A stretch of DNA of 64,000 bases from positions 1,916,143 through 1,980,142 of the forward strand of contig OZ220482.1 of NCBI GenBank assembly GCA_965116145.1, read 5' to 3'. The notes below the pieces were generated by a model, which made no database searches, was not told the origin of the DNA, and saw nothing but the letters and a program-made list of their open reading frames with translations. The translations under genes and the position numbers were made by a program. Position 1 is the stretch's first letter; every line of letters begins with the position of its first letter. This stretch comes from Thermoanaerobaculia bacterium (GTDB lineage Bacteria > Acidobacteriota > Thermoanaerobaculia > Multivoradales > Multivoraceae). Below are positions 1 through 64,000 of this stretch, piece after piece.

Positions 1-461
1 GGGTCTCCGGGCTTGATCTCGCCGCTCCGCTGGTGGGCTTCGATGACACCGGTCAGATACTCCAGCAGGGCGCCGGCGGCCTCGCGCAGTTCCGGTTCGT
101 CCTGGCGCGCGATCGCTTCCTTGCCCCACATGAGACGGTAGTGTGCGGGATGCTCCAGCGAGAACCGCACGTACTCTTCGCCCATGCGCCGAAGCCGATC
201 CAGGCCGGCCGGCGAACCAGCGGCGTCCAGCGCCTCAAGTCGGCGGCGAAGACGCACGAATCCCTCGACCGCCACCGCCACCAGAAGAGCGGCCTTGTCC
301 GGAAAGTGGCGGTAGGGTGCCGCCCTGGACACACCGAGCCGGCCGCCGATCGCCCGCATCGTCACAGTGGCGGCGCCGCCCTCCGAGACCATGGCGGCGG
401 CTTCTTCGACAAGAGAAGCCCTGAGATCCGGGTGATGGTACGCGCGGACTCCCTCGGCCAT
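1..461 (-). CDS. TetR/AcrR-family transcriptional regulator (partial; C-terminal end beyond window start)
   Basis: Minus-strand ATG at 461..459 opens MAEGVRAYHHPDLRASLVEEAAAMVSEGGAATVTMRAIGGRLGVSRAAPYRHFPDKAALLVAV..., a typical TetR N-terminal HTH. No stop inside window, so not in ORF track. Confidence 0.65.
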   Translation of the reverse strand, partial: MAEGVRAYHHPDLRASLVEEAAAMVSEGGAATVTMRAIGGRLGVSRAAPYRHFPDKAALLVAVAVEGFVRLRRRLEALDAAGSPAGLDRLRRMGEEYVRFSLEHPAHYRLMWGKEAIARQDEPELREAAGALLEYLTGVIEAHQRSGEIKPGD

Positions 462-517
462 GAGCGATTATGGCAAGTTGGCCGGCGACCCGGTCGGCGT
501 GTTCCCGCAGTGCGGCG

Positions 518-1084
518 ATGAGCGGCAGCGCGAACCGCAGGCTGCCGTGGGTGCTGGTCACCGGGAACCCCGACAAGAGTCGGGAGGCCGAGCGGATCGT
601 GGGTCGGCCGATCGAGACGGCGGCGATCGACCTGCCGGAGATCCAGTCCGGCGATCTGATCGAGGTGCTCCGGTTCAAGGCCGGCACCGCCTGGCGGCGG
701 CTCCGGCGACCGGTGGTGGTGGAAGAGACCGGGCTGGAACTCGCCTGCATGAACGGGTTTCCGGGACCGCTCGTGAAGTGGATGCTGCAGGCAGTGGGCG
801 GCGAGGGGATCGCGCGGATCGCCATCCGGGCGGGCGACCCGGCCGCCGTGGCCCGTTGCGCGCTGATGCTCGTCGACGGCGACCGCGAGGTGATCGCCGA
901 GGGCAGAATGAACGGTCGGCTCGTCCATCCGCCTCGGGGCGAACGGGGGTTCGGGTGGGATCCGGTGTTCGAGCCCGACGGGCACGAACAGACCTGCGCC
1001 GAACTCGGCGTTGACGTCAAGGACCGGATCGGCCACCGCGGCCGCGCCTGGCGCCGGTTCCTGGGAACGTCGGGGACCGGCTGA
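518..1084 (+). CDS. rdgB: non-canonical purine NTP pyrophosphatase (RdgB/Ham1 family)
   Basis: LVTGNPDKSREAE..., GFGWDPVFEPDGHEQTCAEL...KDRIGHRGRAWRRF match Ham1 motifs. Internal ATG 518 (MSGSANRRLPWVLVTGN) chosen over track start 470. Confidence 0.7.
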   Translation: MSGSANRRLPWVLVTGNPDKSREAERIVGRPIETAAIDLPEIQSGDLIEVLRFKAGTAWRRLRRPVVVEETGLELACMNGFPGPLVKWMLQAVGGEGIARIAIRAGDPAAVARCALMLVDGDREVIAEGRMNGRLVHPPRGERGFGWDPVFEPDGHEQTCAELGVDVKDRIGHRGRAWRRFLGTSGTG

Positions 1085-1108
1085 CCGGGGGAACCTGCGG
1101 GCGCGGGT

Positions 1109-2680
1109 TCAGGAAAGGTCGAACAGGTCGACCGAGATCGACTCGTCCAGGGCCAGGAGAGCCGACAGGCACTCGTCGTCGGGCGGCTGATCGAGCCGCA
1201 GGACGGCCAGGGCGTGGCCGCCTGGCTCGCGGGCCAGGTGGATGTCCGCGATGTTGATGCCGTCGTTGCCGAGCAGCGTGCCGAGGCGCCCCACGAAGCC
1301 GGGAACATCGCGGTTGCGGACGACGAGAAGCAGACCCCGCGGCTTGAACTCCAGCCGGAACCCGCCGAAGGACACCACGCGCAGGTCGCCCTGCCGATAG
1401 ACGGTACCGGACACCGGGATCGAGCGGCCCTCGGCGTTGCTCGCATCGACCTGCACGAGGTGCGCGAACGAGGTCCGGTCGTTGTGGACGGCCTGCACGT
1501 GCTCGATCGAGCGATCGGCCGCAGTTCGCTCAGCGTTCACGTAGTTCACCGCCTCGCCGCACGAGGGCGCCAGGGCTCCCTTCAGCGCAGCCACGGCCAC
1601 CGACTTCCGCAGATCCTCCTCGACGCCCCAGAGATCGACCTGCACCCTCTGCAGGCTGCCGCCGACCGCTGCCGCCGCCAGACGGCCGAGCTGCTCGCCC
1701 AGACGCAGGAACGGCTCGCCGCGAGCACCCGACGAACGAAAGGGCAGGTTCACGGCCGAGACGGCAAGGGAACCCTCGAGCGCCGCCAGCACCATGCGTG
1801 CGGTCTCGGTGGCGATCCGCTCCTGTGCCTCGGAGGTCTGCGCGCCGATATGGGGTGTCGCGACGACCCGAGGATGGGCAGCCAGCCGGTAGTCCGTCGG
1901 CGGCTCCTCCGGGAACACGTCGAGGCCGGCGCCCGCCAGCTTGCCCGAATCGAGCGCTTCGAGCAGCGCTTCCGCGTCCACGACACCACCCCGGCCCACG
2001 TTGATCACCGCCGCACCGTCCTTCATCGAGGCGATGCGCTGCCGGTTCAGCATCTTCCGCGTCTGATCGGTGAGCGGTGTGTGGAAGGTGATGAAGTCCG
2101 AGCGTCCGAGCAGGTCGTCAAGCGAGGTCGGTTCGACATCGAGCCGCTGAGCCACCTCGGCCTGCAGATAGGGGTCGGCGGCCAGTACGTCCATCTCGAA
2201 CGCGCGGGCGCGCCCGGCGACCCGCCGACCGATCTGTCCGAACCCGATGATCCCGAGGGTCTTGCCGTGGAGCTCACTGCCGACGTGGCTCTTCCGGTCC
2301 CAGCGCTTCGCCTTGAGCGACGCATCCGCCGCAGGAATCCGCCGTGCCAGCGCCAGCAGCAGCGCGAGAGTGTGTTCGGCAGCCGAGAGCGAGTTCGCGG
2401 TCGGCGCGTTGATCACGAGGACGCCGCGCTGCGTCGCCGCAGCGATGTCGATGTTGTCGACACCGACGCCGGCGCGGCCCACCACCCTGAGGCGACTTCC
2501 ACCCGCCAGGACCTCGCGCGTGATCTGCGTGCCGCTGCGGACGATGACCGCGTCGTAGTCGGCGATCAGCTCTGCCAGGCGCGGCCGGTCTTCGTCCTGC
2601 AGCACGTCGACCCGGGCGCTGCGGCGCAGGACCTCGGCGCCAGCCGGCGCCAGGGAATCGGCGATCAGGATCCGCTGCAT
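1109..2680 (-). CDS. serA: D-3-phosphoglycerate dehydrogenase with C-terminal ACT domain
   Basis: 524 aa from ATG 2680 (MQRILIADS...). NAD-binding GIIGFGQIGRRVA, catalytic HTPLT..., VINVGRGGVVD; C-terminal ACT region. Track ORF 1109..3121 trimmed at N-terminus. Confidence 0.9.
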   Translation of the reverse strand: MQRILIADSLAPAGAEVLRRSARVDVLQDEDRPRLAELIADYDAVIVRSGTQITREVLAGGSRLRVVGRAGVGVDNIDIAAATQRGVLVINAPTANSLSAAEHTLALLLALARRIPAADASLKAKRWDRKSHVGSELHGKTLGIIGFGQIGRRVAGRARAFEMDVLAADPYLQAEVAQRLDVEPTSLDDLLGRSDFITFHTPLTDQTRKMLNRQRIASMKDGAAVINVGRGGVVDAEALLEALDSGKLAGAGLDVFPEEPPTDYRLAAHPRVVATPHIGAQTSEAQERIATETARMVLAALEGSLAVSAVNLPFRSSGARGEPFLRLGEQLGRLAAAAVGGSLQRVQVDLWGVEEDLRKSVAVAALKGALAPSCGEAVNYVNAERTAADRSIEHVQAVHNDRTSFAHLVQVDASNAEGRSIPVSGTVYRQGDLRVVSFGGFRLEFKPRGLLLVVRNRDVPGFVGRLGTLLGNDGINIADIHLAREPGGHALAVLRLDQPPDDECLSALLALDESISVDLFDLS

Positions 2681-2702
2681 GGCGGCGGATTGTTGCAGCG
2701 CT

Positions 2703-3887
2703 TCAGGTGTACAGCAAGACCGATTCGCACTCGGCTCGGAATTCCTGCTGGTCCTGCGGCCATGCAGTGAACCAGCGCTCGACCGAGCCAGGGGTCTCGA
2801 GACCGAGTCGGAAACGATCCGTTCCCGCCAGTAGATCGATCGCCGGCGTGTTCTCGACGAACTCGTAGGGCTCGTGCCGCCAACGGAAGTCCTCACCCAG
2901 AACGTCGCGAAAGGCCAGCAGCAGCTCGAAGCCCAGCCGCACCGGCCGCAGGAGCCCTGCATCCAGGAGCCGCAGCTCGACGCCGGCGCACACGGAGCCG
3001 GCGTGCTTCTGGAACTGGGGCCTGAACATCGCGGGAACCACGGAGACTCCCTTGATCCCGGCAGCCGCCAGGCGCTCGCCGCAGCGTGCCGCCAGAGCCG
3101 GAGCGTCGGCGCCCGGGACACCCAGAAGCTGAAACGGCCTTGTCGTCCCGCGTCCCTCGGACACCGTGGTCGCTTCGAACAGGCACAGGCCCGGGTAGAG
3201 ATGCACCGTCTCCGGTGTCGGCATGTTGGGCGACGGTGCCGTCCAGGGCCAGCCGGTGTCCCGCCATGCCTGCTGTCGGCGCCAGCCGCCGACCTCGAAG
3301 ACCGTCAGCAGGGAGGCGTCCCAGCGCCGGCGGCGGGCCTCCAACCGCAGGATCTCCGCAACCGTCAGACCATGGCGCTGCGGCATCCGGAAGGCGCCGA
3401 CGAAGGACGCGAACCCGGTCTCGGTGAGGTTTCCCTCCACTTCCAGACCGCCCAGCGGATTGGGTCGATCGAGGACCCACACTTCGCATCCCGAGCTCAG
3501 CGCCGCCTCGGCGGCCCAGACCGCGGTGGCGGCGAAGGTGTAGTAGCGCGCACCCACATCCTGGAGATCGATCACCAGCAGATCGCAGCCGTCGAAGATA
3601 CCCGGCCTCGGCCGGAGGCTGCGTATGTCGTCGCCGTAGAGCGACACCAACGGCCGGCCGGTCCACGGTTCGCGCTGGTCGCCCGACGCGACCATGTCCT
3701 GTTCGACACCATGGAATCCATGCTCGGGCCCCAGAAGGACCTCCGCGGGTTGGATTTCGTCCAGGGCCACGTGGGCGTGGACGCCGGCAAGGCTCAAGGA
3801 CGCCTGGTGGCAGAGCAACGCGTAGCGTCGTCCCCTGAGGCGCCCGGAGTCGTCGAGCAGGCGGTCGAGTCCGGACCGGATCGGCAC
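2703..3887 (-). CDS. DUF1343 / NamZ-like exo-beta-N-acetylmuramidase family protein
   Basis: 394 aa, GTG start. Resemblance to the DUF1343 (YbbC/NamZ) fold (RYALLCHQASLSL..., SLYGDD..., VLDRPNPLGG). Assignment from memory of the family, not searched. Confidence 0.55.
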   Translation of the reverse strand: MPIRSGLDRLLDDSGRLRGRRYALLCHQASLSLAGVHAHVALDEIQPAEVLLGPEHGFHGVEQDMVASGDQREPWTGRPLVSLYGDDIRSLRPRPGIFDGCDLLVIDLQDVGARYYTFAATAVWAAEAALSSGCEVWVLDRPNPLGGLEVEGNLTETGFASFVGAFRMPQRHGLTVAEILRLEARRRRWDASLLTVFEVGGWRRQQAWRDTGWPWTAPSPNMPTPETVHLYPGLCLFEATTVSEGRGTTRPFQLLGVPGADAPALAARCGERLAAAGIKGVSVVPAMFRPQFQKHAGSVCAGVELRLLDAGLLRPVRLGFELLLAFRDVLGEDFRWRHEPYEFVENTPAIDLLAGTDRFRLGLETPGSVERWFTAWPQDQQEFRAECESVLLYT

Positions 3888-3900
3888 GATCGCCGGGTCG

Positions 3901-4380
3901 TCAGGAGGAGGCGCCGCGACGATACTCGCCGCTGCGGCCGCCGCTCTTCGCCTCCAGCCGCAAGTCCGAGATGACCGCGCCGCGTTCGACCGACTTGACC
4001 ATGTCGTAGAGGGCGAGGGCAGCGGCGGCGCAGGCAGTCAGTGCTTCCATCTCGGCCCCCGTGCGAGCGGTCGCAACGACGCGGCTGCGTATCTCCACAC
4101 CGCCTGCCGCCGGCTCGATGTCCACCTCCACCTGATCGAGTGCCAGCGGATGGGCCAGGGGAACCCAGGTCGCCGTGCTCTTCGCCGCCTGCACGCCGGC
4201 GATCCGGGCGACGGTCACGGCGTCGCCCTTGGGCAAGGTCTGCAGGCGTTCGACGGTCAGGTCGGAGATCAGGACGCGGCAGGAAGCCTCGGCCGCGCGC
4301 CGGGTCACGTCCTTGGCGGAGACATCGACCATGGCGGCCCGGCCGCGGCGGTCCAGATGGCTGAAGCTCTCGTTCTTCAT
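3901..4380 (-). CDS. moaC: cyclic pyranopterin monophosphate synthase accessory protein MoaC
   Basis: SHLDRRGRAAMVDVSAKDVTRR, GDAVTVARIAGVQAAKSTATWVPLAHPLAL are MoaC signatures. 159 aa, ATG start. Confidence 0.85.
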   Translation of the reverse strand: MKNESFSHLDRRGRAAMVDVSAKDVTRRAAEASCRVLISDLTVERLQTLPKGDAVTVARIAGVQAAKSTATWVPLAHPLALDQVEVDIEPAAGGVEIRSRVVATARTGAEMEALTACAAAALALYDMVKSVERGAVISDLRLEAKSGGRSGEYRRGASS

Positions 4381-4425
4381 CGCGGCAGCCCGGCGCGCAC
4401 AAGGGCGCCGGCGCCGCTCGCTAAC

Positions 4426-4596
4426 CTAGCAGCCTGTCGCAAGGGTCACGCCGTACTCGTTTCCGCCATGCATCTCCGTCCGGCTGCGTTGCTTTTCACT
4501 CAGACATGCACGACATGCGTCGCCATGATGAAGCCTTGCCGGACGGGCGCCTGACCGCTCCCGGTGCGACACGAACGTCCGCCACGGATTGCCAGG
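4426..4596 (-). repeat. MITE-like element copy (full length, orientation B), in divergent moaC/GT2 intergenic region
   Basis: ctagcagcctgtcgc...gccatgcatctccgtccggctgcgttgcttttc...ccttgccggacgggcgcctgaccgctcccggtgcgacac...ccacggattgccagg. Shares both conserved cores and terminal inverted repeats with the 8555..8722 copy. Confidence 0.7.
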
Positions 4597-4601
4597 AGGA
4601 G

Positions 4602-5285
4602 ATGCGAGTCGCGATCGTCATGCCGGTGCTGGAGGAGGCGGCACGGGTACAGGACGCCGTCGACGCGGCCCGCGCTCACTGCGACGAACTCCTCGTCATC
4701 GACGGCGGCAGCACGGATCGGACCGCGGAACTGGCCGCCGACAGGGGCGCCCGGGTTGTCACCCTGCCGCGGGCCGGGCGCGGGCTGCAGCTCCGAACGG
4801 GCGCTGACCTGGCCCTCCGGACCGGCGCCGATGTGCTGCTCTTCCTCCACGCCGACACGCGGCTGCCGCCGGCCGCCAGGTCCGGCCTGGAGGAAGCGGT
4901 GCAGGCCGGTGCGGTCGGCGGCGGTTTCCTGATCGACTTCGAGCCGACATCGCCGCTGTTGCGGCGCGGCCGGGTCCTGGTCGATTTCCGCACCCGCCGG
5001 CTGCGTCTGCCGCTCGGCGACCAGGCCCAGTTCGCCACGGCCGCGGCCTACGCCGCCAGCGGCGGCTTCTCCGACCTGCCGATTCTCGAGGATCTCGACT
5101 TCATCGGCCGTCTCCGCCGGCAGGGACCGATCTCCATCGTCGAGCAGCGCGCGACGACGTCATCCCGACGCTTCGCCGAACGAGGCGTGGTGCGCACCGT
5201 CGCGACGAACTGGCTGATCTGGTTGCTGTTCGCGGCCGGCGTCAAGCCGACCCGGCTGGCCAGCCTCTACCCCCTGGTGCGCTGA
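4602..5285 (+). CDS. family-2 glycosyltransferase
   Basis: ATG 4602 preceded by AGGAGGAG. MRVAIVMPVLEEA..ELLVIDGGSTDRT..RGARVV is a GT-A fold N-terminus. The track N-terminal 32 aa are read-through of the upstream MITE copy. Confidence 0.7.
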   Translation: MRVAIVMPVLEEAARVQDAVDAARAHCDELLVIDGGSTDRTAELAADRGARVVTLPRAGRGLQLRTGADLALRTGADVLLFLHADTRLPPAARSGLEEAVQAGAVGGGFLIDFEPTSPLLRRGRVLVDFRTRRLRLPLGDQAQFATAAAYAASGGFSDLPILEDLDFIGRLRRQGPISIVEQRATTSSRRFAERGVVRTVATNWLIWLLFAAGVKPTRLASLYPLVR

Positions 5286-5442
5286 CCGGGGGGGCTCCGG
5301 CCCCGAAGCCTCGAGACGACCTCCTCCCCGCACCCGCTGTCCTCGCGGTGTTCCGTTCGTTGGAGCGAACGCGGAACTCCGCGAAGCTGGTTCTTCGGAG
5401 CGCGGTCGTGACGAGGTCCTGAGGGCCGGGACCGGACCCGGA

Positions 5443-5718
5443 CTAGTTGAGCGCGTCCTTCAGCGGACGGCTGACCTTGAACCGAACACTGTTGCTGGCC
5501 GCGATGGTCAGCGACGCGCCGGTCTGCGGGTTGCGCCCCGTGCGGGCGCCGCGGTGGGACACGGAGAAGCTCCCGAGGCCCGGAAGCTGCACGCGGTCAC
5601 CCTTCTGCAGGTGGCTCGAGATGCTGTCGATCAGAGAATCGACGGCATCCACCGCCTGCTTCTTGCTCAGACCCGCGCCCTCGGCCACGGCGTCTACGAT
5701 GTCTGCCTTTCCGGCCAT
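5443..5718 (-). CDS. hup: HU/IHF-family DNA-binding protein
   Basis: MAGKADIVDAVAEGAGLSKKQAVDAVDSLIDSISSHLQKGDRVQLPGLGSFSVSHRGARTGRNPQTG, 91 aa. AGGAGGAG RBS upstream of ATG 5718. Confidence 0.85.
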   Translation of the reverse strand: MAGKADIVDAVAEGAGLSKKQAVDAVDSLIDSISSHLQKGDRVQLPGLGSFSVSHRGARTGRNPQTGASLTIAASNSVRFKVSRPLKDALN

Positions 5719-5916
5719 CGAACGTCTCCTCCTGAGTTGGGTTATGGATGTCGAGCCCGTCGGGCTCCCCGAGTTGAACCGAAGCACCGGCACGAGACCG
5801 GAAGCCAAGCCGACGCAGCGTTCCAGACGGGCGGCTCCGACGCACGGCTCCTAGTGTCCGATGGCATCTTCAGGTATGCTCGGTTGTTTTGCTTCGTGAT
5901 ACCCGCGAAGCGCCGC

Positions 5917-5947
5917 AAATGTACGCCGAAGAAAGCCGAACTGTCAA
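5917..5947 (-). promoter_or_regulatory. putative sigma-70 promoter for hup (TTGACA-N19-TACATT)
   Basis: On minus strand TTGACA (5947..5942) and TACATT (5922..5917) in an AT-richer stretch. Would give a ~190-nt 5' UTR. Confidence 0.25.
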
Positions 5948-6010
5948 TACTGGCCGACACTTCCGGCCGTCGGAAGGGTCCACGAACCGGTTCACGCCGT
6001 CGTGCAGCCG

Positions 6011-6107
6011 CCTGGCAGTCCGTGGCAGAAGTCCGTGTCGCACCGTCGCACCGGGAGCGGTCAGGCGCCCGCCCGGCAAGGGTGCGATAGTCGTGCATAC
6101 TGCCAGG
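6011..6107 (+). repeat. MITE-like element copy (internally deleted, orientation A) just downstream of rsmB stop
   Basis: cctggcagtccgtggcagaagtccgtgtcgcacc(gtcgcacc)gggagcggtcaggcgcccgcccggcaagg...gcatactgccagg. Left TIR plus core 1 (with an 8-bp duplication) joined to a right-TIR remnant. Confidence 0.6.
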
Positions 6108-6130
6108 CCGATCCCGCTGCGTCTGCAAGC

Positions 6131-7537
6131 TCACTCGGCGGCGCGCTGAAGAACCTGGACCGTGAACCCGTCATGACCTTCGGCCGGAAGCAGTCGCCAC
6201 AACCCGGGCCCCGCCACATGGCCGTCCGCCGGCCTGCCGAGATCGGCGTGCAGGTCCCGCCGCCTGAAGTCGGACCGTGATCCCAGGAAGGCCGCCGCGA
6301 CCTCCTCGTTCTCCTCGGGCTCGATCGAGCAGGTGACCACGACCAGCAATCCGCCCGGCCGCACGCAGTCGGCAGCGCCAAGGACCAGCGAACGGGCCTG
6401 TTCCGCCAGCCGGTCGATCTCCTCGGCGCTGATCCGCCACTTGAGTTCGGGGTGCTTGCGCAGGGTGCCGGTACCGCTGCACGGCAGATCGACGACGACG
6501 CGGTCGAAGCGGTCGCGGAACGGAAGGGCAGCGCCGTCAGCCGCGCAGAACGACGGCGCCAGGGCCAGGCGGGAGGCGTTGCCACGCATCGTCCACAGAC
6601 GCGCCAGGGACACGTCACAAGCCACGCAGCGGAGATCCGGCTGCTCCGCGAGCGCCGCGAAGGTCTTGCCGCCCGGCGCCGCGGCGATGTCGAGCACCCG
6701 CTCCCCCGGCGCCGGCGGCGGCACGATCGCTGCCAACTGGCTGGCCTCGTCCTGAACGTAGAAGGCGCCGCGACGGTAGGCCTCCGAGAGCAGCGGGTTG
6801 CCCCACTGGACGGTCACGCTGTGCGGCGCCAGGGCCGACGGCTCGACGCCCACATCGTCGTCGATCAACTGCTCGGCCAGCAAGCCGCGGCCGCCGCGAT
6901 CGCGGAACGCCAGCAGGTGCAGCGGCTTCGGGCGGTTGTTCGCGGTCAGGATGGCGAGCGTCTGCTGCTCGCCATAGGTGCGCAGCCAGCGCTTGACCAG
7001 CAGGTCCGGATGGGAGTGCAGGAGGCCCAGTCGGGCCGCCGGATCGACCTCCTCGACCGGCCAGGCGTCTCGACGCGGCGAACGGGCAATGCGCCGCAGC
7101 ACGCCGTTGACGAAGCTGGCGCCGCCGGAATGGGTGCGGTTCGCCGCCTGCTCCACCGCCTCGTTGACCGCCGCGTGGTTGGGAATACGGTCCAGAAAGA
7201 ACAGCTGGTACACGGCAATCCGCAACGGCGCCAGCAGCGAGCGTTGAACCCGGGAAAGAGGACGCCCGGACGCGGAGGCGAGCACATGGTCGATGAAGCG
7301 CAACCAGCGCAGCGTTCCCAGAACGAGTTCCCGCAGCAGTCCGTGGTCCTTCGGGTCGCAACGTTCCAGAGCATCGTTCAGAAACGTCGACACCGGCGCC
7401 CTGGACTCCAGCGTGCGCTCGAGAACGAAGGCGGCCGATTCCCTGACCCTGGCGTGAACGGTGAGCGGAGCATCGGACCGACGGCGGCTCCAGCCCGAGG
7501 CGGAGCCCAGGTTTCGGATCGGCCGCCGACGCGTCAC
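6131..7537 (-). CDS. rsmB: 16S rRNA (cytosine967-C5)-methyltransferase
   Basis: C-terminal SAM MTase motifs DIAAAPGGKT, DRVVVDLPCSGTG, PGGLLVVVTCS; N-terminal NusB-like region. GTG 7537 overlaps fmt stop (GTGA). Track N-terminus trimmed. Confidence 0.85.
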   Translation of the reverse strand: MTRRRPIRNLGSASGWSRRRSDAPLTVHARVRESAAFVLERTLESRAPVSTFLNDALERCDPKDHGLLRELVLGTLRWLRFIDHVLASASGRPLSRVQRSLLAPLRIAVYQLFFLDRIPNHAAVNEAVEQAANRTHSGGASFVNGVLRRIARSPRRDAWPVEEVDPAARLGLLHSHPDLLVKRWLRTYGEQQTLAILTANNRPKPLHLLAFRDRGGRGLLAEQLIDDDVGVEPSALAPHSVTVQWGNPLLSEAYRRGAFYVQDEASQLAAIVPPPAPGERVLDIAAAPGGKTFAALAEQPDLRCVACDVSLARLWTMRGNASRLALAPSFCAADGAALPFRDRFDRVVVDLPCSGTGTLRKHPELKWRISAEEIDRLAEQARSLVLGAADCVRPGGLLVVVTCSIEPEENEEVAAAFLGSRSDFRRRDLHADLGRPADGHVAGPGLWRLLPAEGHDGFTVQVLQRAAE

Positions 7538-8535
7538 GCCTGTGTCCTGAAGCGCTCGCCGGCCGCCAGCCGCAGACCGTTCGCGAAGTCCACGCCACCG
7601 ATCGGACGACGGCCCGGCCGCTGCACGCGGACCAGCACCAGGGCAGACGGGCCGCCGCAACGCACGACGGCCGCCCGGCCGAGACCTTCCACCTGGAGAC
7701 ACCCAAGGAACGCGCCCGGCCGATCGTCCCGGGCGTCGAGGCCGTCCGGACGGGCGAACGCAGCCAGGGGCCTCACCTCGAGGATCCTGATGGCCTCGCC
7801 CCGCAGCCTGGTCCGCGACCCCGGCCACGGTTCGTAGGCGCGCACGCGGCCCGCGATCGCGGAGGCCTCCCGGGTCCAGTCGACAACGCCGTCCTCCGAC
7901 CGCAGCATCGGAGCATGGCTCGCCGCGTCCTCGGACTGCGGGCGGGGTTCGACCTCACCGGCTTCCAGACCGTCGAGAGTGCGGACGAGCAGGCGCGCGC
8001 CCACCGCGGCAAGGCGCGGCGTCAACTCGCCCGCCGTCTCGCAGGGGCCGATGGCGACCTCCTCGCTCAACAGGATCGGCCCGGTGTCGAGGCCTTCCTC
8101 CATGACCATCGTGGTCACTCCCGTCACTTCTTCCCGGTTGGCGATCGCGGACTGGATCGGTGACGCCCCGCGGTAGGCCGGCAGCAGGGAGGCGTGGACA
8201 TTCAGGCAGCCCCGGGACGGCAGCTCGAGCAAGGCCCGAGGGAGAATTCTGCCGTAGGCCACGACCACGGCCAGGTCAAGGTCCAGTGCACGGATGCGGC
8301 CGAGAAACTCGCCATCGAGCAGCCGCACCGGCTGCAACAGGTCCACCTCGTGAGCCAGCGCCCAGCGGGCCACCGGAGGTTCGACCACCCTGCTGCCCCG
8401 GCCCGCCCGCCGCGCCGGTTGGCTGACGACGACCACCGGGCGGCGACCCGCCGCGTCCAGTGCCGCCAACGACGGCACCGCGAACTCCGGTGTGCCGAAG
8501 AACGCGATCCTCCGGAGTCTCGGCCGCGCAGACAT
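7534..8535 (-). CDS. fmt: methionyl-tRNA formyltransferase
   Basis: MSARPRLRRIAFFGTPEFAVPSL..., HASLLPAYRGASPIQ. ATG 8535 (track shows GTG 8541). Confidence 0.9.
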   Translation of the reverse strand: MSARPRLRRIAFFGTPEFAVPSLAALDAAGRRPVVVVSQPARRAGRGSRVVEPPVARWALAHEVDLLQPVRLLDGEFLGRIRALDLDLAVVVAYGRILPRALLELPSRGCLNVHASLLPAYRGASPIQSAIANREEVTGVTTMVMEEGLDTGPILLSEEVAIGPCETAGELTPRLAAVGARLLVRTLDGLEAGEVEPRPQSEDAASHAPMLRSEDGVVDWTREASAIAGRVRAYEPWPGSRTRLRGEAIRILEVRPLAAFARPDGLDARDDRPGAFLGCLQVEGLGRAAVVRCGGPSALVLVRVQRPGRRPIGGVDFANGLRLAAGERFRTQA

Positions 8536-8554
8536 CGACACCGTGAGCCTAGCC

Positions 8555-8722
8555 CTAGCAGTCCGTGGCAGAAGTCGCGTGTCGCACCGAGAGCGGTCAG
8601 GCGCCCGTCCGGCAAGGCGCGAAGGTTACGCATATTGGGGCATATGTGACCGAAGAGCAACGCAGCCGGGCGGGATGCATGGCTGAAACGAATGCAACGT
8701 GACTTCTGCCACGGACTGCTAG
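8555..8722 (+). repeat. MITE-like element, full-length reference copy (orientation A)
   Basis: 168 bp. TIR ctagcagtccgtggcagaagt ... acttctgccacggactgctag. Core 1 gtgtcgcaccgagagcggtcaggcgcccgtccggcaaggcgcg; core 2 gaagagcaacgcagccgggcgggatgcatggc. Sits 20 bp upstream of fmt start. Confidence 0.8.
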
Positions 8723-8797
8723 CTAGTACCTCACCGATCACCGGCTCAAGCCGTGCTCCGCCCGCTGCGGACCCCGTGGCCAGCCAGGCTGCAACCG

Positions 8798-11173
8798 CTA
8801 CTCGAAGGCGATCCGGGACTGGTCGATCTCCTCGAAGTAATCCGGCGGCACGAGGACCTCCCGCGGCTTGCTGCCCTGGGCCGGGCCGAGAATGCCGTCC
8901 TGCTCCATCAGATCCACCAGGCGAGAAGCACGGGAGAAGCCCACCCTCATGCGGCGCTGAAGGAAGCTCGCCGACCCCATCCGTTCGGCAACGACCAGCC
9001 GCGCGGCCTCGTCGTAGAGGACATCGGCCCCGCCGTTCTCGTTTCCGGCCGCCGCTCGATCCTCCGGCGGCGGCTCGAGCACCGCCGGATCGAGGTTCGG
9101 CGAGCCCTGCCGCTTGAGCCAGCGGACCAGCGCCGCCGTTTCCTGTTCGGTCACGAAGGCGCCGTGGAGACGGAGCATGCGGCCGCTGCCGGGCGGCATG
9201 AACAGCATGTCGCCCTTGCCGAGCAGCTTCTCGGCGCCGACCTGGTCGAGGATGGTCCGCGAATCGTGCCGGGTAGCCGCGGCGTAAGAGATCCGGCAAG
9301 GGAAGTTCGCCTTGATCGTGCCCGTCAGGACGTCGACCGAGGGCCGCTGGGTGGCGACGATCAGGTGGATGCCGACGGCGCGCGCCATCTGCGCCAGGCG
9401 GGCGATCGACGTCTCGACCTCGGACGAAGCGACCATCATCAGATCGGCCAGCTCGTCGATGACGATCACGTAGTAGGGAAGCGGCTCGAGGCTCCTGGGT
9501 TCGGCGTCTTCGTCGGCCTCCTCGTCCCGAAGGCGCAGGCGGCGGGCCACGTCCGGATCGGCGATCGCCTGGTTGTAGAAGTCGATCGACCGAACGTGAA
9601 CTTCGGCCAGCAGACGGTAGCGGCGCTCCATCTCGGAGACGGCCCAGCGCAGTGCGTTCGCGGCCTGCTTCGGTTCCACCACGACCGCCGTCTTCAGGTG
9701 CGGGATGTCCGCGTAGACACCGAGCTCGATCCGCTTCGGGTCGATCAGGATGAACTGGACCTCGTCACTCCGGGCCCGGTACAGGATCGAAGTCAGCATG
9801 CCCTGGAGGCCGACACTCTTCCCGGCGCCGGTGGCACCCGCCACCAGGAGATGCGGCATCTTCGCCAGATCGGCGAAGTAGGGCTCGCCGCGGAGAGTGC
9901 GTCCGAGCGCCATGGTGAGCGGGGACCCGCTGTTCCTGAACTCCGATTCGGCGAGAAGGCCGCCCAGGAGGATGACCGTTCGGCTCCTGTTCGGGACCTC
10001 GATGCCGAGCGTCGACCGGCCGGGCATGCGCTCGACCCGGATCGCCTCGGCCTTCAGGGCAAGCGCAAGATCGTCCTGAAGGTTGACGATCTGAGCCACC
10101 TTCACGCCCGGCGCCGGCTGAAACTCGAACACGGTGATGACCGGACCGGGGCTGATGCCCTCGACCGAGCCTTCGACTCCGAACTCGGCGCAGCGAGCGC
10201 AGATGAGTTCGCCGAGTTCCCTGAGTTCGTCCTCGTTGACCTCGGCGCTCACCTCCTCGGTAAGGAGCAGGTCGAGCGGCGGCAGTTCGGTGCTCTCTGC
10301 CTTCGGCCGTGTGTTCTCAGCGGTCGCGTCCGCCGGCGGCAGGGACGCTTCCGGCGCAGCGGGCGCCGGCTTCGCCCCGACAGCGGGTGACAGCTCCACC
10401 TTCGGCTCGCTGGCTCCGCGGATGGCCGCCTTCGCCTTCCCATCTCGCGGCGTCCCGCGCAGCGGCAGCTCCGCGAGCGGTGTCCCGTTCTCCGGCGGCG
10501 CCGACTTCGCCTGACCGCGGCGCGCGGTCCGGGGCGATGTCCTGGCCCGGGACCTGCTCCTGGACTTCGGCTTGACCAGGTCGAGGAACGTCCTGAGCCG
10601 GCTCCAGCCGCCGGCAACGGACTCGCCCAGGCTGGCCCGCAGCATCAGTGCAATCCCGAACACGAAGCCCGACACGGCGATCACTCCGGCCCCGAGCACA
10701 CCCAGCTGACCCTCGACTGCGCTGGCGATCGTCGATCCCAGCAGTCCCCCGGCGACCAGGGACTCGCCTCGGAACGCGACGTCGCCCGCGGCCAGGGCGA
10801 TCAGGGTCGGCGTCGCAATCAGGGTAACGAAGATACCCGCCGCCTGAAGCGGCGACGGAACTTCGGCGCGTGCGCGAACCAGCCGGTAGCCCAGACCGAG
10901 GACCGCCAGAGCCACCGCGAGAACGGCGAACCCGAGCAGCCCGTAGCCGGCGGCTGCAACGTGGGCGCCGATCGGCCCGATGAGGTTGGCGGTCTCGGCC
11001 GCGCCCTCGACACTCCGCATGAAGCTCGGGTCGCCCGGCTGGTAGCTCAGCAGGCTGAGGAGCAGGAGCGCTCCGAGCATGAGCAGCAGCAGACCGACGA
11101 GCTCGGCGGCCTTGCCCGCCGGCAGACCGGTGCTCAGCGCAAACCGCCGGGGGCTGTCGTCCGAACGAATCAC
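8798..11173 (-). CDS. ftsK: DNA translocase FtsK
   Basis: N-terminal TM helices, Pro/Ala-rich linker, Walker A GATGAGKSVGLQ, HLIVATQRPSVDV, C-terminal gamma domain (LYDEAARLVVAERMGSASFLQRRMRVGFSRASRLVDLME). GTG start. Confidence 0.9.
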   Translation of the reverse strand: MIRSDDSPRRFALSTGLPAGKAAELVGLLLLMLGALLLLSLLSYQPGDPSFMRSVEGAAETANLIGPIGAHVAAAGYGLLGFAVLAVALAVLGLGYRLVRARAEVPSPLQAAGIFVTLIATPTLIALAAGDVAFRGESLVAGGLLGSTIASAVEGQLGVLGAGVIAVSGFVFGIALMLRASLGESVAGGWSRLRTFLDLVKPKSRSRSRARTSPRTARRGQAKSAPPENGTPLAELPLRGTPRDGKAKAAIRGASEPKVELSPAVGAKPAPAAPEASLPPADATAENTRPKAESTELPPLDLLLTEEVSAEVNEDELRELGELICARCAEFGVEGSVEGISPGPVITVFEFQPAPGVKVAQIVNLQDDLALALKAEAIRVERMPGRSTLGIEVPNRSRTVILLGGLLAESEFRNSGSPLTMALGRTLRGEPYFADLAKMPHLLVAGATGAGKSVGLQGMLTSILYRARSDEVQFILIDPKRIELGVYADIPHLKTAVVVEPKQAANALRWAVSEMERRYRLLAEVHVRSIDFYNQAIADPDVARRLRLRDEEADEDAEPRSLEPLPYYVIVIDELADLMMVASSEVETSIARLAQMARAVGIHLIVATQRPSVDVLTGTIKANFPCRISYAAATRHDSRTILDQVGAEKLLGKGDMLFMPPGSGRMLRLHGAFVTEQETAALVRWLKRQGSPNLDPAVLEPPPEDRAAAGNENGGADVLYDEAARLVVAERMGSASFLQRRMRVGFSRASRLVDLMEQDGILGPAQGSKPREVLVPPDYFEEIDQSRIAFE

Positions 11174-11179
11174 CGGAGC

Positions 11180-11346
11180 CCTGGAAACCTGCCGCGGATG
11201 TGCGTGTCGCGCCGGGAGCGGTCAGGCGACCGTCCGGCAAGGCGCGGCGAGAGAACGTGCGGGGACGATTGCGACCGAGGAGCCGTGCAGCCGGGCGGCA
11301 TGCAGGGGTGCTCGCATGCGACGCGACGTTCGCCGCGGACTGCCAG
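11180..11346 (+). repeat. MITE-like element copy (orientation A) between ftsK start and ksgA stop
   Basis: cctggaaacctgccgcggatgtgcgtgtcgcgccgggagcggtcaggcgaccgtccggcaaggcgcg...gcagccgggcggcatgcag...gacgttcgccgcggactgccag. Ends 7 bp from ftsK GTG. Confidence 0.7.
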
Positions 11347-11391
11347 ACCGGTCATGGCTGGAACATGCACGAGCATGTGATTGTAGCCCGC

Positions 11392-12192
11392 TCAGTCGAA
11401 TATGGCTATATACGGCTTCATCTGGCGAAACAGCCTGACGAACTCCGGCACATCGAGGCTCTCGGCGCGCACCCTGAGCGGCAGGCCCAGCGCCGCGAGG
11501 GCCGCCTCGGCTGCAGGCCGACCCACCGTCGGCCGGAAGTTGTTGACGAGGGTCTTGCGTCGCTGGCTGAACGCGGTGCGCACGAAGCCGGCAAAGGCCG
11601 ACCACTCCGTGTCGTCGACTGGCGGCGCCTTGCGCTCGAATCCCACGAAGGCGCTGGTCACTGCCGGCGGCGGCACGAAACTGCCGGGAAGAACGACCGA
11701 CAGTCGACCCACCCTTGCCCGCGCACCGACCAGGACACTCAGTCCGCCGTAGTCCGAATCGCCCGGAGATGCCGCCAGCCGGTCCGCAACTTCCCGCTGC
11801 ACCAGAAACGCTGCACGGGCGCCGATCGGCGCCCGCTCGAGAACGGCGAGAACGATCCGGGTGGCGGCGTTGTACGGCAGGTTGCCGGCGATCCGGGTCG
11901 AAGCCGGCAGTGTTTCGTAGCGAAGATCGCAACCGTCGCCTGCGGCCAGGACCAGACGCGAATCGGCGATCCTCCGGCGCAGCTCCAGTGTCCAGGCCAG
12001 GTCGAGCTCGCAGGCGATCACCCGGCTCGCGCCGTACTCCAGGAGCAGGCGCGTGAGCACGCCGCCGCCGGGGCCGATCTCGACGACCCTGCAGCCGGCG
12101 ACATCCAGGAACTCGACCGCGGGAACCGCGGAACCCGGGTGCCGAAGGTGATGCTGACCAAGGGACTTCCGAAGCGGGGGAACGCGGCTCAC
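11392..12192 (-). CDS. rsmA: 16S rRNA (adenine1518/1519-N6)-dimethyltransferase
   Basis: LRKSLGQHHLRH, VVEIGPGGGVLT, IAGNLPYN. GTG 12192 chosen (266 aa) so the gene does not overlap the divergent GGDEF gene; track ATG 12300 is the alternative. Confidence 0.8.
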   Translation of the reverse strand: MSRVPPLRKSLGQHHLRHPGSAVPAVEFLDVAGCRVVEIGPGGGVLTRLLLEYGASRVIACELDLAWTLELRRRIADSRLVLAAGDGCDLRYETLPASTRIAGNLPYNAATRIVLAVLERAPIGARAAFLVQREVADRLAASPGDSDYGGLSVLVGARARVGRLSVVLPGSFVPPPAVTSAFVGFERKAPPVDDTEWSAFAGFVRTAFSQRRKTLVNNFRPTVGRPAAEAALAALGLPLRVRAESLDVPEFVRLFRQMKPYIAIFD

Positions 12193-12239
12193 CGGATCGC
12201 ACGGTACCAGCGAGAACCGGGAAGAACACGCAAGGGCAT

Positions 12240-13097
12240 ATGCTTGAAGTGCGCCCCTTGGGCTGGACGTCTCGGGCAGGCTCCGGACCGATGCCGACAC
12301 GCGTGCCCGGCTCCGGCAGACTGCGGCGTCCGTCAGGAGGTTGTCATGAGACCGGGAAACGCGACCCGCAACCCCACCTCGGAAGCCCCTTCCCGGAAGC
12401 CGGCTGCCTCCATCTTCTGCGAGTGCAACTGCGCACAGTGAGCCTCGGCACGAAGAGCTCGGCCCGCACCCTGGCGTCTCGGGCGGCGGCCGCGATCGGC
12501 AGCGTCGTCGTTGCCCGGCCCGGCGGATCGGGCCGGGGCAGAGACAGTCTGACCGGTCTGCTCGACGGCCGCGCTCTGCACGAAGCCCTCGTCGAGGCCG
12601 TGGCGGCCGCGGAGCGCCGCGGCGACGATGTGGGCCTGCTGTTTCTCGACCTCGACGGCTTCAAGCGGATCAACGACGAGCACGGCCACCAGGCCGGCAG
12701 CCGCATCCTGCGTCACGTCGCGGCGCTGCTCCAGGGAGCCGCCCAGGACGCGGGCGGCTTCTCTGCGCGCTATGGCGGCGACGAGTTCGTGGTTGTCCTG
12801 CCCGGCATGGACCTCGACCGGGCGTTCGGCCGAGGCGAGCGGCTGCGCACTCGGTTGGCGGCAACCGGGTTCACCGGCGATCCCGGCGCCGAGCCGGCGG
12901 CGGCCAAGGTCCGTCTGACCTGCTCCATCGGCGCCGCCGCTCTGCGCCGCCTGCCCGCCGTCAGCCGCAGAGCCGGCGCCGAAGCAGACGCCGCCGCCCG
13001 GCTGCTCCGCAAGGCCGACGATGCCATGTACGCAGCGAAACGAGCCGGCCGCAACCGGGTCGCCCCGGCCGACGCCGCGATCAGCGGCGCCGCCTGA
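12240..13097 (+). CDS. GGDEF-domain diguanylate cyclase
   Basis: GLLDGRALHEAL..LLFLDLDGFKRINDEHGHQAGSRIL..RYGGDEFVVVLPG..DDAMYAAKRAGRNRV. About 110-aa low-complexity N-terminus with no recognisable sensor domain. ATG 12240 with AAGGG upstream. Confidence 0.7.
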   Translation: MLEVRPLGWTSRAGSGPMPTRVPGSGRLRRPSGGCHETGKRDPQPHLGSPFPEAGCLHLLRVQLRTVSLGTKSSARTLASRAAAAIGSVVVARPGGSGRGRDSLTGLLDGRALHEALVEAVAAAERRGDDVGLLFLDLDGFKRINDEHGHQAGSRILRHVAALLQGAAQDAGGFSARYGGDEFVVVLPGMDLDRAFGRGERLRTRLAATGFTGDPGAEPAAAKVRLTCSIGAAALRRLPAVSRRAGAEADAAARLLRKADDAMYAAKRAGRNRVAPADAAISGAA

Positions 13098-13108
13098 CGT
13101 CCCGGGGG

Positions 13109-15277
13109 TCAGCCGTTCCCGAGCCCGCAGAGCCGGCGCCAGAACGGGTCCGGCTCCGTCCCGGGCAACCGGGTCGCCGCCGGCAGGTCGTGAGCCACGA
13201 TGGCGGCGAGGCGGCTGCTGCGCAGCGGCGCCGCGCCGATCGAGAGCGGCCATGGGGGCCGACGAAAGGCAAACAGGCTGAAGGAGACCGCGGCGCGCCG
13301 ATCGGCGTCGATCGAGAGCACATCGTGCGGCGGCCCCTCCCCTCCGTTGGACCAGTCCAGTTCGAACCACAGCTCTTCAAACGCCGCGAGCCAGCCCGAC
13401 GGCAGCCCGGGCCACGCCCGAATCTGCCGATGGAGCTCGATCCGCAGATCCGGATCTCCCTCGAAGGCGAGCGCCGCCAGGAGCCGCGGCTCGGCGAGGA
13501 TCGCCCACGCCGCCCGCACCGACACCTGCCGAGCCGACGCCGGGGCGCCGCCCTCACGTTCGAGGCGCATCAGCTCGAACGGAGCGAGCGCCGACAGCGG
13601 ATCGAGGTCGCAGGCCCGCTCCAGCGCTGCCCTCCTGCGGTCAGTGTCGGCATCCTCGTCGACGCCGGCGAGGAGCCACAGCGGCGCCAGCCCGGACGCA
13701 GCCTCCGCAGCCGACCGGGCATCCAGCCGGACCTGGTAGAGAGGGAAACGCGGATCCGCCGCCGCCGCCGCGCGCAGGCGGCGGGCCGTTTCGTCGGCCA
13801 CAACGCCGTCCTGAAGTTCTCCGCCCGGCGAGGCCGCGATCGCGCGCTCGTAGAGTCTCGCGGCCCAGGCCCGCTCCAGCGACCAGGCGAACGCCGCAGT
13901 CAACCAGAGAAGGAGAACGACCCGTCCGCGCAGCCGGGGCCAGCTCCGCCAGCCCTCCGGAACCGGCCCGCCGCAACGGGCGGCGGCGGCCAGACCCAGG
14001 TTCAGGATCAGGACTGCCGGCACCGCCGTGACCACCGCGAAGACACCGAATACCACACAGCTTCCGGCGCCCAGCAGGCCAAGCAGCGCCGCGGCCAGCA
14101 ACTCGGGATCCCGAACCTCCCCGCCGCTCCGGAACCCCGCCCCGGAGCCGGCGGCAGCTCGCGCTCGGGCGGACGCGCGCAGCAGTTCCACTACGCGACG
14201 CTGACCGTAGCGGCCGATCACAGCGAGCAACAGCAACGAGCCGACCACACCCACCTCGTAGAGCGTCTGCGCCAGCAGGCTGTGGGAATCGGTGACGACC
14301 TCTCCCGGCGGGTGAACGCCGGGCGCCGGCCGCCAGTGGCGGGCAAGAGTCCAGCTCGACGCACCGGGACCCCAGCCCAGAACGGGCCGCTCGGCGAAGC
14401 CGCGAAGCGCCGCGGCGGCGTAGGTGCGGCGCGCGAGGAGCGAGGGATCCTCCAGGCGCAACACCGCGCCGAGCCGATCCACCGGTCCGGGAACGTCCAG
14501 CCGCACTCCCGCCCATGCCGCCGCGCACGCGAGCGCCGCAAGCAGACCGAGGCTCGCAGCAGCTCGACTGAACCATCTCCGGCCGCCGCACCGCCAGAGC
14601 GTCCAGGCGGCCGCCGCCAGCGCCTGAAGCGCCAGTGCCAGCAGGCCCGACAGCGAGCCGGTGGCGCCAACGGTCCAGATCACCAGCGAACTCACCCCAA
14701 GGGCTGCAGCGAGGCGGAGCCGCAGTCCGGCGGAGCCGGCCAGGCGCCAGACACCCAGCACCGCCGACGGCAGCAGGGCGACGAGCACCAGGGCCAACTG
14801 GTTGTGATGACCGATCGGCAGCGCGGCCCGGCCCTGTTCGTGCAGCGGCTGCTGGATCAGGGCCCAGCTCGACGCCGCCACGGCAACCGCCGCACAGCCG
14901 GCAAGAGCCCATCGCCGCGCTGCCGGCCGAGCGAGCACAAACCCTGCTCCCGCCGACGCCCAGACCGCGGGCAACAGGAAGAGGACGATCGACTCCCCGG
15001 CGCGCCCGACCGGAGACAGAAGCCAGCTCGCCGTGACCGACATCCAGAGCGCCGGCAGCAACCAGCGCCACCAGCCCGCGCCGGCTGCCGCCAGCGCCAG
15101 CGGGTCCCGAAACGCCACAGCCCCCCGGAACGCCAGCGTCAGCAGCAGCACCGCTCCCGTGACCAGGGATGCTGCCGCGGCGCCGTGATGGAAGGTCCCC
15201 GCCCGGAAGACCATCGCCGCCAGCGCCAGCGTGACGAGCACCGCCGCCGCGCGGTCCCGCCAGGGGCGTTCAGCCAT
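13109..15277 (-). CDS. O-antigen ligase (Wzy_C) family polytopic membrane protein with C-terminal TPR-like soluble domain
   Basis: ATG 15277 (MAERPWRDRAAAVLVTLALAAM...). About 10 hydrophobic helices, TDSHSLLAQTLYEVGVVG signature, about 280-aa Ala/Leu/Arg-rich C-terminus. Track ORF 13109..16429 trimmed; its upstream part is an alternate frame of rho. Confidence 0.6.
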   Translation of the reverse strand: MAERPWRDRAAAVLVTLALAAMVFRAGTFHHGAAAASLVTGAVLLLTLAFRGAVAFRDPLALAAAGAGWWRWLLPALWMSVTASWLLSPVGRAGESIVLFLLPAVWASAGAGFVLARPAARRWALAGCAAVAVAASSWALIQQPLHEQGRAALPIGHHNQLALVLVALLPSAVLGVWRLAGSAGLRLRLAAALGVSSLVIWTVGATGSLSGLLALALQALAAAAWTLWRCGGRRWFSRAAASLGLLAALACAAAWAGVRLDVPGPVDRLGAVLRLEDPSLLARRTYAAAALRGFAERPVLGWGPGASSWTLARHWRPAPGVHPPGEVVTDSHSLLAQTLYEVGVVGSLLLLAVIGRYGQRRVVELLRASARARAAAGSGAGFRSGGEVRDPELLAAALLGLLGAGSCVVFGVFAVVTAVPAVLILNLGLAAAARCGGPVPEGWRSWPRLRGRVVLLLWLTAAFAWSLERAWAARLYERAIAASPGGELQDGVVADETARRLRAAAAADPRFPLYQVRLDARSAAEAASGLAPLWLLAGVDEDADTDRRRAALERACDLDPLSALAPFELMRLEREGGAPASARQVSVRAAWAILAEPRLLAALAFEGDPDLRIELHRQIRAWPGLPSGWLAAFEELWFELDWSNGGEGPPHDVLSIDADRRAAVSFSLFAFRRPPWPLSIGAAPLRSSRLAAIVAHDLPAATRLPGTEPDPFWRRLCGLGNG

Positions 15278-15327
15278 CGCCGCGGAAAGGCCGGCCTGGA
15301 AGCCGGACCCCCGGCCCCCTCCCGGAC

Positions 15328-16671
15328 TCAGTTCGACGCTCCCCTTGCCCCCCTCGACATCGCGGCCAGGAACTCGGCGTTCGACGGCGTGTTCTTCAGG
15401 CGCTCCTGAAGCACCTCCATCGCCTCCACCGTGGGCAGCGGATGCAGGACCTTGCGCAGCACCCAGACCCGCTGCAGATCGTCCGGTGACAGCAGCAGCT
15501 CCTCCTTGCGGGTCCCGGACTTCTCGATGTCGATCGCCGGAAAGATCCGCTTGTCGACCAGCTTGCGGTCGAGGTGCAGCTCCGAGTTGCCGGTCCCCTT
15601 GAACTCCTCGAAGATGACGTCGTCCATCCGGCTGCCGGTGTCGATCAGCGCGGTCGCGACGATGGTCAGGGAGCCGCCGCCCTCGATGTTCCGGGCAGCC
15701 CCGAAGAACCGCTTCGGGCGCTGCAGCGCGTTCGCGTCGATGCCGCCTGACAGCACCTTGCCCGAAGGCGGCTGCACGGTGTTGTAGGCGCGCGCCAGCC
15801 GAGTGATCGAGTCGAGCAGGATGACCACATCCTTGCCGTACTCGACCAGCCGCTTGGCCTTCTCGATCACCATCTCGGCGACCTGGGTGTGACGCGAGGC
15901 CGGCTCGTCGAAGGTGGAGGACACGACCTCCCCGCGCACCGATCGTTCCATGTCCGTCACTTCTTCCGGGCGCTCGTCGATCAGCAGGACGACGAGCACG
16001 ACCTCCGGGTGGTTCGTGGCGATCGAGCGCGCCAGAGACTGCAGGAGCATCGTCTTGCCGGTCCGCGGCGGCGCCACGATCAGCGCCCGCTGGCCCTTGC
16101 CCATCGGCGTCACCAGGTCGGTCACCCGCGACGACAGGTCGCCGGAGACCTCCAGGCGAAGCCGCTCGTCGGGGTACAGCGGCGTCAGGTTGTCGAAGAA
16201 GATCTTCTGCCGCACCGCGTCCGGATCCTCGAAGTTCACCGCTTCGAGCTTGATCAGAGCGAGGTAGCGCTCGCCCTTGTTCATCGGCTGCCGCACCTGA
16301 CCCGACACCGTGTCGCCGGTCCGCAGATCGAACCGCCGGATCTGGCTGCGGGAGATGTAGATGTCGTCCGGTCCCGGCAGATAGCTGTACTCGGGTGCAC
16401 GCAGGAAGCCGAAGCCGTCGCTCAGGCATTCGAGGACCCCTTCGCCGAACAGCAGCCCGCTCTTTTCCGTCTGGGCCTCCAGGATCTTGAAGGTCAACTC
16501 CTGTCGGGGCATCCCCGCGGCGCCGACGACCTCCAGCTCGCGAGCCAGCTTGAGCAGATCGGGGTTGCTCAGGTCCTTCAACGCGTTCAGATCAAAGGCG
16601 AGATCGGCGCTTTCGGCCGCCCTCGCCCCACCACCGCTACGCCCTGCTTCGCGGGCTGTATCCACCGTCAT
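15328..16671 (-). CDS. rho: transcription termination factor Rho
   Basis: N-terminal RNA-binding domain ([14 protein letters not shown]), Walker [10 protein letters not shown] and R loops. ATG 16671 with AGGAGGT RBS. Confidence 0.95.
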
Positions 16672-16720
16672 CCTCGTACCTCCTGAGGCCGGGAGAAGCT
16701 CCAGTCGCCCCTTGGCTGGG

Positions 16721-17299
16721 TCAGGCGCCGAGCAACTCGGAGAAAAGACGCGACACTCCTTCGCCAGTTCGAGACGACACGGGAAACAGCTCTGCCGCGG
16801 ACGGCATTCCCAACAGCGCCGCCACACCGGCAAGGGCCCCGGCGCGAGCCCCCCGCTTCACCCGGTCGATCCTGGTCACCGCCACGACGGGCTCGAGACC
16901 CAGCCCCCGGAGGTATCCGTGCGCTTCGGCGTCGAGCGCAGTGCCAGCAACCTTGGCGTCGACCAGCAGGACGACCCGGACCAAGCCGGCCGCCGAACGG
17001 AAGTACCGATCGACGCTCCGCCCCCAGGCCTGCCGTTCCCGCTTCGAGACCCGGGCGTAGCCGTAGCCCGGCAGGTCGACGAGGTACCACGATTCGTTGA
17101 CCAGGAAGAAGTTGATGCTCCGCGTGCGGCCGGGCGTCGAACTCGTGCGGGCAAGATCCCTGCGTCCGAGCAGCCGGTTGATCAGGCTCGACTTGCCGAC
17201 GTTCGAACGACCGGCGAAGGCGATCTGGGGCCGGCCATCCCGGGGGAGATCGACCGCCCGGACAGCAGACACGACAAAGCGGGCGTCACGGACCCTCAA
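16721..17299 (-). CDS. engB: ribosome-biogenesis GTPase EngB/YihA
   Basis: [27 protein letters not shown] start with GGAGG RBS overlapping the lon stop. Confidence 0.85.
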
Positions 17300-17314
17300 G
17301 GTCCATCGACCTCC

Positions 17315-19783
17315 TCAGTGGGCGACGTTCGCGGGCGGCGCCTCGTCGACCGGCTTCTGGAACTCGGCCGCAACCTCGGGCGGCCGCTGCACGACGCCCT
17401 CGAAGACGATGTCGAGCACCTCGTCCATGGACTCGACGAGGTGGAACTTCATCTTGTCGCGGACCTCCTCGGGCACTTCCTCGAGGTCCTTCTCGTTCTC
17501 CTTCGGCAGGAGCGCCTCGAAAATCCCCGCACGATAGGCGGCAAGCACCTTGTCCTTGATGCCGCCGACGGGCAGCACCTTGCCGCGCAACGTGATCTCG
17601 CCGGTCATCGCCACGTCACCACGCACCGGCGCCCGCAGCAGGGAGGAGATCAGGGCCGCAGCCATCGTGATGCCGGCCGACGGTCCGTCCTTGGGGATGG
17701 CGCCTTCGGGAACGTGAATGTGGAGGTCACGGTCGGCATGGAAACCGGGTTCCAGGCCGAAGCCGTCGGCGCGGCTGCGCAAATAGGACATCGCGGCCCG
17801 AGCCGATTCCTTCATGACGTCACCCAGCTTGCCGGTGAGGATCAGCTTGCCGGAGCCCTTCATCAGACCGACTTCGCTCTGCAGCAGCTCGCCGCCGGCC
17901 TGGGTCCAGGCCAGCCCGGTGGCAACCCCGATCTCGGGCTGCTCGAGCTTCTTCCAGGGCCGGAACTTCGGCTTGCCCAGGAGGTCCCCGACCAGCTCGC
18001 GGTCGACCGCGATCGCGGGCGGCCGCTCCGTGTCCCTGGCCCTGCCCCTGGCCTTCGCCGCGGCCTTGAGCTTCTGCGTGCGGCCCTCTTCGACCAGACG
18101 GCGGGCCAGCTTGCGGCAGACGGCCGCGATCTCGCGCTCCAGGCTGCGCACGCCCGCCTCCCGGGTGTAGGAGTCCATCAGGTAGCCGAGACTGTCCTCG
18201 CCGAAGCGCACGGCCTCTTCCGTGAGACCGTGGCTGTCGAGCTGTCTCGGCACCAGGAACTGGCGCGCGATCTCGAGCTTTTCGTTCGGCGTGTAGCCGG
18301 CGAGCTGGATGACCTCCAGGCGATCGCGAAGCGCCGGAGGAATCGGGTGCTCGACGTTCGCTGTAGCGATGAACAGGACCTTGGACAGGTCGTACTCGAC
18401 GTCCAGGTAGTGATCGACGAAGGCATCGTTCTGCTCCGGGTCGAGCACCTCGAGCAGCGCGGACGACGGGTCGCCGCGAAAGTCCGTCGACATCTTGTCG
18501 ACTTCGTCGAGCAGGAAGACCGGGTTCACCGTGCCTGCCCGTTTCATCATCTGGACGATCTGTCCGGGAAACGCACCGATGTAGGTCCGGCGATGGCCGC
18601 GGATCTCCGCCTCGTCGCGCACGCCGCCAAGTGACAGGCGCACGAACTTGCGGCCGGTAGCGGCCGCGATCGACCTTGCCAGCGACGACTTGCCAACCCC
18701 TGGAGGTCCGACAAAGCAGATGATCGAGTTCTGGTTCTTGTGGGTGAGCTGGCGCACGGCCAGGAACTCGAGCACCCGCTCCTTGACCTTCTCCAGACCG
18801 AAGTGCCCCTCGTTCAGGATCCGCGCCGCCTTGTTCAGGTCCTTCAGCTCGCGGCTGCGCTTCTTCCACGGCACGGACATCAGCCAGTCGACGTAGTTCC
18901 GCGACACGGTGGCTTCGGCCGACACCGGCGGCATCGCCTCCAGCCGCCGCAGTTCCTGCGCCGCCTTCTCGCGCACCGGCTTCGGGGCGCCCGACTTCTC
19001 GATCTTCTGCTTCAACTCGGCGATCTCGTCGCCGCGATCGTCCTTGCGTCCCAGCTCGTGGTGAATCGCCTTGATCTTCTCGTTGAGGTAGTACTCCTTC
19101 TGAGCCTTCTCCATCTGTTTCTTGACCTGCACGTTGATCCGCTTGTCGATGTTGATCTTCTCGACCTCGACATCGAGCAGGTCGTGCACGGCCTGCAGAC
19201 GCTCGTAGGGATTCAGCGTCTCCAGCAGGGTCTGCTTCTCGGCCGTGGAGACGGTCAGATGGGCGGCCAGCGCGTCGGCGAAGCGGTCGGGGTCGTCGAG
19301 CTTCAGGGTCGACATCAGGCTCTCGAAGGCCAGGTGATGGGACATCTTCGCGTACTGCTCGAAGCTGTTCAGCAGCCGGCTCATGTAGACCTGCACCTTG
19401 TCGTCCGCCGGGTAGTGGATCTCGTAGACCTCCACGTCCGCCTCGAAGGCCTCGTCCACTTCCTCGAGCGTCTTCAGCTCGGCCCGCCGCAGCCCCTCGA
19501 CCATCACCTTCACGTTGCCGTTCGGCAGCTTGACGTTCTGCACCACCCGAGCGACGACGCCGATCCGGTGGATGTCGTCGATTCCCGGGTCGTCGACCTT
19601 CGGATCGCACTGGGCGACCAGGAAGATCTGCTTGCCGGCGGTGCGCAGGGTCCGCTCCAGCGCCAGCACGGAGCCGCGGCGGCCGACGATGAAGGGCGCC
19701 ATCATCTGCGGGAAGACCACCATGTCCCGCAGGGGCACGACCGGCAGCCGGTCGCTTGAAGTCGATACGTGTCCCGAGGCCAT
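17315..19783 (-). CDS. lon: ATP-dependent Lon protease
   Basis: LON N-domain ([13 protein letters not shown]), AAA+ [16 protein letters not shown]16 protease domain with [18 protein letters not shown] 19783, 822 aa. Confidence 0.95.
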
Positions 19784-19785
19784 CC

Positions 19786-21015
19786 CTATCCCGCTTTCTC
19801 GTAGACCGTCAGCGGCTGAATACCGTTCAACACCACATCCTCGTTGATCACGCACTCCTTGATGCCGGGCTCGGAGGGGAGGCCGTACATCAGTTCGAGC
19901 ATGAGTTCTTCGAGGATGATCCTGAGCCCACGGGCGCCCACGTTGCGCTTCATCGCCTGCCGGGCGACCGCCCGCGCGGCTTCGGCCGTGAAGGTGAGCT
20001 TGACGTCCTCGAACTTGAACATCTCCTCGTACTGGCGCACCAGGGAGTTCTTCGGCTCGGTCAGGATGCGGACCAGGGCGTCCTCGTCAAGCCGCTCCAG
20101 GACGGCCACCACCGGCAGACGCCCGACGAACTCGGGAATGAGGCCGTACTTGATCAGGTCCCCCGGCAGGACATGCCGGAGCATCTCGCCGGCCCGTCCG
20201 GCGCGATTCCGGATCTCGGCGCCGAAGCCCATCGCCTTCTCGTTCATCCGCCCTTCGATGCGCTCCTCGAGACCGACGAAGGCGCCGCCGCAGATGAAGA
20301 GGATGTTCGTCGTGTCGATCTGCAGGAACTCCTGGTGGGGGTGCTTTCGCCCGCCCTGGGGCGGCACATTGCAGCACGTGCCCTCGAGGATCTTGAGCAG
20401 GGCCTGCTGGACGCCCTCGCCCGACACGTCCCTGGTGATCGACGGGTTGTCGCCCTTGCGGCAGATCTTGTCCACCTCGTCGATGTAGACGATGCCGCGC
20501 TGCGTCTTCTCCTTGTCGCTGCCGGACGCCTGGTAGAGCTTGAGGATGATGTTCTCGACATCCTCGCCCACGTAGCCCGCCTCGGTCAGGGTGGTCGCAT
20601 CCGCGATCGTGAACGGGACGCTCAGCAGCCGCGCCAGCGTCTGCGCCAGCAGTGTCTTGCCGGTGCCGGTCGGACCGATGAGCAGGATGTTCGACTTCTG
20701 AAGCTCGACGTCGGTCCTCGACCGCTCGCTGAAGTCGATCCGCTTGTAGTGGTTGTAGACCGCGACCGCGAGCTTCTTCTTGGCCTGCTCCTGGCCGATC
20801 ACGTAGTCGTCGAGGAGGCTCTTGAGTTCCTGGGGCTTGGGCAGGGCCGCATCCTGACGCTGCTCCATCCGGTCCTCGGCGATGATGTCGAGGCAGATAT
20901 CGACGCACTCGTCGCAGATGAAGACGGTCGGGCCGGCGATGAGCTTCTTGACGTCGCGCTGGCTCTTGCTGCAGAACGAGCACTTCAGCGTGTCGTCGCT
21001 GTCCTTCTTGGCCAC
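19786..21015 (-). CDS. clpX: ATP-dependent Clp protease ATP-binding subunit ClpX
   Basis: Zn-finger CSFCSKSQ...CDEC, Walker [12 protein letters not shown]-like loop, sensor motifs. GTG start. Confidence 0.95.
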
Positions 21016-21184
21016 GGTTCGTCGTTCCGGCTTCAGCTATCGGCGTCTGTTCGGACGGTTGCGGGAGCATAACGGGCCGCCCGCGCCGCAGGATGGTAAC
21101 ACGGAGCGGCAGCCGGAGGGTTCCGCCGAAGCTCCGTAGGGCGGGAGCCGGCGCCCCGCCTTGCCTGGAGCCCGCGGCCGCCGG

Positions 21185-21775
21185 CTAACCGGGTCCGCGG
21201 CGCTCGACCACCCGGTCCGCCAGGCCGTACTCGACCGCCATCTCCGCCGTCAGGATCTTGTCCCGTTCCGTATCGGCGTGAACCTCCTCGGTCGACTTCC
21301 CCGTGTGCAGCGCCAGCAGTTCGTCGATCCGCCCGCGCATCCGCAGCAGGTCCCGGGCGTGGATGTCGATGTCCGACTGCTGGCCGCCCAGGTTCTGCAC
21401 CCAGGGCTGGTGAATGAGGACCCGGGCGTTCGGCAGCACCATCCTCTTGTCCTTCGCGCCTCCGGCAAGCAGAACCGCCGCGAACGACGCGGCCTGGCCG
21501 ACGCAGAGGGTCGACACGTCCGGCTTCACGTGCTGCATCGTGTCGTAGATCGCGAAGCCGGCGGTGACCGAGCCTCCTGGAGAATTGATGTACAGCGAGA
21601 TGTCCTTCTCCGGATTCTCGGACTCCAGGAAGAGCATCTGGGCGATGACCAGGTTCGCCACGTCGTCGTCGATCGGCCTGCCGATGAAGACGATGTTGTC
21701 CTTGAGCAGCCGCGAGTAGATGTCGTAGGCCCGTTCGCCGCGGTTGGTCTGCTCGACCACCATCGGTACCAGCAT
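21185..21775 (-). CDS. clpP: ATP-dependent Clp protease proteolytic subunit ClpP
   Basis: [32 protein letters not shown]...[11 protein letters not shown]...HQP. ATG 21775 with GGAGAGGA RBS. Confidence 0.95.
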
Positions 21776-21779
21776 CGCT

Positions 21780-23141
21780 CTAGTCCTCTCCTTCCCCGGC
21801 ATGCGCACCTGCCGCAGTTGCCGGTTCTCCGGGAAGCGGGTTGGCGGCCAGCATGGCCTCCATCGCCAGATTTCGAGTCAGATCGGCCTTCAACGTCTCC
21901 AGACCGTCCTTCTGCTCCAACTCCCGCCGCAGCCTGCCGCGATTCGTGTTGCGCGCACGCGCCATGACGTCAAGAGCCTCTTGCAGATCCTCCGCAGACG
22001 CCTCGACGCCGTCCTTGCGGGCGATCCGGTCCAGCAGGAACGAGGCGTGCACTCGCTCCTTCGCCCGCGGCCGCAGGCTCTCCATCACCTGCTCCCAGGG
22101 CACCTGCTGCTTCTCGAAGTCGAACCCCTGGCGAGCGAGCTCGTTCGCGTAGGACCTGGCCATGTCGACCGCTTCGCGCTCCACGGCCGCCTCCGGCAGG
22201 GCCACCGGGTAGCGTTTCCTCAACTGGTCGAGTACCGCCTCGACACGCTCCTTCCTGGCCTGCTCGCCCAGCTGCGCCCGTGCCTGATCGGCGAGCCGCC
22301 GCCGCAGATCGCCGACGGTCTCGAACGCCGACGACAGACTGCTTGCCCATTCATCGTCCACATCAGGCAGCTTGCGCTCGAGAACCTCCTCGACCTCGAC
22401 CTCATAGCTGCGCTGCCGCTCGATGTCGCCGTCCGTTTCCGCGTGGTCGAAGGTCGCCTTCTGTCCCGCCGACACGCCTGCCAGGACATCCGTCAGCTCG
22501 GGCCAGGCCCCCTCGTTGCCGAGCTCGAAGTCGATCTGCCGGGTCGCCGGACCGCGGTCGTCGTTGTCCGGGTCGCGATCGTTGGTATCCGCGGCCGCCT
22601 GCGGAACGTATCCCGGGATCGCGGAGCGGTGCATCCGGCCCCTTATCCTGTCGCCGCGCGCTGCCGGCCGCTCGACCGGTGTCCAGGTCGCATGCTGGCG
22701 CTGCACCTGTTCGAGAAGTCCGTCGACTTCGGCCTCGTCGGGCTCCAGCCTGGGTTCGGGCAAGTCGAAGGTCCGGTTGTCGTCGATCTCCACCTCGGGC
22801 TCGACATCCGCGGTCACCGTCAGCCGCAACGGCTGGCCCGGGACGGCCTGGGCCGGCTCCACGGTCGGCGGCAGCATGGCGCGCACACCCTCTTCCTCGG
22901 CTGCCTTCCGCCAGTACTTCGGGGCCAGACGCTCCGCCACGTCCCCGGCGATCAACCCGGCGAACTGCTTCCGCACCAGATCGAGCGGCGCCTTCCCCTT
23001 GCGGAAGCCGTCGATACGCACCCGCCGACGGTAGTCCCGAGCGACCCGCACGTACTCGGCGTCCACGTCGACGACGGGCACTTCGATCTCGAACTCGTGC
23101 CGGCAGACGCCGACCTCCCGCCTGGAAACCACCAATGTCAT
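21780..23141 (-). CDS. tig: trigger factor
   Basis: N-terminal ribosome-binding motif GFRKGKAP, central FKBP-like PPIase region, C-terminal helical arm. 453 aa. Confidence 0.9.
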
Positions 23142-23241
23142 GGTCGGACAGGAGATTCAGAAGATACCGGATGCGGGACGCGCAGGAGTCGAACGGGAAG
23201 CAGAGAGTCTAACCCCAGAGGTCCGGCGCCCCGCAGCGGAA

Positions 23242-23323
23242 TGCGAAAGGGGGGACTCGAACCCCCACCCCTGCCGGGACCAGATCCTAAGTCTGGCGCG
23301 TCTACCAGTTCCGCCACTTTCGC
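23242..23323 (-). tRNA. tRNA-Leu (anticodon TAG)
   Basis: Reverse complement GCGAAAG-TG-GCGGAACTGGTAGACGCG-CCAGA-CTTAGGA-TCTGG-long variable arm-GGGGGTTCGAGTCCCCC-CTTTCGC-A. Perfect 7-bp acceptor stem, class II variable arm, no encoded CCA. Confidence 0.8.
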
Positions 23324-23373
23324 CCGATCGCAACCAGTCCGACAGCGCTGCGGCAGCCGTCGCGGGAGAAGCT

Positions 23374-23449
23374 TGGTGAGCCGCCTAGGAATCGAACCTA
23401 GAACCCACAGATTAAGAGTCTGTTGCTCTGCCAATTGAGCTAGCGGCCC
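23374..23449 (-). tRNA. tRNA-Lys (anticodon CTT)
   Basis: Reverse complement GGGCCGC-TA-GCTCAATTGGCAGAGC-A-ACAGA-CTCTTAA-TCTGT-GGGTT-CTAGGTTCGATTCCTAG-GCGGCTC-ACCA. Cloverleaf with encoded CCA. Confidence 0.85.
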
Positions 23450-23745
23450 AGCCTCCGCGCCGCGTGTCGAGCCACATCCGGCGTCCGGCAGCGGCGTGCG
23501 ACTATACCTGATCGCGAGCCGCCCGAACCACCCTGGACAAAGCGGACGATCTCCACCCGGTCGCCGTCCCGGAGCCGGGTGTCGCCGAACCGGACACGGG
23601 GCACCAGCTCGCGGTTGACCTCGACCGCCACCGTCTTCGGGTGCTGATCCAGGCTCGCCAGCAGATCGAGCACGCTGGCATCGGCCCCCGGCGCCGCCAG
23701 CTTCCGTTGGCGGCCGTTGACCTGGAGTCGGAGCGAGGACGCCAT
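23440..23745 (-). CDS. ThiS/MoaD-family sulfur-carrier-like protein with C-terminal extension beyond the Gly-Gly
   Basis: MASSLRLQVNGRQRKLAAPGADASVLDLLASLDQHPKTVAVEVNRELVPRVRFGDTRLRDGDRVEIVRFVQGG, then 35 more residues (SGGSRSGIVARRCRTPDVARHAARRLGR) before the stop. The 3' end overlaps tRNA-Lys by 10 nt. Confidence 0.5.
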   Translation of the reverse strand: MASSLRLQVNGRQRKLAAPGADASVLDLLASLDQHPKTVAVEVNRELVPRVRFGDTRLRDGDRVEIVRFVQGGSGGSRSGIVARRCRTPDVARHAARRLGR

Positions 23746-23757
23746 CGCAGACCTGTG

Positions 23758-24162
23758 TCAGCCCGGAGCCAGCTCCGCCGTGCGGTCCGGCGCATCGGAC
23801 CACAGTCGCTCCAGCCGGTAGAGCTCCCGCCGTTCGGGGTCGAACACGTGGACAATGACATCGCCGTAGTCGAGCAGCACCCACTGCCCGCGGCCGGCCC
23901 CCTCCAGATGCAGAGGCCGGGCGCCGCCGGACCGCAGCCGCGCCTCAACGGCTTCCGCGATGGCGCTCACCTGACGCGCGTTGGCGCCGCTGCAGATGAC
24001 GAAGTAGTCCGTGAAATCGCTGACATCCGCAAGCTCCAGCACCCGCACGTCCCGAGCCTTGCGGTCAAGCGCCGCGGCCGCGGCCGCGCGGACACGATTC
24101 AGGGAGTCGCGGTGCCCGTCCGGGTCTGGCTGTGGGGCCTGGAGCGTCTGCGTTTGCGTCAA
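23758..24162 (-). CDS. rsfS: ribosomal silencing factor RsfS (Iojap)
   Basis: DYFVICSGANARQVSAIAEAV, WVLLDYGDVIVHVFDPERRELYRLERLW. Start uncertain; TTG 24162 overlaps nadD stop (TTGA). Confidence 0.8.
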   Translation of the reverse strand: MTQTQTLQAPQPDPDGHRDSLNRVRAAAAAALDRKARDVRVLELADVSDFTDYFVICSGANARQVSAIAEAVEARLRSGGARPLHLEGAGRGQWVLLDYGDVIVHVFDPERRELYRLERLWSDAPDRTAELAPG

Positions 24163-24806
24163 CGGTACAACCCGTACTTGCGACAGTACCGCAGCACGGC
24201 GGCAGGCATCAACTCGGCATCCACCTCGTCGCCGCGAGCCAGCCGCCGGCGGATGGAGCTCGAGGAAGCGTCGACCGAGCGATGCCGGATCAGGTCGAGC
24301 CCGCGGGCGCCCTCGGCCACCGCCACGACAGCAGGATCCAGCCCTCGCTCGCCCGGTCGGGCCAGGACCACCAGCCTGACAGCGCCGATCAGGTCCTCGC
24401 ACCGCCGCCACGACAGCAGGGTATTGAAGCTGTCGACGCCGAGCAGCAGGTGCAGGTCGGCAGCCGCGTCCTCCGCCGCGAAGCGTTCCACGGTGTCGAC
24501 CGTGTACATGGTGCGGCCGAGGTCGAGCTCGGCGTCCGAGACGACGAGCTCGGGCCAGGGCAGAAGCGCCAGTTCGACCATCGTGTTCCGCTTGAGCGCG
24601 GACACCTTCGTCCCCCGGGGCTTGTGCGGCGGACAGGCAGTCGGCAGATAGTGGACGACGTCCAGGCCAAGGAGCTCCCTTGCGGCAAGCACCGGCAGGA
24701 TGTGGCCGTTGTGGATCGGGTCGAAACTGCCGCCGAACAGCCCGATCTTCACGGCAGGCCCCGCGGCCGCCCGTGGCGAAGGTCTCGCTGCGCCGGCTTC
24801 AGCCAT
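24159..24806 (-). CDS. nadD: nicotinate-nucleotide adenylyltransferase
   Basis: IGLFGGSFDPIHNGH..., SSIRRRL. ATG 24806 lies inside a MITE copy; GTG 24749 (VKIGLFGG) is the alternative. Confidence 0.85.
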   Translation of the reverse strand: MAEAGAARPSPRAAAGPAVKIGLFGGSFDPIHNGHILPVLAARELLGLDVVHYLPTACPPHKPRGTKVSALKRNTMVELALLPWPELVVSDAELDLGRTMYTVDTVERFAAEDAAADLHLLLGVDSFNTLLSWRRCEDLIGAVRLVVLARPGERGLDPAVVAVAEGARGLDLIRHRSVDASSSSIRRRLARGDEVDAELMPAAVLRYCRKYGLYR

Positions 24807-24933
24807 GCATCCCGTCCGGCGGCGTTGCTCTTCGCTCACCTGTGCCCCGGCACGCTCACTCACCGCGCCCTGGCCGGAACGGGCGCCTGACCGCTCTCGG
24901 TGCGGCACGCGCGTTCACCACGGGCTGCGCAGG
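24803..24933 (-). repeat. MITE-like element copy (orientation B) in obg-nadD junction
   Basis: gccatgcatcccgtccggcggcgttgctcttc...ccctggccggaacgggcgcctgaccgctctcggtgcggcacgc...cacgggctgcgcagg. Contains the obg stop (24860) and the nadD ATG (24806). Confidence 0.7.
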
Positions 24934-25984
24934 CAACCGCCGCCTCGTCGACCAGGTCGACGGCGTCGGCCGCATCCAGGAGACGGCGCAGCTCGCGGAC
25001 AAGGCAACCCAGGCCGGCGCCTTCGACCGCCGATATCTCCAGCTTCGGCACGCCCTCCCGGCGGGCCAGCTCGGCCAGGCCGCGGCGCCGCTCCGGCGAC
25101 GCGATGTCGAGCTTCGAGCCGCACAGCAGGCGGGGTCGGCGGAGAAGATCGTCGTTGAACTCTCCCAGCTCGGCGCAGACCGTGTCGAAGGCCCCCTCGA
25201 CCGTAACGGCGGCTCCCTCCGGCTGCGGTCCCAGGTCGACCAGGTGGAGCAGGACACGGCAACGCTCCACGTGGCGCAGGAATCGGGCGCCCAGCCCCGC
25301 ACCCTGCGCCGCGCCGGCGATCAGCCCAGGCAGGTCGGCGATGACGAAGGGCTCCGCTTCGACCGGCACTGCCGGCGGACCGACGACGCCGAGCTGGGGA
25401 ACCAGCGTGGTGAAGGGGTAGTCCGCGACCCGCGGCCTTGCGGCGGTCAGCCTGCTGATGAGTGTCGACTTGCCGGCGTTCGGGAGGCCGACGACGCCGA
25501 CGTCGGCCAGCAGCTTCAACTCCAGGCGGAGACGGCGTTGCTCCCCCGGCGTTCCGGGTTCAACCCGTCTCGGCGCGCGCTGGCGTGCACTCCTGAAGCG
25601 GGCATTGCCGCGGCCGCCGGCGCCGCCGCGCGCCACCACGAGCTGTTCGTCCTCTGCCAGGACCTCGCCCAGGCGCTCACCGGTCCCGGCATCACGGACT
25701 TCGGTGCCGAGCGGCACCGGAATCACCAGGTCGCGGCCGCTCCTGCCGGTCCGGTTCGACCCCTCGCCGTGCCGGCCGCCGTCAGCCTGATATGCCGCCG
25801 GAAAGCTCAGACGATAGAGAGTGCCCAGACCCGTTGCGCCGACCAGGACGACATCACCGCCGGCGCCGCCGTCGCCGCCGGAGGGACCGCCGCGCGGCAC
25901 GAACTTCTCCCGCCGGAACGCCAGACAGCCGTCTCCACCGGAACCCGCGAGGACATCGATGACGGCCTCGTCGACGAAGTGCAT
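24860..25984 (-). CDS. obg: GTPase Obg/CgtA
   Basis: MHFVDEAVIDVLAGSGGDGCLAFRREKF, GGRGGDGG-type glycine-rich fold, G-domain GLPNAGKSTLIS, DLPGLIAGA. ATG 25984. Last ~20 aa (TESGQAPVPARAR) are encoded by the MITE copy. Confidence 0.9.
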   Translation of the reverse strand: MHFVDEAVIDVLAGSGGDGCLAFRREKFVPRGGPSGGDGGAGGDVVLVGATGLGTLYRLSFPAAYQADGGRHGEGSNRTGRSGRDLVIPVPLGTEVRDAGTGERLGEVLAEDEQLVVARGGAGGRGNARFRSARQRAPRRVEPGTPGEQRRLRLELKLLADVGVVGLPNAGKSTLISRLTAARPRVADYPFTTLVPQLGVVGPPAVPVEAEPFVIADLPGLIAGAAQGAGLGARFLRHVERCRVLLHLVDLGPQPEGAAVTVEGAFDTVCAELGEFNDDLLRRPRLLCGSKLDIASPERRRGLAELARREGVPKLEISAVEGAGLGCLVRELRRLLDAADAVDLVDEAAVACAARGERACRTESGQAPVPARAR

Positions 25985-26018
25985 CAGCCGCTCCCGGCGG
26001 CGCTGGCAGTCCTGTCCC

Positions 26019-26276
26019 TTACCCGGCCGGGTGGACGTTGACCACCGTGCCGCGGCGACCGCGGTTGCGGAACTCGACCACACCGTCCGCACGCGCGAAC
26101 AGCGTGTCGTCTCTGCCCCGGCCCACGTTCTCACCAGGGAAGAAGCGCGTACCGCGCTGGCGAACGATGATCGTGCCGCCGGTCACGCTCTGCCCCGCGT
26201 AGCGCTTCACGCCCAGGTTCTTGGGGTTCGAATCGCGGCCATTGCGACTTGAGCCCTGGCCCTTCTTGTGCGCCAT
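26019..26276 (-). CDS. rpmA: 50S ribosomal protein L27
   Basis: [48 protein letters not shown]. Confidence 0.95.
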
Positions 26277-26307
26277 CTCTCTGGACCTCCGTTGCTCCGG
26301 CGAGCAG

Positions 26308-26637
26308 CTACGCCCCGCCGGTCCGCTCGATCGTCTCGATCCGGAAGCGCTGCAACTCCTGCCGGTGCCCGCGGCGCCGACGGTAGCCCTTGCGGCGCTT
26401 GAACTTGAACACGACGATCTTCGGACCGCGCAGGTCGCCGACGAGCTGCGCCCGCACTCGGGCGCCCTCGACGACGGGCTCGCCCACCTCGGGCTCGCCC
26501 TCGCCGCCGCCGATCATCAGCACCCGGTCGAAGAACACCTCCGAGCCGGTCTCCGCTCCGCCAAGCCGCTCCAGGTCGACAACATCGCCTTCCTCGACCC
26601 GGACCTGCTTGCCGCCGGTCTCTATCACTGCGTACAT
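26308..26637 (-). CDS. rplU: 50S ribosomal protein L21
   Basis: [25 protein letters not shown]...[21 protein letters not shown], 109 aa. Track ORF trimmed to ATG 26637. Confidence 0.95.
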
Positions 26638-26803
26638 CGTTGCTCTCTCTGCGGCGCTCGGAGTGCGTCCAGCGCCGAACATCGTCATCTGCTGTCGCCG
26701 GTCATCTCGACACGCGCAGAGGACAGATCCGGCAACCTGCGCCACGCTGCCGGAGCGGCGAGGCAATTCGACGACAGACAGTAGCACCGGCCCGGTCATT
26801 CGG

Positions 26804-28174
26804 TCAACGCGCGACGCTGGCAGCCCGCCCCGATCGCGACGCACCCGGCGACAGCGGCAGCTCGACCTCGAAGGCCGCGCCGGGTCGCTCGTCTTCGCGG
26901 ACGCGCGCCTCGCCGCCATGGGTGGCGGCAATCCGTCGGACGATCGCCAGGCCGAGACCGGTGCCGCCGCGCCGCCCCGAATGGAACAGGTCGAAGACCC
27001 GCTCCCTCTCCGCGGGGTCGACTCCCGGCCCGTTGTCGCACACCGCGAGCACCACACCTCCCGGCCGGTTCTCCGCTTCGAGACGAAGAACCGGCCGGTC
27101 GCAGTCGCTCATCGCCGCCAGCGCATTGTCGATCAGGTTGAGCAGCAACTGGTTCGCCTGCTCGCGATCCACCTGGAACGGTGTTCCGCCCGTGCGGTCG
27201 TCGATCTCAACCGGGATGCCGGCGGACCGGAGCTTGCCGGCCACGACCTCGGCGCCGTGGCGCAGCAACTCGTCCGCCGTCGTCTGTTCGAGCTTGAGCG
27301 CGGCCGGACGTGCGTACCTCAGAAAGTCCGACACCAACCGCTCCAGCCGGCCGACTTCGGACCGCGTGATCGCGATCAGACGACCCGAGGAGCCGCCGAC
27401 GGCCGACGCGCCGGTGGACATCTCTTCCTGCAGCATCTGCATGTTCAGGTTCAGGGAGTTCAGAGGGCTGCGAATTTCGTGGGCGAGACCCGAGGCGAGA
27501 GTGCCGACATAGGCCATCTGCTCTGCCTCCTGAGCCTGCCGTTCGGCCAGAGCCGTTCGCCGCGCCAACCGGCTGTACAGCAGATAGCCCACCGCGAACA
27601 GCGCCACGGTCAGGACCGCGACGATTGCCGTCTGCCGCAGCAGTTCCTGGCGCAGGGTCGCCAACCGCTGCTGCAACTCGGATCTCGAGATCCCGATCTG
27701 GAACGTGCCGACCGTGCCGACCGGCACCTCGACGTACTCGAAGGGCACCTGCCGGCTGACGGTGTCGGCGACCAGTGCCGGCGACTCCAGGTTCGGAGGA
27801 TTCTCGCCGTCGGTGCGGGTTTCCTCCCGGCGGTTGCGGAACACCAGGTGGCCTTCGCGATCGAAGACCTCGACCGTCTCCACGATGTCGCGCTGGATCA
27901 GGACCGAATCGATGTAGCGCCGGGTCTCGGACTCGGTCGCCATCGCCGTATAGAGATCGCGGCCGGTGCTCTCGACCCGGCCGGCGATCCGCTCCGCCAG
28001 CTCTTCAGCTTCCGTTCGCGCCTCGATCACGATCCGGTTCAGCTCCCGTTGCGACAGCGACCGGAAGATCAGCCAGCCGAACAGGGAGAGATCGGCAAAC
28101 AGAAAGGCGCCCAGCACCGCGGCGAGGATGCGTCGACGCCGCTGGCCGCCGTCGCTGCCGAGCCAATCCCGCAC
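26804..28174 (-). CDS. sensor histidine kinase (orphan in this window)
   Basis: Two TM segments flanking a periplasmic region; HisKA H-box LASGLAHEIRSPLNSL; HATPase N/G boxes LLNLIDNA, DNGPGV, GGTGLGLAIV. GTG start. Confidence 0.8.
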   Translation of the reverse strand: MRDWLGSDGGQRRRRILAAVLGAFLFADLSLFGWLIFRSLSQRELNRIVIEARTEAEELAERIAGRVESTGRDLYTAMATESETRRYIDSVLIQRDIVETVEVFDREGHLVFRNRREETRTDGENPPNLESPALVADTVSRQVPFEYVEVPVGTVGTFQIGISRSELQQRLATLRQELLRQTAIVAVLTVALFAVGYLLYSRLARRTALAERQAQEAEQMAYVGTLASGLAHEIRSPLNSLNLNMQMLQEEMSTGASAVGGSSGRLIAITRSEVGRLERLVSDFLRYARPAALKLEQTTADELLRHGAEVVAGKLRSAGIPVEIDDRTGGTPFQVDREQANQLLLNLIDNALAAMSDCDRPVLRLEAENRPGGVVLAVCDNGPGVDPAERERVFDLFHSGRRGGTGLGLAIVRRIAATHGGEARVREDERPGAAFEVELPLSPGASRSGRAASVAR

Positions 28175-28183
28175 GCTCGGACG

Positions 28184-28213
28184 CTAGCAGCCCGTGGTGG
28201 ACGTTCGGGTTGC
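28184..28213 (+). repeat. MITE-like element fragment (terminal repeat only)
   Basis: ctagcagcccgtggtggacgttcgggttgc, 10 bp upstream of the kinase GTG start, in the divergent intergenic region with the ABC substrate-binding gene. Confidence 0.45.
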
Positions 28214-28257
28214 TTCAGGCGGTGTACGATGAGGCCGTGCGTGGCGCGCTACCGTCG

Positions 28258-29841
28258 ATGCGGCTGCTGGCGGTCGCCGGGCTGGCCGTGGCCTTCGGTT
28301 CGGGTTGTACGTCGCCCGCGCGGCGCGACAGCAACCGGCTCAACGTCGGCATGCGCTTCGAGTACACGACGCCGAACGAGCTGATCGGGCCGGCGACGCT
28401 CTCATACAACGCGATCAACGGCCAGTTCTTCCTTCCCCTGATGGAAGAACGACCTGACTTCCGCGACGCGCCGCCGACCTGGGCGCCGGGGCTGGCGTCC
28501 GGCTGGGAGTTCTCGGAAGACCGCCGCCAGCTGACCGTGCGGCTGCGTCCCGACGTGCTGTGGAGCGACGGTCGGCCGGTGACCGCCGAGGACGTCCGGT
28601 TCACCTGGCGGGCGCAGACCGACCCGGATGTCGCCTGGAACTACTCGTTCTCCAAGGAGTCGATCACCGATGTCGAGGCGGTCGACGCCGGCACGGTCCG
28701 GTTCCACTTCGACACCGCCCTGGCCAGCGTGCTCGACGACGTCTCGACCGGACGGATCCTGCCCCGGCATGCCTGGGAGACGCGGCCCCTCGCCGAGTGG
28801 CGCAGCGACCCGGGCTGGTTCTTCGAGCACCTGGTCACCAACGGCCCCTTCCTGCTCGAGGACCGAACGCCCGGCCAGGAGCTCGTTCTCGGCCGCAACC
28901 GGAACTACTTCGCAACCGGCTTCCCGCGGCTGGACCGGGTCGTTCTGCGGGCGGCTGCCGACGGCGCGGCACTTGCCAACCGGCTGCTCTCCGGCGAACT
29001 CGATGTGGTCAGCGGACTCGGCGCCACGGAAGCGCAGCGACTGGAGGGCCAGCCCGGCGTCGTCGTCACCGCGTACGCCAACCGCCAGTTCACCTTCGTG
29101 TCGTGGAACACCCGACGGCCCTGGTTCCGGGACGCCGCGACCCGGCGGGCGCTGGCGATGGCGATCGACCGGCAGGCGATCGTGGACACCATCTGGCACG
29201 GCTACGCCGAGGTCGGCAACAGCCCCATCATCTCGAGCGTCTGGGCGCACGACCCGGAGATCGAGCCCTGGCCCCACGACCCGGGGGCCGCTCGCGACGC
29301 GTTGACCGAAGCCGGCTGGGAAGACGGTGACGGCGACGGCATCCTGGAGCGGGACGGCAAGCCGTTCCGGTTCGAACTGGCGACGTTCGCCGGAGCGGCC
29401 GCTCGCTGGAACGCGATGCAGATGATCCAGGCCGATCTTCGCGCAGTCGGCATCGACGCGCGGCCCCGGCGCGTCGAAGCCAACGTCCTGATTCAGCGGA
29501 TGCGCGGCAAGAACTTCGACGCCGCGGCTTCCTCCTTCGCGATCGACACCGGTCTCGACCTCCGCTACGCCTTCCACAGCCGGGAGATTCCCGGCGGCCA
29601 CAACTACGCAGCCTACGCCGACTCCGAGGTCGATCGGCTGCTCGACGCCTTCGCCGCCCGCCTCGACCCGATGACCGGCCTGGGTGATCTCCACCGGCTG
29701 CAGCGCATCCTGCACGAGGACCAACCGATGCTGGTGCTCTGGGAGCCGCTGAGTCTGGCGGCCTTCGACGAGGACGTCGAATCGGTGGCGCCGAACGTGC
29801 TGAGTCCACTCGCGAACCTCAAGGAATGGGCCTGGCGCTGA
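28258..29841 (+). CDS. ABC transporter substrate-binding lipoprotein, family 5 (peptide/nickel/opine type)
   Basis: Lipobox signal MRLLAVAGLAVAFGSGC. SBP_bac_5-like body (WSDGRPVTAEDVRFTW, NRNYF..FPRLDRVV, GWEDGDGDGILERDGKPF). Confidence 0.8.
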   Translation: MRLLAVAGLAVAFGSGCTSPARRDSNRLNVGMRFEYTTPNELIGPATLSYNAINGQFFLPLMEERPDFRDAPPTWAPGLASGWEFSEDRRQLTVRLRPDVLWSDGRPVTAEDVRFTWRAQTDPDVAWNYSFSKESITDVEAVDAGTVRFHFDTALASVLDDVSTGRILPRHAWETRPLAEWRSDPGWFFEHLVTNGPFLLEDRTPGQELVLGRNRNYFATGFPRLDRVVLRAAADGAALANRLLSGELDVVSGLGATEAQRLEGQPGVVVTAYANRQFTFVSWNTRRPWFRDAATRRALAMAIDRQAIVDTIWHGYAEVGNSPIISSVWAHDPEIEPWPHDPGAARDALTEAGWEDGDGDGILERDGKPFRFELATFAGAAARWNAMQMIQADLRAVGIDARPRRVEANVLIQRMRGKNFDAAASSFAIDTGLDLRYAFHSREIPGGHNYAAYADSEVDRLLDAFAARLDPMTGLGDLHRLQRILHEDQPMLVLWEPLSLAAFDEDVESVAPNVLSPLANLKEWAWR

Positions 29842-29857
29842 TTCTGCGACCGCGCCG

Positions 29858-30823
29858 GTGATCCGCTTTCTCCTGCGCCGCCTGCTGGCCGCAGCGGTGC
29901 TCTTCGTGATCGTCCTTACCCTCGCGTTCGCCGTGGTGGCGCTGGCGCCCGGCGATCCGATGGCGCCCGCCGACCCGCGGCTGCCGCCGGAGCAGGCCGA
30001 TCGGTTGCGCGCGCTCCACGGGCTCGATCAGCCGCTTCCCCTGCAGTACCTCCGCTGGCTGGCGGCGGTCGTCCTGCACTGGGACTGGGGACAGTCGTAC
30101 CGGACCGGACAGCCGGTCGCCGAACTCCTGTTCGACGCCCTGCCGCCCACCCTGCTGCTGGCCGGCGCGGCCTCGATCGCCCAGTACCTGCTCGGGATCG
30201 GACTCGGCCTGATGGCGGCGGCCCGTCCGAACTCGTGGCTCGATCTGGGTGTCCGGATCGCGAGCCTGGCTGTCTACGCGATGCCGACCTTCTGGCTCGC
30301 CCTGATGGCGGTGCTGGTGCTCGCCGTCGGCCTGGGCGCGGCGCCGGCCGGCGGCATGACCTCCGCCGCGGCGTTCGAGCTCGGCCCGGCCGCGGCGGTT
30401 CTCGACGTGCTGGCGCACCTCTGGCTGCCGGCGCTGGTGCTAGGTCTGTCGATGGCCGGCGACATCGCCCGCTACACCCGGAATTCGCTGATCGAATTCC
30501 AGGTCAGGGAGGCCGGGCGCGCGGCGCGCGCGCGCGGTCTGTCCGAGGCGCGGATCCTGCTGGTGCACGGCCTTGCCCACGCCGCCCCGCGCCTGCTGCA
30601 GATCGCCTCGGTGTCGACGCCGCTGCTGCTCTCGGGCGCCGTCGTGGCCGAGGTCGTGTTCGCCTGGCCCGGCCTCGGCACCGCAACGCTCGTGGCAATC
30701 CAGGCGCGCGACACTCCCGTGGTCCTCGCGGCCACCGCCTACGGCGCCGCCCTGGTCATCGCCGCGTCGTTGACCGCAGACCTCCTCCTCGCACGCCTGG
30801 ACCCGAGGATCCACGCGCCATGA
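29858..30823 (+). CDS. ABC transporter permease (DppB/OppB-like)
   Basis: Six TM helices, permease EAA-like motif (ARARGLSEARILLVHGLAHAAPRLL). GTG start 16 nt after the SBP stop. Confidence 0.85.
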   Translation: MIRFLLRRLLAAAVLFVIVLTLAFAVVALAPGDPMAPADPRLPPEQADRLRALHGLDQPLPLQYLRWLAAVVLHWDWGQSYRTGQPVAELLFDALPPTLLLAGAASIAQYLLGIGLGLMAAARPNSWLDLGVRIASLAVYAMPTFWLALMAVLVLAVGLGAAPAGGMTSAAAFELGPAAAVLDVLAHLWLPALVLGLSMAGDIARYTRNSLIEFQVREAGRAARARGLSEARILLVHGLAHAAPRLLQIASVSTPLLLSGAVVAEVVFAWPGLGTATLVAIQARDTPVVLAATAYGAALVIAASLTADLLLARLDPRIHAP

Positions 30824-31863
30824 GTCGTCCTCCCCTCCCAGCCGCGGTTCGCATCGGCGCCGGCATCCTGGGCGCTCTCGTGCTGCTCGCGGCCGCCGCA
30901 CCGCTGCTCGCTCCGATCGACCCGGCGGAGCAGCTCGATGCCGCCGAAGCCAGCCGCCGGCCTCCCCTTTCCTCTCTCCTCGTCGTTCGCACACTCGACC
31001 GCGGGCCGTTCCTGGCGGAACGGGTATCGGTCGACGGCGACGATCTGGTGCTCGAGCGGCGCTCGGGTTCCCTGCGCATACCGCTCGGTTCCGCCGCCAA
31101 CGTCCGCGACGACCGCATCACCGAGCGACGGCGGAACTGGCTGGGTACCGACGCCCTGGGCCGGGACATCTTCTCGCGGCTCCTCCATGGCGCCCGGGTA
31201 TCGCTGGCCATCGGCCTGCTTGCCGCCGCGCTGGCGCTGGTTGCCGGCACCCTCGTCGGAGCCTGCGCCGCGATCGGCGGGCGGTTGGTGGATCAGGTGC
31301 TGATGCGCGTGGTGGACGGCCTGCTCTGCTTCCCCCACCTGGCCCTGGTGCTTCTGCTGGCGGCGCTCTACCGGCCCGACACCACGCTCCTCGTCCTGCT
31401 CATCGGCGGTACCGGCTGGATGGGACTCGCGCGCCTGGTCCGCGCCGAGCTGCTGCGGCTGAAGCAGGAGCACTTCGCCCTCGCCGCGGCCGCCGCCGGC
31501 CGCTCGCCGACCGGCGTCCTCGTCCGCCACCTGCTGCCGAACGCCGCCACGCCGCTGCTGGTCGACGCGAGCCTCCGGGTAGGCGCCAGCATCCTGGTCG
31601 AGTCGGCTCTGTCCTTCCTCGGGCTGGGCGTCCAGCCGCCGCACCCGAGCTGGGGCTCGATGATCGCCGACGGCCAGGACCACCTCGCCACGTCGTGGTG
31701 GATCGCCGCCTTCCCCGGTCTGATGGTCGTCGCCGCCGTGCTCGGCTCGAGCCTGCTCGCCGACGGCCTGAACGACCGGCTCGCCGGCGTCCGGATCGGC
31801 GGCAGCGGCGCCGTCCGTCGGCGCTCGCCGTGGGCCGTCCGCACCTGGCTGGGCGAAGGATGA
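30820..31863 (+). CDS. ABC transporter permease (DppC/OppC-like)
   Basis: ATG 30820 overlaps the upstream stop (ATGA). N-terminal TM, extended periplasmic loop, LGTDALGRDIFSRLLHGAR. Track ORF 30235..31863 trimmed. Confidence 0.85.
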   Translation: MSRPPLPAAVRIGAGILGALVLLAAAAPLLAPIDPAEQLDAAEASRRPPLSSLLVVRTLDRGPFLAERVSVDGDDLVLERRSGSLRIPLGSAANVRDDRITERRRNWLGTDALGRDIFSRLLHGARVSLAIGLLAAALALVAGTLVGACAAIGGRLVDQVLMRVVDGLLCFPHLALVLLLAALYRPDTTLLVLLIGGTGWMGLARLVRAELLRLKQEHFALAAAAAGRSPTGVLVRHLLPNAATPLLVDASLRVGASILVESALSFLGLGVQPPHPSWGSMIADGQDHLATSWWIAAFPGLMVVAAVLGSSLLADGLNDRLAGVRIGGSGAVRRRSPWAVRTWLGEG

Positions 31864-32891
31864 CCGGCAGGCCCCCGCTCGCAACTTCGAGCTTCGACTA
31901 CGACCTGCCGCCGGCAGCGATCGCTCAGCACCCCGGCAGACGTGGAGAGAGCCGCCTTCTTGTGCTCGGTCCGGCAAGCGAGGAACGCCGCTTCGCGGAC
32001 CTGCCCGACCTGCTCGATTCCGGCGACCTGCTGATCGTCAACGACACCCGGGTCATTCCGGCCCGGCTGCGGGCGCGGCGGCGCACCGGCGGCCGGGTGG
32101 AGGTTCTTCTCGTCGAGCGGGAGGGCGCCGCTTCTTGGTGGTGCCTGCTCCGCCCGGGCCGGCGCATGACCACCGGTACTCAGCTCGCGATCGACGGCGG
32201 TCCGGCAGCGCAGGTCGAAGAACGCGCGGACGGCCGCTTCCTGCTGGCCTTCGAGCAGCCGGTAGAACCCCTGCTCGACGCGATCGGCGAGACTCCCCTG
32301 CCGCCCTACATCGAGCGGCCGGCCGCGCCGCAGGACCGGGAGCGCTATCAGACGATCTACGCCGCGCAGCCGGGCGCGGTCGCGGCGCCCACCGCCGGCC
32401 TCCACTTCACTCCCGCGATCCTGGAGGCGCTCGAACGGCGCGGGGTCCGGCAGGCGAGTCTGACGCTCCATGTCGGTCCGGGCACCTTCCGACCGGTCAG
32501 GACGGAGAATCCGGCAGCGCACGTCATGGACACCGAGCTGTTTGCTGTTCCGGACGCCACGGCGGCAGCGATCGCCGCCGCGCGGCAGGGCGGCGGCCGC
32601 ATCGTGGCCGTCGGCACGACCGTGGTCCGCGCTCTCGAGACCGCCGCGGCCGACGCCGGACAGGTTGCCGCGGGCGCCGGACGCACCGCGCTCTACATCC
32701 GCCCCGGCTTCGAGTTCCGGGTCGTCGACCGCCTGATCACGAACTTCCACCTGCCCCGATCCACCCTGCTCATGCTGGTCTGCGCGTTCGCCGGACGCCG
32801 CCGCATCCTCGACGCCTACCGTGAGGCGATACGGAGCGGATTCCGCTTCTGTTCCTACGGCGACGCGATGCTGGTCGACAGGATGCGGTGA
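31860..32891 (+). CDS. queA: S-adenosylmethionine:tRNA ribosyltransferase-isomerase
   Basis: FDYDLPPAAIAQHP, LLIVNDTRVIPARL, ETPLPPYIERP, GLHFTPAILEAL, GTTVVRALE. ATG 31860 overlaps the permease stop (ATGA). Confidence 0.9.
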   Translation: MTGRPPLATSSFDYDLPPAAIAQHPGRRGESRLLVLGPASEERRFADLPDLLDSGDLLIVNDTRVIPARLRARRRTGGRVEVLLVEREGAASWWCLLRPGRRMTTGTQLAIDGGPAAQVEERADGRFLLAFEQPVEPLLDAIGETPLPPYIERPAAPQDRERYQTIYAAQPGAVAAPTAGLHFTPAILEALERRGVRQASLTLHVGPGTFRPVRTENPAAHVMDTELFAVPDATAAAIAAARQGGGRIVAVGTTVVRALETAAADAGQVAAGAGRTALYIRPGFEFRVVDRLITNFHLPRSTLLMLVCAFAGRRRILDAYREAIRSGFRFCSYGDAMLVDRMR

Positions 32892-33613
32892 GCCAGCGCC
32901 GCCGCGCCGAACCCGCTGTCGATGTTGACAACGGCGACGCCGGGAGCACAGGCCGTGAGCATGGTCAACAACGGTGCGATCCCCTCGAAGCTCGCGCCAT
33001 AGCCGACGCTCGTCGGCACCGCCACGACCGGACAGGGCACGAGACCGGCGACCACGGTCGGAAGGGCGCCGTCCATGCCCGCCGCGACGACGGCCACATC
33101 GGCACGGCGAACCGAGTCGATCGAATCGAGAAGACGCCCGAGTCCGGCAACACCGACATCGCGAATTCGCTCGACCTCGTGCCCCAGCCACTCGACACAG
33201 ACGGCGGCCTCCTCCGCGGGTCGGGCATCGGCCGTGCCGGCGCTCAGCACCGCCACCCTGCGTCCGGACGGCGGCCCGAACCGCCCCGCGCTCCAGACCC
33301 TCGCACGCGGCTCGAAGCGGCCGTGAGGAAGGGCGGCGTTCAGCAATTCCGCGGCGGCCGCCTCCACCCGGGTGACCAGCACCCGGCCCGATGCTCCCGC
33401 CATCGCCTCGACGATCCGAACCAGCTCTTCGTCGCTCTTGCCCTGACCGAAGACGACCTCGGGAAGACCGGTCCGAAGCTCCCGCTGCAGATCGAGCCTG
33501 GCGGCGCCCAGATCGAGGCAGGGCCGCCGGGCGACCTGTTCGTGCGCCTCCTCGGGCGAGACGTCGCCGGCGGCCACTCGCTGAAGCAGTTCGAGGAGCT
33601 GTTGCGGCTTCAT
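32855..33613 (-). CDS. larB: nickel-pincer cofactor biosynthesis protein LarB (PurE-like carboxylase/hydrolase)
   Basis: MKPQQLLELLQRVAAGDVSPEEA...LDLGAARLDLQRELRTGLPEVVFGQGKS N-terminus. PurE-like core VLSAGTADARPAEEA...VVAAGMDGALPTVVAGLVPCPVVAVPTSVGYG. 252 aa from ATG 33613. Confidence 0.65.
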   Translation of the reverse strand: MKPQQLLELLQRVAAGDVSPEEAHEQVARRPCLDLGAARLDLQRELRTGLPEVVFGQGKSDEELVRIVEAMAGASGRVLVTRVEAAAAELLNAALPHGRFEPRARVWSAGRFGPPSGRRVAVLSAGTADARPAEEAAVCVEWLGHEVERIRDVGVAGLGRLLDSIDSVRRADVAVVAAGMDGALPTVVAGLVPCPVVAVPTSVGYGASFEGIAPLLTMLTACAPGVAVVNIDSGFGAAALAHRILSTSIASP

Positions 33614-33636
33614 CGCAATGGCCGGTGACAGCGCCC

Positions 33637-34422
33637 TCAGGCCGCGTCGGCGCCGCCGGCCCGATAGCCGCGCGGATCGAGCGCCGCCTGCTCGAAGCCG
33701 AGCTCGACCAGGCGCTCTTCGATCCCGCGCCACTGCCGCTCGGCTGCAGGCAGCTCGCCCTCACCCACTTCGACGCGGGCCGAACCGCGGTCGTGGCGCA
33801 CCCTGAGCACACGGAAGCCTCGGCGCCGAAGTTCATCCTCGGCGGCCTCGATCCGGCGAAGCCGGGGGAGGGTGACGAGCTGGCCGTGCGGTATCCGCGA
33901 GGACAGGCAGGCGTTCGCCGGCCGGTCCCAGACCGTGAGGCCCAGTGCCCGCGCCAGGCGGCGGACGGCCGCCTTGGTCACGCCATGCTCCAGCAGCGGG
34001 CTGTAGACGCCTCGCTCGCGCACCGCCCGCAGGCCGGGGCGGTCCGGTCCCGGATCCGAGGCGTTCGTACCGTCGCAGACCGTGCGGAAACCCTCGCGCC
34101 TCGCCATCTCCAGCATGCGGTCCATGCGCAACCCCTGGCACACGTAGCATCGGTGCCTCGGGTTGGCCCGGAACTCCGGCTCGTCGAGCTCGCTATAGGT
34201 CAGAACCTCGTGGCGGATGCCGATCTCGGCCGCCAGCCGGCGCGCATGGTTCAGCTCCGACCCGGCAAGGGTCTCGGCCGCCGCCGTCACCGCGACCGCC
34301 CGGTCACCGAGAGCGCGCTGCGCCAACGCTGCGACCAGCCCCGAATCGACGCCTCCGGAGAAGGCAACCAGCACCGGGCCGCGGCGGCAGAGGTCCGCCT
34401 CCAGCGGTTCGAGCAGCAGCAT
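33637..34422 (-). CDS. larE: ATP-dependent sulfur transferase LarE (PP-loop ATPase)
   Basis: PP-loop VLVAFSGGVDSGLVAALA; CYVCQ; WDRPANACLSSRIPHG; RVRHDRGSARVEV; LDPRGYRAGG. Matches the COG1606/LarE family as recalled. ATG overlaps upstream stop (TGATG). Confidence 0.65.
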   Translation of the reverse strand: MLLLEPLEADLCRRGPVLVAFSGGVDSGLVAALAQRALGDRAVAVTAAAETLAGSELNHARRLAAEIGIRHEVLTYSELDEPEFRANPRHRCYVCQGLRMDRMLEMARREGFRTVCDGTNASDPGPDRPGLRAVRERGVYSPLLEHGVTKAAVRRLARALGLTVWDRPANACLSSRIPHGQLVTLPRLRRIEAAEDELRRRGFRVLRVRHDRGSARVEVGEGELPAAERQWRGIEERLVELGFEQAALDPRGYRAGGADAA

Positions 34423-34898
34423 CAGTCCCGGCCTGCGCCCAGGCCGAGCTTGCGGCGCGGAACGGCGGCGCCCCGCAGCAGAACAGGCACCGCGAACAGG
34501 ACGGCGTAGACGCCAAGGGTCAGGATCGGCACCAGCGGCATCGCCTCGACCTGTTCCCGGCGCGCCATGGACCGAACCAGGTAGAGCCAGCCCGGCGGTC
34601 CGAACAGATAGAGCACGAACAGAAGCCGGGTACGGGCCACCTGCAGAATGACGTCGTCCAGGCGGCGGCGGCCGGCGTGACGAACCGGACCCCTGCGCTG
34701 AACGTAGACGTTGCCGAAGAACCAGCCGGTGAACGCGGCCAGGATGTAGAGAGGATAGAGCGCCAGCTCGAAGGTCAGGTTCCAGCGCAGGACGCCGATC
34801 TGGGCAAGGATGCCGACCGACCACGCCGCCAGGCTGGACGAAAGGACGATCGTCTCCAGCAGTCCGTGGCGAACGTCGCGCTGCAATCGTTTCGGCAT
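34422..34898 (-). CDS. small polytopic membrane protein of unknown function (co-operonic with larE/larB)
   Basis: 158 aa, four predicted TM segments (LETIVLSSSLAAWSVGILAQIGV, LALYPLYILAAFTGWFF, LLFVLYLFGPPGWLYLV, PLVPILTLGVYAVLFAVPVLL). ATG is the second ATG of the MITE-terminal ATGCATG. Confidence 0.45.
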   Translation of the reverse strand: MPKRLQRDVRHGLLETIVLSSSLAAWSVGILAQIGVLRWNLTFELALYPLYILAAFTGWFFGNVYVQRRGPVRHAGRRRLDDVILQVARTRLLFVLYLFGPPGWLYLVRSMARREQVEAMPLVPILTLGVYAVLFAVPVLLRGAAVPRRKLGLGAGRD

Positions 34899-35022
34899 GC
34901 ATCCCGTCCGGCTTCGTTGACCTTCGGTCAGAGCCGGCCCGGTATTCTCACCCACGGCGCCGTGCCGGAGGGGCGCCCGTCCGTTGTCCGCGCGGCACGG
35001 ACGTTCACAACGGACTGCCAGG
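34894..35022 (-). repeat. MITE-like element copy (orientation B) between the membrane-protein gene start and gcvH stop
   Basis: ggcatgcatcccgtccggcttcgttgaccttc...ggaggggcgcccgtccgttgtccgcgcggcacggacgttcacaacggactgccagg. Confidence 0.7.
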
Positions 35023-35046
35023 TCTGCCCGGCGGCTCAGCGCCCGA

Positions 35047-35424
35047 TCAACCCGCCAACTGCGCCTCGTACTCTGCGGCGGACATCAGCGCCTCCAGCGG
35101 CTCATCTGCGCCGAGTCGCAGCTTCACCAGCCAGCCTTCTCCCCAGGGATCCTCGTTCACCCGCTCCGGAGCGTCCTCGAGGCCGTCGTTCACCGCCGCG
35201 ACGGCGCCGGCGACGGGGGTGTAGATCTCCGCCACCGCCTTGACCGACTCGATCGCGCCGATCTCGGATCCGGCGGCAAACTCCTCCCCCGCTGCCGGCA
35301 GTTCGACGAACACGACGTCGCCTAGTTCCTGCTGGGCGAAGTCCGTGATGCCAAGCACGGCCTCACCGTCCTCGACCCTGAGCCACTCGTGCTGCGCCGT
35401 GTACAGACGGTCGTCGGGAATCAT
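35047..35424 (-). CDS. gcvH: glycine cleavage system H protein
   Basis: YTAQHEWLRVEDGEAVLGITDFAQQELGDVVFVELP...ESVKAVAEIYTPVAG (lipoyl-lysine context SVKA), 125 aa. Confidence 0.9.
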   Translation of the reverse strand: MIPDDRLYTAQHEWLRVEDGEAVLGITDFAQQELGDVVFVELPAAGEEFAAGSEIGAIESVKAVAEIYTPVAGAVAAVNDGLEDAPERVNEDPWGEGWLVKLRLGADEPLEALMSAAEYEAQLAG

Positions 35425-35448
35425 CGAAACCTCATGTTGCCTCAGACG

Positions 35449-35614
35449 CTAGCAGCCCGTGGCAGAAGTGCGCGCCGCACCGAGAGCGGTCAGGCGCCCG
35501 TCCGGCAAGGCGCGATGAACGAGCATATTGAGGTATATGTGAGAGAAGAGCAACGCAGCCGGACGGGATGCATGGCCGATCGAATGCAGCGCTACTTCTG
35601 CCACGGGCTGCGAG
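35449..35614 (+). repeat. MITE-like element copy (full length, orientation A) overlapping the 3' end of gcvT
   Basis: ctagcagcccgtggcagaagtgcgcgccgcaccgagagcggtcaggcgcccgtccggcaaggcgcg...gaagagcaacgcagccggacgggatgcatggcc...ctacttctgccacgggctgcgag. Its terminal repeat encodes the last 7 aa and the TAG stop of gcvT. Confidence 0.8.
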
Positions 35615-36722
35615 CCTTCGGACGCCGGTAGAAGGGGAGTCTGACGATACGGCAATCGAGCCGTCTGCCGCGAACCTCGACCGAGGCTGCGCTGCCCGGC
35701 GCCGGCGGCTCGCCGTCCGGGCAGACCACGCGGGCGATGCCGACCGCCCGGCCCAGGGTGGGCGCGAAGGCGCCGCTGGTCACCGGCCCGGCGCATCCGG
35801 GAGCGTCCCGGACGGTCAGACGGTGGCCGTGACGGGCGATGCCGCGGCCTGCGACCTCGAAGCCGACCAGCCGCTGACGGCAGCCGTCCTCTCGCTGACG
35901 GACCAGGGCGTCCCGACCGACGAAGCCGCCCTTCCGCCACTTGACGATCCAGGACAGCCCGGCCTCGATCGGCGTCGTCTCCTCGTCGATGTCCTGGCCG
36001 CACAGCAGCATCCCGGCCTCCAGCCGAAGCGTGTCGCGGGCGCCCAGTCCCGCCGGCTGAAGACCCCGGCCCTGGCCCCGCTCCAGGAACTCGACCCACA
36101 GGTCCTCCGCCTGCTCCGTCGGCGCATAGACCTCGAAGCCGTCCTCGCCGGTGTAGCCGGTCCGCGACACCACACGGCGCGCTGCCGCCTGATGAAGGAA
36201 CGAGTAGTAGCGGAGGCCCACCGCCTCGGCGCCCACCACGTCCGCCACGACCTCCGGCGCCCGCGGCCCCTGCACGGCGATCAGGGCAGTCGCGTCGCTC
36301 TGATCGTCGACCCGGATGTCCTCACCTTCCGCCGCCGCTGCAGCCTGCAGGAGCTTCAGATCACGCTCTCTCGAAGCGGCGTTCACCACCAGAAGGTAGT
36401 ACTCCGGGTCGAAGCAGTAGACGAGCAGGTCGTCGATGAACGTCCCCCGCTCGGTCAGGAGGGCGCTGTACTGCGCGCGAAACGGCTGGAGAGCCGCCAC
36501 ATCGTTCGGCGTCAGCCGCTGGAGCAGCGGCAGGGCCCCCGGACCGCGCACCCGAATCTCGCCCATGTGAGACACGTCGAACATCCCTGCGCGCTCCCGC
36601 ACCGCACGGTGCTCCGCCAGCACGCCCTCGTACTGGATCGGCATCTCGTAGCCGGCAAAGGGCCCCAACCGGGCGCCCGCCTCGACATGGCGCCCATGGA
36701 GCACCGTCCGCTTCAACGTCAT
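35592..36722 (-). CDS. gcvT: glycine cleavage system aminomethyltransferase T
   Basis: MTLKRTVLHGRHVEAGARLGPFAGYEMPIQY, GMFDVSHMGEI, RTGYTGEDGFE. ATG 36722. C-terminus (ARSPWQK*) is specified by the MITE copy. Confidence 0.9.
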   Translation of the reverse strand: MTLKRTVLHGRHVEAGARLGPFAGYEMPIQYEGVLAEHRAVRERAGMFDVSHMGEIRVRGPGALPLLQRLTPNDVAALQPFRAQYSALLTERGTFIDDLLVYCFDPEYYLLVVNAASRERDLKLLQAAAAAEGEDIRVDDQSDATALIAVQGPRAPEVVADVVGAEAVGLRYYSFLHQAAARRVVSRTGYTGEDGFEVYAPTEQAEDLWVEFLERGQGRGLQPAGLGARDTLRLEAGMLLCGQDIDEETTPIEAGLSWIVKWRKGGFVGRDALVRQREDGCRQRLVGFEVAGRGIARHGHRLTVRDAPGCAGPVTSGAFAPTLGRAVGIARVVCPDGEPPAPGSAASVEVRGRRLDCRIVRLPFYRRPKARSPWQK

Positions 36723-36924
36723 CACCACCTCAGGAGCAGGCATCAGCTCGGAAGAAGCCCTGCCAGCGCCGACAGAACTCGTGGCTGCGCCCACCTTCCA
36801 CGACGGATTCTATACGCTACAGCCCCATCTCCGCGACAGCGGAACAGCCGTCACCGTGGGGCACCCAGACCAAACCGGAACAGCGAACGCGGCACCCGCA
36901 GCGCTGACGTAGAGAAAGCCCAAT

Positions 36925-36953
36925 TTGACACGCAAATCTCCCTGTGCTAGAAA
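36925..36953 (+). promoter_or_regulatory. putative sigma-70 promoter (TTGACA-N17-TAGAAA) for the M23 peptidase islet
   Basis: Consensus -35 hexamer TTGACA at 36925..36930 and TAGAAA at 36948..36953, in an AT-richer stretch about 30 bp upstream of TAGGAGAG-N6-ATG(36985). Confidence 0.4.
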
Positions 36954-36984
36954 CCCTAATTCTCACAATAGGAGAGCCCCCACA

Positions 36985-37764
36985 ATGAGGAATAACAGCT
37001 GGTTTCGGGGCGCGCTGCCGAGCGCGCTGTTCTTCGGATTGGTGACTGGAGGCCCTGCCCTTGGCCAGCAGCTTGACCCCGGCAAGCTGTACACGGACGG
37101 GAACACGAGCTGCGACTCGAACAGCAACTGCGCGTCCAACAGCAACAAAGTGAACGTGACGCCGAACTACGGAGGTACGCCCGGCGCCGGTAATCCGACC
37201 GCCCCAGGCAGTGGCAGCGGGTATGAAGGCACGGGCATGGGAGGCGGCACCTACGTAAGCCAAGAAGAGGTGAACAAGACCTTGACGGCAGTGACCGACT
37301 GGGAGATCGTCGACACCGAGGATCGCTGTGGCAAGAACTTCGATTTCAACGATCGGCTGGGCAGCGATCACGGCGGTCCGAACACGCAGCGACCGCACCA
37401 CGCGGGGGTTGACATCCAAGGAGACCCAGGTGACGCCATCTACGCTTGGAAGGGAGGGTATCTCGCTTTCCGTACCAAATGGGACGGTCTACCTTACGAC
37501 ACTACCAATACTGCGTGCGGACACGGTGTCACAATTAACCACATAGACGGCAGCAAGACATGGTACTGTCATCTGGCTGCACTTCCCAGGACGAGCGGCT
37601 GGATCAGCGCTGGCGACGTGGTTGGCCGCGTGGGATCCACTGGCAAGTCGTGGGGTCCCCACGTCCATGTCGGCCACACGGACACTGATGGTAACCACGC
37701 TGAGTACTTCGACTACACGTCCGATCGGCCTGAGGACAGCGAGCTGAATCCTGATGGCTGTTGA
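36985..37764 (+). CDS. secreted M23-family (LytM/lysostaphin-like) metallopeptidase
   Basis: Signal peptide MRNNSWFRGALPSALFFGLVTGGPALGQQ. Gly/Ser/Asn-rich linker. M23 catalytic motifs HHAGVD (HxxxD) and HVHVGH (HxH). Strong RBS TAGGAGAG. GC visibly lower than flanks. Confidence 0.8.
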   Translation: MRNNSWFRGALPSALFFGLVTGGPALGQQLDPGKLYTDGNTSCDSNSNCASNSNKVNVTPNYGGTPGAGNPTAPGSGSGYEGTGMGGGTYVSQEEVNKTLTAVTDWEIVDTEDRCGKNFDFNDRLGSDHGGPNTQRPHHAGVDIQGDPGDAIYAWKGGYLAFRTKWDGLPYDTTNTACGHGVTINHIDGSKTWYCHLAALPRTSGWISAGDVVGRVGSTGKSWGPHVHVGHTDTDGNHAEYFDYTSDRPEDSELNPDGC

Positions 37765-39022
37765 CGTGAATCCTTTCGCAATCCTGCGGGGCATGGCGTT
37801 CTGCGGGCTGTCTCTGGCAGCGGCAACCGCCGCGACGGCTCGACCTGCGGAGTCGATACCTGTTCCCGGCGTAGAAGAGCCCGATGGACCGAGCGGGTTC
37901 GTCGGGAACGACGGACAGGTAGTCCTTCTGGCGAAGAACGACTCCGGTCAAGTGCACCTCCTGATCTGGAAGGGAACCGGTGTGCGCAGGCTCGATCTGC
38001 CTGGAGCACTCGACGGTCTTCTGCATGGAACAGAGCCTCTGTCGGACGACCGATTCGTTCTCCGTAGCGTGCCGGACGATGGTTCCAGTCACGGCGGGCC
38101 GGTCTCCACTCAAATCTACCGCCTTACCGGGACAGGCAAGGCAAGGCTGCTCTGGACGGCAAGCGAGGCGGACTACGCACGCTCTCGCATTCGGATCTCG
38201 GGCGACGGCAAGGTCTGGGGCGTCATGGCACCCAGTCGTGCTGCGAAGAAGACGAACGACGGCCGCAGAATCCGGTCGAAGTCCCGCAACGTGGTGTCAG
38301 GAATCCACTTCGCGTTCGGCAACTTCAAGTCCCCGAAGATTCGTCGGAAGTATGCCGTGATGTTTCATGATTGGGTCGACGATCGCGACATTGAAGGGAC
38401 CGGCCAAGCCACGAACTTCATTTTTCTGGATTCCGATGGTCCCGTTCTCGTGGCTCCCTATGCGGACTATATGTACCTTCTGCGCTTCGGGGACTCCGGG
38501 GTCACCTCGCAGCAGATTGAACCGATGAAGCCGCTGATGAAGGCGGTAGCGGGTGTGGTCTGGTTGGAATGGCAGGATGAGGATCGGGTTCTCTGGTCGG
38601 GCGGCACCGGAGAGTGGTTGGCCTGGAACCTGTGGGATCTCGGCCTGTCCGGCTTTCCCGAAGAGCCTTTTCTGAGTTTCTCGGACAGCTACTCGGGAAG
38701 ACCGCATCGCATGCGAGGGTTCGTCAGGACGATCCGCGATGGAGACCGCTACCGCGTCGAGCATCTCTGGCAGAACCCCCAGAGCCCGAACTGGAAGGAG
38801 CGTCGCATCTCCGACTGGCAGCAGGGAACGCCCATCGGATTTCCGGACGTCAGTCCCGACGGTCGTCATGTCCTGGTGTTCGAGCAGCGACTGCCGGACG
38901 AGGACACGAGCGGTCAGCCGATTGTGGAGGGCGAGCAGGAAGCGGAGAGGCTGCCTCGCTACTACGCAACGCGCTTCGAGCTGTTCCCGGCGCCGGTCGA
39001 GCCGCCCGAACCGGCGCCGTGA
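37754..39022 (+). CDS. secreted hypothetical protein (beta-propeller/TolB-like features)
   Basis: Signal-like N-terminus MAFCGLSLAAATAATARPAE. Repeated SPDG/DG motifs (DVSPDGRHVLVFEQ) reminiscent of TolB-type propeller blades. Overlaps the M23 gene by 11 nt. Lower GC. Start uncertain (ATG 37754 or 37793). Confidence 0.55.
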   Translation: MAVDVNPFAILRGMAFCGLSLAAATAATARPAESIPVPGVEEPDGPSGFVGNDGQVVLLAKNDSGQVHLLIWKGTGVRRLDLPGALDGLLHGTEPLSDDRFVLRSVPDDGSSHGGPVSTQIYRLTGTGKARLLWTASEADYARSRIRISGDGKVWGVMAPSRAAKKTNDGRRIRSKSRNVVSGIHFAFGNFKSPKIRRKYAVMFHDWVDDRDIEGTGQATNFIFLDSDGPVLVAPYADYMYLLRFGDSGVTSQQIEPMKPLMKAVAGVVWLEWQDEDRVLWSGGTGEWLAWNLWDLGLSGFPEEPFLSFSDSYSGRPHRMRGFVRTIRDGDRYRVEHLWQNPQSPNWKERRISDWQQGTPIGFPDVSPDGRHVLVFEQRLPDEDTSGQPIVEGEQEAERLPRYYATRFELFPAPVEPPEPAP

Positions 39023-39101
39023 CCTCAGCGGCATCGGCGACCGGGCGCTTCCGTCAAGCTGCCGGCCCCCGGAGAGCCCGGGCCGTGCCTGGCGCCGTGG
39101 A

Positions 39102-40409
39102 TCACCGGTCCGCCGAAGCCGGGCCCGGGAGGCCCACCGTGACGAACATCCGGTCCGGGTCCAGGTGTCGGCGCGCCGCCTGGAAGACGCCGTCGGGGCA
39201 GAGCCGTTCGATCCGTTCCAGCCGCCAGGAACGTCGATAGCTCGGCAGGTCGAAGAGCAGCGCGTCCACGAGCTGTCCGGTCCACAGGCCGGCGGTCTCG
39301 GTCAGGAACGCCTCGCGGCCGAACATGCCGGTCCGGCACGCCTCGAGGACGGCGGCTTCGGGCGGGCGCTCCAGCACCTCGAGCAGCGCATCGCGCACCA
39401 GCTCGAGGGCGCGCTCGACGTGGTCCGGGTGAGTGCCGAGATAGACCGAGAGCGCACCAGGATCGGCGCCGGCGCCGGCCAGCAGGTCGACGTGGGCGGC
39501 GTACGCGAGCCCCTCCTGTTCGCGAATGCGGTTGGGAATCAGCCCGGCCAGACCGTCCGACCCGAGCAGGATGCCGAGGGCGCGCAGCTCCGGCAGGTCG
39601 GGATGCCTCCGATCGACGGTGAAGTGACCGGTGTACACGTGCGCCTGCTCGCGCGAACCGGCGGCGACCTCGATCCGCCGTTCAGACCGACCTTGCGGCC
39701 TGGGCGGTTCGGCGCGGAGGACTCCACCGGCGGCCGCTTCCGGCGCGGCGCCGCCGCCGAACAGTCGGTCCAGGTCCGAGAGCACCGCCTCTTCGTCGAT
39801 GTCGCCGGTCACGGCGACCACACCGCCGCGCGCCACGGCCTGCTCGTGGAATTGCCGGCAGTCGCGGGGCGTCAACCGCGCCAGCGATTCGGCTGTCCCC
39901 TGGCTCGGCGACGCCAGCGGGTGCGGGTGGTAGAGCTGATCGCGGAAGGTCCAGCCGGTGACGACGTCAGGTCGGTCCGCCAGACTTCGGAGTTCGCCCA
40001 GGGTCTGGTCGCGCAGGAGTTCGAAGCGTGCCCGATCGAAGGCGGGTTCGAGCAGCAGTTCGGCCAGCCAACCGAGCGCAAGCCCGGCATCGTCGGCCAG
40101 CGCATTGATCGTCAGGCCATGGACCTCGGCGGTTGCCAGCCCGCTCAGCGAGACGCCGCGCGCCTCGGCCTGCTCGGCGATCTCGCTCCAGGTTCGCCGG
40201 GAGCTGCCCTCGACCAGCATGCGGCCGCACAGCAAGGACAGCCCGGGCAGCGGCTCGCGCCGGCCGCCGCCGCGCAGCCAGGCCTGCGCCGCAACCACGC
40301 CGGAGTCCGGCACGCGAAGCGCGGCAAGCCGGAGTCGGCCCGACCAGAGGTCGAGCCGCAGCGGCTCGCGCCCACGGGAGAGGGACACCCCGGCACCACT
40401 CGCGGTCAC
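39102..40409 (-). CDS. M16-family peptidase, non-catalytic-type subunit
   Basis: Insulinase fold (paired with upstream M16 gene) but no HxxEH motif. 435 aa. GTG start overlapping the upstream stop (GTGA). Confidence 0.7.
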   Translation of the reverse strand: MTASGAGVSLSRGREPLRLDLWSGRLRLAALRVPDSGVVAAQAWLRGGGRREPLPGLSLLCGRMLVEGSSRRTWSEIAEQAEARGVSLSGLATAEVHGLTINALADDAGLALGWLAELLLEPAFDRARFELLRDQTLGELRSLADRPDVVTGWTFRDQLYHPHPLASPSQGTAESLARLTPRDCRQFHEQAVARGGVVAVTGDIDEEAVLSDLDRLFGGGAAPEAAAGGVLRAEPPRPQGRSERRIEVAAGSREQAHVYTGHFTVDRRHPDLPELRALGILLGSDGLAGLIPNRIREQEGLAYAAHVDLLAGAGADPGALSVYLGTHPDHVERALELVRDALLEVLERPPEAAVLEACRTGMFGREAFLTETAGLWTGQLVDALLFDLPSYRRSWRLERIERLCPDGVFQAARRHLDPDRMFVTVGLPGPASADR

Positions 40410-41698
40410 GGCGCGTCGACCGGCAGCGACCAGCCGACAACCCGGGTCGCCGGGGCCAGCCAGTCCGCGCAGGCGGCGCGGACGTCGGCGGCGGTGGCGC
40501 GGGCGAGCACCTCGTACGAGTCACGACTGAAGCCGGGAAAGAAGAGAGCGTGCTCGATGGCGGCCGAGATCGCCCGTTCTGCGACTCGCTCGTGCAGGAA
40601 CACCCAGTCGGCGAACAGCACGCGCTTCGCCCGATCGAGTTCCGCCGCGGACGGCGGGCTCGCGGCAAGCTGGTCGATCCGTGCGCACACCTCGGCTTCC
40701 AGGCGAGCAGGCTCGACCCCGATCGCCGTTTCCGCCGCCAGGGTCGACATGCCGCCGAGCCGGTGACCGCTGGACGCGCCGGCGGCCCACAGCGCCAGCG
40801 GCTCCAGTTCGACCAGGTCGTGCTGGATGCGGCTCGCACGGCCGCTGGCAAGGACGGTCAGAGCAAGACGGACATGGACGTGGAGCGGGTCATCGGCGGC
40901 CGGCGCCGGATGCGCAACCAGGAGCCGTGCCGTATCGCCCCGGCGCAGCTCGACCCGGCAGGCAGACCCGCGAGCGAAGACGGGCGGCCCGGCGCGGTCG
41001 CTGCAGGCGGACGGCCGCGGGACGCAGGCGTCCTCGGAAACGCCGTTGCCGAGGATCGCCTCGATCCGATCCGCCGCATCCGGCGGCAGACCTCCGGCGG
41101 CGGCAAGAACTGCCCGGTCGGGGCGATAGTGGCGGCGGTGAAACGAACCGAGGGACGCACCGTTCAGCCGGCGCAGGCTCTCCCTGGTCCCGAGCACGGG
41201 GCGGCCATACGGATGGCCGCCGAAGACGCGCTCTGCCACTGCCTGCCCCAGAACGTCCCAGGGATCGTCCTCGACCATCCGGATCTCCTCGACGATGACC
41301 TCGCGCTCGCTCTCGACCTCTTCCGGCAGCAGGCTCAGGCTCCGCATCCGATCCGCCTCGATCCTCAGCGCCTCCTCCCAGAAGCTGCAGGCGAACCGGA
41401 AGTGGTAAGCAGTGACGTCGTGCGAGGTGAACGCGTTGTTCGTGCCGCCGAAGCCCTGGGTCACGCGGTCGATCGCTCCCGGCGGATAGCGCGTCGAGCC
41501 CTTGAACATCATGTGCTCCAGGAAGTGCGCGAGCCCCGCCTCGTCCGGGACCTCGTCCCGGCTGCCGGCCCGGTAGCACAGGACGGTCACGATCGACTCG
41601 GCGTCCGCCTGCGGCAGCAACACGACCGTCAGACCGTTATCCAGGACCTGCGCCTCGGCGGTCACCCGGTCGAACACGCTCAGATCGATCGTCGTCAC
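40406..41698 (-). CDS. M16-family zinc peptidase (HxxEH inverzincin motif)
   Basis: GLAHFLEHMMFKGS (HxxEH) ... EREVIVEEI. GTG 41698 overlaps the phosphoesterase stop (GTGA). Track N-terminal 62 aa trimmed. Confidence 0.8.
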   Translation of the reverse strand: MTTIDLSVFDRVTAEAQVLDNGLTVVLLPQADAESIVTVLCYRAGSRDEVPDEAGLAHFLEHMMFKGSTRYPPGAIDRVTQGFGGTNNAFTSHDVTAYHFRFACSFWEEALRIEADRMRSLSLLPEEVESEREVIVEEIRMVEDDPWDVLGQAVAERVFGGHPYGRPVLGTRESLRRLNGASLGSFHRRHYRPDRAVLAAAGGLPPDAADRIEAILGNGVSEDACVPRPSACSDRAGPPVFARGSACRVELRRGDTARLLVAHPAPAADDPLHVHVRLALTVLASGRASRIQHDLVELEPLALWAAGASSGHRLGGMSTLAAETAIGVEPARLEAEVCARIDQLAASPPSAAELDRAKRVLFADWVFLHERVAERAISAAIEHALFFPGFSRDSYEVLARATAADVRAACADWLAPATRVVGWSLPVDAP

Positions 41699-42555
41699 GC
41701 CAGCTCGCAGTCGTGGACCGCTCCGACCTCGAAGCGGCCGCGGCCCTCGGACCAGACCAGTTGCTCCACCCGGGCGTTTCGGTCCCCGGGTCCCGCCGCC
41801 AGGGTGATCCAGTTGCAGCTCCGGCTGCCCTGCTCCACTCCCCGGCCCCGTCTCGACGTGGACGTTCCACTGTGGACCAGCCATGGCCGCCGGGGGCCCT
41901 CAGGCGCCCGGCCCAGGGCGGCGACATGGACATGCCCCGACAGGACCAGATCGACATCGGCCGCGGCGAACGCGGCCAGCGCCTCGCCGCTGCGTCGGGC
42001 CACGGGCCAGCCCATGAGTTCGGGCAGGGCCGCCAGCGGGTGGTGGGCGACCGCGACGCGCACCGGACGCAGCGGCGCCGGCGGCGACGGATCTCCAGTC
42101 GACAGATCGGGCGCCGGTTGCGCGGCGCCAGGCCTGCGGGATCCGAACCGCTCGCGGATGCGGGCCAACTGCCTGGCGGTGAAGCGGCCCCGGTCGATCG
42201 TCAGGTGGAAGGCCGTGTTGAAACCGACGACCTCCATCTCGTCGTCCGCGAAGGCCGGTTCGAGATCGGCGCTGAAGTGACGGCGGTACGCACCGTAACT
42301 GTCGGCCAGCCGTTCCCAGAACCGGTACATGGGAACGTCGTGATTGCCCGGCACGGCAAGATACGGGCATCCCAGACCGTCGAGAAACCGGCGCGCCTGC
42401 CGGAACTGCGCCACCCGGGCGCGCTGGGTCAGGTCGCCCGAGACGACGACGAGGTCGGGCCGCTTCTCGGCAACCAGCGCCTCGACGCCCGCAGCCGCCG
42501 ACCGGTCGTGCGGCGGCCCGAAGTGGATATCGGAGATGTGGAGCAGGCGGCGCAG
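41695..42555 (-). CDS. calcineurin-like metallophosphoesterase (start codon unresolved; possible CTG start or frameshift)
   Basis: In-frame sequence upstream of track start 42414 continues without stop: SLRRLLHISDIHFGPPHDRSAAAGVEALVAEKRPDLVVVSGDLTQRARVAQFRQ...GNHD. These are the conserved phosphoesterase motifs I and II. No ATG/GTG/TTG in frame; a CTG at 42555 gives MRRLLHISDIHFG with GGGGA 9 nt upstream. Confidence 0.55.
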   Translation of the reverse strand: MRRLLHISDIHFGPPHDRSAAAGVEALVAEKRPDLVVVSGDLTQRARVAQFRQARRFLDGLGCPYLAVPGNHDVPMYRFWERLADSYGAYRRHFSADLEPAFADDEMEVVGFNTAFHLTIDRGRFTARQLARIRERFGSRRPGAAQPAPDLSTGDPSPPAPLRPVRVAVAHHPLAALPELMGWPVARRSGEALAAFAAADVDLVLSGHVHVAALGRAPEGPRRPWLVHSGTSTSRRGRGVEQGSRSCNWITLAAGPGDRNARVEQLVWSEGRGRFEVGAVHDCELA

Positions 42556-42582
42556 CGATGTCGTCCCCGACGATCCCGGGTC

Positions 42583-42846
42583 CTACCGGACCAGGAAGCT
42601 GCGTGCGCTCTCATCAATCCGCTCGCCGGCGAAATCGCCCAGAATCCCGAGAATCTCCTTGCCGCGGGCGCACCCGATCAGGAAGCCGACCGAGGCCGCC
42701 ACCGCCACCGAGGCCAGCGGATACTCGCGCACGAGCGACACCCAGTCGAGACCGGGCGTCAGGCTGCCGACGATCCGGTCTTCGATTGCCGGCTGTTCAG
42801 GATCGCCGGTCACGACGCAGCACAAGGCCCAGCGCGAACCCCGCAA
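42583..42846 (-). CDS. small hypothetical membrane protein (possible YqjE-like partner of the ElaB-like gene)
   Basis: 87-aa ORF with one hydrophobic segment (PLASVAVAASVGFLIGCA). Overlaps the upstream gene's 3' end by about 50 nt; no strong RBS. Confidence 0.25.
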   Translation of the reverse strand: MRGSRWALCCVVTGDPEQPAIEDRIVGSLTPGLDWVSLVREYPLASVAVAASVGFLIGCARGKEILGILGDFAGERIDESARSFLVR

Positions 42847-43189
42847 CGGCGGCGATCAGCACCGCCCTGCCGGGGTTGTCCCGGACATACACGTTCACGT
42901 CACCGATCAGTTGATCGAGGTCCTTGCGCGCGCGCTCGTAACCGTGGCCGAGCTTCTCCCTGGCCGCGCCGTAGCCTTCCCGGGCCGCCTCGCCGGCACG
43001 GGTGGACGCCTTCTTGACCCGCGCCGAGAGCCTCGACTCCCGCATCTGCTCGCGCGCCGCGTCCACGCCGTGACCTACCGCCGAGCGGGCCTTCTCGACA
43101 CCCTCGGCAACCGCCTCCCGGGCGAGATCCATCGACGTCACGTTGCTGCCGCCGTCCTCGTCGCCTTCCGTCTTCCTGGCGTTGCTCAT
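42797..43189 (-). CDS. DUF883 (ElaB/YqjD/YgaM-like) membrane-anchored protein
   Basis: MSNARKTEGDEDGG..., repeated A/R/E-rich helical region, C-terminal anchor RDNPGRAVLIAAVAGFALGLVLRR. ATG 43189. Confidence 0.6.
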   Translation of the reverse strand: MSNARKTEGDEDGGSNVTSMDLAREAVAEGVEKARSAVGHGVDAAREQMRESRLSARVKKASTRAGEAAREGYGAAREKLGHGYERARKDLDQLIGDVNVYVRDNPGRAVLIAAVAGFALGLVLRRDRRS

Positions 43190-43347
43190 GTTCGTCTTCT
43201 TCGTTGATCGTGGTTGATGGTCGGGGATACCTGCCGCCGACGGGGAACGCCGCACGACAAGCCCCATGTCAGCCCGCCGAGCATACACCCTGCGCTGCTA
43301 CAATCGAACGCCCCGACGGTCCGGCGGCGCATCCGGGGACGTCTCGT

Positions 43348-43423
43348 GGGGCAGTAGCTCAGCTGGGAGAGCACCACGTTCGCAACGTGGGGGTCGAGGG
43401 TTCAAGTCCCTTCTGCTCCACCA
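43348..43423 (+). tRNA. tRNA-Ala (anticodon CGC)
   Basis: GGGGCAG-TA-GCTCAGCTGGGAGAGC-A-CCACG-TTCGCAA-CGTGG-GGGTC-GAGGGTTCAAGTCCCTT-CTGCTCC-ACCA. G3:U70 Ala identity pair; CCA encoded. Confidence 0.85.
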
Positions 43424-43563
43424 TTCCACGATCGCGCCTCCGCACGCGGGTCGGTCAGACGCGTCGTCGACTCCGGGCTCGGCCCCCGCTTCCTCACGAC
43501 CTGGCGTTGTGGAATCGCTGCACCGCGTTCTGCAACGCAGGTTCCTCCTGGCCGGGTAGCTGC

Positions 43564-44328
43564 CTAATCGTCCGGCCCCCGGCCGTCCGGGTCTTCCTGC
43601 GCGCGCCCCATCATGGGCACGAATCGCACGACATCGACCTGGCGGCGCTCGAGCCCGTCGGGGGTCTTGCGAATGACCACCAGGTCCTGGAGGGTTCCGC
43701 CGACCGGGGCAACCAGGATGCCGCCCACCTTGAGCTGCTCGATCAACGGCGGCGGCACTTCGGCCGGCGCCGCGGACACCAGGATACCGTCGAAGGGCGC
43801 CTCCTCCGGCCATCCCCGATAGCCGTCGCCGACCCGCACCTCCACGTTCCGGTAGCCCAGTTCGTCCAGAACGGCCTGCGCCCGCTCCGCCAGGTCGTCG
43901 ATGATCTCGATGGAGTAGACGCGGCGGGACATGCGCGCCAGCACCGCGGTCGTGTAGCCCGAGCCGGTGCCGACCTCGAGCAGCTTCTCGTCGCCGTCGA
44001 GTTCGAGCAGGTCCGCCATCAACGCCACCAGATAGGGCTGGGCAGAGGTCTGGCCGGATCCGATCCGTACCGGTCGATCGCCGTAGGCATCGTTGCGCAG
44101 AGGGTCCGGCACGAACTCGTGACGGGGCACCGCCCTGAGCGCGTTCAAAAGTCTCGGTTCCTCGATGCCCCGACCCACGATCTGCTCTTCGACCATGTCG
44201 CTGCGCTGTGCCTCGAACAGGTCGTTGGCGCCAGGCGGCTGCGCCGCGGCGCCCGCCGCAGCGAAACCGCAGACGCCGGCAAGCGCAACGACGGCCGACA
44301 GCGAAGCCCGACCCGACCTGGCCCGCAT
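43564..44328 (-). CDS. pcm: protein-L-isoaspartate O-methyltransferase with N-terminal signal peptide
   Basis: Signal MRARSGRASLSAVVALAGVCGFAAAGAAAQ. VPRHEFVP, LLEVGTGSGYTTAVLA, GGILVAPVG. Confidence 0.8.
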   Translation of the reverse strand: MRARSGRASLSAVVALAGVCGFAAAGAAAQPPGANDLFEAQRSDMVEEQIVGRGIEEPRLLNALRAVPRHEFVPDPLRNDAYGDRPVRIGSGQTSAQPYLVALMADLLELDGDEKLLEVGTGSGYTTAVLARMSRRVYSIEIIDDLAERAQAVLDELGYRNVEVRVGDGYRGWPEEAPFDGILVSAAPAEVPPPLIEQLKVGGILVAPVGGTLQDLVVIRKTPDGLERRQVDVVRFVPMMGRAQEDPDGRGPDD

Positions 44329-44440
44329 CGATCTCGGCGTCAACGGACAGATCCCTTCACGACACGATTGCACAACATCCTGCCCAGTTCCCTGCACACT
44401 CGCCTATTGTAGGCAAACATCGTGCCGGATCGTCACGCGG

Positions 44441-46108
44441 TCAGCGCACCGACGGGCCGTCGGGCCGGTAGCGGGTCAGCACGACCGTCTGATCGTCCCC
44501 CTGCGGCAGGCCCGCGCCGAAGCGGCGCACCTCGACATCGATGCCGGCCACGATCTCCGACAGGGGGCGCTCGCGGTGTTCCCGCAGGAACGCCTCCAGC
44601 CGGCCCTGTCCGTACTCCTCGCCGTCCGGCGACTCGCATTCCGTGATGCCGTCGCTGTACAGACAGAGGAGGCTGCCCGGCTCCATCTCCACCGGTTCTA
44701 CCCGATAGCTCGCGGAGGGAAGCAGGCCCAGCGGCAATCCGCTAGCCGGAAGCGGGCTGACCTCGCCGCCGCCGTCCACAAGCAGGCCGGGGTTGTGTCC
44801 CGCGTTGAGGTACCGGACGGCGCAGGTGCGCGGATCGATCTCGGTGAGGATCAACGTGATGAAGCGGTTCGTAGCGCTGGTTTCGACGATGTGCTTGTTC
44901 AGGCGGTCGAAGAGCTCCGGCGAGAGCTCGGCTCCCGCACGTTCTCCTACCCGTCGGCAGTCGTCGACGAGCAACCGCAACGCCGAGTCGAGAGTGGACA
45001 CGAGGAGCGCGGCCGGCATGCCCTTGCCGGTGACATCGGCGACCACGAGACCGCGACGCGCCCCGGCGAACCGAAGCGAACCGTAGTAGTCGCCGCCGAC
45101 CTGGCGCGAAGGGCGACTCCAGCCCACCGTCTCGAAGCAGCCCGCGTTCGGCATCTCGGCGGGCAGGATGTTGCGCTGGATCTCGGCCGCAAGCTCCACT
45201 TCCCGCTCCAGGCGTTCCTTCTCGAGCGCCTGCTGGTGGAGCTTCGCGTTGGTCAGTGCAATGGCAGCCTGGTTGGCGAACAGCGACAGCGCCCGATGGT
45301 CGGACGCGGCGAAGGGACCCACTCCCGTCCGGCTCTCCTTGTCGGCGACCACCAGCAGGCCGACACTGCCGCGGCCGCCGTCGCCTTCGACTGGAACCGC
45401 GAGCGAGTGTTCCGCGGCCGGGATGACGCCCGCCGCCGCTGCGCTCGGATCGGCGTCCTTGTGGCCCGAATCCGCGTCGTCCGGCATCCCGGCTGCCGAC
45501 GCCTCGATCACCTCGCGGGCGCCGCCGCCGATGGTGCCGGCAAGAGCGAGACGGCCCTCGGCGTCCCGCAGATAGAACGCGCCCCGCCGCGCGTCCAGCA
45601 GGGACACCGCTCGCAGCAGGATCTCCTCGGTCAGTTCGTCCAGGTTGAGGGTCGAGGCGATCGCCAGTCCCACGTCGTAGACCGCCTGAAGAGTCACGAC
45701 GTTGTAGTTGTCCTGGAACTTCCGATCCTTCAGTTCGTCCGCCAGCTCCCGCAGGCGCAAGCCGATGGCCAGCACCCCGGCCAGGGCGGTGTCGGCGGCC
45801 GCGCCCTCGAGGGTCCCGCCGGCGCCGTCACCGGCGCAACAGAGGACCAGGTCGTGCCCGAGACTGCGTTCACGCCTGCCAAGCGCTCCCCACGACGCGA
45901 TCGGGCCGCCGTCGCGCCGGTAGATCTGGGCGCCGTCCAGACCGACGGCCCGACACCAGTGCCTTACCAGCCGCGTCTGGGCGGCGCCGCTCTCCCAGGC
46001 AGCGATGTCCGCTGACGCCGCCAGCCGCCAGAGCTCGAGGTCCAGCCCGGCGCCGGCCGTCGATGTCGACACGGACCCCCGGGCCGAACCGGCGGCCGCC
46101 GAGGTCAC
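44441..46108 (-). CDS. GAF-domain PP2C-type serine phosphatase (RsbU/SpoIIE family)
   Basis: N-terminal GAF-like region; C-terminal PP2C/SpoIIE core (RNILPAEMP, GGDYYG, VADVTGKGMPAALL, LYSDGITE). GTG start overlaps the STAS gene stop (GTGA). Confidence 0.8.
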   Translation of the reverse strand: MTSAAAGSARGSVSTSTAGAGLDLELWRLAASADIAAWESGAAQTRLVRHWCRAVGLDGAQIYRRDGGPIASWGALGRRERSLGHDLVLCCAGDGAGGTLEGAAADTALAGVLAIGLRLRELADELKDRKFQDNYNVVTLQAVYDVGLAIASTLNLDELTEEILLRAVSLLDARRGAFYLRDAEGRLALAGTIGGGAREVIEASAAGMPDDADSGHKDADPSAAAAGVIPAAEHSLAVPVEGDGGRGSVGLLVVADKESRTGVGPFAASDHRALSLFANQAAIALTNAKLHQQALEKERLEREVELAAEIQRNILPAEMPNAGCFETVGWSRPSRQVGGDYYGSLRFAGARRGLVVADVTGKGMPAALLVSTLDSALRLLVDDCRRVGERAGAELSPELFDRLNKHIVETSATNRFITLILTEIDPRTCAVRYLNAGHNPGLLVDGGGEVSPLPASGLPLGLLPSASYRVEPVEMEPGSLLCLYSDGITECESPDGEEYGQGRLEAFLREHRERPLSEIVAGIDVEVRRFGAGLPQGDDQTVVLTRYRPDGPSVR

Positions 46109-46464
46109 GAAGCCTCGGTCCGAAGCTCGATCACCGCCGACTGTTCGTCCGGGAAGATGCTGGAGTACTGCGACAGACCCATGATACGGAAGGTCTTCTC
46201 GATGGTCGGGGTGAGATTGCAGAAGGACAACCGGCCCTCCACCTCGATCATCCTCTCGATGATCTCGATCAGGATGGAGATGCCGATCGAGTTCACGATC
46301 TTCGTGCCGGCGAGGTTCAGCAGCAGGGTCCGGTAGCCGTCGTCCAGCAGAACATACGCTGCCTCTGCGATCTCCTCACCGCCCTGGTTGTTGATGTAGC
46401 CGTCGGTATAGATCACCGCCAGGCCGTCGCGGCGTTCCACCTTCAATCTGAGTACTTCGGTCAT
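46105..46464 (-). CDS. STAS-domain anti-sigma-factor antagonist (RsbV/SpoIIAA-like)
   Basis: MTEVLRLKVERRDGLAVIYTDGYINNQGGEEI... STAS fold with phosphorylatable Ser context (KIVNSIGISIL). ATG 46464. Confidence 0.75.
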   Translation of the reverse strand: MTEVLRLKVERRDGLAVIYTDGYINNQGGEEIAEAAYVLLDDGYRTLLLNLAGTKIVNSIGISILIEIIERMIEVEGRLSFCNLTPTIEKTFRIMGLSQYSSIFPDEQSAVIELRTEAS

Positions 46465-46497
46465 GGCTGCCACCAGACTTCCTCGCTCGGCAGAGCG

Positions 46498-46941
46498 TCA
46501 GACTACCTTCGACATCACGACGGAGGTGCCGCCCTCGCCCGAGAGCACGCTCACCTCGTCCATCAGCCCTTCGATGATCTTCAGTCCCCAGCCGCGCTTC
46601 CGGATCGCCTTGAGGTTGTCCTCGATCCTGGGCGTCGCCAGTTTCGAACGATCGAAGCCGACGCCGTGGTCCCGAATCGTGAGGCGAAGCGCCTGCGGCG
46701 CCTCAGCCTCGGCAGACCCCAGCACCGCAAGCGCGAGGTGAAGCTGGCCGTCGGCGGCACGGCTGTGCTCGATCGCGTTGATGCACGCCTCCACCACCGC
46801 CATCCCCACTTCCTCGACCTTGTCGGTGCTCATGCCGATGGACTGGGCCATCTCGCAGGCGCAGGCCCGCACATCCAGCTCCATATCCGGCCCAAGCCGG
46901 AACGTCAGGCGGGTCTCTTCGAGAACTCCGAGCTCGGACAT
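46498..46941 (-). CDS. anti-sigma-factor/serine kinase (RsbW/SpoIIAB-like, HATPase_c_2)
   Basis: EVGMAVVEACINAIEHS, LTIRDHGVGFD, GWGLKIIEGLMDEV. 147 aa. Confidence 0.75.
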   Translation of the reverse strand: MSELGVLEETRLTFRLGPDMELDVRACACEMAQSIGMSTDKVEEVGMAVVEACINAIEHSRAADGQLHLALAVLGSAEAEAPQALRLTIRDHGVGFDRSKLATPRIEDNLKAIRKRGWGLKIIEGLMDEVSVLSGEGGTSVVMSKVV

Positions 46942-46990
46942 CGGGGAAGAAGCGGCCGGCTATCCTTCCATGCTGATTGCAGCGATCCTC

Positions 46991-47209
46991 TCAGGCTACA
47001 AGGAAGAGCTTGAGGCAGTAGATCACCGCAGGATGAATCCGGTCGTTCAGCAGAAACCACACGAAACTGCCAACCACCACGGAAGACCAGAGCAGACCGG
47101 CGGAGACAGAACCGAGAGCCCAGGACAGGACACCCGACACGCTCTCCGGCCGCAAGACCTGCGCGGCGACGCCTCCACGGCCCAGGAAACTGAACGGCGA
47201 TCCTACCAT
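46991..47209 (-). CDS. small two-TM membrane protein upstream of the rsbW-like gene
   Basis: 72 aa: MVGSPFSFLGRGGVAAQVLRPESVSGVLSWALGSVSAGLLWSSVVVGSFVWFLLNDRIHPAVIYCLKLFLVA. GGAGG 8-10 nt upstream of ATG (GGGGGAGGTCGACGTGATG). Locally lower GC. Confidence 0.4.
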   Translation of the reverse strand: MVGSPFSFLGRGGVAAQVLRPESVSGVLSWALGSVSAGLLWSSVVVGSFVWFLLNDRIHPAVIYCLKLFLVA

Positions 47210-47504
47210 CACGTCGACCTCCCCCGTTGATGACGCCGCAGGGAAACAGCAAGCGCCTTGCCAGTCCGGCATGCAACCGGGCCAGCCGGGCGGAAAGCCC
47301 AGGTTTCATGGGGATCCTGGCGAGCAACCGCGTTCGCCGTGCCCTGACCGGCGACCAGTCATCAACGGGGCATTTTGTCTCACCAAGACGGCTCGATAAC
47401 GGTCTCAATCTCGACAGCAGGACCTTGTGCCCACCTTTTCCAACATCAGGGGCACATTGTCGCGTAATGAGCCATTTTGTCCCGACGCCGCGGGTCCGGC
47501 CGGA

Positions 47505-48995
<1,491 letters not shown>

Positions 48996-49008
48996 GCTCG
49001 ACTTCCCC

Positions 49009-51855
49009 TCAGCTCGCCCTTCGCGCCGGGGTCGGCGCTGCCAGCACCTGGCGCAGGAACGCCCCGGTGTGGCTCTCCGGCGAGGCCGCCACCTGTTCCG
49101 GCGTTCCGGCCGCCACCAGCCGGCCGCCGGCCGCACCGCCCTCCGGGCCGAGATCGATGATCCAGTCCGCGTTCTTGATCACGTCGAGGTTGTGTTCCAC
49201 CACCAGCACCGTGTTGCCGCGGTCCACGAGACGTTGCAGCAGACCGACCAGACGCCGGACATCGTCGAAGTGGAGACCGGTGGTCGGCTCGTCGAGAAGA
49301 TACAGACTCCGGCCGGTCGCCCGCTTCGACAGCTCGGTAGCCAGCTTGACCCGCTGCGCCTCGCCGCCCGAGAGCGTGGTCGCGGGCTGCCCGAGGCGGA
49401 TGTAGCCGAGCCCGACTTCGTCCAGGGTCGAGAGGATGCGGTCGATGGCCGGAATGCTGGCGAAGAACTCGCGCGCCGTCTCGACGCTCATGGCCAGGAT
49501 GTCGGCGATGTTCCTGTCCTTGTAGCGGACCTGCAGGGTCTCGCGGTCGTAGCGCAGGCCGCCGCAGACGTCGCAGGTGACGTAGATGTCGGGCAGGAAG
49601 TGCATCTCGATCTTGTTCTGGCCGTCGCCGGCGCAGGCCTCGCAGCGACCGCCCTTGACGTTGAAGCTGAAACGGCCAGGCTTGTAGCCGCGGGCGCGCG
49701 CCTCGGGAGTCTTCGCCATCAGGCCGCGGATCGGCGTGAACACGTTGGTGTACGTTGCCGGATTGGAGCGCGGGGTGCGGCCGATGGGGCTCTGATCGAT
49801 CGCGATCACCTTGTCCAGGTGCTCCAGGCCGTCGATCCGATCGTGGTCGCCGGCCGCATCGACGGCGCGGTAGAAGTGCCGGGCCAGAGCCTTGTACAGC
49901 ACCTCGTTGACCAGACTGCTCTTGCCCGAGCCGGAGACCCCGGTCACCAGAACGAAGCAGCCGAGAGGCACCTCCACGTCGAGATCGGCGAGGTTGTTCT
50001 GGCGCGCGCCCCGGATGCCCAGCGAGCTGCCGTTGCCGGGCCGCCGGGCCGCCGGCAGCGGCACCTCCGCTTCGCCCCGAAGGTAGGCGCCGGTCAACGA
50101 GCGCGGCGCCTGCTCGACCGTCTCGATCGGGCCTTCCGCCACCACCTCGCCGCCATGCACGCCGGCTCGGGGACCCAGGTCGACGATCCAGTCGGCCTCG
50201 CGGATCGTTTCCTCGTCGTGCTCCACCAGCAGCACCGAGTTGCCGAGGTCGCGCATTCCCTTGAGGGTACGGAGCAGCTTCGCGTTGTCCCGCTGGTGCA
50301 GGCCGATCGAAGGTTCGTCCAGCACGTAGAGCACGCCCTGGAGCTTGCTGCCGATCTGCGTCGCGAGCCGAATCCGCTGGCTCTCGCCGCCGGAGAGTGT
50401 CCCCGATCCCCGATCGAGGTGCAGGTAGCCGAGCCCCACATCCTCCAGAAAGGCCAGTCGGTCCTCCACTTCCTGCAGGATCTTGCCGGCGATCTGCCGT
50501 TCCTTGGCGCTCAGCCCCAGGTCTGCGATCACCCGCCGGAGGTCGCCGATCGGCGCCGAGGTCAGTTGGTCGATGGAACGGCCGTTCACCGTCACCGCCA
50601 GCGCCTCGGGACGAAGCCGCCGGCCCGAGCAGGAACCGCAGACGCTCACCGACATGTACTTCTCGATCTCCGCGCGCACGGCCGGGGACTCGGTCTCGGC
50701 ATGGCGCCGGGTGAGCATCGGCACCACGCCCTCGTAGCGCCCGCGCCACTGGTAGGACGACCTCCTGCCCTTGATCCGGAACGCCATCTCGCGGCTGCCC
50801 GAGCCGTGGAGCACAATCTGCTGCGCCTCCTCGGCCAGCTCGCACCACGGCGTCGACAGGTCGAACCCGAGCTCCGCGGCGACTGTCCTGAGCATCCTGA
50901 GCCGCCACGAAGAAGAGCTCGTCGGAAAGGGACGGAGCACGCCGGACTCGATCGATCGCCGCGGATCGTCCAGGATGCGCTGCTCGTCGACCGCCATCGA
51001 TGAGCCCAGACCGCCGCACTCAGGACACGCGCCGTAGGGGCTGTTGAACGAGAACAGCCGAGGCGAGATCTCGGCCAGACTGGAACCGCAGTCGGCGCAG
51101 GCGTAGTGCTGCGACATCGTCTCCTCAGGCAGCCCCTCGGGCGCCACGACGACCAGCCCCCGCCCGACGTCGAGCGCGGTCTCGACGGAAGCCGCGAGCC
51201 GCTGCTCGATGCCGGGCCGCACGACGAGCCGGTCGACCACGATCTCGATCGTGTGCTTCCGGTTCTTGTCCAGGGTCGGCAGCTCGGCCGAGAGCTCGCA
51301 CAGTTCGCCGTCGATCCGGGCGCGCAGAAATCCCTCGCGCACCATCTGCTCGAGCTGCCGCCGGTACTCGCCCTTCTTGCCCCGCACGTACGGCGCGAGC
51401 AGCAGCAGGCGGGCGCCCTCCGGCAGGCCGGCCACCCGATCGACCATCTGCTGCACGGTCTGCGGCCGGATCACCTTGCCGCAGCCCGGACAGTGGGGCA
51501 CCCCCACCGAGGCATACAACAGCCGCAGATAGTCCTGGATCTCGGTCACCGTCCCCACCGTCGACCGCGGGTTCCGGGACACCGACTTCTGCTCGATCGA
51601 AATCGCCGGCGACAGTCCCTCGATGGAATCGACATCGGGCTTCTCGACCTGGTGAAGGAACTGGCGGGCGTAGGCCGACAGGGACTCCACGTAGCGGCGT
51701 TGCCCCTCGGCGAACAGCGTGTCGAACGCCAGGGAGGACTTGCCCGAGCCCGAGACGCCGGTGACGACGACCAGGCGGTCGCGCGGGATCTCTACCGTGA
51801 GGTTCTTCAGGTTGTGTTCGCGGGCGCCGCGAACGATGATCTTCTTTCCCGTCAC
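49009..51855 (-). CDS. uvrA: excinuclease ABC subunit A
   Basis: Two ABC ATPase modules ([10 protein letters not shown] twice), zinc-finger Cys clusters, 948 aa. GTG start overlaps the smpB stop (GTGA). Confidence 0.95.
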
Positions 51856-52373
51856 GGCGTGTTCTCCGAGGGTTCCGAGCGCATCCGGCGACGGCCGCGG
51901 AACACCTCGCCAGCCTCCCGATCAAGCGTCCGCTGCCGCTCCCGGTCGCGCTTGTCGTGCAGCTTCCTGCCTTCGGCCAGGGCCAGTTCCACCTTGATCC
52001 GGTTGCCCTTCAGGTAAACCGCCAGCGGCACCACGGTCAGGCCCTTGTCGCGGGTGCGCCCGAACAGCCGGTCGATTTCCCGCCGGTTGAGAAGAAGCCG
52101 CCTGGGCCGTTCCAGATCGTGGTTCTCCCGGTTGCCGTGGCTGTAGGCCGAGATGTGGGCGTCCAGCAACCAGGCCTCGTGGTCGCGAAAGCCGACATGG
52201 CTGTCGCGAAGCTGAATCTTGCCGTTGCGGATCGACTTGACTTCAGTGCCCAGGAGCTCGATGCCCGCTTCGAACCGCTCGAGGACGCGAACCTCCCGGT
52301 GCGCCTTCCGGTTCACCGCCAGGGCATGGCTCCCCGCAAACGACCGCTGCTTCTGTTTGCTGCGCCTGGCCAT
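51852..52373 (-). CDS. smpB: SsrA-binding protein
   Basis: [64 protein letters not shown]. 173 aa. Confidence 0.9.
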
Positions 52374-52430
52374 CCGTGTCGATCTCCAGCGTCAGGTGCA
52401 TCTTCCCGGTGAGCTCCGCAGGTTCGATCA

Positions 52431-52462
52431 GGAAAAAACCGCGGCCAGACGAAGGCCGCAGG
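52431..52462 (-). terminator. rho-independent terminator (minus-strand orientation) upstream of smpB
   Basis: Minus-strand RNA reads CCUGCGGCC-UUCGUCU-GGCCGCGG-UUUUUUCC: 8-bp GC-rich stem, 7-nt loop, then U6. On the plus strand the tract is A6 before the hairpin, so it works only for minus-strand transcripts. Confidence 0.6.
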
Positions 52463-52628
52463 GCGAGTCTACTCCCGAGGCGGACGGGTGCGATGCGGCT
52501 GGTACGCCACAGAATGTGACACGGATGCCACACCCCGGGTTGCCACAAGTTCCTCGGAACCGACACAAACCCAACAGGAACAAGGGCCTGCCAGCAGGCC
52601 GAAGGCCTTCGACAGGCTGGCACGATCC

Positions 52629-53651
52629 ATGCTGAATCGTCGGTCGGTGTCCACGACAACGCACGTCAACGGAACCGGCAGGAGCTGCGGTCGACCGCCC
52701 AGCGCCACGGCTGACCGCCTGTTTCGCCAGCAGACGATCCGGCGGCCGACGGCGATTTCCGGTGTCGGAATCCACACCGGCAGAGAGACGAACCTGCGAA
52801 TCCTGCCGGCGCCGGCGGGGACGGGCATCCGCTTCCGCCGTTCGGATGCCGGCAACGTGGAGATTGCGGCCAGCCTCGGCAGCGTCAGCTCCCTGGAGCT
52901 CGCCACCACCCTCGGCCGCGACGATGTCACCGTATCTACCGTCGAGCATCTGCTGGCCGCCGCCTACATCCTCGGTATCGACAATCTGGTGGTCGAACTC
53001 GACGGCCCCGAAGTGCCGATCCTCGACGGGTCGGCGAGGCCCTACGTGCTGCTGCTGCAGGCGGCAGGAACGCGGCCCCAGAACGCGGAACGACGGATTC
53101 TCGCCATCACCTCGGCGCTCGAGATCGAGCGCGGCGACAAGTGGCTGCGCGCCTCGCCCTTTCCCGGTCTGCGCCTCGACTACACGATCGAATTCGCGGC
53201 CTGCGCCGTGGGCCGGCAGCGGCTGCAGATCGACATCGACGCGAAGAGCTTCGAGCACGGTCTGGCGCCGGCGCGGACGTTCTGTCGGCAAGGGGACGTG
53301 GAGCAGATGCAGCGCGCCGGGCTGGGCCTGGGCGGATCGGTCGACAACTGCATCGTGTTCGACGATCAGGGAGCGGTGAACACGGCACTGCGCTTCCCGG
53401 ACGAGCCGGTCCGCCACAAGGCGCTCGACGCGGTGGGCGACTTCACTCTCCTCGGCGCACCGATCTGGGGCCACTTCGAGGTTCTTCGGGGCGGACACCA
53501 GCTCCACTACGAGTTGCTGCAGGCGCTGGCAGCCAACCCGGACTGCTGGACCTGGATGCGGGGCAGCCGCCTGCCCACGCATGCCGACTCGCCCTTCGGC
53601 GGCGATCGGCCGCCAGCCTGGCTCTCCGACCCCGCCGGCCCGCCGGCGTAG
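52629..53651 (+). CDS. lpxC: UDP-3-O-acyl-N-acetylglucosamine deacetylase
   Basis: RQQTIRRPTAISGVGIHTGRETNLRILPAPAGTGIRFRRSD..TVSTVEHLLAAAYILGIDNLVVELDGPEVPILDGSA..GDFTLLGAPIWGHFEVLRGGHQLHYELL. First in-frame ATG 52629 gives a 30-aa extension. A CTG at 52719 gives MFRQQTIRRP, collinear with canonical LpxC N-termini. Confidence 0.85.
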   Translation: MLNRRSVSTTTHVNGTGRSCGRPPSATADRLFRQQTIRRPTAISGVGIHTGRETNLRILPAPAGTGIRFRRSDAGNVEIAASLGSVSSLELATTLGRDDVTVSTVEHLLAAAYILGIDNLVVELDGPEVPILDGSARPYVLLLQAAGTRPQNAERRILAITSALEIERGDKWLRASPFPGLRLDYTIEFAACAVGRQRLQIDIDAKSFEHGLAPARTFCRQGDVEQMQRAGLGLGGSVDNCIVFDDQGAVNTALRFPDEPVRHKALDAVGDFTLLGAPIWGHFEVLRGGHQLHYELLQALAANPDCWTWMRGSRLPTHADSPFGGDRPPAWLSDPAGPPA

Positions 53652-53693
53652 CCGCCGCAGTTCACCGGCGGAGCGGAGGCGCGCCCGGCCCCG

Positions 53694-53757
53694 AAGAGCA
53701 ACGCAGCCGGACGAGCGTCTGACCGCATCTCGGTACGACGCGCCACGGACTGCTAGG
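53694..53757 (+). repeat. MITE-like element half copy (core 2 plus terminal repeat) 8 bp upstream of the DUF4390 start
   Basis: gaagagcaacgcagccggacgagcgtctgaccgcatctcggtacgacgcgccacggactgctagg. Confidence 0.55.
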
Positions 53758-53765
53758 GTCGCGCC

Positions 53766-54371
53766 ATGAGAGTCCCGCGGGCGGGACGGCTGATCTGCGC
53801 ACTCGGCCTGTCGAGCGTTCTGGGCTGCGGCGCACTTGCAGCCCAGCCTCCGCGTGAAGCGGCCGGCCGGTACGCCGCTGCCGCCATCGTCGGGCTCGCG
53901 GCGGTGCGCGAGGGTCCGGTGGTTCTGGTCAGTTTCCGGCTGGACCACGCGCTCGACGAACGCACGTGGGAAAAGATCGAGAGCGGGCTGCCGACCGGCT
54001 TCACCTACGACATCGAGGTCCGGCGGGCCAGACGGAACTGGTTCGACCGGACCGTCGCCGCCACGCGCCTGCAGGTTGTAGCGATGTACAACGCCCTGAC
54101 CCGGGACTACCGGGTCAGCTTCAAGCGCGACGGCGAGCTCTACGCCAGCCGCGTCGTGACCTCACCGGAGGACCTGGAACAGGCGTTGACCTCATTCGAC
54201 GGGTTGTCGGCCGTCGAGCTCGAAAACGAGGAACCCGGGCCGTTGATCGTGCGGGTGCGCGCCGAGCTGCGAACCCGGACCCGCCTCGGTCTGATCCCGG
54301 ACCGGGTCCACACCGCCTGGGCGCACACCGGACCCATCCGGCGTCGGGCCGGGAGCGGAGAGGCAAGGTGA
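53766..54371 (+). CDS. DUF4390-family periplasmic protein (signal peptide)
   Basis: Signal MRVPRAGRLICALGLSSVLGCGALAAQ. 201 aa. Positioned directly upstream of, and translationally coupled to, the ntrY-like kinase, as in rsmB-DUF4390-ntrYX loci recalled from other bacteria. Confidence 0.55.
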   Translation: MRVPRAGRLICALGLSSVLGCGALAAQPPREAAGRYAAAAIVGLAAVREGPVVLVSFRLDHALDERTWEKIESGLPTGFTYDIEVRRARRNWFDRTVAATRLQVVAMYNALTRDYRVSFKRDGELYASRVVTSPEDLEQALTSFDGLSAVELENEEPGPLIVRVRAELRTRTRLGLIPDRVHTAWAHTGPIRRRAGSGEAR

Positions 54372-56640
54372 CCGTGCGCTCGACCATGCGCAACCCGCCC
54401 GTGCGGGAGCTCATCAAGACCAACCGGTTCCTGGTCTGGCTCCTCGCTCTCGCCCTCGCGGTGCCGACGGCCGGCTACTACGCGCTCCAGCGCGGCCGCG
54501 AGATCGATCCCACGGCGCTGAACAACAGCATCCTGCTGTTCGCCCTGCGCAACCTGAACGTGGTGCTGATCCTGATCGTCGCCTTCGTGCTCGTCCGCAA
54601 CCTGACCAAGCTGTGGATCGAGCGGCGCCGCCAGCGTCTGGGCGCCAAGTTCCGCACCAAGCTCATCCTCACCTACGTCGGTCTGTCGCTGATTCCCGGA
54701 ATCGTCCTGTTCGCCTACGCCACGGAACTGCTTCAGGGCTCGATCGACCGCATGTTCCGCACCGACATCGACGATCTGCTGGAGCCCGCGAATCAGGTCT
54801 CCCAGGCCCTGACCTCGACCCGACAGGACGAGCTCCTGCGCGACGCCAGGCGCTTCCTGGAACGCACCGCGAACCTGGATCCGGAGAGCGCGCGCGGACG
54901 CGGCCAGCTGCTGGGGGCACTCGGCGAGGCCCTTTCCGAAGCCGACCTCGACTACCTGGCGGTCTACCGGGACACGGCCTTTCTTCACGCCACGGTCAAC
55001 TCGCAGGCCCTTTCCGAAGTACCCGAACCCACCCGCGGCATGCTGCTCGAAGCAGTCCGCACCGGGGCCGCCCGGGCCATCGGCGAAGTCGCGGGCAGCG
55101 AGGAGAGGCTGATCCTCGCCGCGGCCGCAAGGGAGGACGGCGCCGAGGCGACAGTGGTCGTTGCCGGCAGACTGCTCGACGCCGAGCTCGCCGGCAACAC
55201 GGAGGCGCTGATCGCCGCCTACCAGTCCCGGCGGCAACTGCATGCACAGCGCGACGAGATCAGGGCCGCATACTGGCTCCTGTTCCTGACGGTGACCCTG
55301 TGCATTCTGCTCGTCTCGTGCTGGGTCGGCCTCTACCTCGCAAACCGCGTGACCGGCCCGATCGAGGCGCTGGCGGACGGCACCCGGAGGATCGCCGGCG
55401 GCGACCTGGGGCACCGGGTCGAGGCGGCCGCGGACGACGAAGTGCAGGTCCTGGTCGATTCGTTCAACCGGATGACCGACGCGCTTCAGGAGTCGAACCG
55501 CGACCTGGTGGCAACGAACCGGCGCCTGGACGCCGAACGCGCCCGCATCGAGGCCGTGCTCGAGAGCGGACCGGCCGGCGTGCTCTCGCTCGACCGCGAC
55601 GGACGCATCCTGACCTGCAACCGGGCCGCGCTGGAGATGCTCGGTCTGCCGGACCACGTCTCGCTCGCCGGCGCTCCGCCCGAAGCCCTGAGCGAACTGC
55701 TCCCCGAGCGCGGAATCGAGGCCGTGTTCGCCGACCTGCCCGAAGCGAGCGTCCCGCGGCGTTCGGCAGCGGCGCCGGCCCGCCGCGAAGTCAGTCTCGG
55801 CAGCAAGGACGATTGGCGGACACTTGAGGTCAAGACGAGCCCGCTGCGCGCTCCGGACGGCAGAGGCGGCTTCGAGCTGCTCGGCCACGTCATCGTGATC
55901 GAGGATCTCACCGCGCTGCTCGATGCGCAGAAGACGGCGACCTGGACCGAGGCCGCACGGCGGATCGCGCACGAGATCAAGAACCCGCTGACTCCGATCA
56001 GGCTGGCGGCGGAACGGCTTCAACGGAAGGCTCGAAGCAACGACGCAGGCCTCGGAGCGGCGGTCGAGGAGGGAGCGCAGATCGTCGTCCGCGAAGTGGG
56101 GAACATGCAGAACCTCGTGGACCAGTTCGCCCGCTACGCCCGCATGCGGCGGCCACAGCCGCGTGATGTCGATGTGGCAAGGCTCATCGACGAAACGGTC
56201 GATCTCTACCGCGAGGTGAAGCCCGGAGTCGACGTCGAGGGGCGCATCGAGACCGGCGAGAACGGTCTCCACGCCCGGTTCGACGCCGATCAGATGCGGT
56301 CGGCTCTCGTCAACCTGCTCGACAACGCCATCGCCGCCACCGACCCGCCCGGCCAGGTCACCGTTCGGGCCGGCCGCCGCAACGGCGTGGTCGACCTCGC
56401 CGTGACGGACACCGGCTCGGGCGTACCCAAGGGGGCCCGTGAGAAGCTCTTCCTGCCGTACTTCTCGACCAAGGGACGAGGTTCGGGGCTGGGCCTCGCC
56501 ATCGTCCAGCGCATCGTCAGCGATCACAACGGTTCCATCCGGGTCGAGGACCACGCCCCTCGGGGCACGACCTTCACCATCGTGCTGCCGCAGACCGAGT
56601 CGCAGCAGGTCGACGGCAGTCGCAGGCCGGCCGGCGGAAG

Positions 56641-56644
<4 letters not shown>
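54368..56644 (+). CDS. ntrY: nitrogen-regulation-type sensor histidine kinase (NtrY-like: 4TM-HAMP-PAS-HisKA-HATPase)
   Basis: N-terminal TM helices, HAMP (PIEALADGTRRIAGGDLGHRV), PAS (LSLDRDGRILTCNRAALEMLG), H-box IAHEIKNPLTPIRL, N/G boxes NLLDNAIAAT, DTGSGVP, GSGLGLAIVQRIV. GTG 54368 overlaps the upstream stop (ATG 54386 is the alternative). Confidence 0.85.
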
Positions 56645-58001
<1,357 letters not shown>

Positions 58002-58005
<4 letters not shown>

Positions 58006-59924
58006 GCGCAACCGCCGCCAGCCGTTTCGTCGTCGGCACGGCCGGCCACGTCGACCACGGCAAGACGCGGCTGGTCGAGGCCCTGACCGGAGTCGACTGC
58101 GACCGCTGGGAAGAGGAGAAGCAGCGCGGCATAACGATCGACCTCGGCTTCGCTTCGACGATCGAGGACGGCTGGCAGATCGGCTTCGTCGATGTGCCCG
58201 GACACGAGAGGTTCGTCCACAACGCGCTCGCCGGGCTCGGCGGTATCCAGATGATGATGATGGTCGTCGCCGCCGACGAAGGCGTCATGCCCCAGACCCG
58301 GGAACACCTCGCGATCTGCTCCCTGCTCCGGATTCCGGCCGGCCTCGCCGTCCTCTCCAAGACAGACCTCGTGCCCGCCGATCTCGCGGAGCTGGCCGCG
58401 CTGGAACTCGAGGAGACGCTCGCGGAAACTCCGTTCGCCGGCGCGCCGATCCTGCCGGTGTCGGCCCGGACCGGGGAGGGCCTCGGGCGGCTTCGCGCCG
58501 CCCTGCTCGACCTCGCCCGATCGGCCAGTCCGATCGACCGCCAGCGCCGCCTGCCCGCGCGGCTGCCGATCGACCGCGCCTTCCACCTGCGCGGCCTCGG
58601 AGTGCTGGTCACCGGAACGCTCGCCCGGGGAACGGTCAGCGTCGGCGACGAACTTGCCGTCCTGCCCGCGGACCGCCCGGCCCGGGTACGCAGCATCGAG
58701 GTCCACGGCGACCGCCGGCAGCAGGCGGAGGCCGGCGAGCGGACTTCGGTTCAGCTCGTCGGCGTCGACCTCGAACAGGTCGCCCGCGGCCACGAGCTGG
58801 CCGCGCCCGGCGTCTACCGCGCCACGAACTCGCTGCTCGTCCGCTGCCGGCTGCTTGCCGACGCTCCGGAACCGCTTCAGGGAAGCTGTGCCGTGCGAGT
58901 CCACGTCAACGCCGCGCAACGCATCGGCAAGCTGCGTGCGCTCGACAGCGAACGTCTGGCGCCGGGAGACGAGGCGCTGGCGGAGATCCGGCTGGACGAG
59001 CCGCTGGTGACGATCCGGGGCGACCGCTTCGTCATCCGCAGGCCCTCGCCCCAGACCACGCTCGGAGGCGGCGAGGTGCTCGACCCGGCCTGGAGACGCC
59101 CCCGGAGGCAGAGTCTCGGAAACGCCCTCCGGGCGCTCGCCGCCAGCGACCGGCAGACGGCGGCCATCCAGTGGGCCGCCGACGGCCGAGAGGCCGGGCT
59201 CGCGGTCGGCGAACTCGGACTGCGGCTGGGCGTGGCCCCCGCCGATGCAGAGGACCTTCTGAACGGCGCCGAACGCGAGGGCCATCTGCTCAAGGCAGCC
59301 CCCCGACGCTACGTCATCGGGGCCGAAGTCCGCGGCGTGGTCCGCCGCGCCCGCCGCCTGGTCGAGGCGCACTTCGCCGCCGATCGCCTGTCCCGCGGCA
59401 TGCCGAAGGCCGAGCTCGTCCGGCGGCTGCTCGACACCCGCGCCGCCGACCTGGCGCCCGCCTACCTGGACTGGGCGAGCCGCGGCAGCAGCAACGAAGC
59501 GATCGCGATCGAGGGCGACCTCGCGACCCTGCCCGACCGCACCAGCGAACTGACCGGAGCCGAGTCGAAGCTCGCCCGGGACATCGTCCAGGGCTTCGAG
59601 CGCCAGGGCCTGACCCCGAACTCACCCGAGGACCTCTGCCGCACCCTGAACGCCAAGCCGCAACTGTTCGACGGTGTGCTCCGGTACCTCGTCGACCGCG
59701 GCCAGATCGTCCGGCTTCCCGGCGGCCTGCTCGTCGCCGCCGTCTCCCTGGAGCGCCTCCAGGCCGACCTGCAGGCGACCGGCTGGGACACGTTCACCGT
59801 CGCCGACTTCAAGGACCGCTTCGGACTGACCCGCAAGTGGGCGATCCCGCTGCTGGAGTACACGGACCGGCAGCGTCTGACCCGGCGGGAGGGAGACCGA
59901 CGGCGGGTGCTGCGGCCGCCATAG
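58002..59924 (+). CDS. selB: selenocysteine-specific translation elongation factor
   Basis: VVGTAGHVDHGKTRLVEALTGVDCDRWEEEKQRGITIDLGFA, DVPGHERF, EF-Tu-like domains II/III, about 260-aa C-terminal winged-helix extension. 640 aa. GTG overlaps ntrX stop (GTGA). Confidence 0.8.
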
Positions 59925-60056
59925 GTCCGACGCCGCGGCCGGCCCCGGCCGCCGCGGCACTGACCGGGCCGGACTGGCCCGCGTTGCTCCTCGGTCTCCT
60001 GCTGCGGCCGCGGATCCGTTCGCTGCAGCGCGACGTTCTCCTTCGTGCCGGCTCTA

Positions 60057-62744
60057 CTACGCCTTCGCCTCGTACCAGTCGGCGCCGGAGCCGATATCGA
60101 CAACGAGAGGCACACCGAGGTCGGCGACGCCCTCCATCTCTTCCCTGACGAGGGAGGCAAGCGAGTCGATGTCCGCGGCCGGGGCCTCGAGCACAAGTTC
60201 GTCGTGAACGGTCAGCAGCAGCCGCGCGTCTTCGAGCTCCAACCGCAGGCGGCGGTCGACGGCGATCATCGCGAGCTTCAGCAGATCGGCGGCCGTGCCC
60301 TGGATGCGGGCGTTGACGGCCATCCGGCGGGCGTTCTCCCGCACCGCGCGGTTGCGGCTCCCGAGGTCGGGCAGGTACCGGACGCGGCCGTACAGGGTCT
60401 GGACCTGGAGCGTCTCCTCGGCCTCGGCGACGGTCTGCTCGGTGTAGGTCCGCACGCCCGGGAAGCGGTTGAAGTAGGCCTCGATGAAGGCCTGCGCCTC
60501 GCCGCGCGCGATGCCCAGTGCGCGCGCCAGGCCGAAGGCGCTCATGCCGTAGATGATGCCGAAATTGATCGTCTTTGCGGCGCGCCGCTGATCGTCGGTG
60601 ACCAGGGCCGGCGCCACGCCGAACACGGTGGCCGCGGTCGACCGGTGGATGTCGCCGCCGTGCCGGAAGATGTCGATCAGTGCGTCGTCGTCCGAGATGT
60701 GCGCGAGCACCCGGAGCTCGATCTGGCTGTAGTCGGCGACCAGGAGCCGGTAGCCGCCGCGGGCGCGGAAGGCTCGGCGCACTGCGCGCCCGATCTCCGT
60801 GCGGATGGGGATGTTCTGGAGGTTCGGGTCGTGCGAGGACAACCGGCCGGTCGCCGCCACCGCCTGGTGGTAGCGGGTGTGGAGACGGCCGTCGGCCGCG
60901 ATCACGTGCGGCAGCGCGTCGACGTAGGTCGACCTGAGCTTGGTGAGCTCCCGATACTGGAGGACCCTGGCCGGCAGGTCATGGCCGCGCTGCGCAAGTT
61001 GCTCGAGAACCTCCGCGCCGGTTGCGTACTTCTTCGTCTTGCGGGTGCGGCCGAGCACCGGCAGTCCCAGCTTCTCGAACAGGACGGCGCCGAGCTGGGA
61101 CGGCGACTGGATGTTGAACCTCTCTCCGGCGAGATCGAAGATCTCCTCCGCCAGATCTCCGCTGTCGAGCTCGAGGCGCCGCGACATCTCGGCCAGTACG
61201 TCCCGGTCGAGCTCGATGCCCTCCTCCTCCATGGCCGCGAGCACCGGCAGCAACGGCGCCTCGATCCTCTCGTAGACCGCGCGGGCGCCCGCCGACTCCT
61301 GCCACTGCCCGGCGAGAGCGGCGAGGATGAGCGCGGGCAGCACCGCCTGCTCGGCCGCGTAGAGGCGCAGGCCGGCGTCGCCTCCGAGGGCCGGCGACGG
61401 CGCCGCCGAAGCCGCCGGGTCCAGACCTGCGTCCGCCGGCGTCGAGACGCTGTACTGCAAGCGGTCGAGCGCGACCTCCGCCAGGCCGAAGCTGCGCACC
61501 GCCGAACGCAGCAGGTAGGCCATCAGCATCGTGTCGACCAGCCGCGCCGCCACCACCGGCCGGGCGTCCCGGTGCGGACACAGACGGACCACCTCCTTCA
61601 GGTCGTGGCCGATCAGCTCGATATCGGGATCGGCGAGCCAGGCCCGCAGCGTCGCGGCCACCGCCTCGCGCAGACCGGGCGTCTCGAAGCCGGCGAAGCG
61701 GGTCCGCCCGACCTCGATGCCCCCTCCGTCGGCGCTCTCGTCCACCGCCGCGAACGAGAACCCGGCCGGTGCGCCGCCGCGACGGTGCACGACCCCGACC
61801 GCCACCCCTTGCCCGATCTGCGCCGCCGCGTCTTCGAACTCCGAAACAGCCTGCAGCAGGATTGCCGGCTCGACCTCCGGGCCGCCGCTCTCGCCTTCGA
61901 GCTCCTTGAGCAGGCTCCAGAACTCGAACTCGCGGCACAGCTCCGCCAGCGCCTCGAAGTCCGGCGATTCCATCTCGAGCGCCTCGGCATCGAACGGCAC
62001 CTCGAGATCCGTGTGGATCGTCACCAGCTCCCTGGACAGCAGGGCCTGGTCCGCGTGTTCCGTCAGTCCTTCGCGGTAGGCCTTGCGCTTGAGCCCGGGT
62101 GCGGCGTCCAGCAACGCCTGGAGGCTGCCGTACTCACGGATCAGCGACTGCGCGCCCTTCTGGCCTATTCCGGGGACGCCCGGCACGTTGTCCACCTTGT
62201 CGCCGACCAGGGCGAGCACATCGGCCACCTGTACCGGAGGCACGCCGAAGTCCTGCTCGACCAGCGCCGGATCGTAGGTCTTCTCGCGGCCGGTGTGGAG
62301 CAGCGAGACGCGGTCGGAGACGAGCTGGAACAGGTCCTTGTCGGCGCTGACGATGGTGACCTCGTATCCCGCATCCTCCGCCCTTCGCCCGAGGGTGCCG
62401 ATGACGTCGTCCGCTTCGTAGCGCTCGAGCTCGAGGATCGGGATGCGGAAGGCCTCGATCGCCCGCCGGATGGCCGGCATCTGCGCTCTCAGGTCGTCCG
62501 GCATCGGCGCCCGGTTCGCCTTGTACTCGGCGTAGGCCTCGGTGCGGATCGTCGTCCGTCCGACATCGAGGGCGATGCCGAGCAACGGCGGATTCTCCTC
62601 GCGCAGCAGCTTGCGCAGCATGTTGATGAAACCGTAGATCGCGTTCGTCGGCTCTCCCTTCGACGTCGAGAGCGCACGGATCGCGTAGAAGGCACGGAAG
62701 ATCGTCGAGTAGCCGTCGATCAGATACAGGCGTTTGGCGGTCAC
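60057..62744 (-). CDS. polA: DNA polymerase I
   Basis: 5'-3' exonuclease N-terminus (LYLIDGYSTIFRAFYA), central 3'-5' exo-like region, polymerase motifs A (LLVADYSQIELR), B (RRAAKTINFGIIYG), C (QVHDELVLE). 895 aa. Confidence 0.95.
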   Translation of the reverse strand: MTAKRLYLIDGYSTIFRAFYAIRALSTSKGEPTNAIYGFINMLRKLLREENPPLLGIALDVGRTTIRTEAYAEYKANRAPMPDDLRAQMPAIRRAIEAFRIPILELERYEADDVIGTLGRRAEDAGYEVTIVSADKDLFQLVSDRVSLLHTGREKTYDPALVEQDFGVPPVQVADVLALVGDKVDNVPGVPGIGQKGAQSLIREYGSLQALLDAAPGLKRKAYREGLTEHADQALLSRELVTIHTDLEVPFDAEALEMESPDFEALAELCREFEFWSLLKELEGESGGPEVEPAILLQAVSEFEDAAAQIGQGVAVGVVHRRGGAPAGFSFAAVDESADGGGIEVGRTRFAGFETPGLREAVAATLRAWLADPDIELIGHDLKEVVRLCPHRDARPVVAARLVDTMLMAYLLRSAVRSFGLAEVALDRLQYSVSTPADAGLDPAASAAPSPALGGDAGLRLYAAEQAVLPALILAALAGQWQESAGARAVYERIEAPLLPVLAAMEEEGIELDRDVLAEMSRRLELDSGDLAEEIFDLAGERFNIQSPSQLGAVLFEKLGLPVLGRTRKTKKYATGAEVLEQLAQRGHDLPARVLQYRELTKLRSTYVDALPHVIAADGRLHTRYHQAVAATGRLSSHDPNLQNIPIRTEIGRAVRRAFRARGGYRLLVADYSQIELRVLAHISDDDALIDIFRHGGDIHRSTAATVFGVAPALVTDDQRRAAKTINFGIIYGMSAFGLARALGIARGEAQAFIEAYFNRFPGVRTYTEQTVAEAEETLQVQTLYGRVRYLPDLGSRNRAVRENARRMAVNARIQGTAADLLKLAMIAVDRRLRLELEDARLLLTVHDELVLEAPAADIDSLASLVREEMEGVADLGVPLVVDIGSGADWYEAKA

Positions 62745-62935
62745 GGCGACGGTCGCTCCAGGCTGTTTCCTGTCAGTGCCGCGGAGGAACTGCTGGTAAG
62801 ATGCGCCGCATCATTCGACTCGGCCGTGCGACGGCAGACAGTTCGGGACGGAAGGATGACTCATGACGAAGATGAGTGGCTGTCGCGAAGACGCCGGCAG
62901 CGCGCCGTTCGCAAGTGCGGCCTTGACTGTACCCT

Positions 62936-62952
62936 CCCCCCCCCCCCCCCCC
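62936..62952 (+). repeat. homopolymeric C17 tract
   Basis: accct then 17 consecutive C, ending at the ATG at 62953. TTGACT (-35-like) sits 8 nt upstream of the tract. Candidate slipped-strand (phase-variation) site or an assembly artefact. Confidence 0.6.
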
Positions 62953-64000
62953 ATGAAGTCAGGGCGCGGGGCTGAGCCGGTGCGCGCCCTCCGGAGAGCC
63001 GGACGCGGACTGAACCCGGCGGTCACCGCCGTCCTGATCCTGGCCCTGGCCGCCGCGGCCCTGCAGCCCCGGGCCGCCCAAGCCCAGGACAGCATCACCC
63101 TGACGGCCACCGGAGGCGACAGCGTCATCCACATCCAGTGGAAGTACAGCGGCGACAGACACTCATCGGGCCATACCTGGTGGCGGGTCCAGTACTTCGT
63201 TGGAACAGGCGGCGGCCCCTGGGTCTTCCCCGCCACGGATAACAAGTACAACTACTCGTACTACACGATAGGCCGCGGATCAGCGGACCTCCCGGCGACC
63301 AACGGACAGCGGTACGCCATCAACATCCAACTCGTGGACAGGAATGTCAACGTCCTGGCGGCAGCTGTCCGGAACAATCAGGGCTGGGTCTTCGCCACGC
63401 CCAGGGCGACGACACCGACGCTGATCTCGGGTGCAGACAGCACCGTCACGGTCGCCAGCGCCGGGGCGACGCCCCTGGTGTGCTTCAACCTGCTTTCGGT
63501 CTCGCAGAGCACGCCGGATGGAACGGTCACCTATCTTGAAGCGCGCAACGGCGAGACGGCCGTGTCCGCGCACTCGGTGCTCGCCGACTCGAGTTTCGGC
63601 GTCGAGATCACCCAGGCCCCCGCCGGCATCACCAAGGGTCGCCGCGTCAATCTCAGTCCCTGCGCCAATCTCGGGGTGGGCGCGCATACTGTCACCTGGA
63701 GCTGGACGGGCCGCGACGGCACCGCCGCGGCGGGCACGACCTCCACCACGGTCACCGTCGCGGTCAAGGACTACGGTCCGAAGAAGGTCACGCTGTCGGC
63801 GTCCCCGTCGACGACGATCACCGAGGGCGACTCCGGGTCGTCGGCCGTCACCATCACCGCCACCCTCAGCGAACCGGCGCCCGCGAACTTCTTCGTCGCC
63901 CTGACGGCCGACGCGAATGAAGGCTCAGCCACCTGGTCCGGCAAGGCGGCCAACGAGTGCGACCCGCCTCTGGACCCGGCGGACACCGACTGGTGCTGGC
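62953..64000 (+). CDS. secreted repeat protein (partial, continues beyond window): signal peptide plus Thr/Ser-rich Ig/FN3-like beta domains
   Basis: Open frame to window end, absent from track because it has no stop. MKSGRGAEPVRALRRAGRGLNPAVTAVLILALAAAALQPRAAQA|QD signal; GTG 62980 is an alternative start. Repeated T/S/V-rich beta-strand segments (TVTVASAGATPLVCF, TVTVAVKDYGPKKVTLSASPSTTITEGDSGSSAVTITATLSEP). Confidence 0.5.
   Translation, partial: MKSGRGAEPVRALRRAGRGLNPAVTAVLILALAAAALQPRAAQAQDSITLTATGGDSVIHIQWKYSGDRHSSGHTWWRVQYFVGTGGGPWVFPATDNKYNYSYYTIGRGSADLPATNGQRYAINIQLVDRNVNVLAAAVRNNQGWVFATPRATTPTLISGADSTVTVASAGATPLVCFNLLSVSQSTPDGTVTYLEARNGETAVSAHSVLADSSFGVEITQAPAGITKGRRVNLSPCANLGVGAHTVTWSWTGRDGTAAAGTTSTTVTVAVKDYGPKKVTLSASPSTTITEGDSGSSAVTITATLSEPAPANFFVALTADANEGSATWSGKAANECDPPLDPADTDWCW

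What the first reader, a model, noticed from the sequence alone, without database searches (positions are those of the whole stretch)
34894..35614. gcvH bracketed by two MITE copies in inverted orientation; one rewrites the GcvT C-terminus
Copy 34894-35022 (orientation B) lies 24 bp downstream of the gcvH stop. Copy 35449-35614 (orientation A) lies 24 bp upstream of the gcvH start. Together they form a composite-like bracket around a single housekeeping gene. The right copy has inserted into the 3' end of gcvT: its terminal repeat GCTCGCAGCCCGTGGCAGAAGTAG encodes the final residues ARSPWQK and the TAG stop. The left copy's terminal ATGCATG provides the start codon of the downstream membrane-protein/larE/larB operon.
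Basis: seen in the sequence. Interest (0 to 1): 0.65.

Follow-up and report, generated by a model that had tools for sequence, protein, structure and literature searches.

The report
Two MITE insertions flanking gcvH
Two copies of a 160-bp non-autonomous transposon landed independently on either side of the glycine-cleavage gene gcvH in an acidobacterial genome, replacing the last few codons of gcvT and the first few codons of the downstream membrane-protein gene; this is a well-documented but ordinary kind of event for bacterial miniature transposons.

Summary
The right copy is 35452-35611. The left copy is 34859-35018, not 34894-35022.

Both belong to a roughly 160-bp repeat family with 18-bp terminal inverted repeats (TIR) of GCAGYCCGTGGCRGAAGT. 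The window holds six full copies and two or three fragments. The same TIRs bound 1.45-1.5 kb insertion sequences in other genomes. These encode a DUF772 + DDE_Tnp_1 (IS5/IS1182-like) transposase. Both the elements and the insertion sequences are flanked by a duplicated TA at C|TA|G.

Six related genomes have the same gene order, gcvT-gcvH-membrane protein-larE-larB. Five of them have spacers of 0-28 bp and no element at either junction.

- **Right copy:** it sits two codons before the old gcvT stop. It supplies (R)SPWQK plus a TAG stop. The old AGC GTC TGA is still readable just after it.
- **Left copy:** it sits in codons 3-4 of the membrane-protein gene. Its internal ATG (34898) plus about 13 codons now replace the original Met-Lys-Gly.
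- **Relative L003:** it carries an independent insertion of the same family 7 bp away in gcvT, and L127 gives the matching empty site.

Each copy has its own flanking dinucleotide pair and gcvH is in its ancestral place. The bracket is therefore two separate insertions, not a composite transposon. New member of a known kind; modest interest.

The parts
35452..35611 (+). Right MITE copy, 160 bp. Both TIRs are perfect (GCAGCCCGTGGCAGAAGT). In the family's reference orientation it is antisense to the gcv mRNA.
   Evidence: It is 86% identical to copy 8558-8719. As RNA it folds into a -95.4 kcal/mol hairpin, z = -8.3.
35450..35451 (.). TA flanking the right copy on the gcvH side. Its partner at 35612-35613 now reads GA, a one-base change from TA.
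   Evidence: Across the family, TA sits on both sides in 14/14 IS-size and 29/49 MITE-size elements.
35592..36722 (-). gcvT (376 aa). Positions 35592-35612 are element-derived: the last 5-6 codons (R)SPWQK and the TAG stop.
   Evidence: Pfam GCV_T/GCV_T_C on orthologues and an exact database match P0001. C-termini of 40 relatives. Junction sequence.
35442..35450 (-). Relic of the native gcvT end (AGC GTC TGA), now stranded just downstream of the element.
   Evidence: Removing the element plus one dinucleotide gives CCG AAG GCT AGC GTC TGA. This has the same length and frame as CCG AAG GCG GGC GCC TGA in L005.
35047..35424 (-). gcvH (125 aa), intact. Its native Shine-Dalgarno/spacer (GAGGTTTCG-ATG) is retained.
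   Evidence: Pfam GCV_H, E 8.5e-40. 78-86% identical to relatives. Spacer comparison.
34859..35018 (-). Left MITE copy, 160 bp, older. Its TIRs carry 2 and 4 mismatches, and it is 66-77% identical to the other copies.
   Evidence: RNA hairpin of -85.5 kcal/mol, z = -3.7.
34857..34858 (.). CA flanking the left copy; its partner CA is at 35019-35020. On the gene strand this is a TG duplication within the native CTG GAG.
   Evidence: All relatives read GGC CTG GAG ACC at this position.
34422..34898 (-). Conserved membrane-protein gene (158 aa as now read). Codons 1-13 (MPKRLQRDVRHGL, 34860-34898) lie in the element and its duplication. They replace the native MKG.
   Evidence: (homology starts at L14; 83% identity to L004). 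No Pfam family.
35021..35046 (-). Relic of the native gcvH-membrane gene spacer plus the decayed native start region. No ATG is left.
   Evidence: 26 nt here, against 24-40 nt (spacer + ATGAAGGGCC) in relatives.
8556..8720 (+). Sister copy between ftsK-like and fmt genes. Other copies: 4427-4594 (-), 11182-11344 (+), 24766-24928 (-). Half copy: 6013-6102. Possible remnants: 53706-53755 and a solo TIR at 28187-28204.

Best explanation
[quoted passage not shown] A transposase supplied in trans by an IS5/IS1182-like insertion sequence mobilises it. That transposase recognises the 18-bp ends GCAGYCCGTGGCRGAAGT, inserts preferentially at C|TA|G, and duplicates the central dinucleotide.

Two separate insertions hit a tightly packed ancestral operon, gcvT-gcvH-membrane protein-larE-larB.

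- **Left (older) insertion:** it entered CTGG in codons 3-4 of the membrane-protein gene and cut off its start. The gene survived because the element carries an ATG (34898) that is in frame through the TIR, so 13 element-coded residues replace Met-Lys-Gly.
- **Right (younger) insertion:** it entered a GCTAGC two codons before the gcvT stop. Translation now runs 5-6 codons into the TIR and ends at a TAG just beyond it.

**Shown:** family membership, shared TIRs with transposase-bearing insertion sequences, the TA duplication rule, empty sites in relatives, the retained native stop, and the homology boundary at the element edge.

**Inferred:**
- The ancestral target was GCTAGC.
- ATG 34898 is the start actually used.
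- Insertions cluster at gene ends because CTAG is ten-fold depleted in this 69% GC genome, and because only the last or first few codons of a compact operon tolerate them.
- Both elements are co-transcribed and form strong hairpins in the mRNA.
For: **Family and copy number.** Six full copies plus fragments lie in 64 kb. The TIR motif is seen 6 times against 0.08 expected.

**Autonomous partners.**
- A genome scan with the TIR gave more than 118 stretches, mainly in Acidobacteriota, Planctomycetota and Gemmatimonadota.
- Inverted TIR pairs fall in MITE size classes (about 160, 270, 298, 331 and 382 bp) and in a 1447-1508 bp class.
- The long class encodes a 456-463 aa protein with DUF772 + DDE_Tnp_1 above the Pfam cut-offs. 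The best NCBIfam model is IS1182.
- The transposases are only about 60% identical to each other while the TIR is nearly invariant.

**Target and duplication.** TA sits on both flanks in 14/14 insertion sequences and 29/49 MITEs. Base -3 is C in 49/63 and base +3 is G in 50/63.

**Empty sites.** L002, L004, L005, L006, L125 and L127 have gcvT-gcvH spacers of -4 to 19 bp. Their gcvH-membrane gene spacers are 14-28 bp, and no family copy was found in the five scanned (L127 was not).

**Independent insertion in L003.** L003 carries a 229-bp variant 7 bp upstream in gcvT, flanked TA/TA. Its close relative L127 gives the exact empty site, equal in length after removing the element plus one TA.

**Gene ends.**
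- GcvT tails of 40 relatives.
- Native AGC GTC TGA retained after the element.
- The membrane protein aligns from L14 at 83% identity with no frameshift or stop.

**Target scarcity.** CTAG occurs 18 times against 180 expected, and at least 6 of those 18 flank family copies or remnants.
Against: - No transposase of this kind lies in the 64-kb window. The rest of this genome could not be searched, so current mobility here is unproven.
- The left copy is flanked by CA/CA rather than TA/TA. It therefore used a non-canonical target (CTGG), or the rule is looser than the insertion-sequence copies suggest.
- One flank of the right copy reads GA, not TA, so the 'CTAG target' there is a reconstruction.
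- The transposase scores below the NCBIfam curated cut-offs for both IS1182 (171 against 270) and IS5 (99 against 140). The named parent family is approximate.
- Use of ATG 34898 is inferred. GTG 34955 is also in frame and also lies inside the element.
- The closest available relative has only 86% GcvT identity, so no near-isogenic empty site exists for this exact genome.
Confidence: 0.87

Rival explanations
1. The two copies act as a composite, transposon-like or invertible cassette that captured gcvH, or can mobilise or flip it.
For: The geometry fits. The copies are inverted, 427 bp apart, and enclose one gene. The outer TIRs face outwards correctly, and the right copy has perfect TIRs. MITE pairs flanking integrons or a mer region as composite-like structures are documented in Acinetobacter (PMC6382973, read).
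Against: - gcvH sits in the same order, gcvT-gcvH-membrane gene-larE-larB, in seven related loci that lack the elements.
- Each copy has its own matching flank pair: CA/CA on the left and TA/GA on the right. The outer flanks of the pair (CA and GA) do not match.
- The copies differ in age: TIR mismatches are 0/0 against 2/4, and they are 74% identical to each other.
- The longest exact match between them is 18 nt, which is short for RecA-mediated inversion.
- The larE-larB inversion in L003 is not flanked by this family.
Confidence: 0.04
2. The pair has been co-opted as an RNA-level regulator. In the operon transcript the two inverted copies pair into a roughly 160-bp imperfect duplex, or two long hairpins. 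This loops out gcvH and is cut by RNase III or blocks ribosomes or exonucleases, so gcvH expression is uncoupled from gcvT and larEB.
For: - The predicted minimum-energy fold of the 801-nt segment pairs the two copies: -429.5 kcal/mol against -393.6 when only local pairs are allowed.
- The two-copy duplex is -212 kcal/mol, against -177 for the two separate hairpins.
- RNase III processing of Correia-element hairpins in Neisseria mRNAs is documented (PMC10969869, read).
Against: This is purely thermodynamic prediction. During transcription the first copy would fold on itself before the second is made. Such pairing is an automatic consequence of any two inverted palindromic repeats. Relatives manage without the elements. 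No terminator or sigma-70-type promoter was found in or beside them. There are no expression data.
Confidence: 0.1
3. The left element does not supply a functional start. The membrane-protein gene is either a decaying pseudogene or is translated from a non-canonical codon (for example CTG) outside the element.
For: In this lineage the protein has diverged about as fast as GcvT (80-83% against 80-86%). Among the other relatives it is mostly more conserved than GcvT (84-95% against 79-90%), which hints at relaxed constraint. The Shine-Dalgarno-like sequence before ATG 34898 (GGACGGGA) is weak.
Against: 145 codons remain open, with 83% identity and no indels against L004. The only in-frame ATG, GTG or TTG codons upstream of the first transmembrane segment are inside the element. 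The next one downstream would delete two helices. The native ATG region has decayed, as expected if it is no longer used.
Confidence: 0.12
4. The repeats are host-encoded structured elements (REP/BIME-like, riboswitch, attenuator or small RNA) rather than transposon derivatives. Alternatively, the similarity of the GcvT tail to the repeat is coincidental.
For: There are strong conserved hairpins, and the copies lie in intergenic positions next to housekeeping genes.
Against: - No Rfam family matches, even at E <= 1.
- The ends are identical to the TIRs of transposase-bearing insertion sequences, and the TA duplication is present.
- Presence/absence polymorphism has exact empty sites.
- The neighbouring genes are unrelated (moaC, fmt, ftsK-like, obg/nadD, gcv).
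- No orthologue shares the RSPWQK tail.
Confidence: 0.02

Closest known systems
Correia elements (NEMIS) of Neisseria
   Same: They are about 100-160 bp MITEs with roughly 20-26-bp TIRs. They duplicate TA, occur at high density (hundreds per genome), sit beside or overlap gene ends, and are co-transcribed as long hairpins. RNase III cuts those hairpins (PMC10969869; the TA target and copy number are from my own knowledge).
   Different: The TIR and internal sequence are unrelated. No autonomous partner is known for Correia elements, whereas IS5/IS1182-like partners with identical TIRs were found here. The host is a 69% GC acidobacterium. No promoter, IHF site or RNase III evidence exists here.
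Rickettsia palindromic elements (RPE) and intragenic ERIC/RU elements
   Same: These are small palindromic mobile repeats whose open frames become part of host proteins by in-frame insertion (PMC10969869; PMC2759123, listed).
   Different: RPEs usually sit inside genes and add internal peptide segments. Here the elements replace only the extreme C-terminus (5-6 residues) or N-terminus (13 residues), and they bring a stop or a start codon.
MITEAba12 of Acinetobacter/Moraxellaceae
   Same: This MITE is documented to supply the start codon and first four residues (MQQS) of neighbouring genes, and to add up to 19 residues by fusion. It is thought to be mobilised in trans by insertion sequences with matching TIRs (PMC6382973).
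   Different: It is 113 bp, prefers AT-rich targets and makes 9-bp duplications. It has a different presumed parent insertion sequence and carries an outward promoter. None of these applies here.
MITE-flanked integrons, MITE-297 pairs and other composite MITE structures
   Same: [quoted passage not shown]
   Different: Those passengers are accessory or resistance DNA in non-ancestral locations. Here the passenger is a core gene in its ancestral position, and each MITE has its own duplication.
IS5/IS1182-type insertion sequences, e.g. the 'IS5 family transposase' element on plasmid pLB1 (AB244976.1)
   Same: The pLB1 element is about 1.46 kb with one DUF772 + DDE_Tnp_1-type ORF. Its ends are nCAGnnCGnTGACGAAGT, flanked by TA. 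It has about 50% protein identity to the insertion sequences that share the MITE's TIR.
   Different: The window elements have no ORF, and only the 18-bp ends are shared. The internal 120 bp has no detected counterpart in any insertion-sequence copy fetched.

Membership tests
Bacterial MITE (non-autonomous TIR element) | Short (under about 500 bp) with no transposase ORF | tested here: met
   Both copies are 160 bp. The family ranges over 157-166 bp.
Bacterial MITE (non-autonomous TIR element) | Terminal inverted repeats | tested here: met
   The right copy matches 18/18 at both ends. The left copy matches 16/18 and 14/18.
Bacterial MITE (non-autonomous TIR element) | Target-site duplication flanking each copy | tested here: met
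   The left copy has CA/CA and the right copy has TA/GA. Across the family, TA/TA is seen in 29/49 MITE-size and 14/14 IS-size elements.
Bacterial MITE (non-autonomous TIR element) | Multiple dispersed copies in the genome | tested here: met
   Six full copies plus fragments lie in the 64-kb window. The whole-genome count could not be tested.
Bacterial MITE (non-autonomous TIR element) | Presence/absence polymorphism with intact empty sites | tested here: met
   Six relatives lack an element at both junctions. L127 against L003 is an exact empty/filled pair.
Bacterial MITE (non-autonomous TIR element) | TIRs shared with an autonomous, transposase-encoding element | tested here: met
   1447-1508-bp elements with the same TIRs encode a DDE transposase in 14 or more loci of other genomes. 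Whether this genome has one was not tested.
Bacterial MITE (non-autonomous TIR element) | Demonstrated transposition | not testable with these tools
   This needs an experiment or population long-read data.
IS5 / IS1182 families (parent of the MITE) | Single DDE_Tnp_1-type transposase with an N-terminal DUF772 domain | tested here: met
   Pfam DUF772 scores 60-68 bits and DDE_Tnp_1 scores 44-45 bits, both above the gathering cut-offs.
IS5 / IS1182 families (parent of the MITE) | Score above the NCBIfam equivalog cut-off for a named family | tested here: not met
   IS1182 scores 171-178 bits against a cut-off of 270. IS5_4 scores 96-99 against 140. I therefore call it 'IS5/IS1182-like' and not a member of either named family.
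IS630 / Tc1-mariner (considered because of the TA duplication at CTAG) | DDE_3-type (Tc1/IS630) transposase | tested here: not met
   The transposase between identical TIRs is DUF772 + DDE_Tnp_1. No IS630 model was hit.
Composite transposon / MITE composite | One duplication flanking the whole unit, and passenger DNA in a non-ancestral location | tested here: not met
   The outer flanks are CA and GA, while each copy has its own pair. gcvH synteny is conserved in seven relatives.
Known structured RNA families (riboswitch, sRNA, REP-like in Rfam) | Match to a curated covariance model | tested here: not met
   No Rfam hit at gathering score across the whole window, and none at E <= 1 for 34700-37000.

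The most novel reading that the evidence does not exclude
The inverted MITE pair may have been co-opted as an RNA clamp. In the gcvT-gcvH-larEB transcript the two copies would pair into a roughly 160-bp duplex, predicted to be 35 kcal/mol more stable than the two separate hairpins. This would isolate the gcvH cistron for RNase III processing or differential stability, giving separate dosage control of the H-protein. A second, less dramatic reading is also not excluded. The TIR-defined IS/MITE group seen here would be an undescribed cross-phylum superfamily of soil and sediment bacteria. Its 18-bp end is invariant across at least five phyla, while the transposases are only about 60% identical and the MITE interiors are unrelated.
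Probability: 0.1. Interest if true: 0.55.

Novelty: new member of a known kind. Interest (0 to 1): 0.3.

Why it matters
This is a clean, comparatively dated example of how a high-copy MITE remodels the ends of essential genes in a compact operon without destroying them.

- One insertion swaps a protein's C-terminal residues and its stop codon.
- Another decapitates a gene, which then survives on an element-borne start codon.
- A related lineage shows an independent hit 7 bp away.

It also documents a dense MITE family in Thermoanaerobaculia-like Acidobacteriota, about one copy per 10 kb in this window, and links it to IS5/IS1182-like insertion sequences that duplicate TA at CTAG. This matters practically for annotating these mostly uncultured genomes. 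Gene callers will report odd N- and C-termini (GcvT, Obg, the membrane protein), and assemblers break contigs at these repeats. It does not reveal a new mechanism.

Tried and rejected
1. **Possible excision footprint.** The GcvT tails '...RRPLAARASGG...' (P0034/35) looked like a footprint, because CTA GCA GCC CGT would encode LAAR. The DNA is TTGGCTGCCAGA, with no TIR. Rejected.
2. **IS630/mariner parent.** I suspected this from the TA-at-CTAG target. Rejected because the transposase is DUF772 + DDE_Tnp_1.
3. **4-bp CTAG duplication model.** Rejected in favour of a 2-bp TA duplication. When flanks deviate from CTAG, they do so at the outer positions only (GTA|...|TAG, CTA|...|TAA).
4. **Looking up this genome's own locus.** Exact look-up with GcvT (P0001) and with GcvH found nothing on record. 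Cluster look-up gave no names or accessions. The organism is placed only by its relatives, which are Holophagales, Thermoanaerobaculia or Acidobacteria MAGs.
5. **Metagenome scan for this species' gcvH upstream junction.** I hoped to find a near-isogenic empty site. There were 0 matches.
6. **Literature search for the TIR string.** 0 papers.
7. **MITEs at the larE-larB inversion in L003.** None of this family is there.
8. **Promoter and terminator scan of 34700-35800.** Nothing was found.
9. **MITE interior against the ends of the insertion sequences.** Only the 18-bp TIR is shared, so no direct parent insertion sequence was identified.
Full report
**What is in the sequence.** All genes discussed lie on the minus strand.

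| Gene | Coordinates | Notes |
|---|---|---|
| gcvT | 35592-36722 | 376 aa; identical to database protein P0001 |
| gcvH | 35047-35424 | Pfam GCV_H, E 8.5e-40 |
| membrane protein | 34422-34898 | small conserved protein, no Pfam family |
| larE-like, larB-like | downstream | Asn_synthase/NAD_synthase-type and AIRC-type |

- gcvH is flanked by the longest inverted repeat in the window: arms 34859-35021 and 35449-35611, 163 nt, 71% complementary, 427 nt apart.
- The 18-nt end motif GCAGCCCGTGGCAGAAGT occurs 6 times in the window (up to 3 mismatches) against 0.08 expected.
- A profile built from the copies finds six full-length members: 4427-4594, 8556-8720, 11182-11344, 24766-24928, 34858-35020 and 35450-35611. 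It also finds a half copy at 6013-6102 and a weak remnant at 53706-53755.
It is a full 160-bp copy (34859-35018) that reaches 36 bp further into the downstream ORF.

**What the repeat is.**
- Each copy has 18-bp terminal inverted repeats. These are perfect in the right copy and carry 2 and 4 mismatches in the left.
- As RNA, each folds into one long hairpin: -95.4 kcal/mol (z = -8.3) and -85.5 kcal/mol (z = -3.7).
- No Rfam family matches, even at E <= 1.
They come mostly from Acidobacteriota (Terriglobia, Bryobacterales, Vicinamibacterales, Thermoanaerobaculia), and also from Planctomycetota, Gemmatimonadota and others.
- In those loci, inverted pairs of the motif fall into two groups:
  - MITE-like size classes of about 160, 270, 298, 331 and 382 bp.
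  - A class of 1447-1508 bp.
- The long class carries one ORF of 456-463 aa with DUF772 and DDE_Tnp_1 domains above the Pfam cut-offs. The best NCBIfam models are IS1182 (171-178 bits, cut-off 270) and IS5_4 (96-99, cut-off 140). I therefore call it IS5/IS1182-like rather than a member of either family.
- These transposases are only about 60% identical to one another, while the 18-bp ends are almost invariant.
- A plasmid element annotated 'IS5 family transposase' (pLB1, AB244976.1) is about 50% identical. It has the same architecture: TA | ACAGGCCGTTGACGAAGT ... ACTTCGTCACCGCGCTGC | TA.
- Only the ends are shared between the insertion sequences and the window's MITE.
- Copies with the same interior occur in a few Thermoanaerobaculia and Acidobacteria MAGs and in relative L003.
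- No transposase lies in the window.

**Target and duplication.**
- All 14 IS-size elements and 29 of 49 MITE-size elements have TA on both sides. The base before it is C in 49 of 63, and the base after it is G in 50 of 63.
- Where the flanks differ from CTAG, they differ at the outer bases only (for example GTA|...|TAG or CTA|...|TAA). The duplication is therefore the dinucleotide, and the preferred target is C|TA|G.
- An IS630/mariner parent was suggested by that target. It is excluded by the transposase type.
- CTAG is ten-fold depleted in this 69% GC window, with 18 sites against 180 expected. At least six of the 18 flank family copies or remnants.
- My inference from this is that few target sites exist, and that those tolerated by selection lie at gene boundaries.

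**Comparative evidence for insertion.**
- GcvT has about 40 orthologues at 75-86% identity.
- I fetched seven of their loci: L002, L003, L004, L005, L006, L125 and L127. All have the order gcvT-gcvH-membrane gene-larE-larB; in L003 the last two are inverted.
- In six of the seven (all but L003):
  - The gcvT-gcvH spacer is -4 to 19 bp.
  - The gcvH-membrane gene spacer is 14-28 bp.
  - No family copy is detectable in the five of them that were scanned; L127 was not.
- In the window the two spacers are 167 and 148 bp.

**Right junction.**
- Relatives read, for example, CCG AAG GCG GGC GCC TGA, then 16 nt, then ATG (L005).
- The window reads CCG AAG GC-TC-[160 bp]-TA-GC GTC TGA, then 23 nt, then ATG.
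- Removing the element and one dinucleotide restores an 18-nt end of the same length and frame, PKA(S)V-stop. The old stop codon is still at 35442-35444.
- Orthologous tails are ...LPFYRRPK followed by 0-10 variable residues (ADA, TGA, RGV, AGA, ASGG and others). None is RSPWQK.
- The tail region is naturally variable, which explains why the change is tolerated.

**Left junction.**
- All relatives start the membrane gene with ATG AAR GGY CTG GAR ACS (MKGLET or MRGLET).
- The window reads ...GGGCAGACC-TG-[160 bp]-TG-GAG ACG ATC. The element therefore entered the native C|TG|G of codons 3-4 and duplicated TG. This is a non-canonical target.
- BLASTP homology to L004 begins exactly at the boundary (L14 = L4) and runs for 145 residues at 83% identity without gaps.
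- The frame is open through the whole element. The only canonical start codons upstream of the first transmembrane segment are GTG 34955 and ATG 34898, and both are inside the element.
- ATG 34898 is part of the family's conserved GGGATGCATGGC motif. In this copy the motif lacks one G relative to the consensus, which is what puts the ATG in frame.
- The 26 nt between the gcvH stop and the element no longer contain an ATG.
- Thirteen element-coded residues (MPKRLQRDVRHGL) have therefore replaced MKG.
- That this ATG is the start actually used is an inference.
- In this lineage the protein has diverged relatively faster than in its relatives. It is clearly not a pseudogene.

**An independent hit next door.**
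- L003 (GcvT 80% identical) carries a 229-bp variant of the same family in the same orientation. Its sequence is CGA CGT TC-TA-[element]-TA-AG GCC AGT GGA GGA TAA.
- This gives the tail ...RRSSSPW. The same tail is seen in P0023 and P0024, and the four other members of the P0024 cluster share its 382-aa length.
- Its close relative L127 has the uninterrupted CGA CGC CCG AAG GCC AGT GGA GGA TAA with identical downstream sequence. This is an exact empty site.
- In L003 the Lys codon lies after the element, and in the window it lies before it. The two insertions are 7 bp apart and independent.
- I read the recurrence as a selection filter: in an operon with 16-bp spacers, only the last few codons are permissive. 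A true hotspot cannot be excluded.

**Is it a composite or invertible cassette?** Geometrically it could be, but the evidence is against it.
- gcvH is in its ancestral position in all relatives.
- Each copy has its own matching flank pair (CA/CA and TA/GA), while the outer flanks (CA and GA) differ.
- The copies differ in age. The right copy is 86% identical to copy 8558-8719 and has perfect TIRs. The left copy is 66-77% identical to all the others.
- The longest identical run between the two is 18 nt.
- The larE-larB inversion in L003 is not bounded by this family.

**Possible consequences for expression (all inferred).**
- gcvH keeps its native ribosome-binding region.
- No sigma-70-like promoter or intrinsic terminator is predicted in or next to the elements.
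- Thermodynamically, the two copies prefer to pair with each other. The duplex is -212 kcal/mol against -177 for two hairpins. The 801-nt fold is -429.5 against -393.6 with local pairs only. This would loop out gcvH.
- Co-transcriptional folding would favour the local hairpins instead.
- RNase III processing of such hairpins is documented for Correia elements (PMC10969869). It is untested here.

**Comparison with what is known.** Every component has precedent.
- MITEs mobilised in trans by insertion sequences with matching ends.
- In-frame fusions to host ORFs: RPE, ERIC and BOX elements (PMC10969869).
- MITE-borne start codons and C-terminal extensions: MITEAba12 supplies the first four residues MQQS and adds up to 19 residues (PMC6382973).
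- MITE pairs flanking passenger DNA like a composite transposon (PMC6382973).

I found no paper containing this TIR. The papers returned by a search for MITEs in Acidobacteria did not, from their titles and abstracts, describe a family of this kind; I did not read them. The family is probably undescribed, but it is a new member of a known kind.

**Verdict.** Interest is modest (0.3).

Noticed in passing
window 24766-24928 (element); Obg-like ORF 24863-25984 (minus strand); nadD-like ORF to 24162: A second housekeeping gene end appears rewritten by the same family. The last 22 codons of the Obg GTPase ORF (...ACAARGERACRTESGQAPVPARAR) and its stop lie inside MITE copy 24766-24928. The element's conserved ATG (24806) is in frame with the downstream nadD-like gene, whose likely native start is GTG 24752.
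   Followed up: partly
window 4427-4594, 8556-8720, 11182-11344: The other three full copies all sit within about 80 nt of a gene start or stop. One lies between divergent moaC-like and glycosyltransferase-like genes. One lies between the ftsK-like stop and the fmt start. One ends 10 nt upstream of the ftsK-like GTG 11173. Six copies in 64 kb would extrapolate to several hundred per 3.7-Mb genome.
   Followed up: partly
window 6013-6102, 28184-28206 and 53706-53755: These are fragments of the family. The first is a half copy with an internal 9-nt duplication (GTCGCACCG). The second is a solo TIR-like end, CTA|GCAGCCCGTGGTGGACGT. The third is a weak 50-nt remnant next to a CTAG.
   Followed up: no
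whole window: CTAG is ten-fold under-represented (18 against 180 expected), and CTAA, TTAG and TTAA are nearly absent (6, 0 and 2). Because the element ends are G...C, every insertion into CTAG regenerates a CTAG at each end. An example is CTAGCTAG at 8719-8726.
   Followed up: partly
loci L007-L124 (genome scan): The 18-bp TIR is conserved across at least five phyla. Many MITE size classes (about 100-380 bp) have interiors unrelated to each other, and several short contigs end exactly at the repeat (for example L062, L013, L019). This suggests these elements break short-read assemblies of soil MAGs.
   Followed up: partly
L003 7373-8971 compared with L002 6992-8550: In the L003 lineage the larE-larB pair is inverted relative to all other relatives. 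No copy of this MITE family lies at the inversion boundaries.
   Followed up: partly
window 34422-34859 compared with relatives: From the LET motif onward, the membrane protein is 80-83% identical to relatives, about the same as GcvT. Among the relatives themselves it is mostly more conserved than GcvT (84-95% against 79-90%). This may reflect relaxed or altered constraint after the N-terminal replacement.
   Followed up: no

Follow-up and report, generated by a model that had tools for sequence, protein, structure and literature searches.

A two-gene islet of lower GC content, lodged between gcvT and a pair of M16 peptidase genes in a Thermoanaerobaculia chromosome, is on balance probably a toxin–immunity cassette, with a secreted M23 peptidase as the candidate toxin and a secreted beta-propeller protein as its candidate antidote. 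The initial annotation had placed two genes at this position in the window (the whole 64,000-nucleotide stretch of DNA that was analysed), and both proved to be intact, overlapping open reading frames on the + strand encoding secreted proteins: the first spans 36985–37764 and encodes 259 aa, and the second encodes 422 aa from an ATG that sits 11 nt within the end of the first (CTGATGGCTGTTGACG). The features of the locus are collected in Table 1.

Table 1. Features of the islet and its flanks (positions are those of the window)
Feature	Position	Strand	Basis or remark
gcvT (aminomethyltransferase), left flank	35592..36722	−	Pfam GCV_T + GCV_T_C
Promoter-like TTGACA-N17-TAGAAA	36925..36953	+	Read directly; 32 nt 5' of the M23 start codon
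Shine–Dalgarno-like TAGGAGAG	36969..36976	+	Read directly; AGGAG at 36970–36974, 10 nt 5' of the ATG
Sec-type signal peptide, M23 protein aa 1–27	36985..37065	+	Inspection of the translation; predicted cleavage between ALG and QQ
Low-complexity Asn/Ser/Gly/Pro-rich leader-linker, aa 28 to ~100	37066..37284	+	Common to proteins with other C-terminal domains
M23 peptidase module, aa ~101–259, proposed toxin	37285..37764	+	Pfam PF01551; stop codon 37762–37764
Partner gene, secreted ~7-bladed beta-propeller, proposed periplasmic immunity protein	37754..39022	+	Signal peptide aa 1–29
Second gene of the M16 peptidase pair, right flank	39102..40409	−	Pfam Peptidase_M16 + M16_C

The sequence of the first protein supports its annotation as a secreted, catalytically intact M23 peptidase. 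At a threshold of E ≤ 0.01, Pfam matched M23 only, with PF01551 covering residues 138–231 at 54.6 bits (gathering score 28.7, E = 1.3e-14), and the predicted zinc and catalytic residues are present (H139-x3-D143, H196 and H226-x-H228); the initial annotation had read the HxxxD and HxH motifs as intact. HxxxD, the mid-domain histidine and HxH are invariant in six aligned toxin–partner pairs and match the solved M23 domain 3slu; cysteines 115, 178, 195 and 259 of the module are likewise invariant across the six pairs. Relatives of the module in the PDB comprise 3slu, zoocin A, TagE, LytM and lysostaphin. The domain is also similar to those of phage endolysins and tape-measure proteins, and NCBIfam registered a weak likeness to Pgp3, MepM, ShyA and DipM, endopeptidases of cell shape and division, with every match far under its curated cut-off. 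Relatives carry the same MRxxxxRGALxSALF...PAxxQ leader. Pfam found no recognised trafficking domain (T5/T6/T7, PAAR, Rhs, LXG) in the M23 protein, the only export signal seen by inspection being the Sec-type signal peptide. An AlphaFold model of the M23 protein alone, built on a 7-sequence alignment, had a pLDDT of 41 and was discarded.

The second protein had been described as secreted, with TolB-like SPDG blade motifs and no assignable function; it is a secreted protein that belongs to no assignable family. Its model (pLDDT 80) has a propeller fold of about 28 beta-strands and qualifies as a beta-propeller, and no family was returned by Pfam (E ≤ 0.01) or NCBIfam (E ≤ 1), PD40 and TolB included, nor was there a match in PHROG. 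It bears one SPDG and one SGDG strand-start motif. Structural matches were spread evenly across unrelated WD40-type propellers at 5–14% identity, lectins and peptidase gating domains among them; the fold is generic and therefore offers no specific clue to function. The partner also contains an invariant loop at residues 288–323 (WxLWDLGLSGFPEEPF...GxPHxxRGF). Its family numbers about 22–54 members among billions of proteins, and homologues are confined to Thermoanaerobaculia-type Acidobacteriota, bar one doubtful fragment of 31% identity. The partner most likely represents a previously undescribed propeller family, unique to one acidobacterial clade. Nothing specific on an M23/beta-propeller immunity pair was found in the open-access literature.

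Evidence for a polymorphic-toxin arrangement comes wholly from relatives, because the window holds one complete cassette and no orphan copies. All nine complete M23 catalytic domains of the subfamily are followed by a partner gene, whose start either overlaps the M23 stop or lies directly against it in the window and in L003, L005, L010, L012, L013 and L020. In a census of 23 partner copies in 16 loci, 14 lacked an intact M23 gene: 6 lie behind a decayed M23, although some of these 'decayed' genes may reflect assembly errors in metagenome-assembled genomes, and 8 have no M23 at all. The six decayed forms are two C-terminal remnants in L003, a 122-aa stump without HxxxD in L004, a copy with a frameshift in L007 and, in L008, both an 83-aa remnant and a copy whose catalytic core is deleted. 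The intact partners include tandem partner-only pairs. Such retention of the propeller where the M23 gene has been lost or degraded is as predicted by selection for protection from the toxin of others.

The M23 domain and the leader were each found in other combinations. At L013 the M23 domain sits at the C-terminal end of a larger protein (at least 1105 aa), in which Pfam matched three NBR1-type Ig domains and M23 but nothing else; a signal peptide is encoded in an upstream frame, and a partner gene lies downstream. Further on, at 15014–15463 of the same locus, is an orphan M23 that lacks both a start codon and the leader, its frame opening within the Gly-rich linker, and that is accompanied by its own partner. 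The protein P0029 is 64% identical to the window leader over 75 aa, has an unrelated Cys-rich C-terminus and is followed by a 150-aa signal-peptide protein. Similarly, a 182-aa protein in L004 shares a leader with the L005 M23 protein (44% over 82 aa), differs from it at the C-terminus and precedes a secreted protein of 324 aa; behind a truncated copy of the 182-aa type stands a paralogue of that secreted protein, intact at 288 aa. A common N-terminal region and alternative C-terminal domains, with downstream partners and start-less tips in the relatives, were thus found, and the arrangement of leader, domain and partner is, as read from sequence, a polymorphic-toxin architecture. The proposed pairing of a lytic enzyme with an immunity or targeting protein was likewise supported as a functional pair, and the comparison favours immunity over targeting: interpretation of the propeller as an immunity partner is well supported by it. 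Divergence of the M23 protein and of the partner was correlated in a mirror-tree analysis (r = 0.86, driven in part by one close pair and shared ancestry), and we count this apparent co-divergence as weak evidence. P0015 (666 aa) was considered as an M23–partner fusion and rejected, as the N-terminal half is merely what an M23 gene yields when translated out of frame, an Arg-rich nonsense sequence; the partner part retains its own signal peptide.

We propose that the first protein is exported by Sec and consists of a signal peptide, a disordered leader rich in Gly, Ser and Asn and, C-terminally, an M23 zinc endopeptidase domain, which, judging by its family and its intact zinc and catalytic residues, would cut the peptide cross-links of peptidoglycan. 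Translation of the partner is coupled to the M23 gene through the 11-nt overlap. The propeller, itself exported by Sec, would stay in the periplasm, where we infer that it binds the M23 domain and blocks it, guarding the wall of the producer during transit of the enzyme and also against the same toxin arriving from neighbours; at 422 aa, it is large for an immunity protein. The cassette would be part of a polymorphic-toxin-like system in Thermoanaerobaculia (Candidatus Multivoraceae and relatives) that attaches either this leader or a long N-terminal stretch of Ig repeats to alternative C-terminal domains, each with its own secreted partner; its cassettes would duplicate, decay and pile up at a few chromosomal junctions, that between gcvT and M16 among them. 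Near the cassette we saw no dedicated machinery for secretion or import.

A broader reading, for which we would give slightly less than even chances, combines these elements into a Sec-launched polymorphic toxin system with swappable tips, propeller immunity specific to M23 and junctions that act as collecting sites. Uncultured Thermoanaerobaculia, several of them from marine-invertebrate metagenomes, would in that case require no dedicated secretion apparatus, and the tips acting in the periplasm would comprise M23 and at least two unknown domains. The invariant propeller loop possibly inserts into the M23 active-site groove, and both the gcvT–M16 junction and the 3' end of an aminotransferase gene would collect orphan immunity genes. 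If true, this would give a role to about 54 sequence clusters that make up one unannotated family without a Pfam model, would propose the first propeller-type inhibitor for M23 peptidases and would extend polymorphic toxin–immunity logic to an uncultured acidobacterial lineage using a Sec leader alone. It would also raise the question of the route by which wall-degrading toxins pass two outer membranes, and a protein that specifically inhibits lysostaphin-type enzymes would serve as a handy reagent as well as a structural template.

Several known systems offer points of comparison. The proposed system is like CdiA-CT/CdiI and Rhs-CT/RhsI in its constant N-terminal region with alternative C-terminal toxin domains and an immunity gene directly downstream, in its downstream start-less toxin tips and extra immunity genes, and in its fast divergence and patchy distribution. 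Unlike those systems, the cassette has no CDI, Rhs, PAAR, LXG or other recognised trafficking domain, the constant part being a Sec signal peptide and Gly-rich linker or, in L013, NBR1-type Ig repeats; the toxin would act in the periplasm or on the cell wall rather than in the cytoplasm, and the window has a single cassette without orphans. Peptidoglycan-hydrolase effectors of type VI secretion systems (T6SS) form pairs with periplasmic immunity proteins, of the Tse1–Tsi1 type. As in these pairs, a peptidoglycan-degrading toxin would be encoded beside a protein that Sec exports to the periplasm and that binds and thereby neutralises it there; unlike T6SS effectors, the toxin here has a Sec signal peptide, and the immunity candidate is a propeller of about 420 aa from a new family. 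No T6SS marker domain or T6SS gene was found within about 10 kb of the cassette.

Pesticin–Pim and colicin M–Cmi are periplasm-acting, wall-targeting bacteriocins with periplasmic immunity proteins. They resemble the proposed pair in that the toxin attacks peptidoglycan, or a precursor of it, in a diderm periplasm and the immunity protein is exported, and the disordered, Gly-rich N-terminal region of the M23 protein recalls their translocation domains; the catalytic domain is M23 here versus a muramidase or a phosphatase there, and pesticin and colicin M lack a signal peptide and use defined receptor and translocation domains. The partner is like TolB/PD40 proteins in its predicted periplasmic location, its propeller fold and its SPDG and SGDG motifs, but it has no PD40 or TolB profile match, no TolB N-terminal domain and no tol-pal context. 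M23 itself is a recognised antibacterial toxin domain in T6SS WHIX effectors (PMC12135965), and zoocin A is an M23 endopeptidase that serves as an antibacterial toxin (PMC12352652). Like zoocin A/Zif and lysostaphin/Lif, the cassette would couple a secreted M23 endopeptidase weapon to a linked self-protection gene, and the M23 domain of the window has those of zoocin A and lysostaphin among its nearest solved relatives; unlike here, their producers are monoderm, and their cell-wall-targeting domain is absent from the window protein. Zif and Lif are cytoplasmic FemABX-type enzymes that alter the cross-bridge, not binding proteins.

The junction was then compared across related genomes. It is occupied in three, namely the window and two other Thermoanaerobaculia (L004 and L005) that carry the same pair at the same position, with flanking proteins 67–82% identical to those of the window, and it is empty in five (L016, L017, L021, L022 and L023). 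Whether relatives have gcvT directly beside the M16 genes had been put forward as a check, and this is the case in all five, where the order is M16a-M16b-gcvT-gcvH. The M16b–gcvT gap measures 8–105 bp in four of the empty-site genomes and 676 bp in L023, and remnants of the M23 or partner gene were undetectable in any of the five gaps. In trees of the left and right flanks alike (gap-free columns), the empty-site genomes grouped as one clade and the window fell immediately outside it, so that a single loss would explain the pattern as well as one old gain; in the candidate outgroup L024, gcvT is not beside M16. Import by recombination was sought as discordance between left and right trees, where a grouping of the window with L004 in the left-flank tree (82% versus 79–80%) was too weak to claim. 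Among genomes with flanking proteins at that 67–82% identity, the M23 proteins are 47–64% and the partners 42–62% identical.

The base composition of the islet does differ from its surroundings, as the initial annotation had noticed. GC content is 0.614 in 36840–39022 versus 0.694 in the whole window, the minimum of all 2.2-kb windows and about 3.5 s.d. under the mean, and GC3 is 0.725 across the 681 codons of the two genes versus 0.843 across 2104 flank codons (chi-square p = 1e-11), so that the M23 and partner genes have the lowest GC3 of the plausible genes in the window. The other lower-GC stretch, which holds Lon, ClpX, ClpP and trigger factor at 17.3–23.1 kb, retains a GC3 of 0.85–0.93. 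Part of the dip arises because the amino-acid composition differs from that of the flanks: Lys, Asn, Ser, Thr and Asp are up and Ala, Arg and Leu down in the two proteins, and GC1 is 0.57–0.66 versus 0.76–0.80. The claim of unusual codons stood for ATT, which is over-represented along with TTT, GGA and ACT, and failed for AAA (2 of 21 Lys codons) and TTA (absent). Since the module shows the same lower GC in all its copies, across all genomes examined, this deviation cannot date an acquisition.

Horizontal acquisition, as originally proposed, was not supported by these comparisons. A recently acquired island, brought by a phage, a plasmid or a lower-GC donor and carrying a lytic enzyme, would agree with GC and GC3 below those of the flanks, with the absence of the cassette from the same junction in five relatives and with the resemblance of the M23 domain to those of phage endolysins and tape-measure proteins. 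We consider it highly improbable, given that L004 and L005 carry the same cassette at this very junction, the genomes with an empty site belong to a single clade, the lower GC recurs in all copies and the partner family is restricted to an acidobacterial clade. The cassette had no plasmid, phage or viral-contig matches, and neither an integrase, an adjacent tRNA nor meaningful flanking repeats were found beside it, only short chance repeats; the nearest tRNA is 4.3 kb off, past the M16 genes. The islet has the deviating composition of a genomic island and neither the mobility hallmarks nor the foreign presence, and from its distribution in these genomes the cassette is most likely accessory, patchy, fast-diverging and clade-specific, not a recent import. 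An islet of lower GC and low GC3 is not necessarily a recent transfer; here the unusual composition goes along with a fast-evolving accessory cassette that has kept its site across lineages with flanking proteins of only about 80% identity.

The two genes could alternatively be a housekeeping wall-remodelling pair, in which the M23 enzyme works on the cell's own peptidoglycan during growth, septation or shape maintenance and the periplasmic propeller is its regulator or scaffold, much as other M23/LytM factors are governed by partner proteins. Export by Sec would bring both proteins together in the periplasm, their genes are translationally coupled, the position beside housekeeping genes is common to three lineages, and there is the weak NCBIfam similarity to Pgp3, MepM, ShyA and DipM, although every one of those matches is far below its curated cut-off. 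A housekeeping role is also hard to square with empty sites in five relatives, with a family of merely 22–54 or so members and with a cassette that diverges much faster than its flanks; nor would it lead one to expect multi-copy arrays with decayed M23 genes yet intact partners, a leader common to unrelated C-terminal domains, or an M23 domain found both on a large Ig-repeat protein and as an orphan lacking a start codon. We therefore regard it as unlikely. The propeller could instead be a helper and not an antidote, acting as a chaperone, activator, substrate- or target-recognition subunit or outer-membrane export partner without which the M23 enzyme could not attack prey or an environmental substrate. 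Adjacency and coupling are conserved, the size of the partner fits a scaffold, and beta-propellers are often binding platforms, lectins and peptidase gating domains included. A helper would be useless without its enzyme, yet the 14 of 23 partners that stand behind a decayed M23 or none are intact, and the other leader-linked domains have unrelated small secreted partners of their own, the pattern of toxin and immunity and not of a common export factor; a helper role thus seems quite improbable to us.

The region upstream of the M23 gene had been credited with a near-consensus promoter, which stood in part. The promoter-like site is there, its relaxed pattern occurring once in the window and in 0 of 100 shuffles, and its −35 hexamer is perfect; the −10 hexamer is weak (4 of 6 positions, without T at position 6), which is why a consensus scanner makes no call. 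An alignment of the upstream sequence from the window, L005 and L003 showed no conservation of the site. An Rfam scan for an RNA element between gcvT and the M23 gene, such as a glycine riboswitch, gave just a chance SECIS_2 match (E = 0.67). On the right, the partner gene and the M16 gene are convergent, with stop codons 79 bp apart. On the left, the true start of gcvT is probably the ATG at 36722 rather than the longest-ORF start at 36794, because homologues align from residue 24–27 of the long ORF.

Both open reading frames that the initial annotation had placed between gcvT and the M16 peptidase pair were recovered there, the partner ATG lying 11 nt within the M23 gene and the partner stop 79 bp from that of M16b; the window holds one plain cassette only. 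The M23 protein matches Pfam M23 well over threshold and contains H139xxxD143, H196 and H226xH228, in agreement with its description as a signal-peptide metallopeptidase with HxxxD and HxH motifs. Among solved structures, the closest to it are those of Neisseria NMB0315-type M23 proteins, zoocin A, TagE, LytM and lysostaphin. On the left flank, the longest-ORF start of gcvT (GTG 36794; ORF 35592-36794) is probably over-extended, as homologues align from residue 24-27, suggesting the ATG at 36722. This start would leave the divergent M23 gene and gcvT with a common intergenic region of 262 bp.

Features of the islet and of related loci (L numbers denote loci in genomes of relatives)
Feature	Locus	Position	Strand	Remarks
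gcvT, left flank	window	start 36722 (probable)	-	
Promoter-like TTGACA-N17-TAGAAA	window	36925-36953		unique in window; 0/100 shuffles
TAGGAGAG	window	36969-36976		upstream of M23 gene
M23 gene	window	36985-37764	+	259 aa
Sec-type signal peptide	M23 protein	residues 1-27		by inspection
Low-complexity leader	M23 protein	residues 28 to ~100		by inspection
Catalytic module	M23 protein	after leader		four conserved Cys, one the C-terminal residue
Partner gene	window	37754-39022	+	422 aa
M16b, right flank	window	39102-40409	-	second gene of M16 pair; convergent with partner gene
Degraded M23	L003			two C-terminal remnants
Degraded M23	L004			122-aa stump without HxxxD
Degraded M23	L007			frameshifted copy
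Degraded M23	L008			83-aa remnant; copy with catalytic core deleted
Leader-bearing protein, different C-terminus	L004	8521-9069		182 aa
Secreted protein following it	L004	8985-9959		324 aa
Truncated copy of leader-bearing protein	L004	11279-11653		124 aa
Intact paralogue of secreted protein, after truncated copy	L004	11655-12521		288 aa
Aminotransferase site	L006	9914-12661		
Aminotransferase site	L008	9732-13410		
Aminotransferase site	L009	9848-11158		

The partner, modelled as a propeller, belongs to a very small family: an index of 5.8 billion proteins contains 22 members, and 1.84 billion representatives searched exhaustively by HMM gave 54 clusters, with all named sources being Thermoanaerobaculia or Candidatus Multivoraceae-type Acidobacteriota. 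Close relatives of the M23 protein are as rare (7), and plasmids, phages and viral contigs contained no match to the partner. Across 23 partner copies in 16 loci, the association was asymmetric. Wherever the M23 catalytic domain of this subfamily was complete (9/9), a partner gene came directly after it, with overlapping M23 stop and partner start codons in most pairs. A degraded M23 preceded 6 of the 23 partners, among which some frameshifts may be assembly errors because all relatives are metagenome-assembled genomes, and 8 of the 23 lacked any M23, as in L006, where two partners stand in tandem by themselves. A distant partner subfamily (~38% identity) occurs in one or two copies at a second collecting site, directly downstream of a conserved aminotransferase(-like) gene, where M23 is mostly decayed or absent. 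Directly upstream of the M23 gene in L003 (~7040-7165) is a seven-fold 18-nt tandem repeat, CCAATGACCGGGGGTCCT, which would translate in frame as PMTGGP.

The M23 domain is also modular. In L013 it forms the C-terminal tip of a protein at least 1105 aa long with three NBR1-type Ig domains and a signal peptide in an upstream frame; a partner gene comes next, and further downstream a leaderless M23 copy, starting inside the Gly-rich linker, is again followed by a partner. Between two partner genes of this array is a 434-aa signal-peptide protein (11533-12837), which may be a further immunity-type gene. Alignment revealed that the leader of the window M23 protein is common to proteins with other C-terminal domains: in one of these, P0029, it is 64% identical over 75 aa but precedes a differing Cys-rich C-terminus, and the next gene encodes a 150-aa signal-peptide protein. 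The L004 islet (OZ244782, 6400-13250, ~6.9 kb) likewise has a second cassette type, whose four proteins (182, 324, 124 and 288 aa) gave no Pfam match.

M23 domains are established antibacterial toxin modules (PMC12352652, PMC12135965), and the islet family resembles polymorphic toxin-immunity systems in its constant N-terminus, swappable toxin tips and immunity gene directly downstream, as well as in its orphan tips and orphan immunity genes. The asymmetry, the modular M23 tip, the common leader and the second collecting site are all features of such systems. The islet is most likely a toxin-immunity cassette; its propeller-type candidate immunity family is new, and its leader is Sec-only. What the comparison shows is how the genes are built and distributed, their motifs, domain architectures and modelled fold; catalysis, toxicity, binding and the routes of export and import are inferred: Sec would export the M23 protein, which after release would cut the peptidoglycan cross-links of competitors, while the propeller, exported to the periplasm, would bind and block the M23 domain, protecting the producer and also any cell that retains the immunity gene alone. 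We regard this mechanism as the likeliest and as reasonably probable. The invariant partner segment at residues 288-323 (WxLWDLGLSGFPEEPF...GxPHxxRGF, a loop and a strand) is, speculatively, a candidate inhibitory element. A housekeeping remodelling enzyme with its regulator is rather unlikely, being at odds with the patchiness, arrays, orphan copies and modular fusions, and the many intact enzyme-less partners make it quite unlikely that the propeller is a helper or targeting partner of M23.

The lower GC content noted initially was confirmed (0.614 for 36840-39022 versus 0.694 for the window, the lowest among all 2.2-kb windows). GC3 is also down, at 0.725 versus 0.843 for seven genes of the flanks (chi-square p = 1e-11), and the M23 and partner genes have the lowest GC3 of the window's plausible genes. 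Amino-acid make-up adds to the dip (Ala, Arg and Leu down; Lys, Asn, Ser, Thr and Asp up). The other lower-GC stretch (0.61-0.64), containing the Lon, ClpX, ClpP and trigger-factor genes (17315-23141), keeps a GC3 of 0.85-0.93, indicating that its dip, unlike that of the islet, stems from amino-acid composition and that depressed GC3 is specific to the islet. TTGACA-N17-TAGAAA, the proposed near-consensus promoter, and TAGGAGAG are both present, but the weak -10 hexamer of the former leaves it uncalled by a promoter scanner, and no conservation of the region was found in relatives.

The interpretation given in the initial annotation finds partial support: a lytic enzyme paired with an immunity partner stands, recent horizontal acquisition does not. 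In two other genomes an M23-partner pair occupies the same gcvT|M16 junction; L005/L001 has one additional 199-aa gene, and in L004 the M23 is truncated, the partner is present twice and the second cassette kind is found too. In these genomes, identity to the window is 67-82% for flanking proteins, 47-61% for M23 and 42-62% for the partner. As anticipated, gcvT lies directly beside the M16 genes in relatives: five genomes (L016, L017, L021, L022 and L023) have an empty site, M16a-M16b-gcvT-gcvH, with gcvT after M16b on the same strand, suggesting that insertion split gcvT from the M16 genes. Four of them have an M16b-gcvT gap of 8-105 bp, and L023 has one of 676 bp (7378-8053); no remnant was detectable between M16b and gcvT in any of the five, and tblastn of the L023 gap found neither M23 nor partner. 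L018 has a rearranged junction; the same genome carries the module elsewhere, at L003. Concatenated trees of both flanks, built on gap-free columns, place the empty-site genomes in one clade, with the window, L004 and L005 branching outside, so one loss or one old gain suffices. Every module copy in every genome examined has the GC dip (0.60-0.66 versus 0.70-0.73), and a search of the islet for mobility hallmarks found none. Occupied junctions, phylogeny, the ubiquitous dip and this lack of hallmarks contradict a recent foreign island, which is highly improbable; together with the absence of mobile-element matches, they argue that the islet is an accessory, fast-evolving cassette native to the clade.

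The two flanks differ in kinship. The M16b-M16a-metallophosphatase trio (39102-42414) is clearly nearer the empty-site clade (81-83%) than L004/L005 (67-70%), whereas the gcv-side genes (32855-36722) are about equidistant from all relatives (78-82%), L004 being nearest by a slight margin; differing evolutionary rates could account for this, as could an old recombination breakpoint at the islet. L005 (11329-11928) and L004 (~12790-13245) carry, between their cassettes and M16b, a conserved gene, absent from the window, for a signal-peptide protein of ~150-200 aa (74% identical between the two; no Pfam match). A few kilobases from the empty junction in L022, in the L008 genome, a 728-aa protein (804-2990) has weak He_PIG and NBR1-type Ig matches, the repeat type of the long M23-tipped L013 protein.

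What the first reader, a model, noticed from the sequence alone, without database searches (positions are those of the whole stretch)
42414..42620. Metallophosphoesterase lacks any canonical start codon upstream of its conserved motif I
The ORF-track model starts after the GDxHG region, but the same frame continues upstream without a stop through LLHISDIHFGPPHD...VVVSGD, which are the diagnostic motifs I and II. From there back to the TAG at about 42570 there is no ATG/GTG/TTG. The only ATG (42614) is in the +1 frame. Three readings fit: a CTG start at 42555 (MRRLLHISDIHFG, with GGGGA SD), a +1 frameshift or sequencing indel near 42560-42600, or a recent pseudogene.
Basis: seen in the sequence. 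Interest (0 to 1): 0.5.

Follow-up and report, generated by a model that had tools for sequence, protein, structure and literature searches.

The report
Phosphoesterase gene starting at CTG
An intact, conserved metallophosphoesterase gene most likely starts at a rare CTG codon, at the exact position where related genomes have GTG, ATG or TTG, so this is a rare but known kind of start codon that standard gene finders miss, not a broken gene.

Summary
The minus-strand metallophosphoesterase (MPE) frame is open from TAG 42585-42583 to TGA 41697-41695. It has no in-frame ATG/GTG/TTG before GTG 42414, which lies after catalytic motifs I and II.

CTG 42555-42553 aligns with the start codon of the orthologues. 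Of 36 sequences (35 related loci plus the window), 14 have GTG, 2 ATG, 7 TTG and 11 CTG there, always 8 codons before the motif-I Asp. Eight other species-level genomes also have CTG with no canonical start upstream. GenBank already annotates one such orthologue from its CTG.

In that CTG clade, codons 2-47 are under strong purifying selection (dN/dS 0.09). Window versus GTG relatives gives 0.10-0.19. The window protein keeps all 48 family-invariant residues. A composition scan places coding onset exactly at the CTG. The model has beta-strand 1 at residues 2-7.

The frameshift/indel and readthrough-fusion readings are rejected. A recent pseudogene or a single-base error cannot be fully excluded, but both are unlikely.

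The neighbouring gene's tree places the window inside the GTG clade, so its CTG is probably an independent GTG-to-CTG change. The public 211-aa model of this gene is truncated and has no Pfam hit.

Verdict: a new member of a known, rare kind. Interest is modest.

The parts
41695..42555 (-). Full metallophosphoesterase CDS as proposed: 286 codons from CTG 42555 to TGA 41697-41695.
   Evidence: Translation. Pfam Metallophos scores 66.5 bits over profile positions 2-190 of 191. Orthologues of 266-293 aa match end to end. The AlphaFold model has pLDDT 89.5.
42553..42555 (-). Proposed CTG initiation codon.
   Evidence: It aligns with GTG, ATG or TTG start codons of orthologues and with CTG in 10 other loci. 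The composition scan places coding onset exactly here. R2 is invariant in 60 homologues.
42564..42568 (-). GGGGA Shine-Dalgarno-like element, 8 nt upstream of the CTG.
   Evidence: Sequence. Duplex with an assumed anti-SD sequence is -5.7 kcal/mol, similar to the orthologues.
42556..42582 (-). 27-nt spacer between the upstream gene's stop and the CTG.
   Evidence: GC by codon position is 0.44/0.89/0.78, which is not coding-like in this frame. Spacer length and phase vary among loci.
42583..42813 (-). Upstream 76-aa gene with a sub-threshold Pfam DUF883_C match (25.3 bits against a cut-off of 27). It starts at GTG 42813. Its stop TAG 42585-42583 is in phase with the MPE by coincidence.
   Evidence: The GTG start is conserved in 19 of 19 loci.
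42412..42414 (-). First canonical in-frame start (GTG), codon 48. It would give a 239-aa product lacking motifs I and II.
   Evidence: Pfam falls to 31.9 bits over profile positions 51-190.
42328..42330 (-). ATG used by the public 211-aa model of this gene (P0009, MYRFWERL...). That product lacks motifs I to III.
   Evidence: It has no Pfam hit.
42523..42531 (-). Motif I: D9-I10-H11 (gat atc cac), metal ligands.
   Evidence: D9 and H11 are invariant in 60 homologues. Coordinates were derived.
42433..42438 (-). Motif II: G40-D41.
   Evidence: Invariant in 60 homologues.
42337..42348 (-). Motif III: G70-N71-H72-D73.
   Evidence: Invariant in 60 homologues.
41696..41698 (-). GTG start of the downstream M16 peptidase. 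It overlaps the MPE stop as GTGA.

Best explanation
The gene is an intact, functional calcineurin-like metallophosphoesterase, closest in fold to Rv0805 and GpdQ. Its translation most likely starts at the near-cognate codon CTG 42555-42553, read by initiator tRNA as fMet, giving a 286-aa protein that begins MRRLLHISDIHFG. Shown here: this codon occupies the homologous start position of the family; nothing canonical lies upstream in frame; the 47 codons after it are coding and under selection; and the same CTG-only arrangement persists in a clade of at least eight other species. Inferred: a weak GGGGA SD-like element 8 nt upstream positions the ribosome, possibly helped by ribosomes terminating 27 nt upstream on the co-oriented 76-aa gene. 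Also inferred: expression is low compared with GTG or ATG orthologues, because CUG gives about 1-2% of AUG in E. coli. The window's CTG probably arose by its own G-to-C change from GTG. Gene finders restricted to ATG/GTG/TTG therefore truncate the gene.
For: (1) No in-frame ATG/GTG/TTG lies between TAG 42585 and GTG 42414.
(2) The aligned codon is NTG in 34 of 36 sequences, at a fixed 8 codons before the motif-I Asp. The counts are GTG 14, ATG 2, TTG 7 and CTG 11.
(3) Eight other species-representative genomes (L004, L005, L007-L011, L014) have CTG there, no canonical start upstream, and the next canonical start only 21-23 codons further on, after motif I.
(4) Purifying selection acts on the region that would otherwise be untranslated. 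In the CTG clade, codons 2-23 have dN/dS 0.047 and codons 2-47 have 0.09. Window versus GTG-clade relatives gives 0.10-0.19 for codons 2-47.
(5) GC by codon position is 0.83/0.47/0.94 for the 47 codons after the CTG, against 0.44/0.89/0.78 for the 9 codons before it. The codon log-likelihood scan puts the best extension exactly at the CTG.
(6) R2, H6, S8, D9, H11, F12, G13, P33, G40, D41, T43, Q44, R45 and A46 are invariant in 60 homologues. The window keeps 48 of 48 invariant residues.
(7) The structure model has beta-strand 1 at residues 2-7, with mean pLDDT 96 over residues 1-10, and best matches Rv0805 and GpdQ.
(8) The GenBank record VXXI01000005.1 annotates orthologue P0023 (accessions MXW00008.1 and MYC10061.1) from its CTG.
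(9) The MPE is no more diverged than the neighbouring M16 peptidase.
(10) CUG is a documented weak bacterial initiator (bioRxiv 10.1101/063800).
Against: There is no direct evidence of initiation, such as Ribo-seq or an N-terminal peptide. CUG initiates poorly in E. coli, at 1-2% of AUG, and its initiation complexes are unstable (PMC11497404). The SD-like element is weak (-5.7 kcal/mol) and no stronger than in GTG orthologues. The window sits inside the GTG clade, so the clade-level conservation of CTG does not apply directly to it. Its MPE lineage shows slightly raised dN (0.10) and dN/dS (0.27, against 0.12-0.22 in sister lineages). No close relative (above 80% identity) is available to date the change.
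Confidence: 0.8

Rival explanations
1. Recent pseudogene. The ancestral GTG start mutated to CTG in this lineage and the gene is no longer translated, or is translated only as an inactive N-terminally truncated product, but has not yet accumulated further damage.
For: The window nests inside the GTG clade, in 98% of bootstraps for the neighbouring gene and 89% for the concatenated genes, so the change may be recent. The window's MPE branch has somewhat higher dN (0.10) and dN/dS (0.27) than sister lineages (0.12-0.22). CUG is a poor initiator in E. coli.
Against: The gene has no stop or frameshift and keeps 48 of 48 family-invariant residues. It deviates at only 2 of 85 columns that are at least 90% conserved, which equals the family median. 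A dN/dS of 0.27 is far below 1 and close to that of the neighbouring M16 gene in the same lineage (0.24). The same CTG-only state is stably maintained under strong purifying selection in eight other species, so it is compatible with function. Operon structure and the GTGA overlap with the next gene are intact.
Confidence: 0.1
2. Base-call or assembly error. The true codon is GTG, as in the nearest relatives, and the C at 42555 is a consensus error.
For: The nearest relatives have GTG or ATG. The source is a single 3.73-Mb contig seen once in the collection. Reads are not available here.
Against: Substitution errors are rare in polished assemblies, and one would have to hit this exact base. A real CTG at this codon is seen independently in 10 other assemblies. 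Nothing else in the gene looks erroneous.
Confidence: 0.05
3. Frameshift or indel. Translation starts at ATG 42614 (or TTG 42617) in another frame and shifts into the MPE frame, or a 1-nt assembly indel hides an ATG-initiated frame.
For: An out-of-frame ATG/TTG ORF (42617-42429, 62 aa) exists.
Against: That ATG lies inside the conserved coding end of the upstream 76-aa gene, whose product is 75-86% identical across loci. Orthologues show no coding conservation in the spacer, which varies from 13 to 188 nt. The spacer is not coding-like in composition. The MPE alignment is colinear from the CTG with no indel.
Confidence: 0.01
4. Stop-codon readthrough fusion. The upstream 76-aa ORF ends at a TAG in the same frame as the MPE, so the MPE would be made as a readthrough fusion without its own start.
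For: In the window the TAG is in phase with the MPE, 27 nt upstream of the CTG.
Against: The phase is 0, 1 or 2 in different orthologous loci and the stop is TAG, TAA or TGA. L014 has a 188-nt spacer. No suppressor tRNA is present in the window. The spacer is not coding-like.
Confidence: 0.02

Closest known systems
CTG-start orthologues already annotated in GenBank, for example P0023 (accessions MXW00008.1 and MYC10061.1), read here on VXXI01000005.1 from a Holophagales MAG
   Same: It is the same gene family (about 72% identity), in the same operon context: PCMT, DUF883, 76-aa gene, MPE, M16, M16. The CTG is at the same codon and the product is annotated MRRLLHLS....
   Different: The window belongs to the sister clade whose members use GTG or ATG, so its CTG is probably an independent change. 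The window's own public gene model is truncated to 211 aa.
Known bacterial near-cognate start codons: CUG, AUU, AUC and AUA in translation table 11, and E. coli infC and pcnB with AUU (the last from general knowledge)
   Same: It has a single-mismatch start codon read by initiator tRNA. It is expected to be inefficient, with CUG at about 1-2% of AUG in E. coli (bioRxiv 10.1101/063800). Such codons are discriminated against by the initiation machinery (PMC11497404; PMC9723500 abstract). Switches to them are very rare: 4 switches to CUG among about 69,000 reconstructed starts (PMC5622118).
   Different: There is no evidence here of an autoregulatory role like that of infC. This case rests on comparative evidence only, with no experiment. 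Here all four NTG codons occupy one homologous start site across a family.
Rv0805 (M. tuberculosis class III cyclic-nucleotide phosphodiesterase) and GpdQ (Enterobacter aerogenes glycerophosphodiesterase)
   Same: These are the best structural matches (Foldseek E about 1e-14, query-normalised TM 0.60-0.62). GpdQ is also the only PDB sequence match (E 3e-7). The five metallophosphoesterase motifs are shared.
   Different: Identity is only 16-22%. No NCBIfam equivalog reaches its cut-off; CpdA PRK11148 scores 16.9 bits against 225. The substrate is unknown. A variable Pro/Gly/Ala-rich linker is present, with pLDDT below 50 at residues 142-149.

Membership tests
Calcineurin-like metallophosphoesterase superfamily (Pfam PF00149) | Match to the family HMM above the gathering score | tested here: met
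   66.5 bits against a cut-off of 21.5, covering profile positions 2-190 of 191, when translated from upstream of the CTG.
Calcineurin-like metallophosphoesterase superfamily (Pfam PF00149) | Motifs I (DxH) and II (GD), which supply metal ligands | tested here: met
   D9, H11, G40 and D41 are invariant in 60 homologues. All lie upstream of the first canonical start.
Calcineurin-like metallophosphoesterase superfamily (Pfam PF00149) | Motifs III (GNHD/E), IV (H) and V (GHxH) | tested here: met
   G70 N71 H72 D73, H171 H172, and G207 H208 H210 are invariant.
Calcineurin-like metallophosphoesterase superfamily (Pfam PF00149) | The superfamily's fold (known as a beta-sandwich flanked by helices, from general knowledge), judged by matches to solved members | tested here: met
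   Model pLDDT 89.5 and pTM 0.89. Top PDB matches are Rv0805, GpdQ, Lmo2642 and purple acid phosphatases.
Calcineurin-like metallophosphoesterase superfamily (Pfam PF00149) | Metal-dependent phosphoester hydrolysis | not testable with these tools
   This needs an enzyme assay.
Class III cNMP phosphodiesterase CpdA / glycerophosphodiesterase GpdQ | Match to the curated equivalog model above its cut-off | tested here: not met
   NCBIfam PRK11148 (CpdA) scores 16.9 bits against 225, and SpdA 23.2 against 400. Only the fold and motifs resemble these enzymes.
Bacterial gene initiated at a non-canonical CUG codon | No in-frame ATG/GTG/TTG between the upstream stop and essential N-terminal residues | tested here: met
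Bacterial gene initiated at a non-canonical CUG codon | The CTG is homologous to the start codon of orthologues | tested here: met
   The aligned codon is GTG, ATG or TTG in 23 sequences and CTG in 11, at fixed spacing from motif I.
Bacterial gene initiated at a non-canonical CUG codon | Codons directly after the CTG are translated, shown by protein-level purifying selection and coding composition | tested here: met
   dN/dS is 0.047-0.19. GC by codon position is coding-like. The codon log-likelihood onset is at the CTG.
Bacterial gene initiated at a non-canonical CUG codon | Ribosome-binding site at suitable spacing | tested here: inconclusive
   GGGGA lies 8 nt upstream and the duplex is -5.7 kcal/mol with an assumed anti-SD sequence. 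It is weak and similar to the GTG orthologues. The organism's 16S 3' end was not available.
Bacterial gene initiated at a non-canonical CUG codon | Direct detection of initiation at the CUG (fMet peptide, toeprint, or initiation-site Ribo-seq) | not testable with these tools
   An experiment is required.
Pseudogene by start-codon loss | Relaxed selection or secondary lesions (stops, frameshifts, loss of invariant residues) | tested here: not met
   There are no lesions. The gene keeps 48 of 48 invariant residues. Branch dN/dS is 0.27, against 0.24 for the neighbouring gene.
Programmed frameshift or readthrough fusion with the upstream ORF | Conserved phase relation and coding conservation across the junction | tested here: not met
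   Spacers run from 13 to 188 nt and occur in all three phases. The spacer is not coding-like.

The most novel reading that the evidence does not exclude
In this Thermoanaerobaculia / 'Candidatus Multivorans' group, CUG would be a selectively maintained start codon for this enzyme, not just a tolerated defect. It would have been acquired at least twice at the same site, and be kept usable by nucleotide-level constraint on the first 20 or so codons. In the CTG clade this is the window of lowest synonymous divergence in the gene (pS 0.10 against a median of 0.35, bottom 0.7% of sliding windows), whereas the GTG clade shows no such dip. That would point to a dedicated low-expression or initiation-factor-sensitive setting, or to lineage-specific relaxed discrimination against CUG.
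Probability: 0.15. Interest if true: 0.5.

Novelty: new member of a known kind. Interest (0 to 1): 0.3.

Why it matters
The main consequence is for annotation. Gene finders limited to ATG/GTG/TTG cut this enzyme down to 211-253 aa in the window's genome and in many related MAGs. That removes two or three of the five catalytic motifs, and for the 211-aa model it removes any Pfam hit, so the gene is lost from functional profiles.

Biologically, it is a clean natural example of one homologous start site occupied by all four NTG codons. The CTG state is held for a long time under purifying selection, which is rare in reconstructed start-codon evolution (PMC5622118). If the CTG is selected for, it would be a useful test case for how bacteria outside the model organisms use near-cognate start codons to set expression levels.

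Tried and rejected
- **Frameshift or indel restoring ATG 42614.** Rejected. The ATG lies inside the conserved end of the upstream gene, the spacer is variable and non-coding, and the alignment is colinear from the CTG.
- **TAG readthrough fusion.** Rejected. The phase is not conserved across loci.
- **Compensatory stronger SD in CTG genomes.** Not seen. Mean duplex energy is -4.5 kcal/mol in CTG loci against -4.6 in GTG loci.
- **Conserved RNA structure around the CTG.** RNAalifold on 9 CTG sequences gave 0 compensatory pairs, so it is uninformative.
- **Widespread CTG use in the window.** Not seen. The codon-usage scan flags only this gene, plus two ORFs lying antisense to longer genes. Flanking genes have conserved ATG or GTG starts in 19 loci. 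A first version of the scan missed the positive control because of a filter and was discarded.
- **Alternative start at the second in-frame CTG (codon 4, 42546).** One GenBank orthologue, P0127, is annotated that way. I consider it less likely, because R2 is invariant, orthologue starts align with codon 1, and the SD spacing would be 17 nt.
- **ACG 42564 as the start.** Rejected. It overlaps the SD-like element, is not conserved, and the composition upstream of the CTG is non-coding.
- **Calls that returned little or failed.**
  - The look-up of the source contig through P0009 found no record.
  - The exact-pattern scan of metagenome contigs returned only 3 loci, all GTG.
  - One literature query was malformed.
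  - A Biopython bootstrap run timed out and was redone with numpy.
Full report
**1. The observation**

The feature is on the minus strand. The metallophosphoesterase (MPE) frame is open from just after TAG 42585-42583 down to TGA 41697-41695. It reads DPGSSGTTS-L(CTG 42555-42553)-RRLLHISDIHFGPPHD...DLVVVSGDLTQRAR-V(GTG 42414).

A programmatic walk confirms there is no in-frame ATG, GTG or TTG between the stop and GTG 42414. That GTG is codon 48 counted from the CTG and lies after motifs I and II.

It is also the stop codon of the upstream 76-aa gene. ATG 42614-42612 is real, but it is out of frame, upstream of that TAG, and inside the conserved C-terminal coding sequence of the upstream gene. 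GGGGA sits at 42568-42564, 8 nt before the CTG.

**2. What the gene is**

Translated from upstream of the CTG, the protein matches Pfam Metallophos at 66.5 bits over profile positions 2-190 of 191. The 239-aa product from GTG 42414 scores only 31.9 bits over profile positions 51-190. The public model of this very gene (P0009, 211 aa, starting at ATG 42330) has no Pfam hit at all.

In an alignment of 60 homologues, 48 columns are invariant. Fourteen of them lie upstream of the first canonical start: R2, H6, S8, D9, H11, F12, G13, P33, G40, D41, T43, Q44, R45 and A46.

An AlphaFold model built from that alignment has pLDDT 89.5 and pTM 0.89. Beta-strand 1 spans residues 2-7, and mean pLDDT over residues 1-10 is 96. 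Its best PDB matches are Rv0805 and GpdQ, at E about 1e-14. GpdQ is also the only PDB sequence match.

No NCBIfam equivalog reaches its cut-off. I therefore file the protein in the calcineurin-like metallophosphoesterase superfamily, nearest to the class III phosphodiesterase and GpdQ branch, with substrate unknown.

The gene sits in a conserved co-oriented cluster: PCMT, DUF883 (130 aa), a 76-aa gene, MPE, M16 peptidase, M16 peptidase. The MPE stop overlaps the GTG start of the next gene as GTGA.

**3. Comparative evidence on the start**

I collected 35 related loci from species-representative genomes, metagenome contigs and the contigs encoding database proteins. The table gives the codon aligned with the window's CTG in the 36 sequences, counting the window.

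| Aligned codon | Sequences | Which |
|---|---|---|
| GTG | 14 | L001-L003, L006, L012, L016, L017, L021, L028-L030, L032, L033, L035 |
| ATG | 2 | L031 (the closest relative, 80% identity) and L019 |
| TTG | 7 | L015, L018, L020, L022, L023, L026, L027 |
| CTG | 11 | the window, L004, L005, L007-L011, L013, L014, L034 |
| other | 2 | L024 and L025, each with a canonical start 1-3 codons upstream |

The NTG codon is always 8 codons before the motif-I Asp. This is therefore a conserved start site occupied by all four NTG codons.

Eight species-level genomes (L004, L005, L007-L011, L014) share the window's situation exactly. They have CTG, no canonical in-frame codon back to the upstream stop, and the next canonical start 21-23 codons downstream, after motif I. 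L013 has CTG but also in-frame ATGs 3 and 11 codons upstream.

Prodigal-type gene calls for that clade are truncated to 243-253 aa (MEALV...). GenBank records carry full-length proteins. For P0023 (accessions MXW00008.1 and MYC10061.1) I read the DNA on VXXI01000005.1, and the annotated gene does begin with ctg.

**4. Is the region after the CTG translated?**

- **CTG clade.** dN/dS is 0.047 for codons 2-23 and 0.09 for codons 2-47, against 0.19 for the rest of the gene. Summed pairwise differences in codons 2-47 are 232 synonymous against 62 non-synonymous.
- **Window.** Against the five GTG-clade relatives, codons 2-47 give 0.10-0.19.
- **Composition.** GC by codon position is 0.83/0.47/0.94 for the 47 codons after the CTG, like other genes of the window. 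It is 0.44/0.89/0.78 for the 9 codons before it.
- **Codon-usage scan.** A log-likelihood scan of every ORF in the window picks the MPE as the only real gene with a coding-like extension upstream of its first canonical start. The best-scoring extension is exactly the 47 codons starting at the CTG. The two other high scorers lie antisense to longer genes. One of those genes has a GT2 Pfam hit while its antisense ORF has none; the other was judged from overlap and score only.
- **Flanking genes.** They have ordinary conserved starts in 19 loci. DUF883 has ATG in 19 of 19 and the 76-aa gene has GTG in 19 of 19. The M16 peptidase has ATG or GTG at the aligned codon in 14, with the start shifted in the other 5.

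**5. Rival readings**

- **Frameshift or indel.** Orthologues are colinear from the CTG. The spacer between the upstream stop and the start is 13-45 nt, or 188 nt in L014, and varies in sequence and in all three phases. No hidden ATG-initiated frame exists. The same data reject a TAG readthrough fusion. The in-phase TAG in the window is a one-in-three coincidence.
- **Pseudogene.** The window's MPE is 74-78% identical to GTG-clade orthologues and 69-72% to the CTG clade. Its neighbour M16 shows 75-80% and 64-68%, so the MPE is not accelerated. It keeps 48 of 48 invariant residues and deviates at 2 of 85 columns that are at least 90% conserved, which is the family median. Three-point branch estimates give dN/dS 0.27 for the window's MPE lineage, against 0.12-0.22 for sister lineages. 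For M16 the values are 0.24 against 0.17-0.30. This is a mild elevation at most.
- **Base error.** This cannot be checked without reads. It would have to hit exactly this base, and CTG is demonstrably viable at this site in other genomes.

**6. History of the change**

NJ bootstraps place the window with the GTG clade. Support is 100% for M16 and for the concatenated genes. The window is nested inside that clade in 98% and 89% of replicates. The MPE alone is ambiguous.

The most parsimonious reading is a separate GTG-to-CTG transversion in the window's lineage, distinct from the CTG of the eight-species clade. Switches to CUG are very rare in reconstructed start-codon evolution: 4 in about 69,000 ancestral starts (PMC5622118).

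**7. Mechanism**

- **Shown.** The position, the absence of alternative starts, and translation of the codons immediately downstream.
- **Inferred.** Initiator tRNA reads the CUG with a first-position mismatch. A weak SD-like GGGGA 8 nt upstream positions the ribosome (duplex -5.7 kcal/mol with an assumed anti-SD sequence).
- **SD comparison.** SD-like strengths are the same in CTG and GTG loci (means -4.5 and -4.6 kcal/mol), so there is no compensatory SD.
- **Expected output.** CUG gives about 1-2% of AUG in E. coli (bioRxiv 10.1101/063800), and its initiation complexes are less stable (PMC11497404). Expression is therefore probably low unless this lineage is more permissive.
- **Upstream termination.** Ribosomes terminating 27 nt upstream may help. 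L014 keeps the CTG with a 188-nt spacer, so this cannot be a strict requirement.

**8. An unexplained hint**

In the CTG clade, codons 2-23 have the lowest synonymous divergence in the gene. Their pS is 0.10 against a median of 0.35, which is the bottom 0.7% of sliding windows. In the GTG clade the same window is unremarkable, at 0.29 against 0.35.

Predicted local folding around the start is weaker in CTG loci, with mean -13.0 kcal/mol against -18.1. RNAalifold found no covariation. This may reflect constraint on the initiation region when the start codon is weak. It rests on one gene and on comparisons that are not phylogenetically independent.

**9. Verdict**

This is a real, intact metallophosphoesterase gene that most likely initiates at CTG 42555 (confidence about 0.8). 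It is a new member of a known, rare kind. CTG is an accepted table-11 start codon, and GenBank already annotates CTG-clade orthologues that way.

The practical consequence is an annotation error in the window's genome and in many related MAGs. Interest is modest (0.3). It would rise if the CTG proved to be a selected expression setting or a sign of lineage-wide tolerance of CUG initiation.

Noticed in passing
window 42583-42585 (minus strand): The TAG stop of the upstream 76-aa gene is in the same frame as the MPE, 27 nt before the CTG. Across 17 loci the spacer occurs in all three phases, so this is a coincidence and not a fusion signal.
   Followed up: yes
L004, L005, L007-L011, L014, MPE codons 2-23: Synonymous divergence of the first 22 codons is the lowest in the gene in the CTG clade (pS 0.10 against a median of 0.35), but not in the GTG clade (0.29 against 0.35). 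This may reflect nucleotide-level constraint on the initiation region. No RNA covariation was found.
   Followed up: partly
window 41695-42330 (minus strand): The public protein model of this gene (P0009, 211 aa, from ATG 42330) lacks motifs I to III and has no Pfam hit. Many related MAG gene calls are similarly truncated to 243-253 aa.
   Followed up: yes
P0127 (GenBank MCY3592774.1), an orthologue in the CTG clade: This GenBank protein starts MLHLSD, which corresponds to the fourth codon; that codon is CTG in the CTG-clade loci I read, but this record's DNA was not read. Other GenBank orthologues start at codon 1 (MRRLLHLS). Start placement among the annotated orthologues is therefore inconsistent.
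   Followed up: partly
window 41695-41698 and 40406-41884 (minus strand): The MPE stop TGA overlaps the GTG start of the downstream M16 peptidase as GTGA. The 492-aa ATG ORF listed for 40406-41884 is an over-extension into the MPE gene.
   Followed up: yes
L014, about positions 2810-3000: One CTG-clade genome has a 188-nt spacer between the 76-aa gene and the MPE, instead of 13-45 nt, yet keeps the CTG. The content of the insert was not examined.
   Followed up: no
window 4500-5159 (minus strand) and 57975-59621 (minus strand): These are long ORFs lying antisense to longer genes, with coding-like codon statistics. The first lies opposite a GT2 glycosyltransferase gene (+4425-5285) and has no Pfam hit itself. 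The second lies opposite +57933-59924 and was not tested against Pfam. Both are probably typical high-GC artefacts.
   Followed up: partly
window 42797-42813 (minus strand): The GTG start of the 76-aa gene (sub-threshold Pfam DUF883_C match, 25.3 bits against 27) overlaps the end of the preceding 130-aa DUF883 gene by 17 nt. The pair and both start codons are conserved in all 19 loci examined. The function of this small membrane-protein pair next to the MPE is unknown.
   Followed up: partly
window 43348-43423 (plus strand): A tRNA-Ala(CGC) gene on the plus strand sits between the minus-strand PCMT and DUF883 genes.
   Followed up: no
window about 42080-42150 (MPE residues about 135-160): This is a Pro/Gly/Ala-rich linker of variable length, differing by 16-40 aa among orthologues. 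It has pLDDT below 50 at residues 142-149. It appears to be a fast-evolving, probably disordered insertion within the catalytic domain.
   Followed up: no
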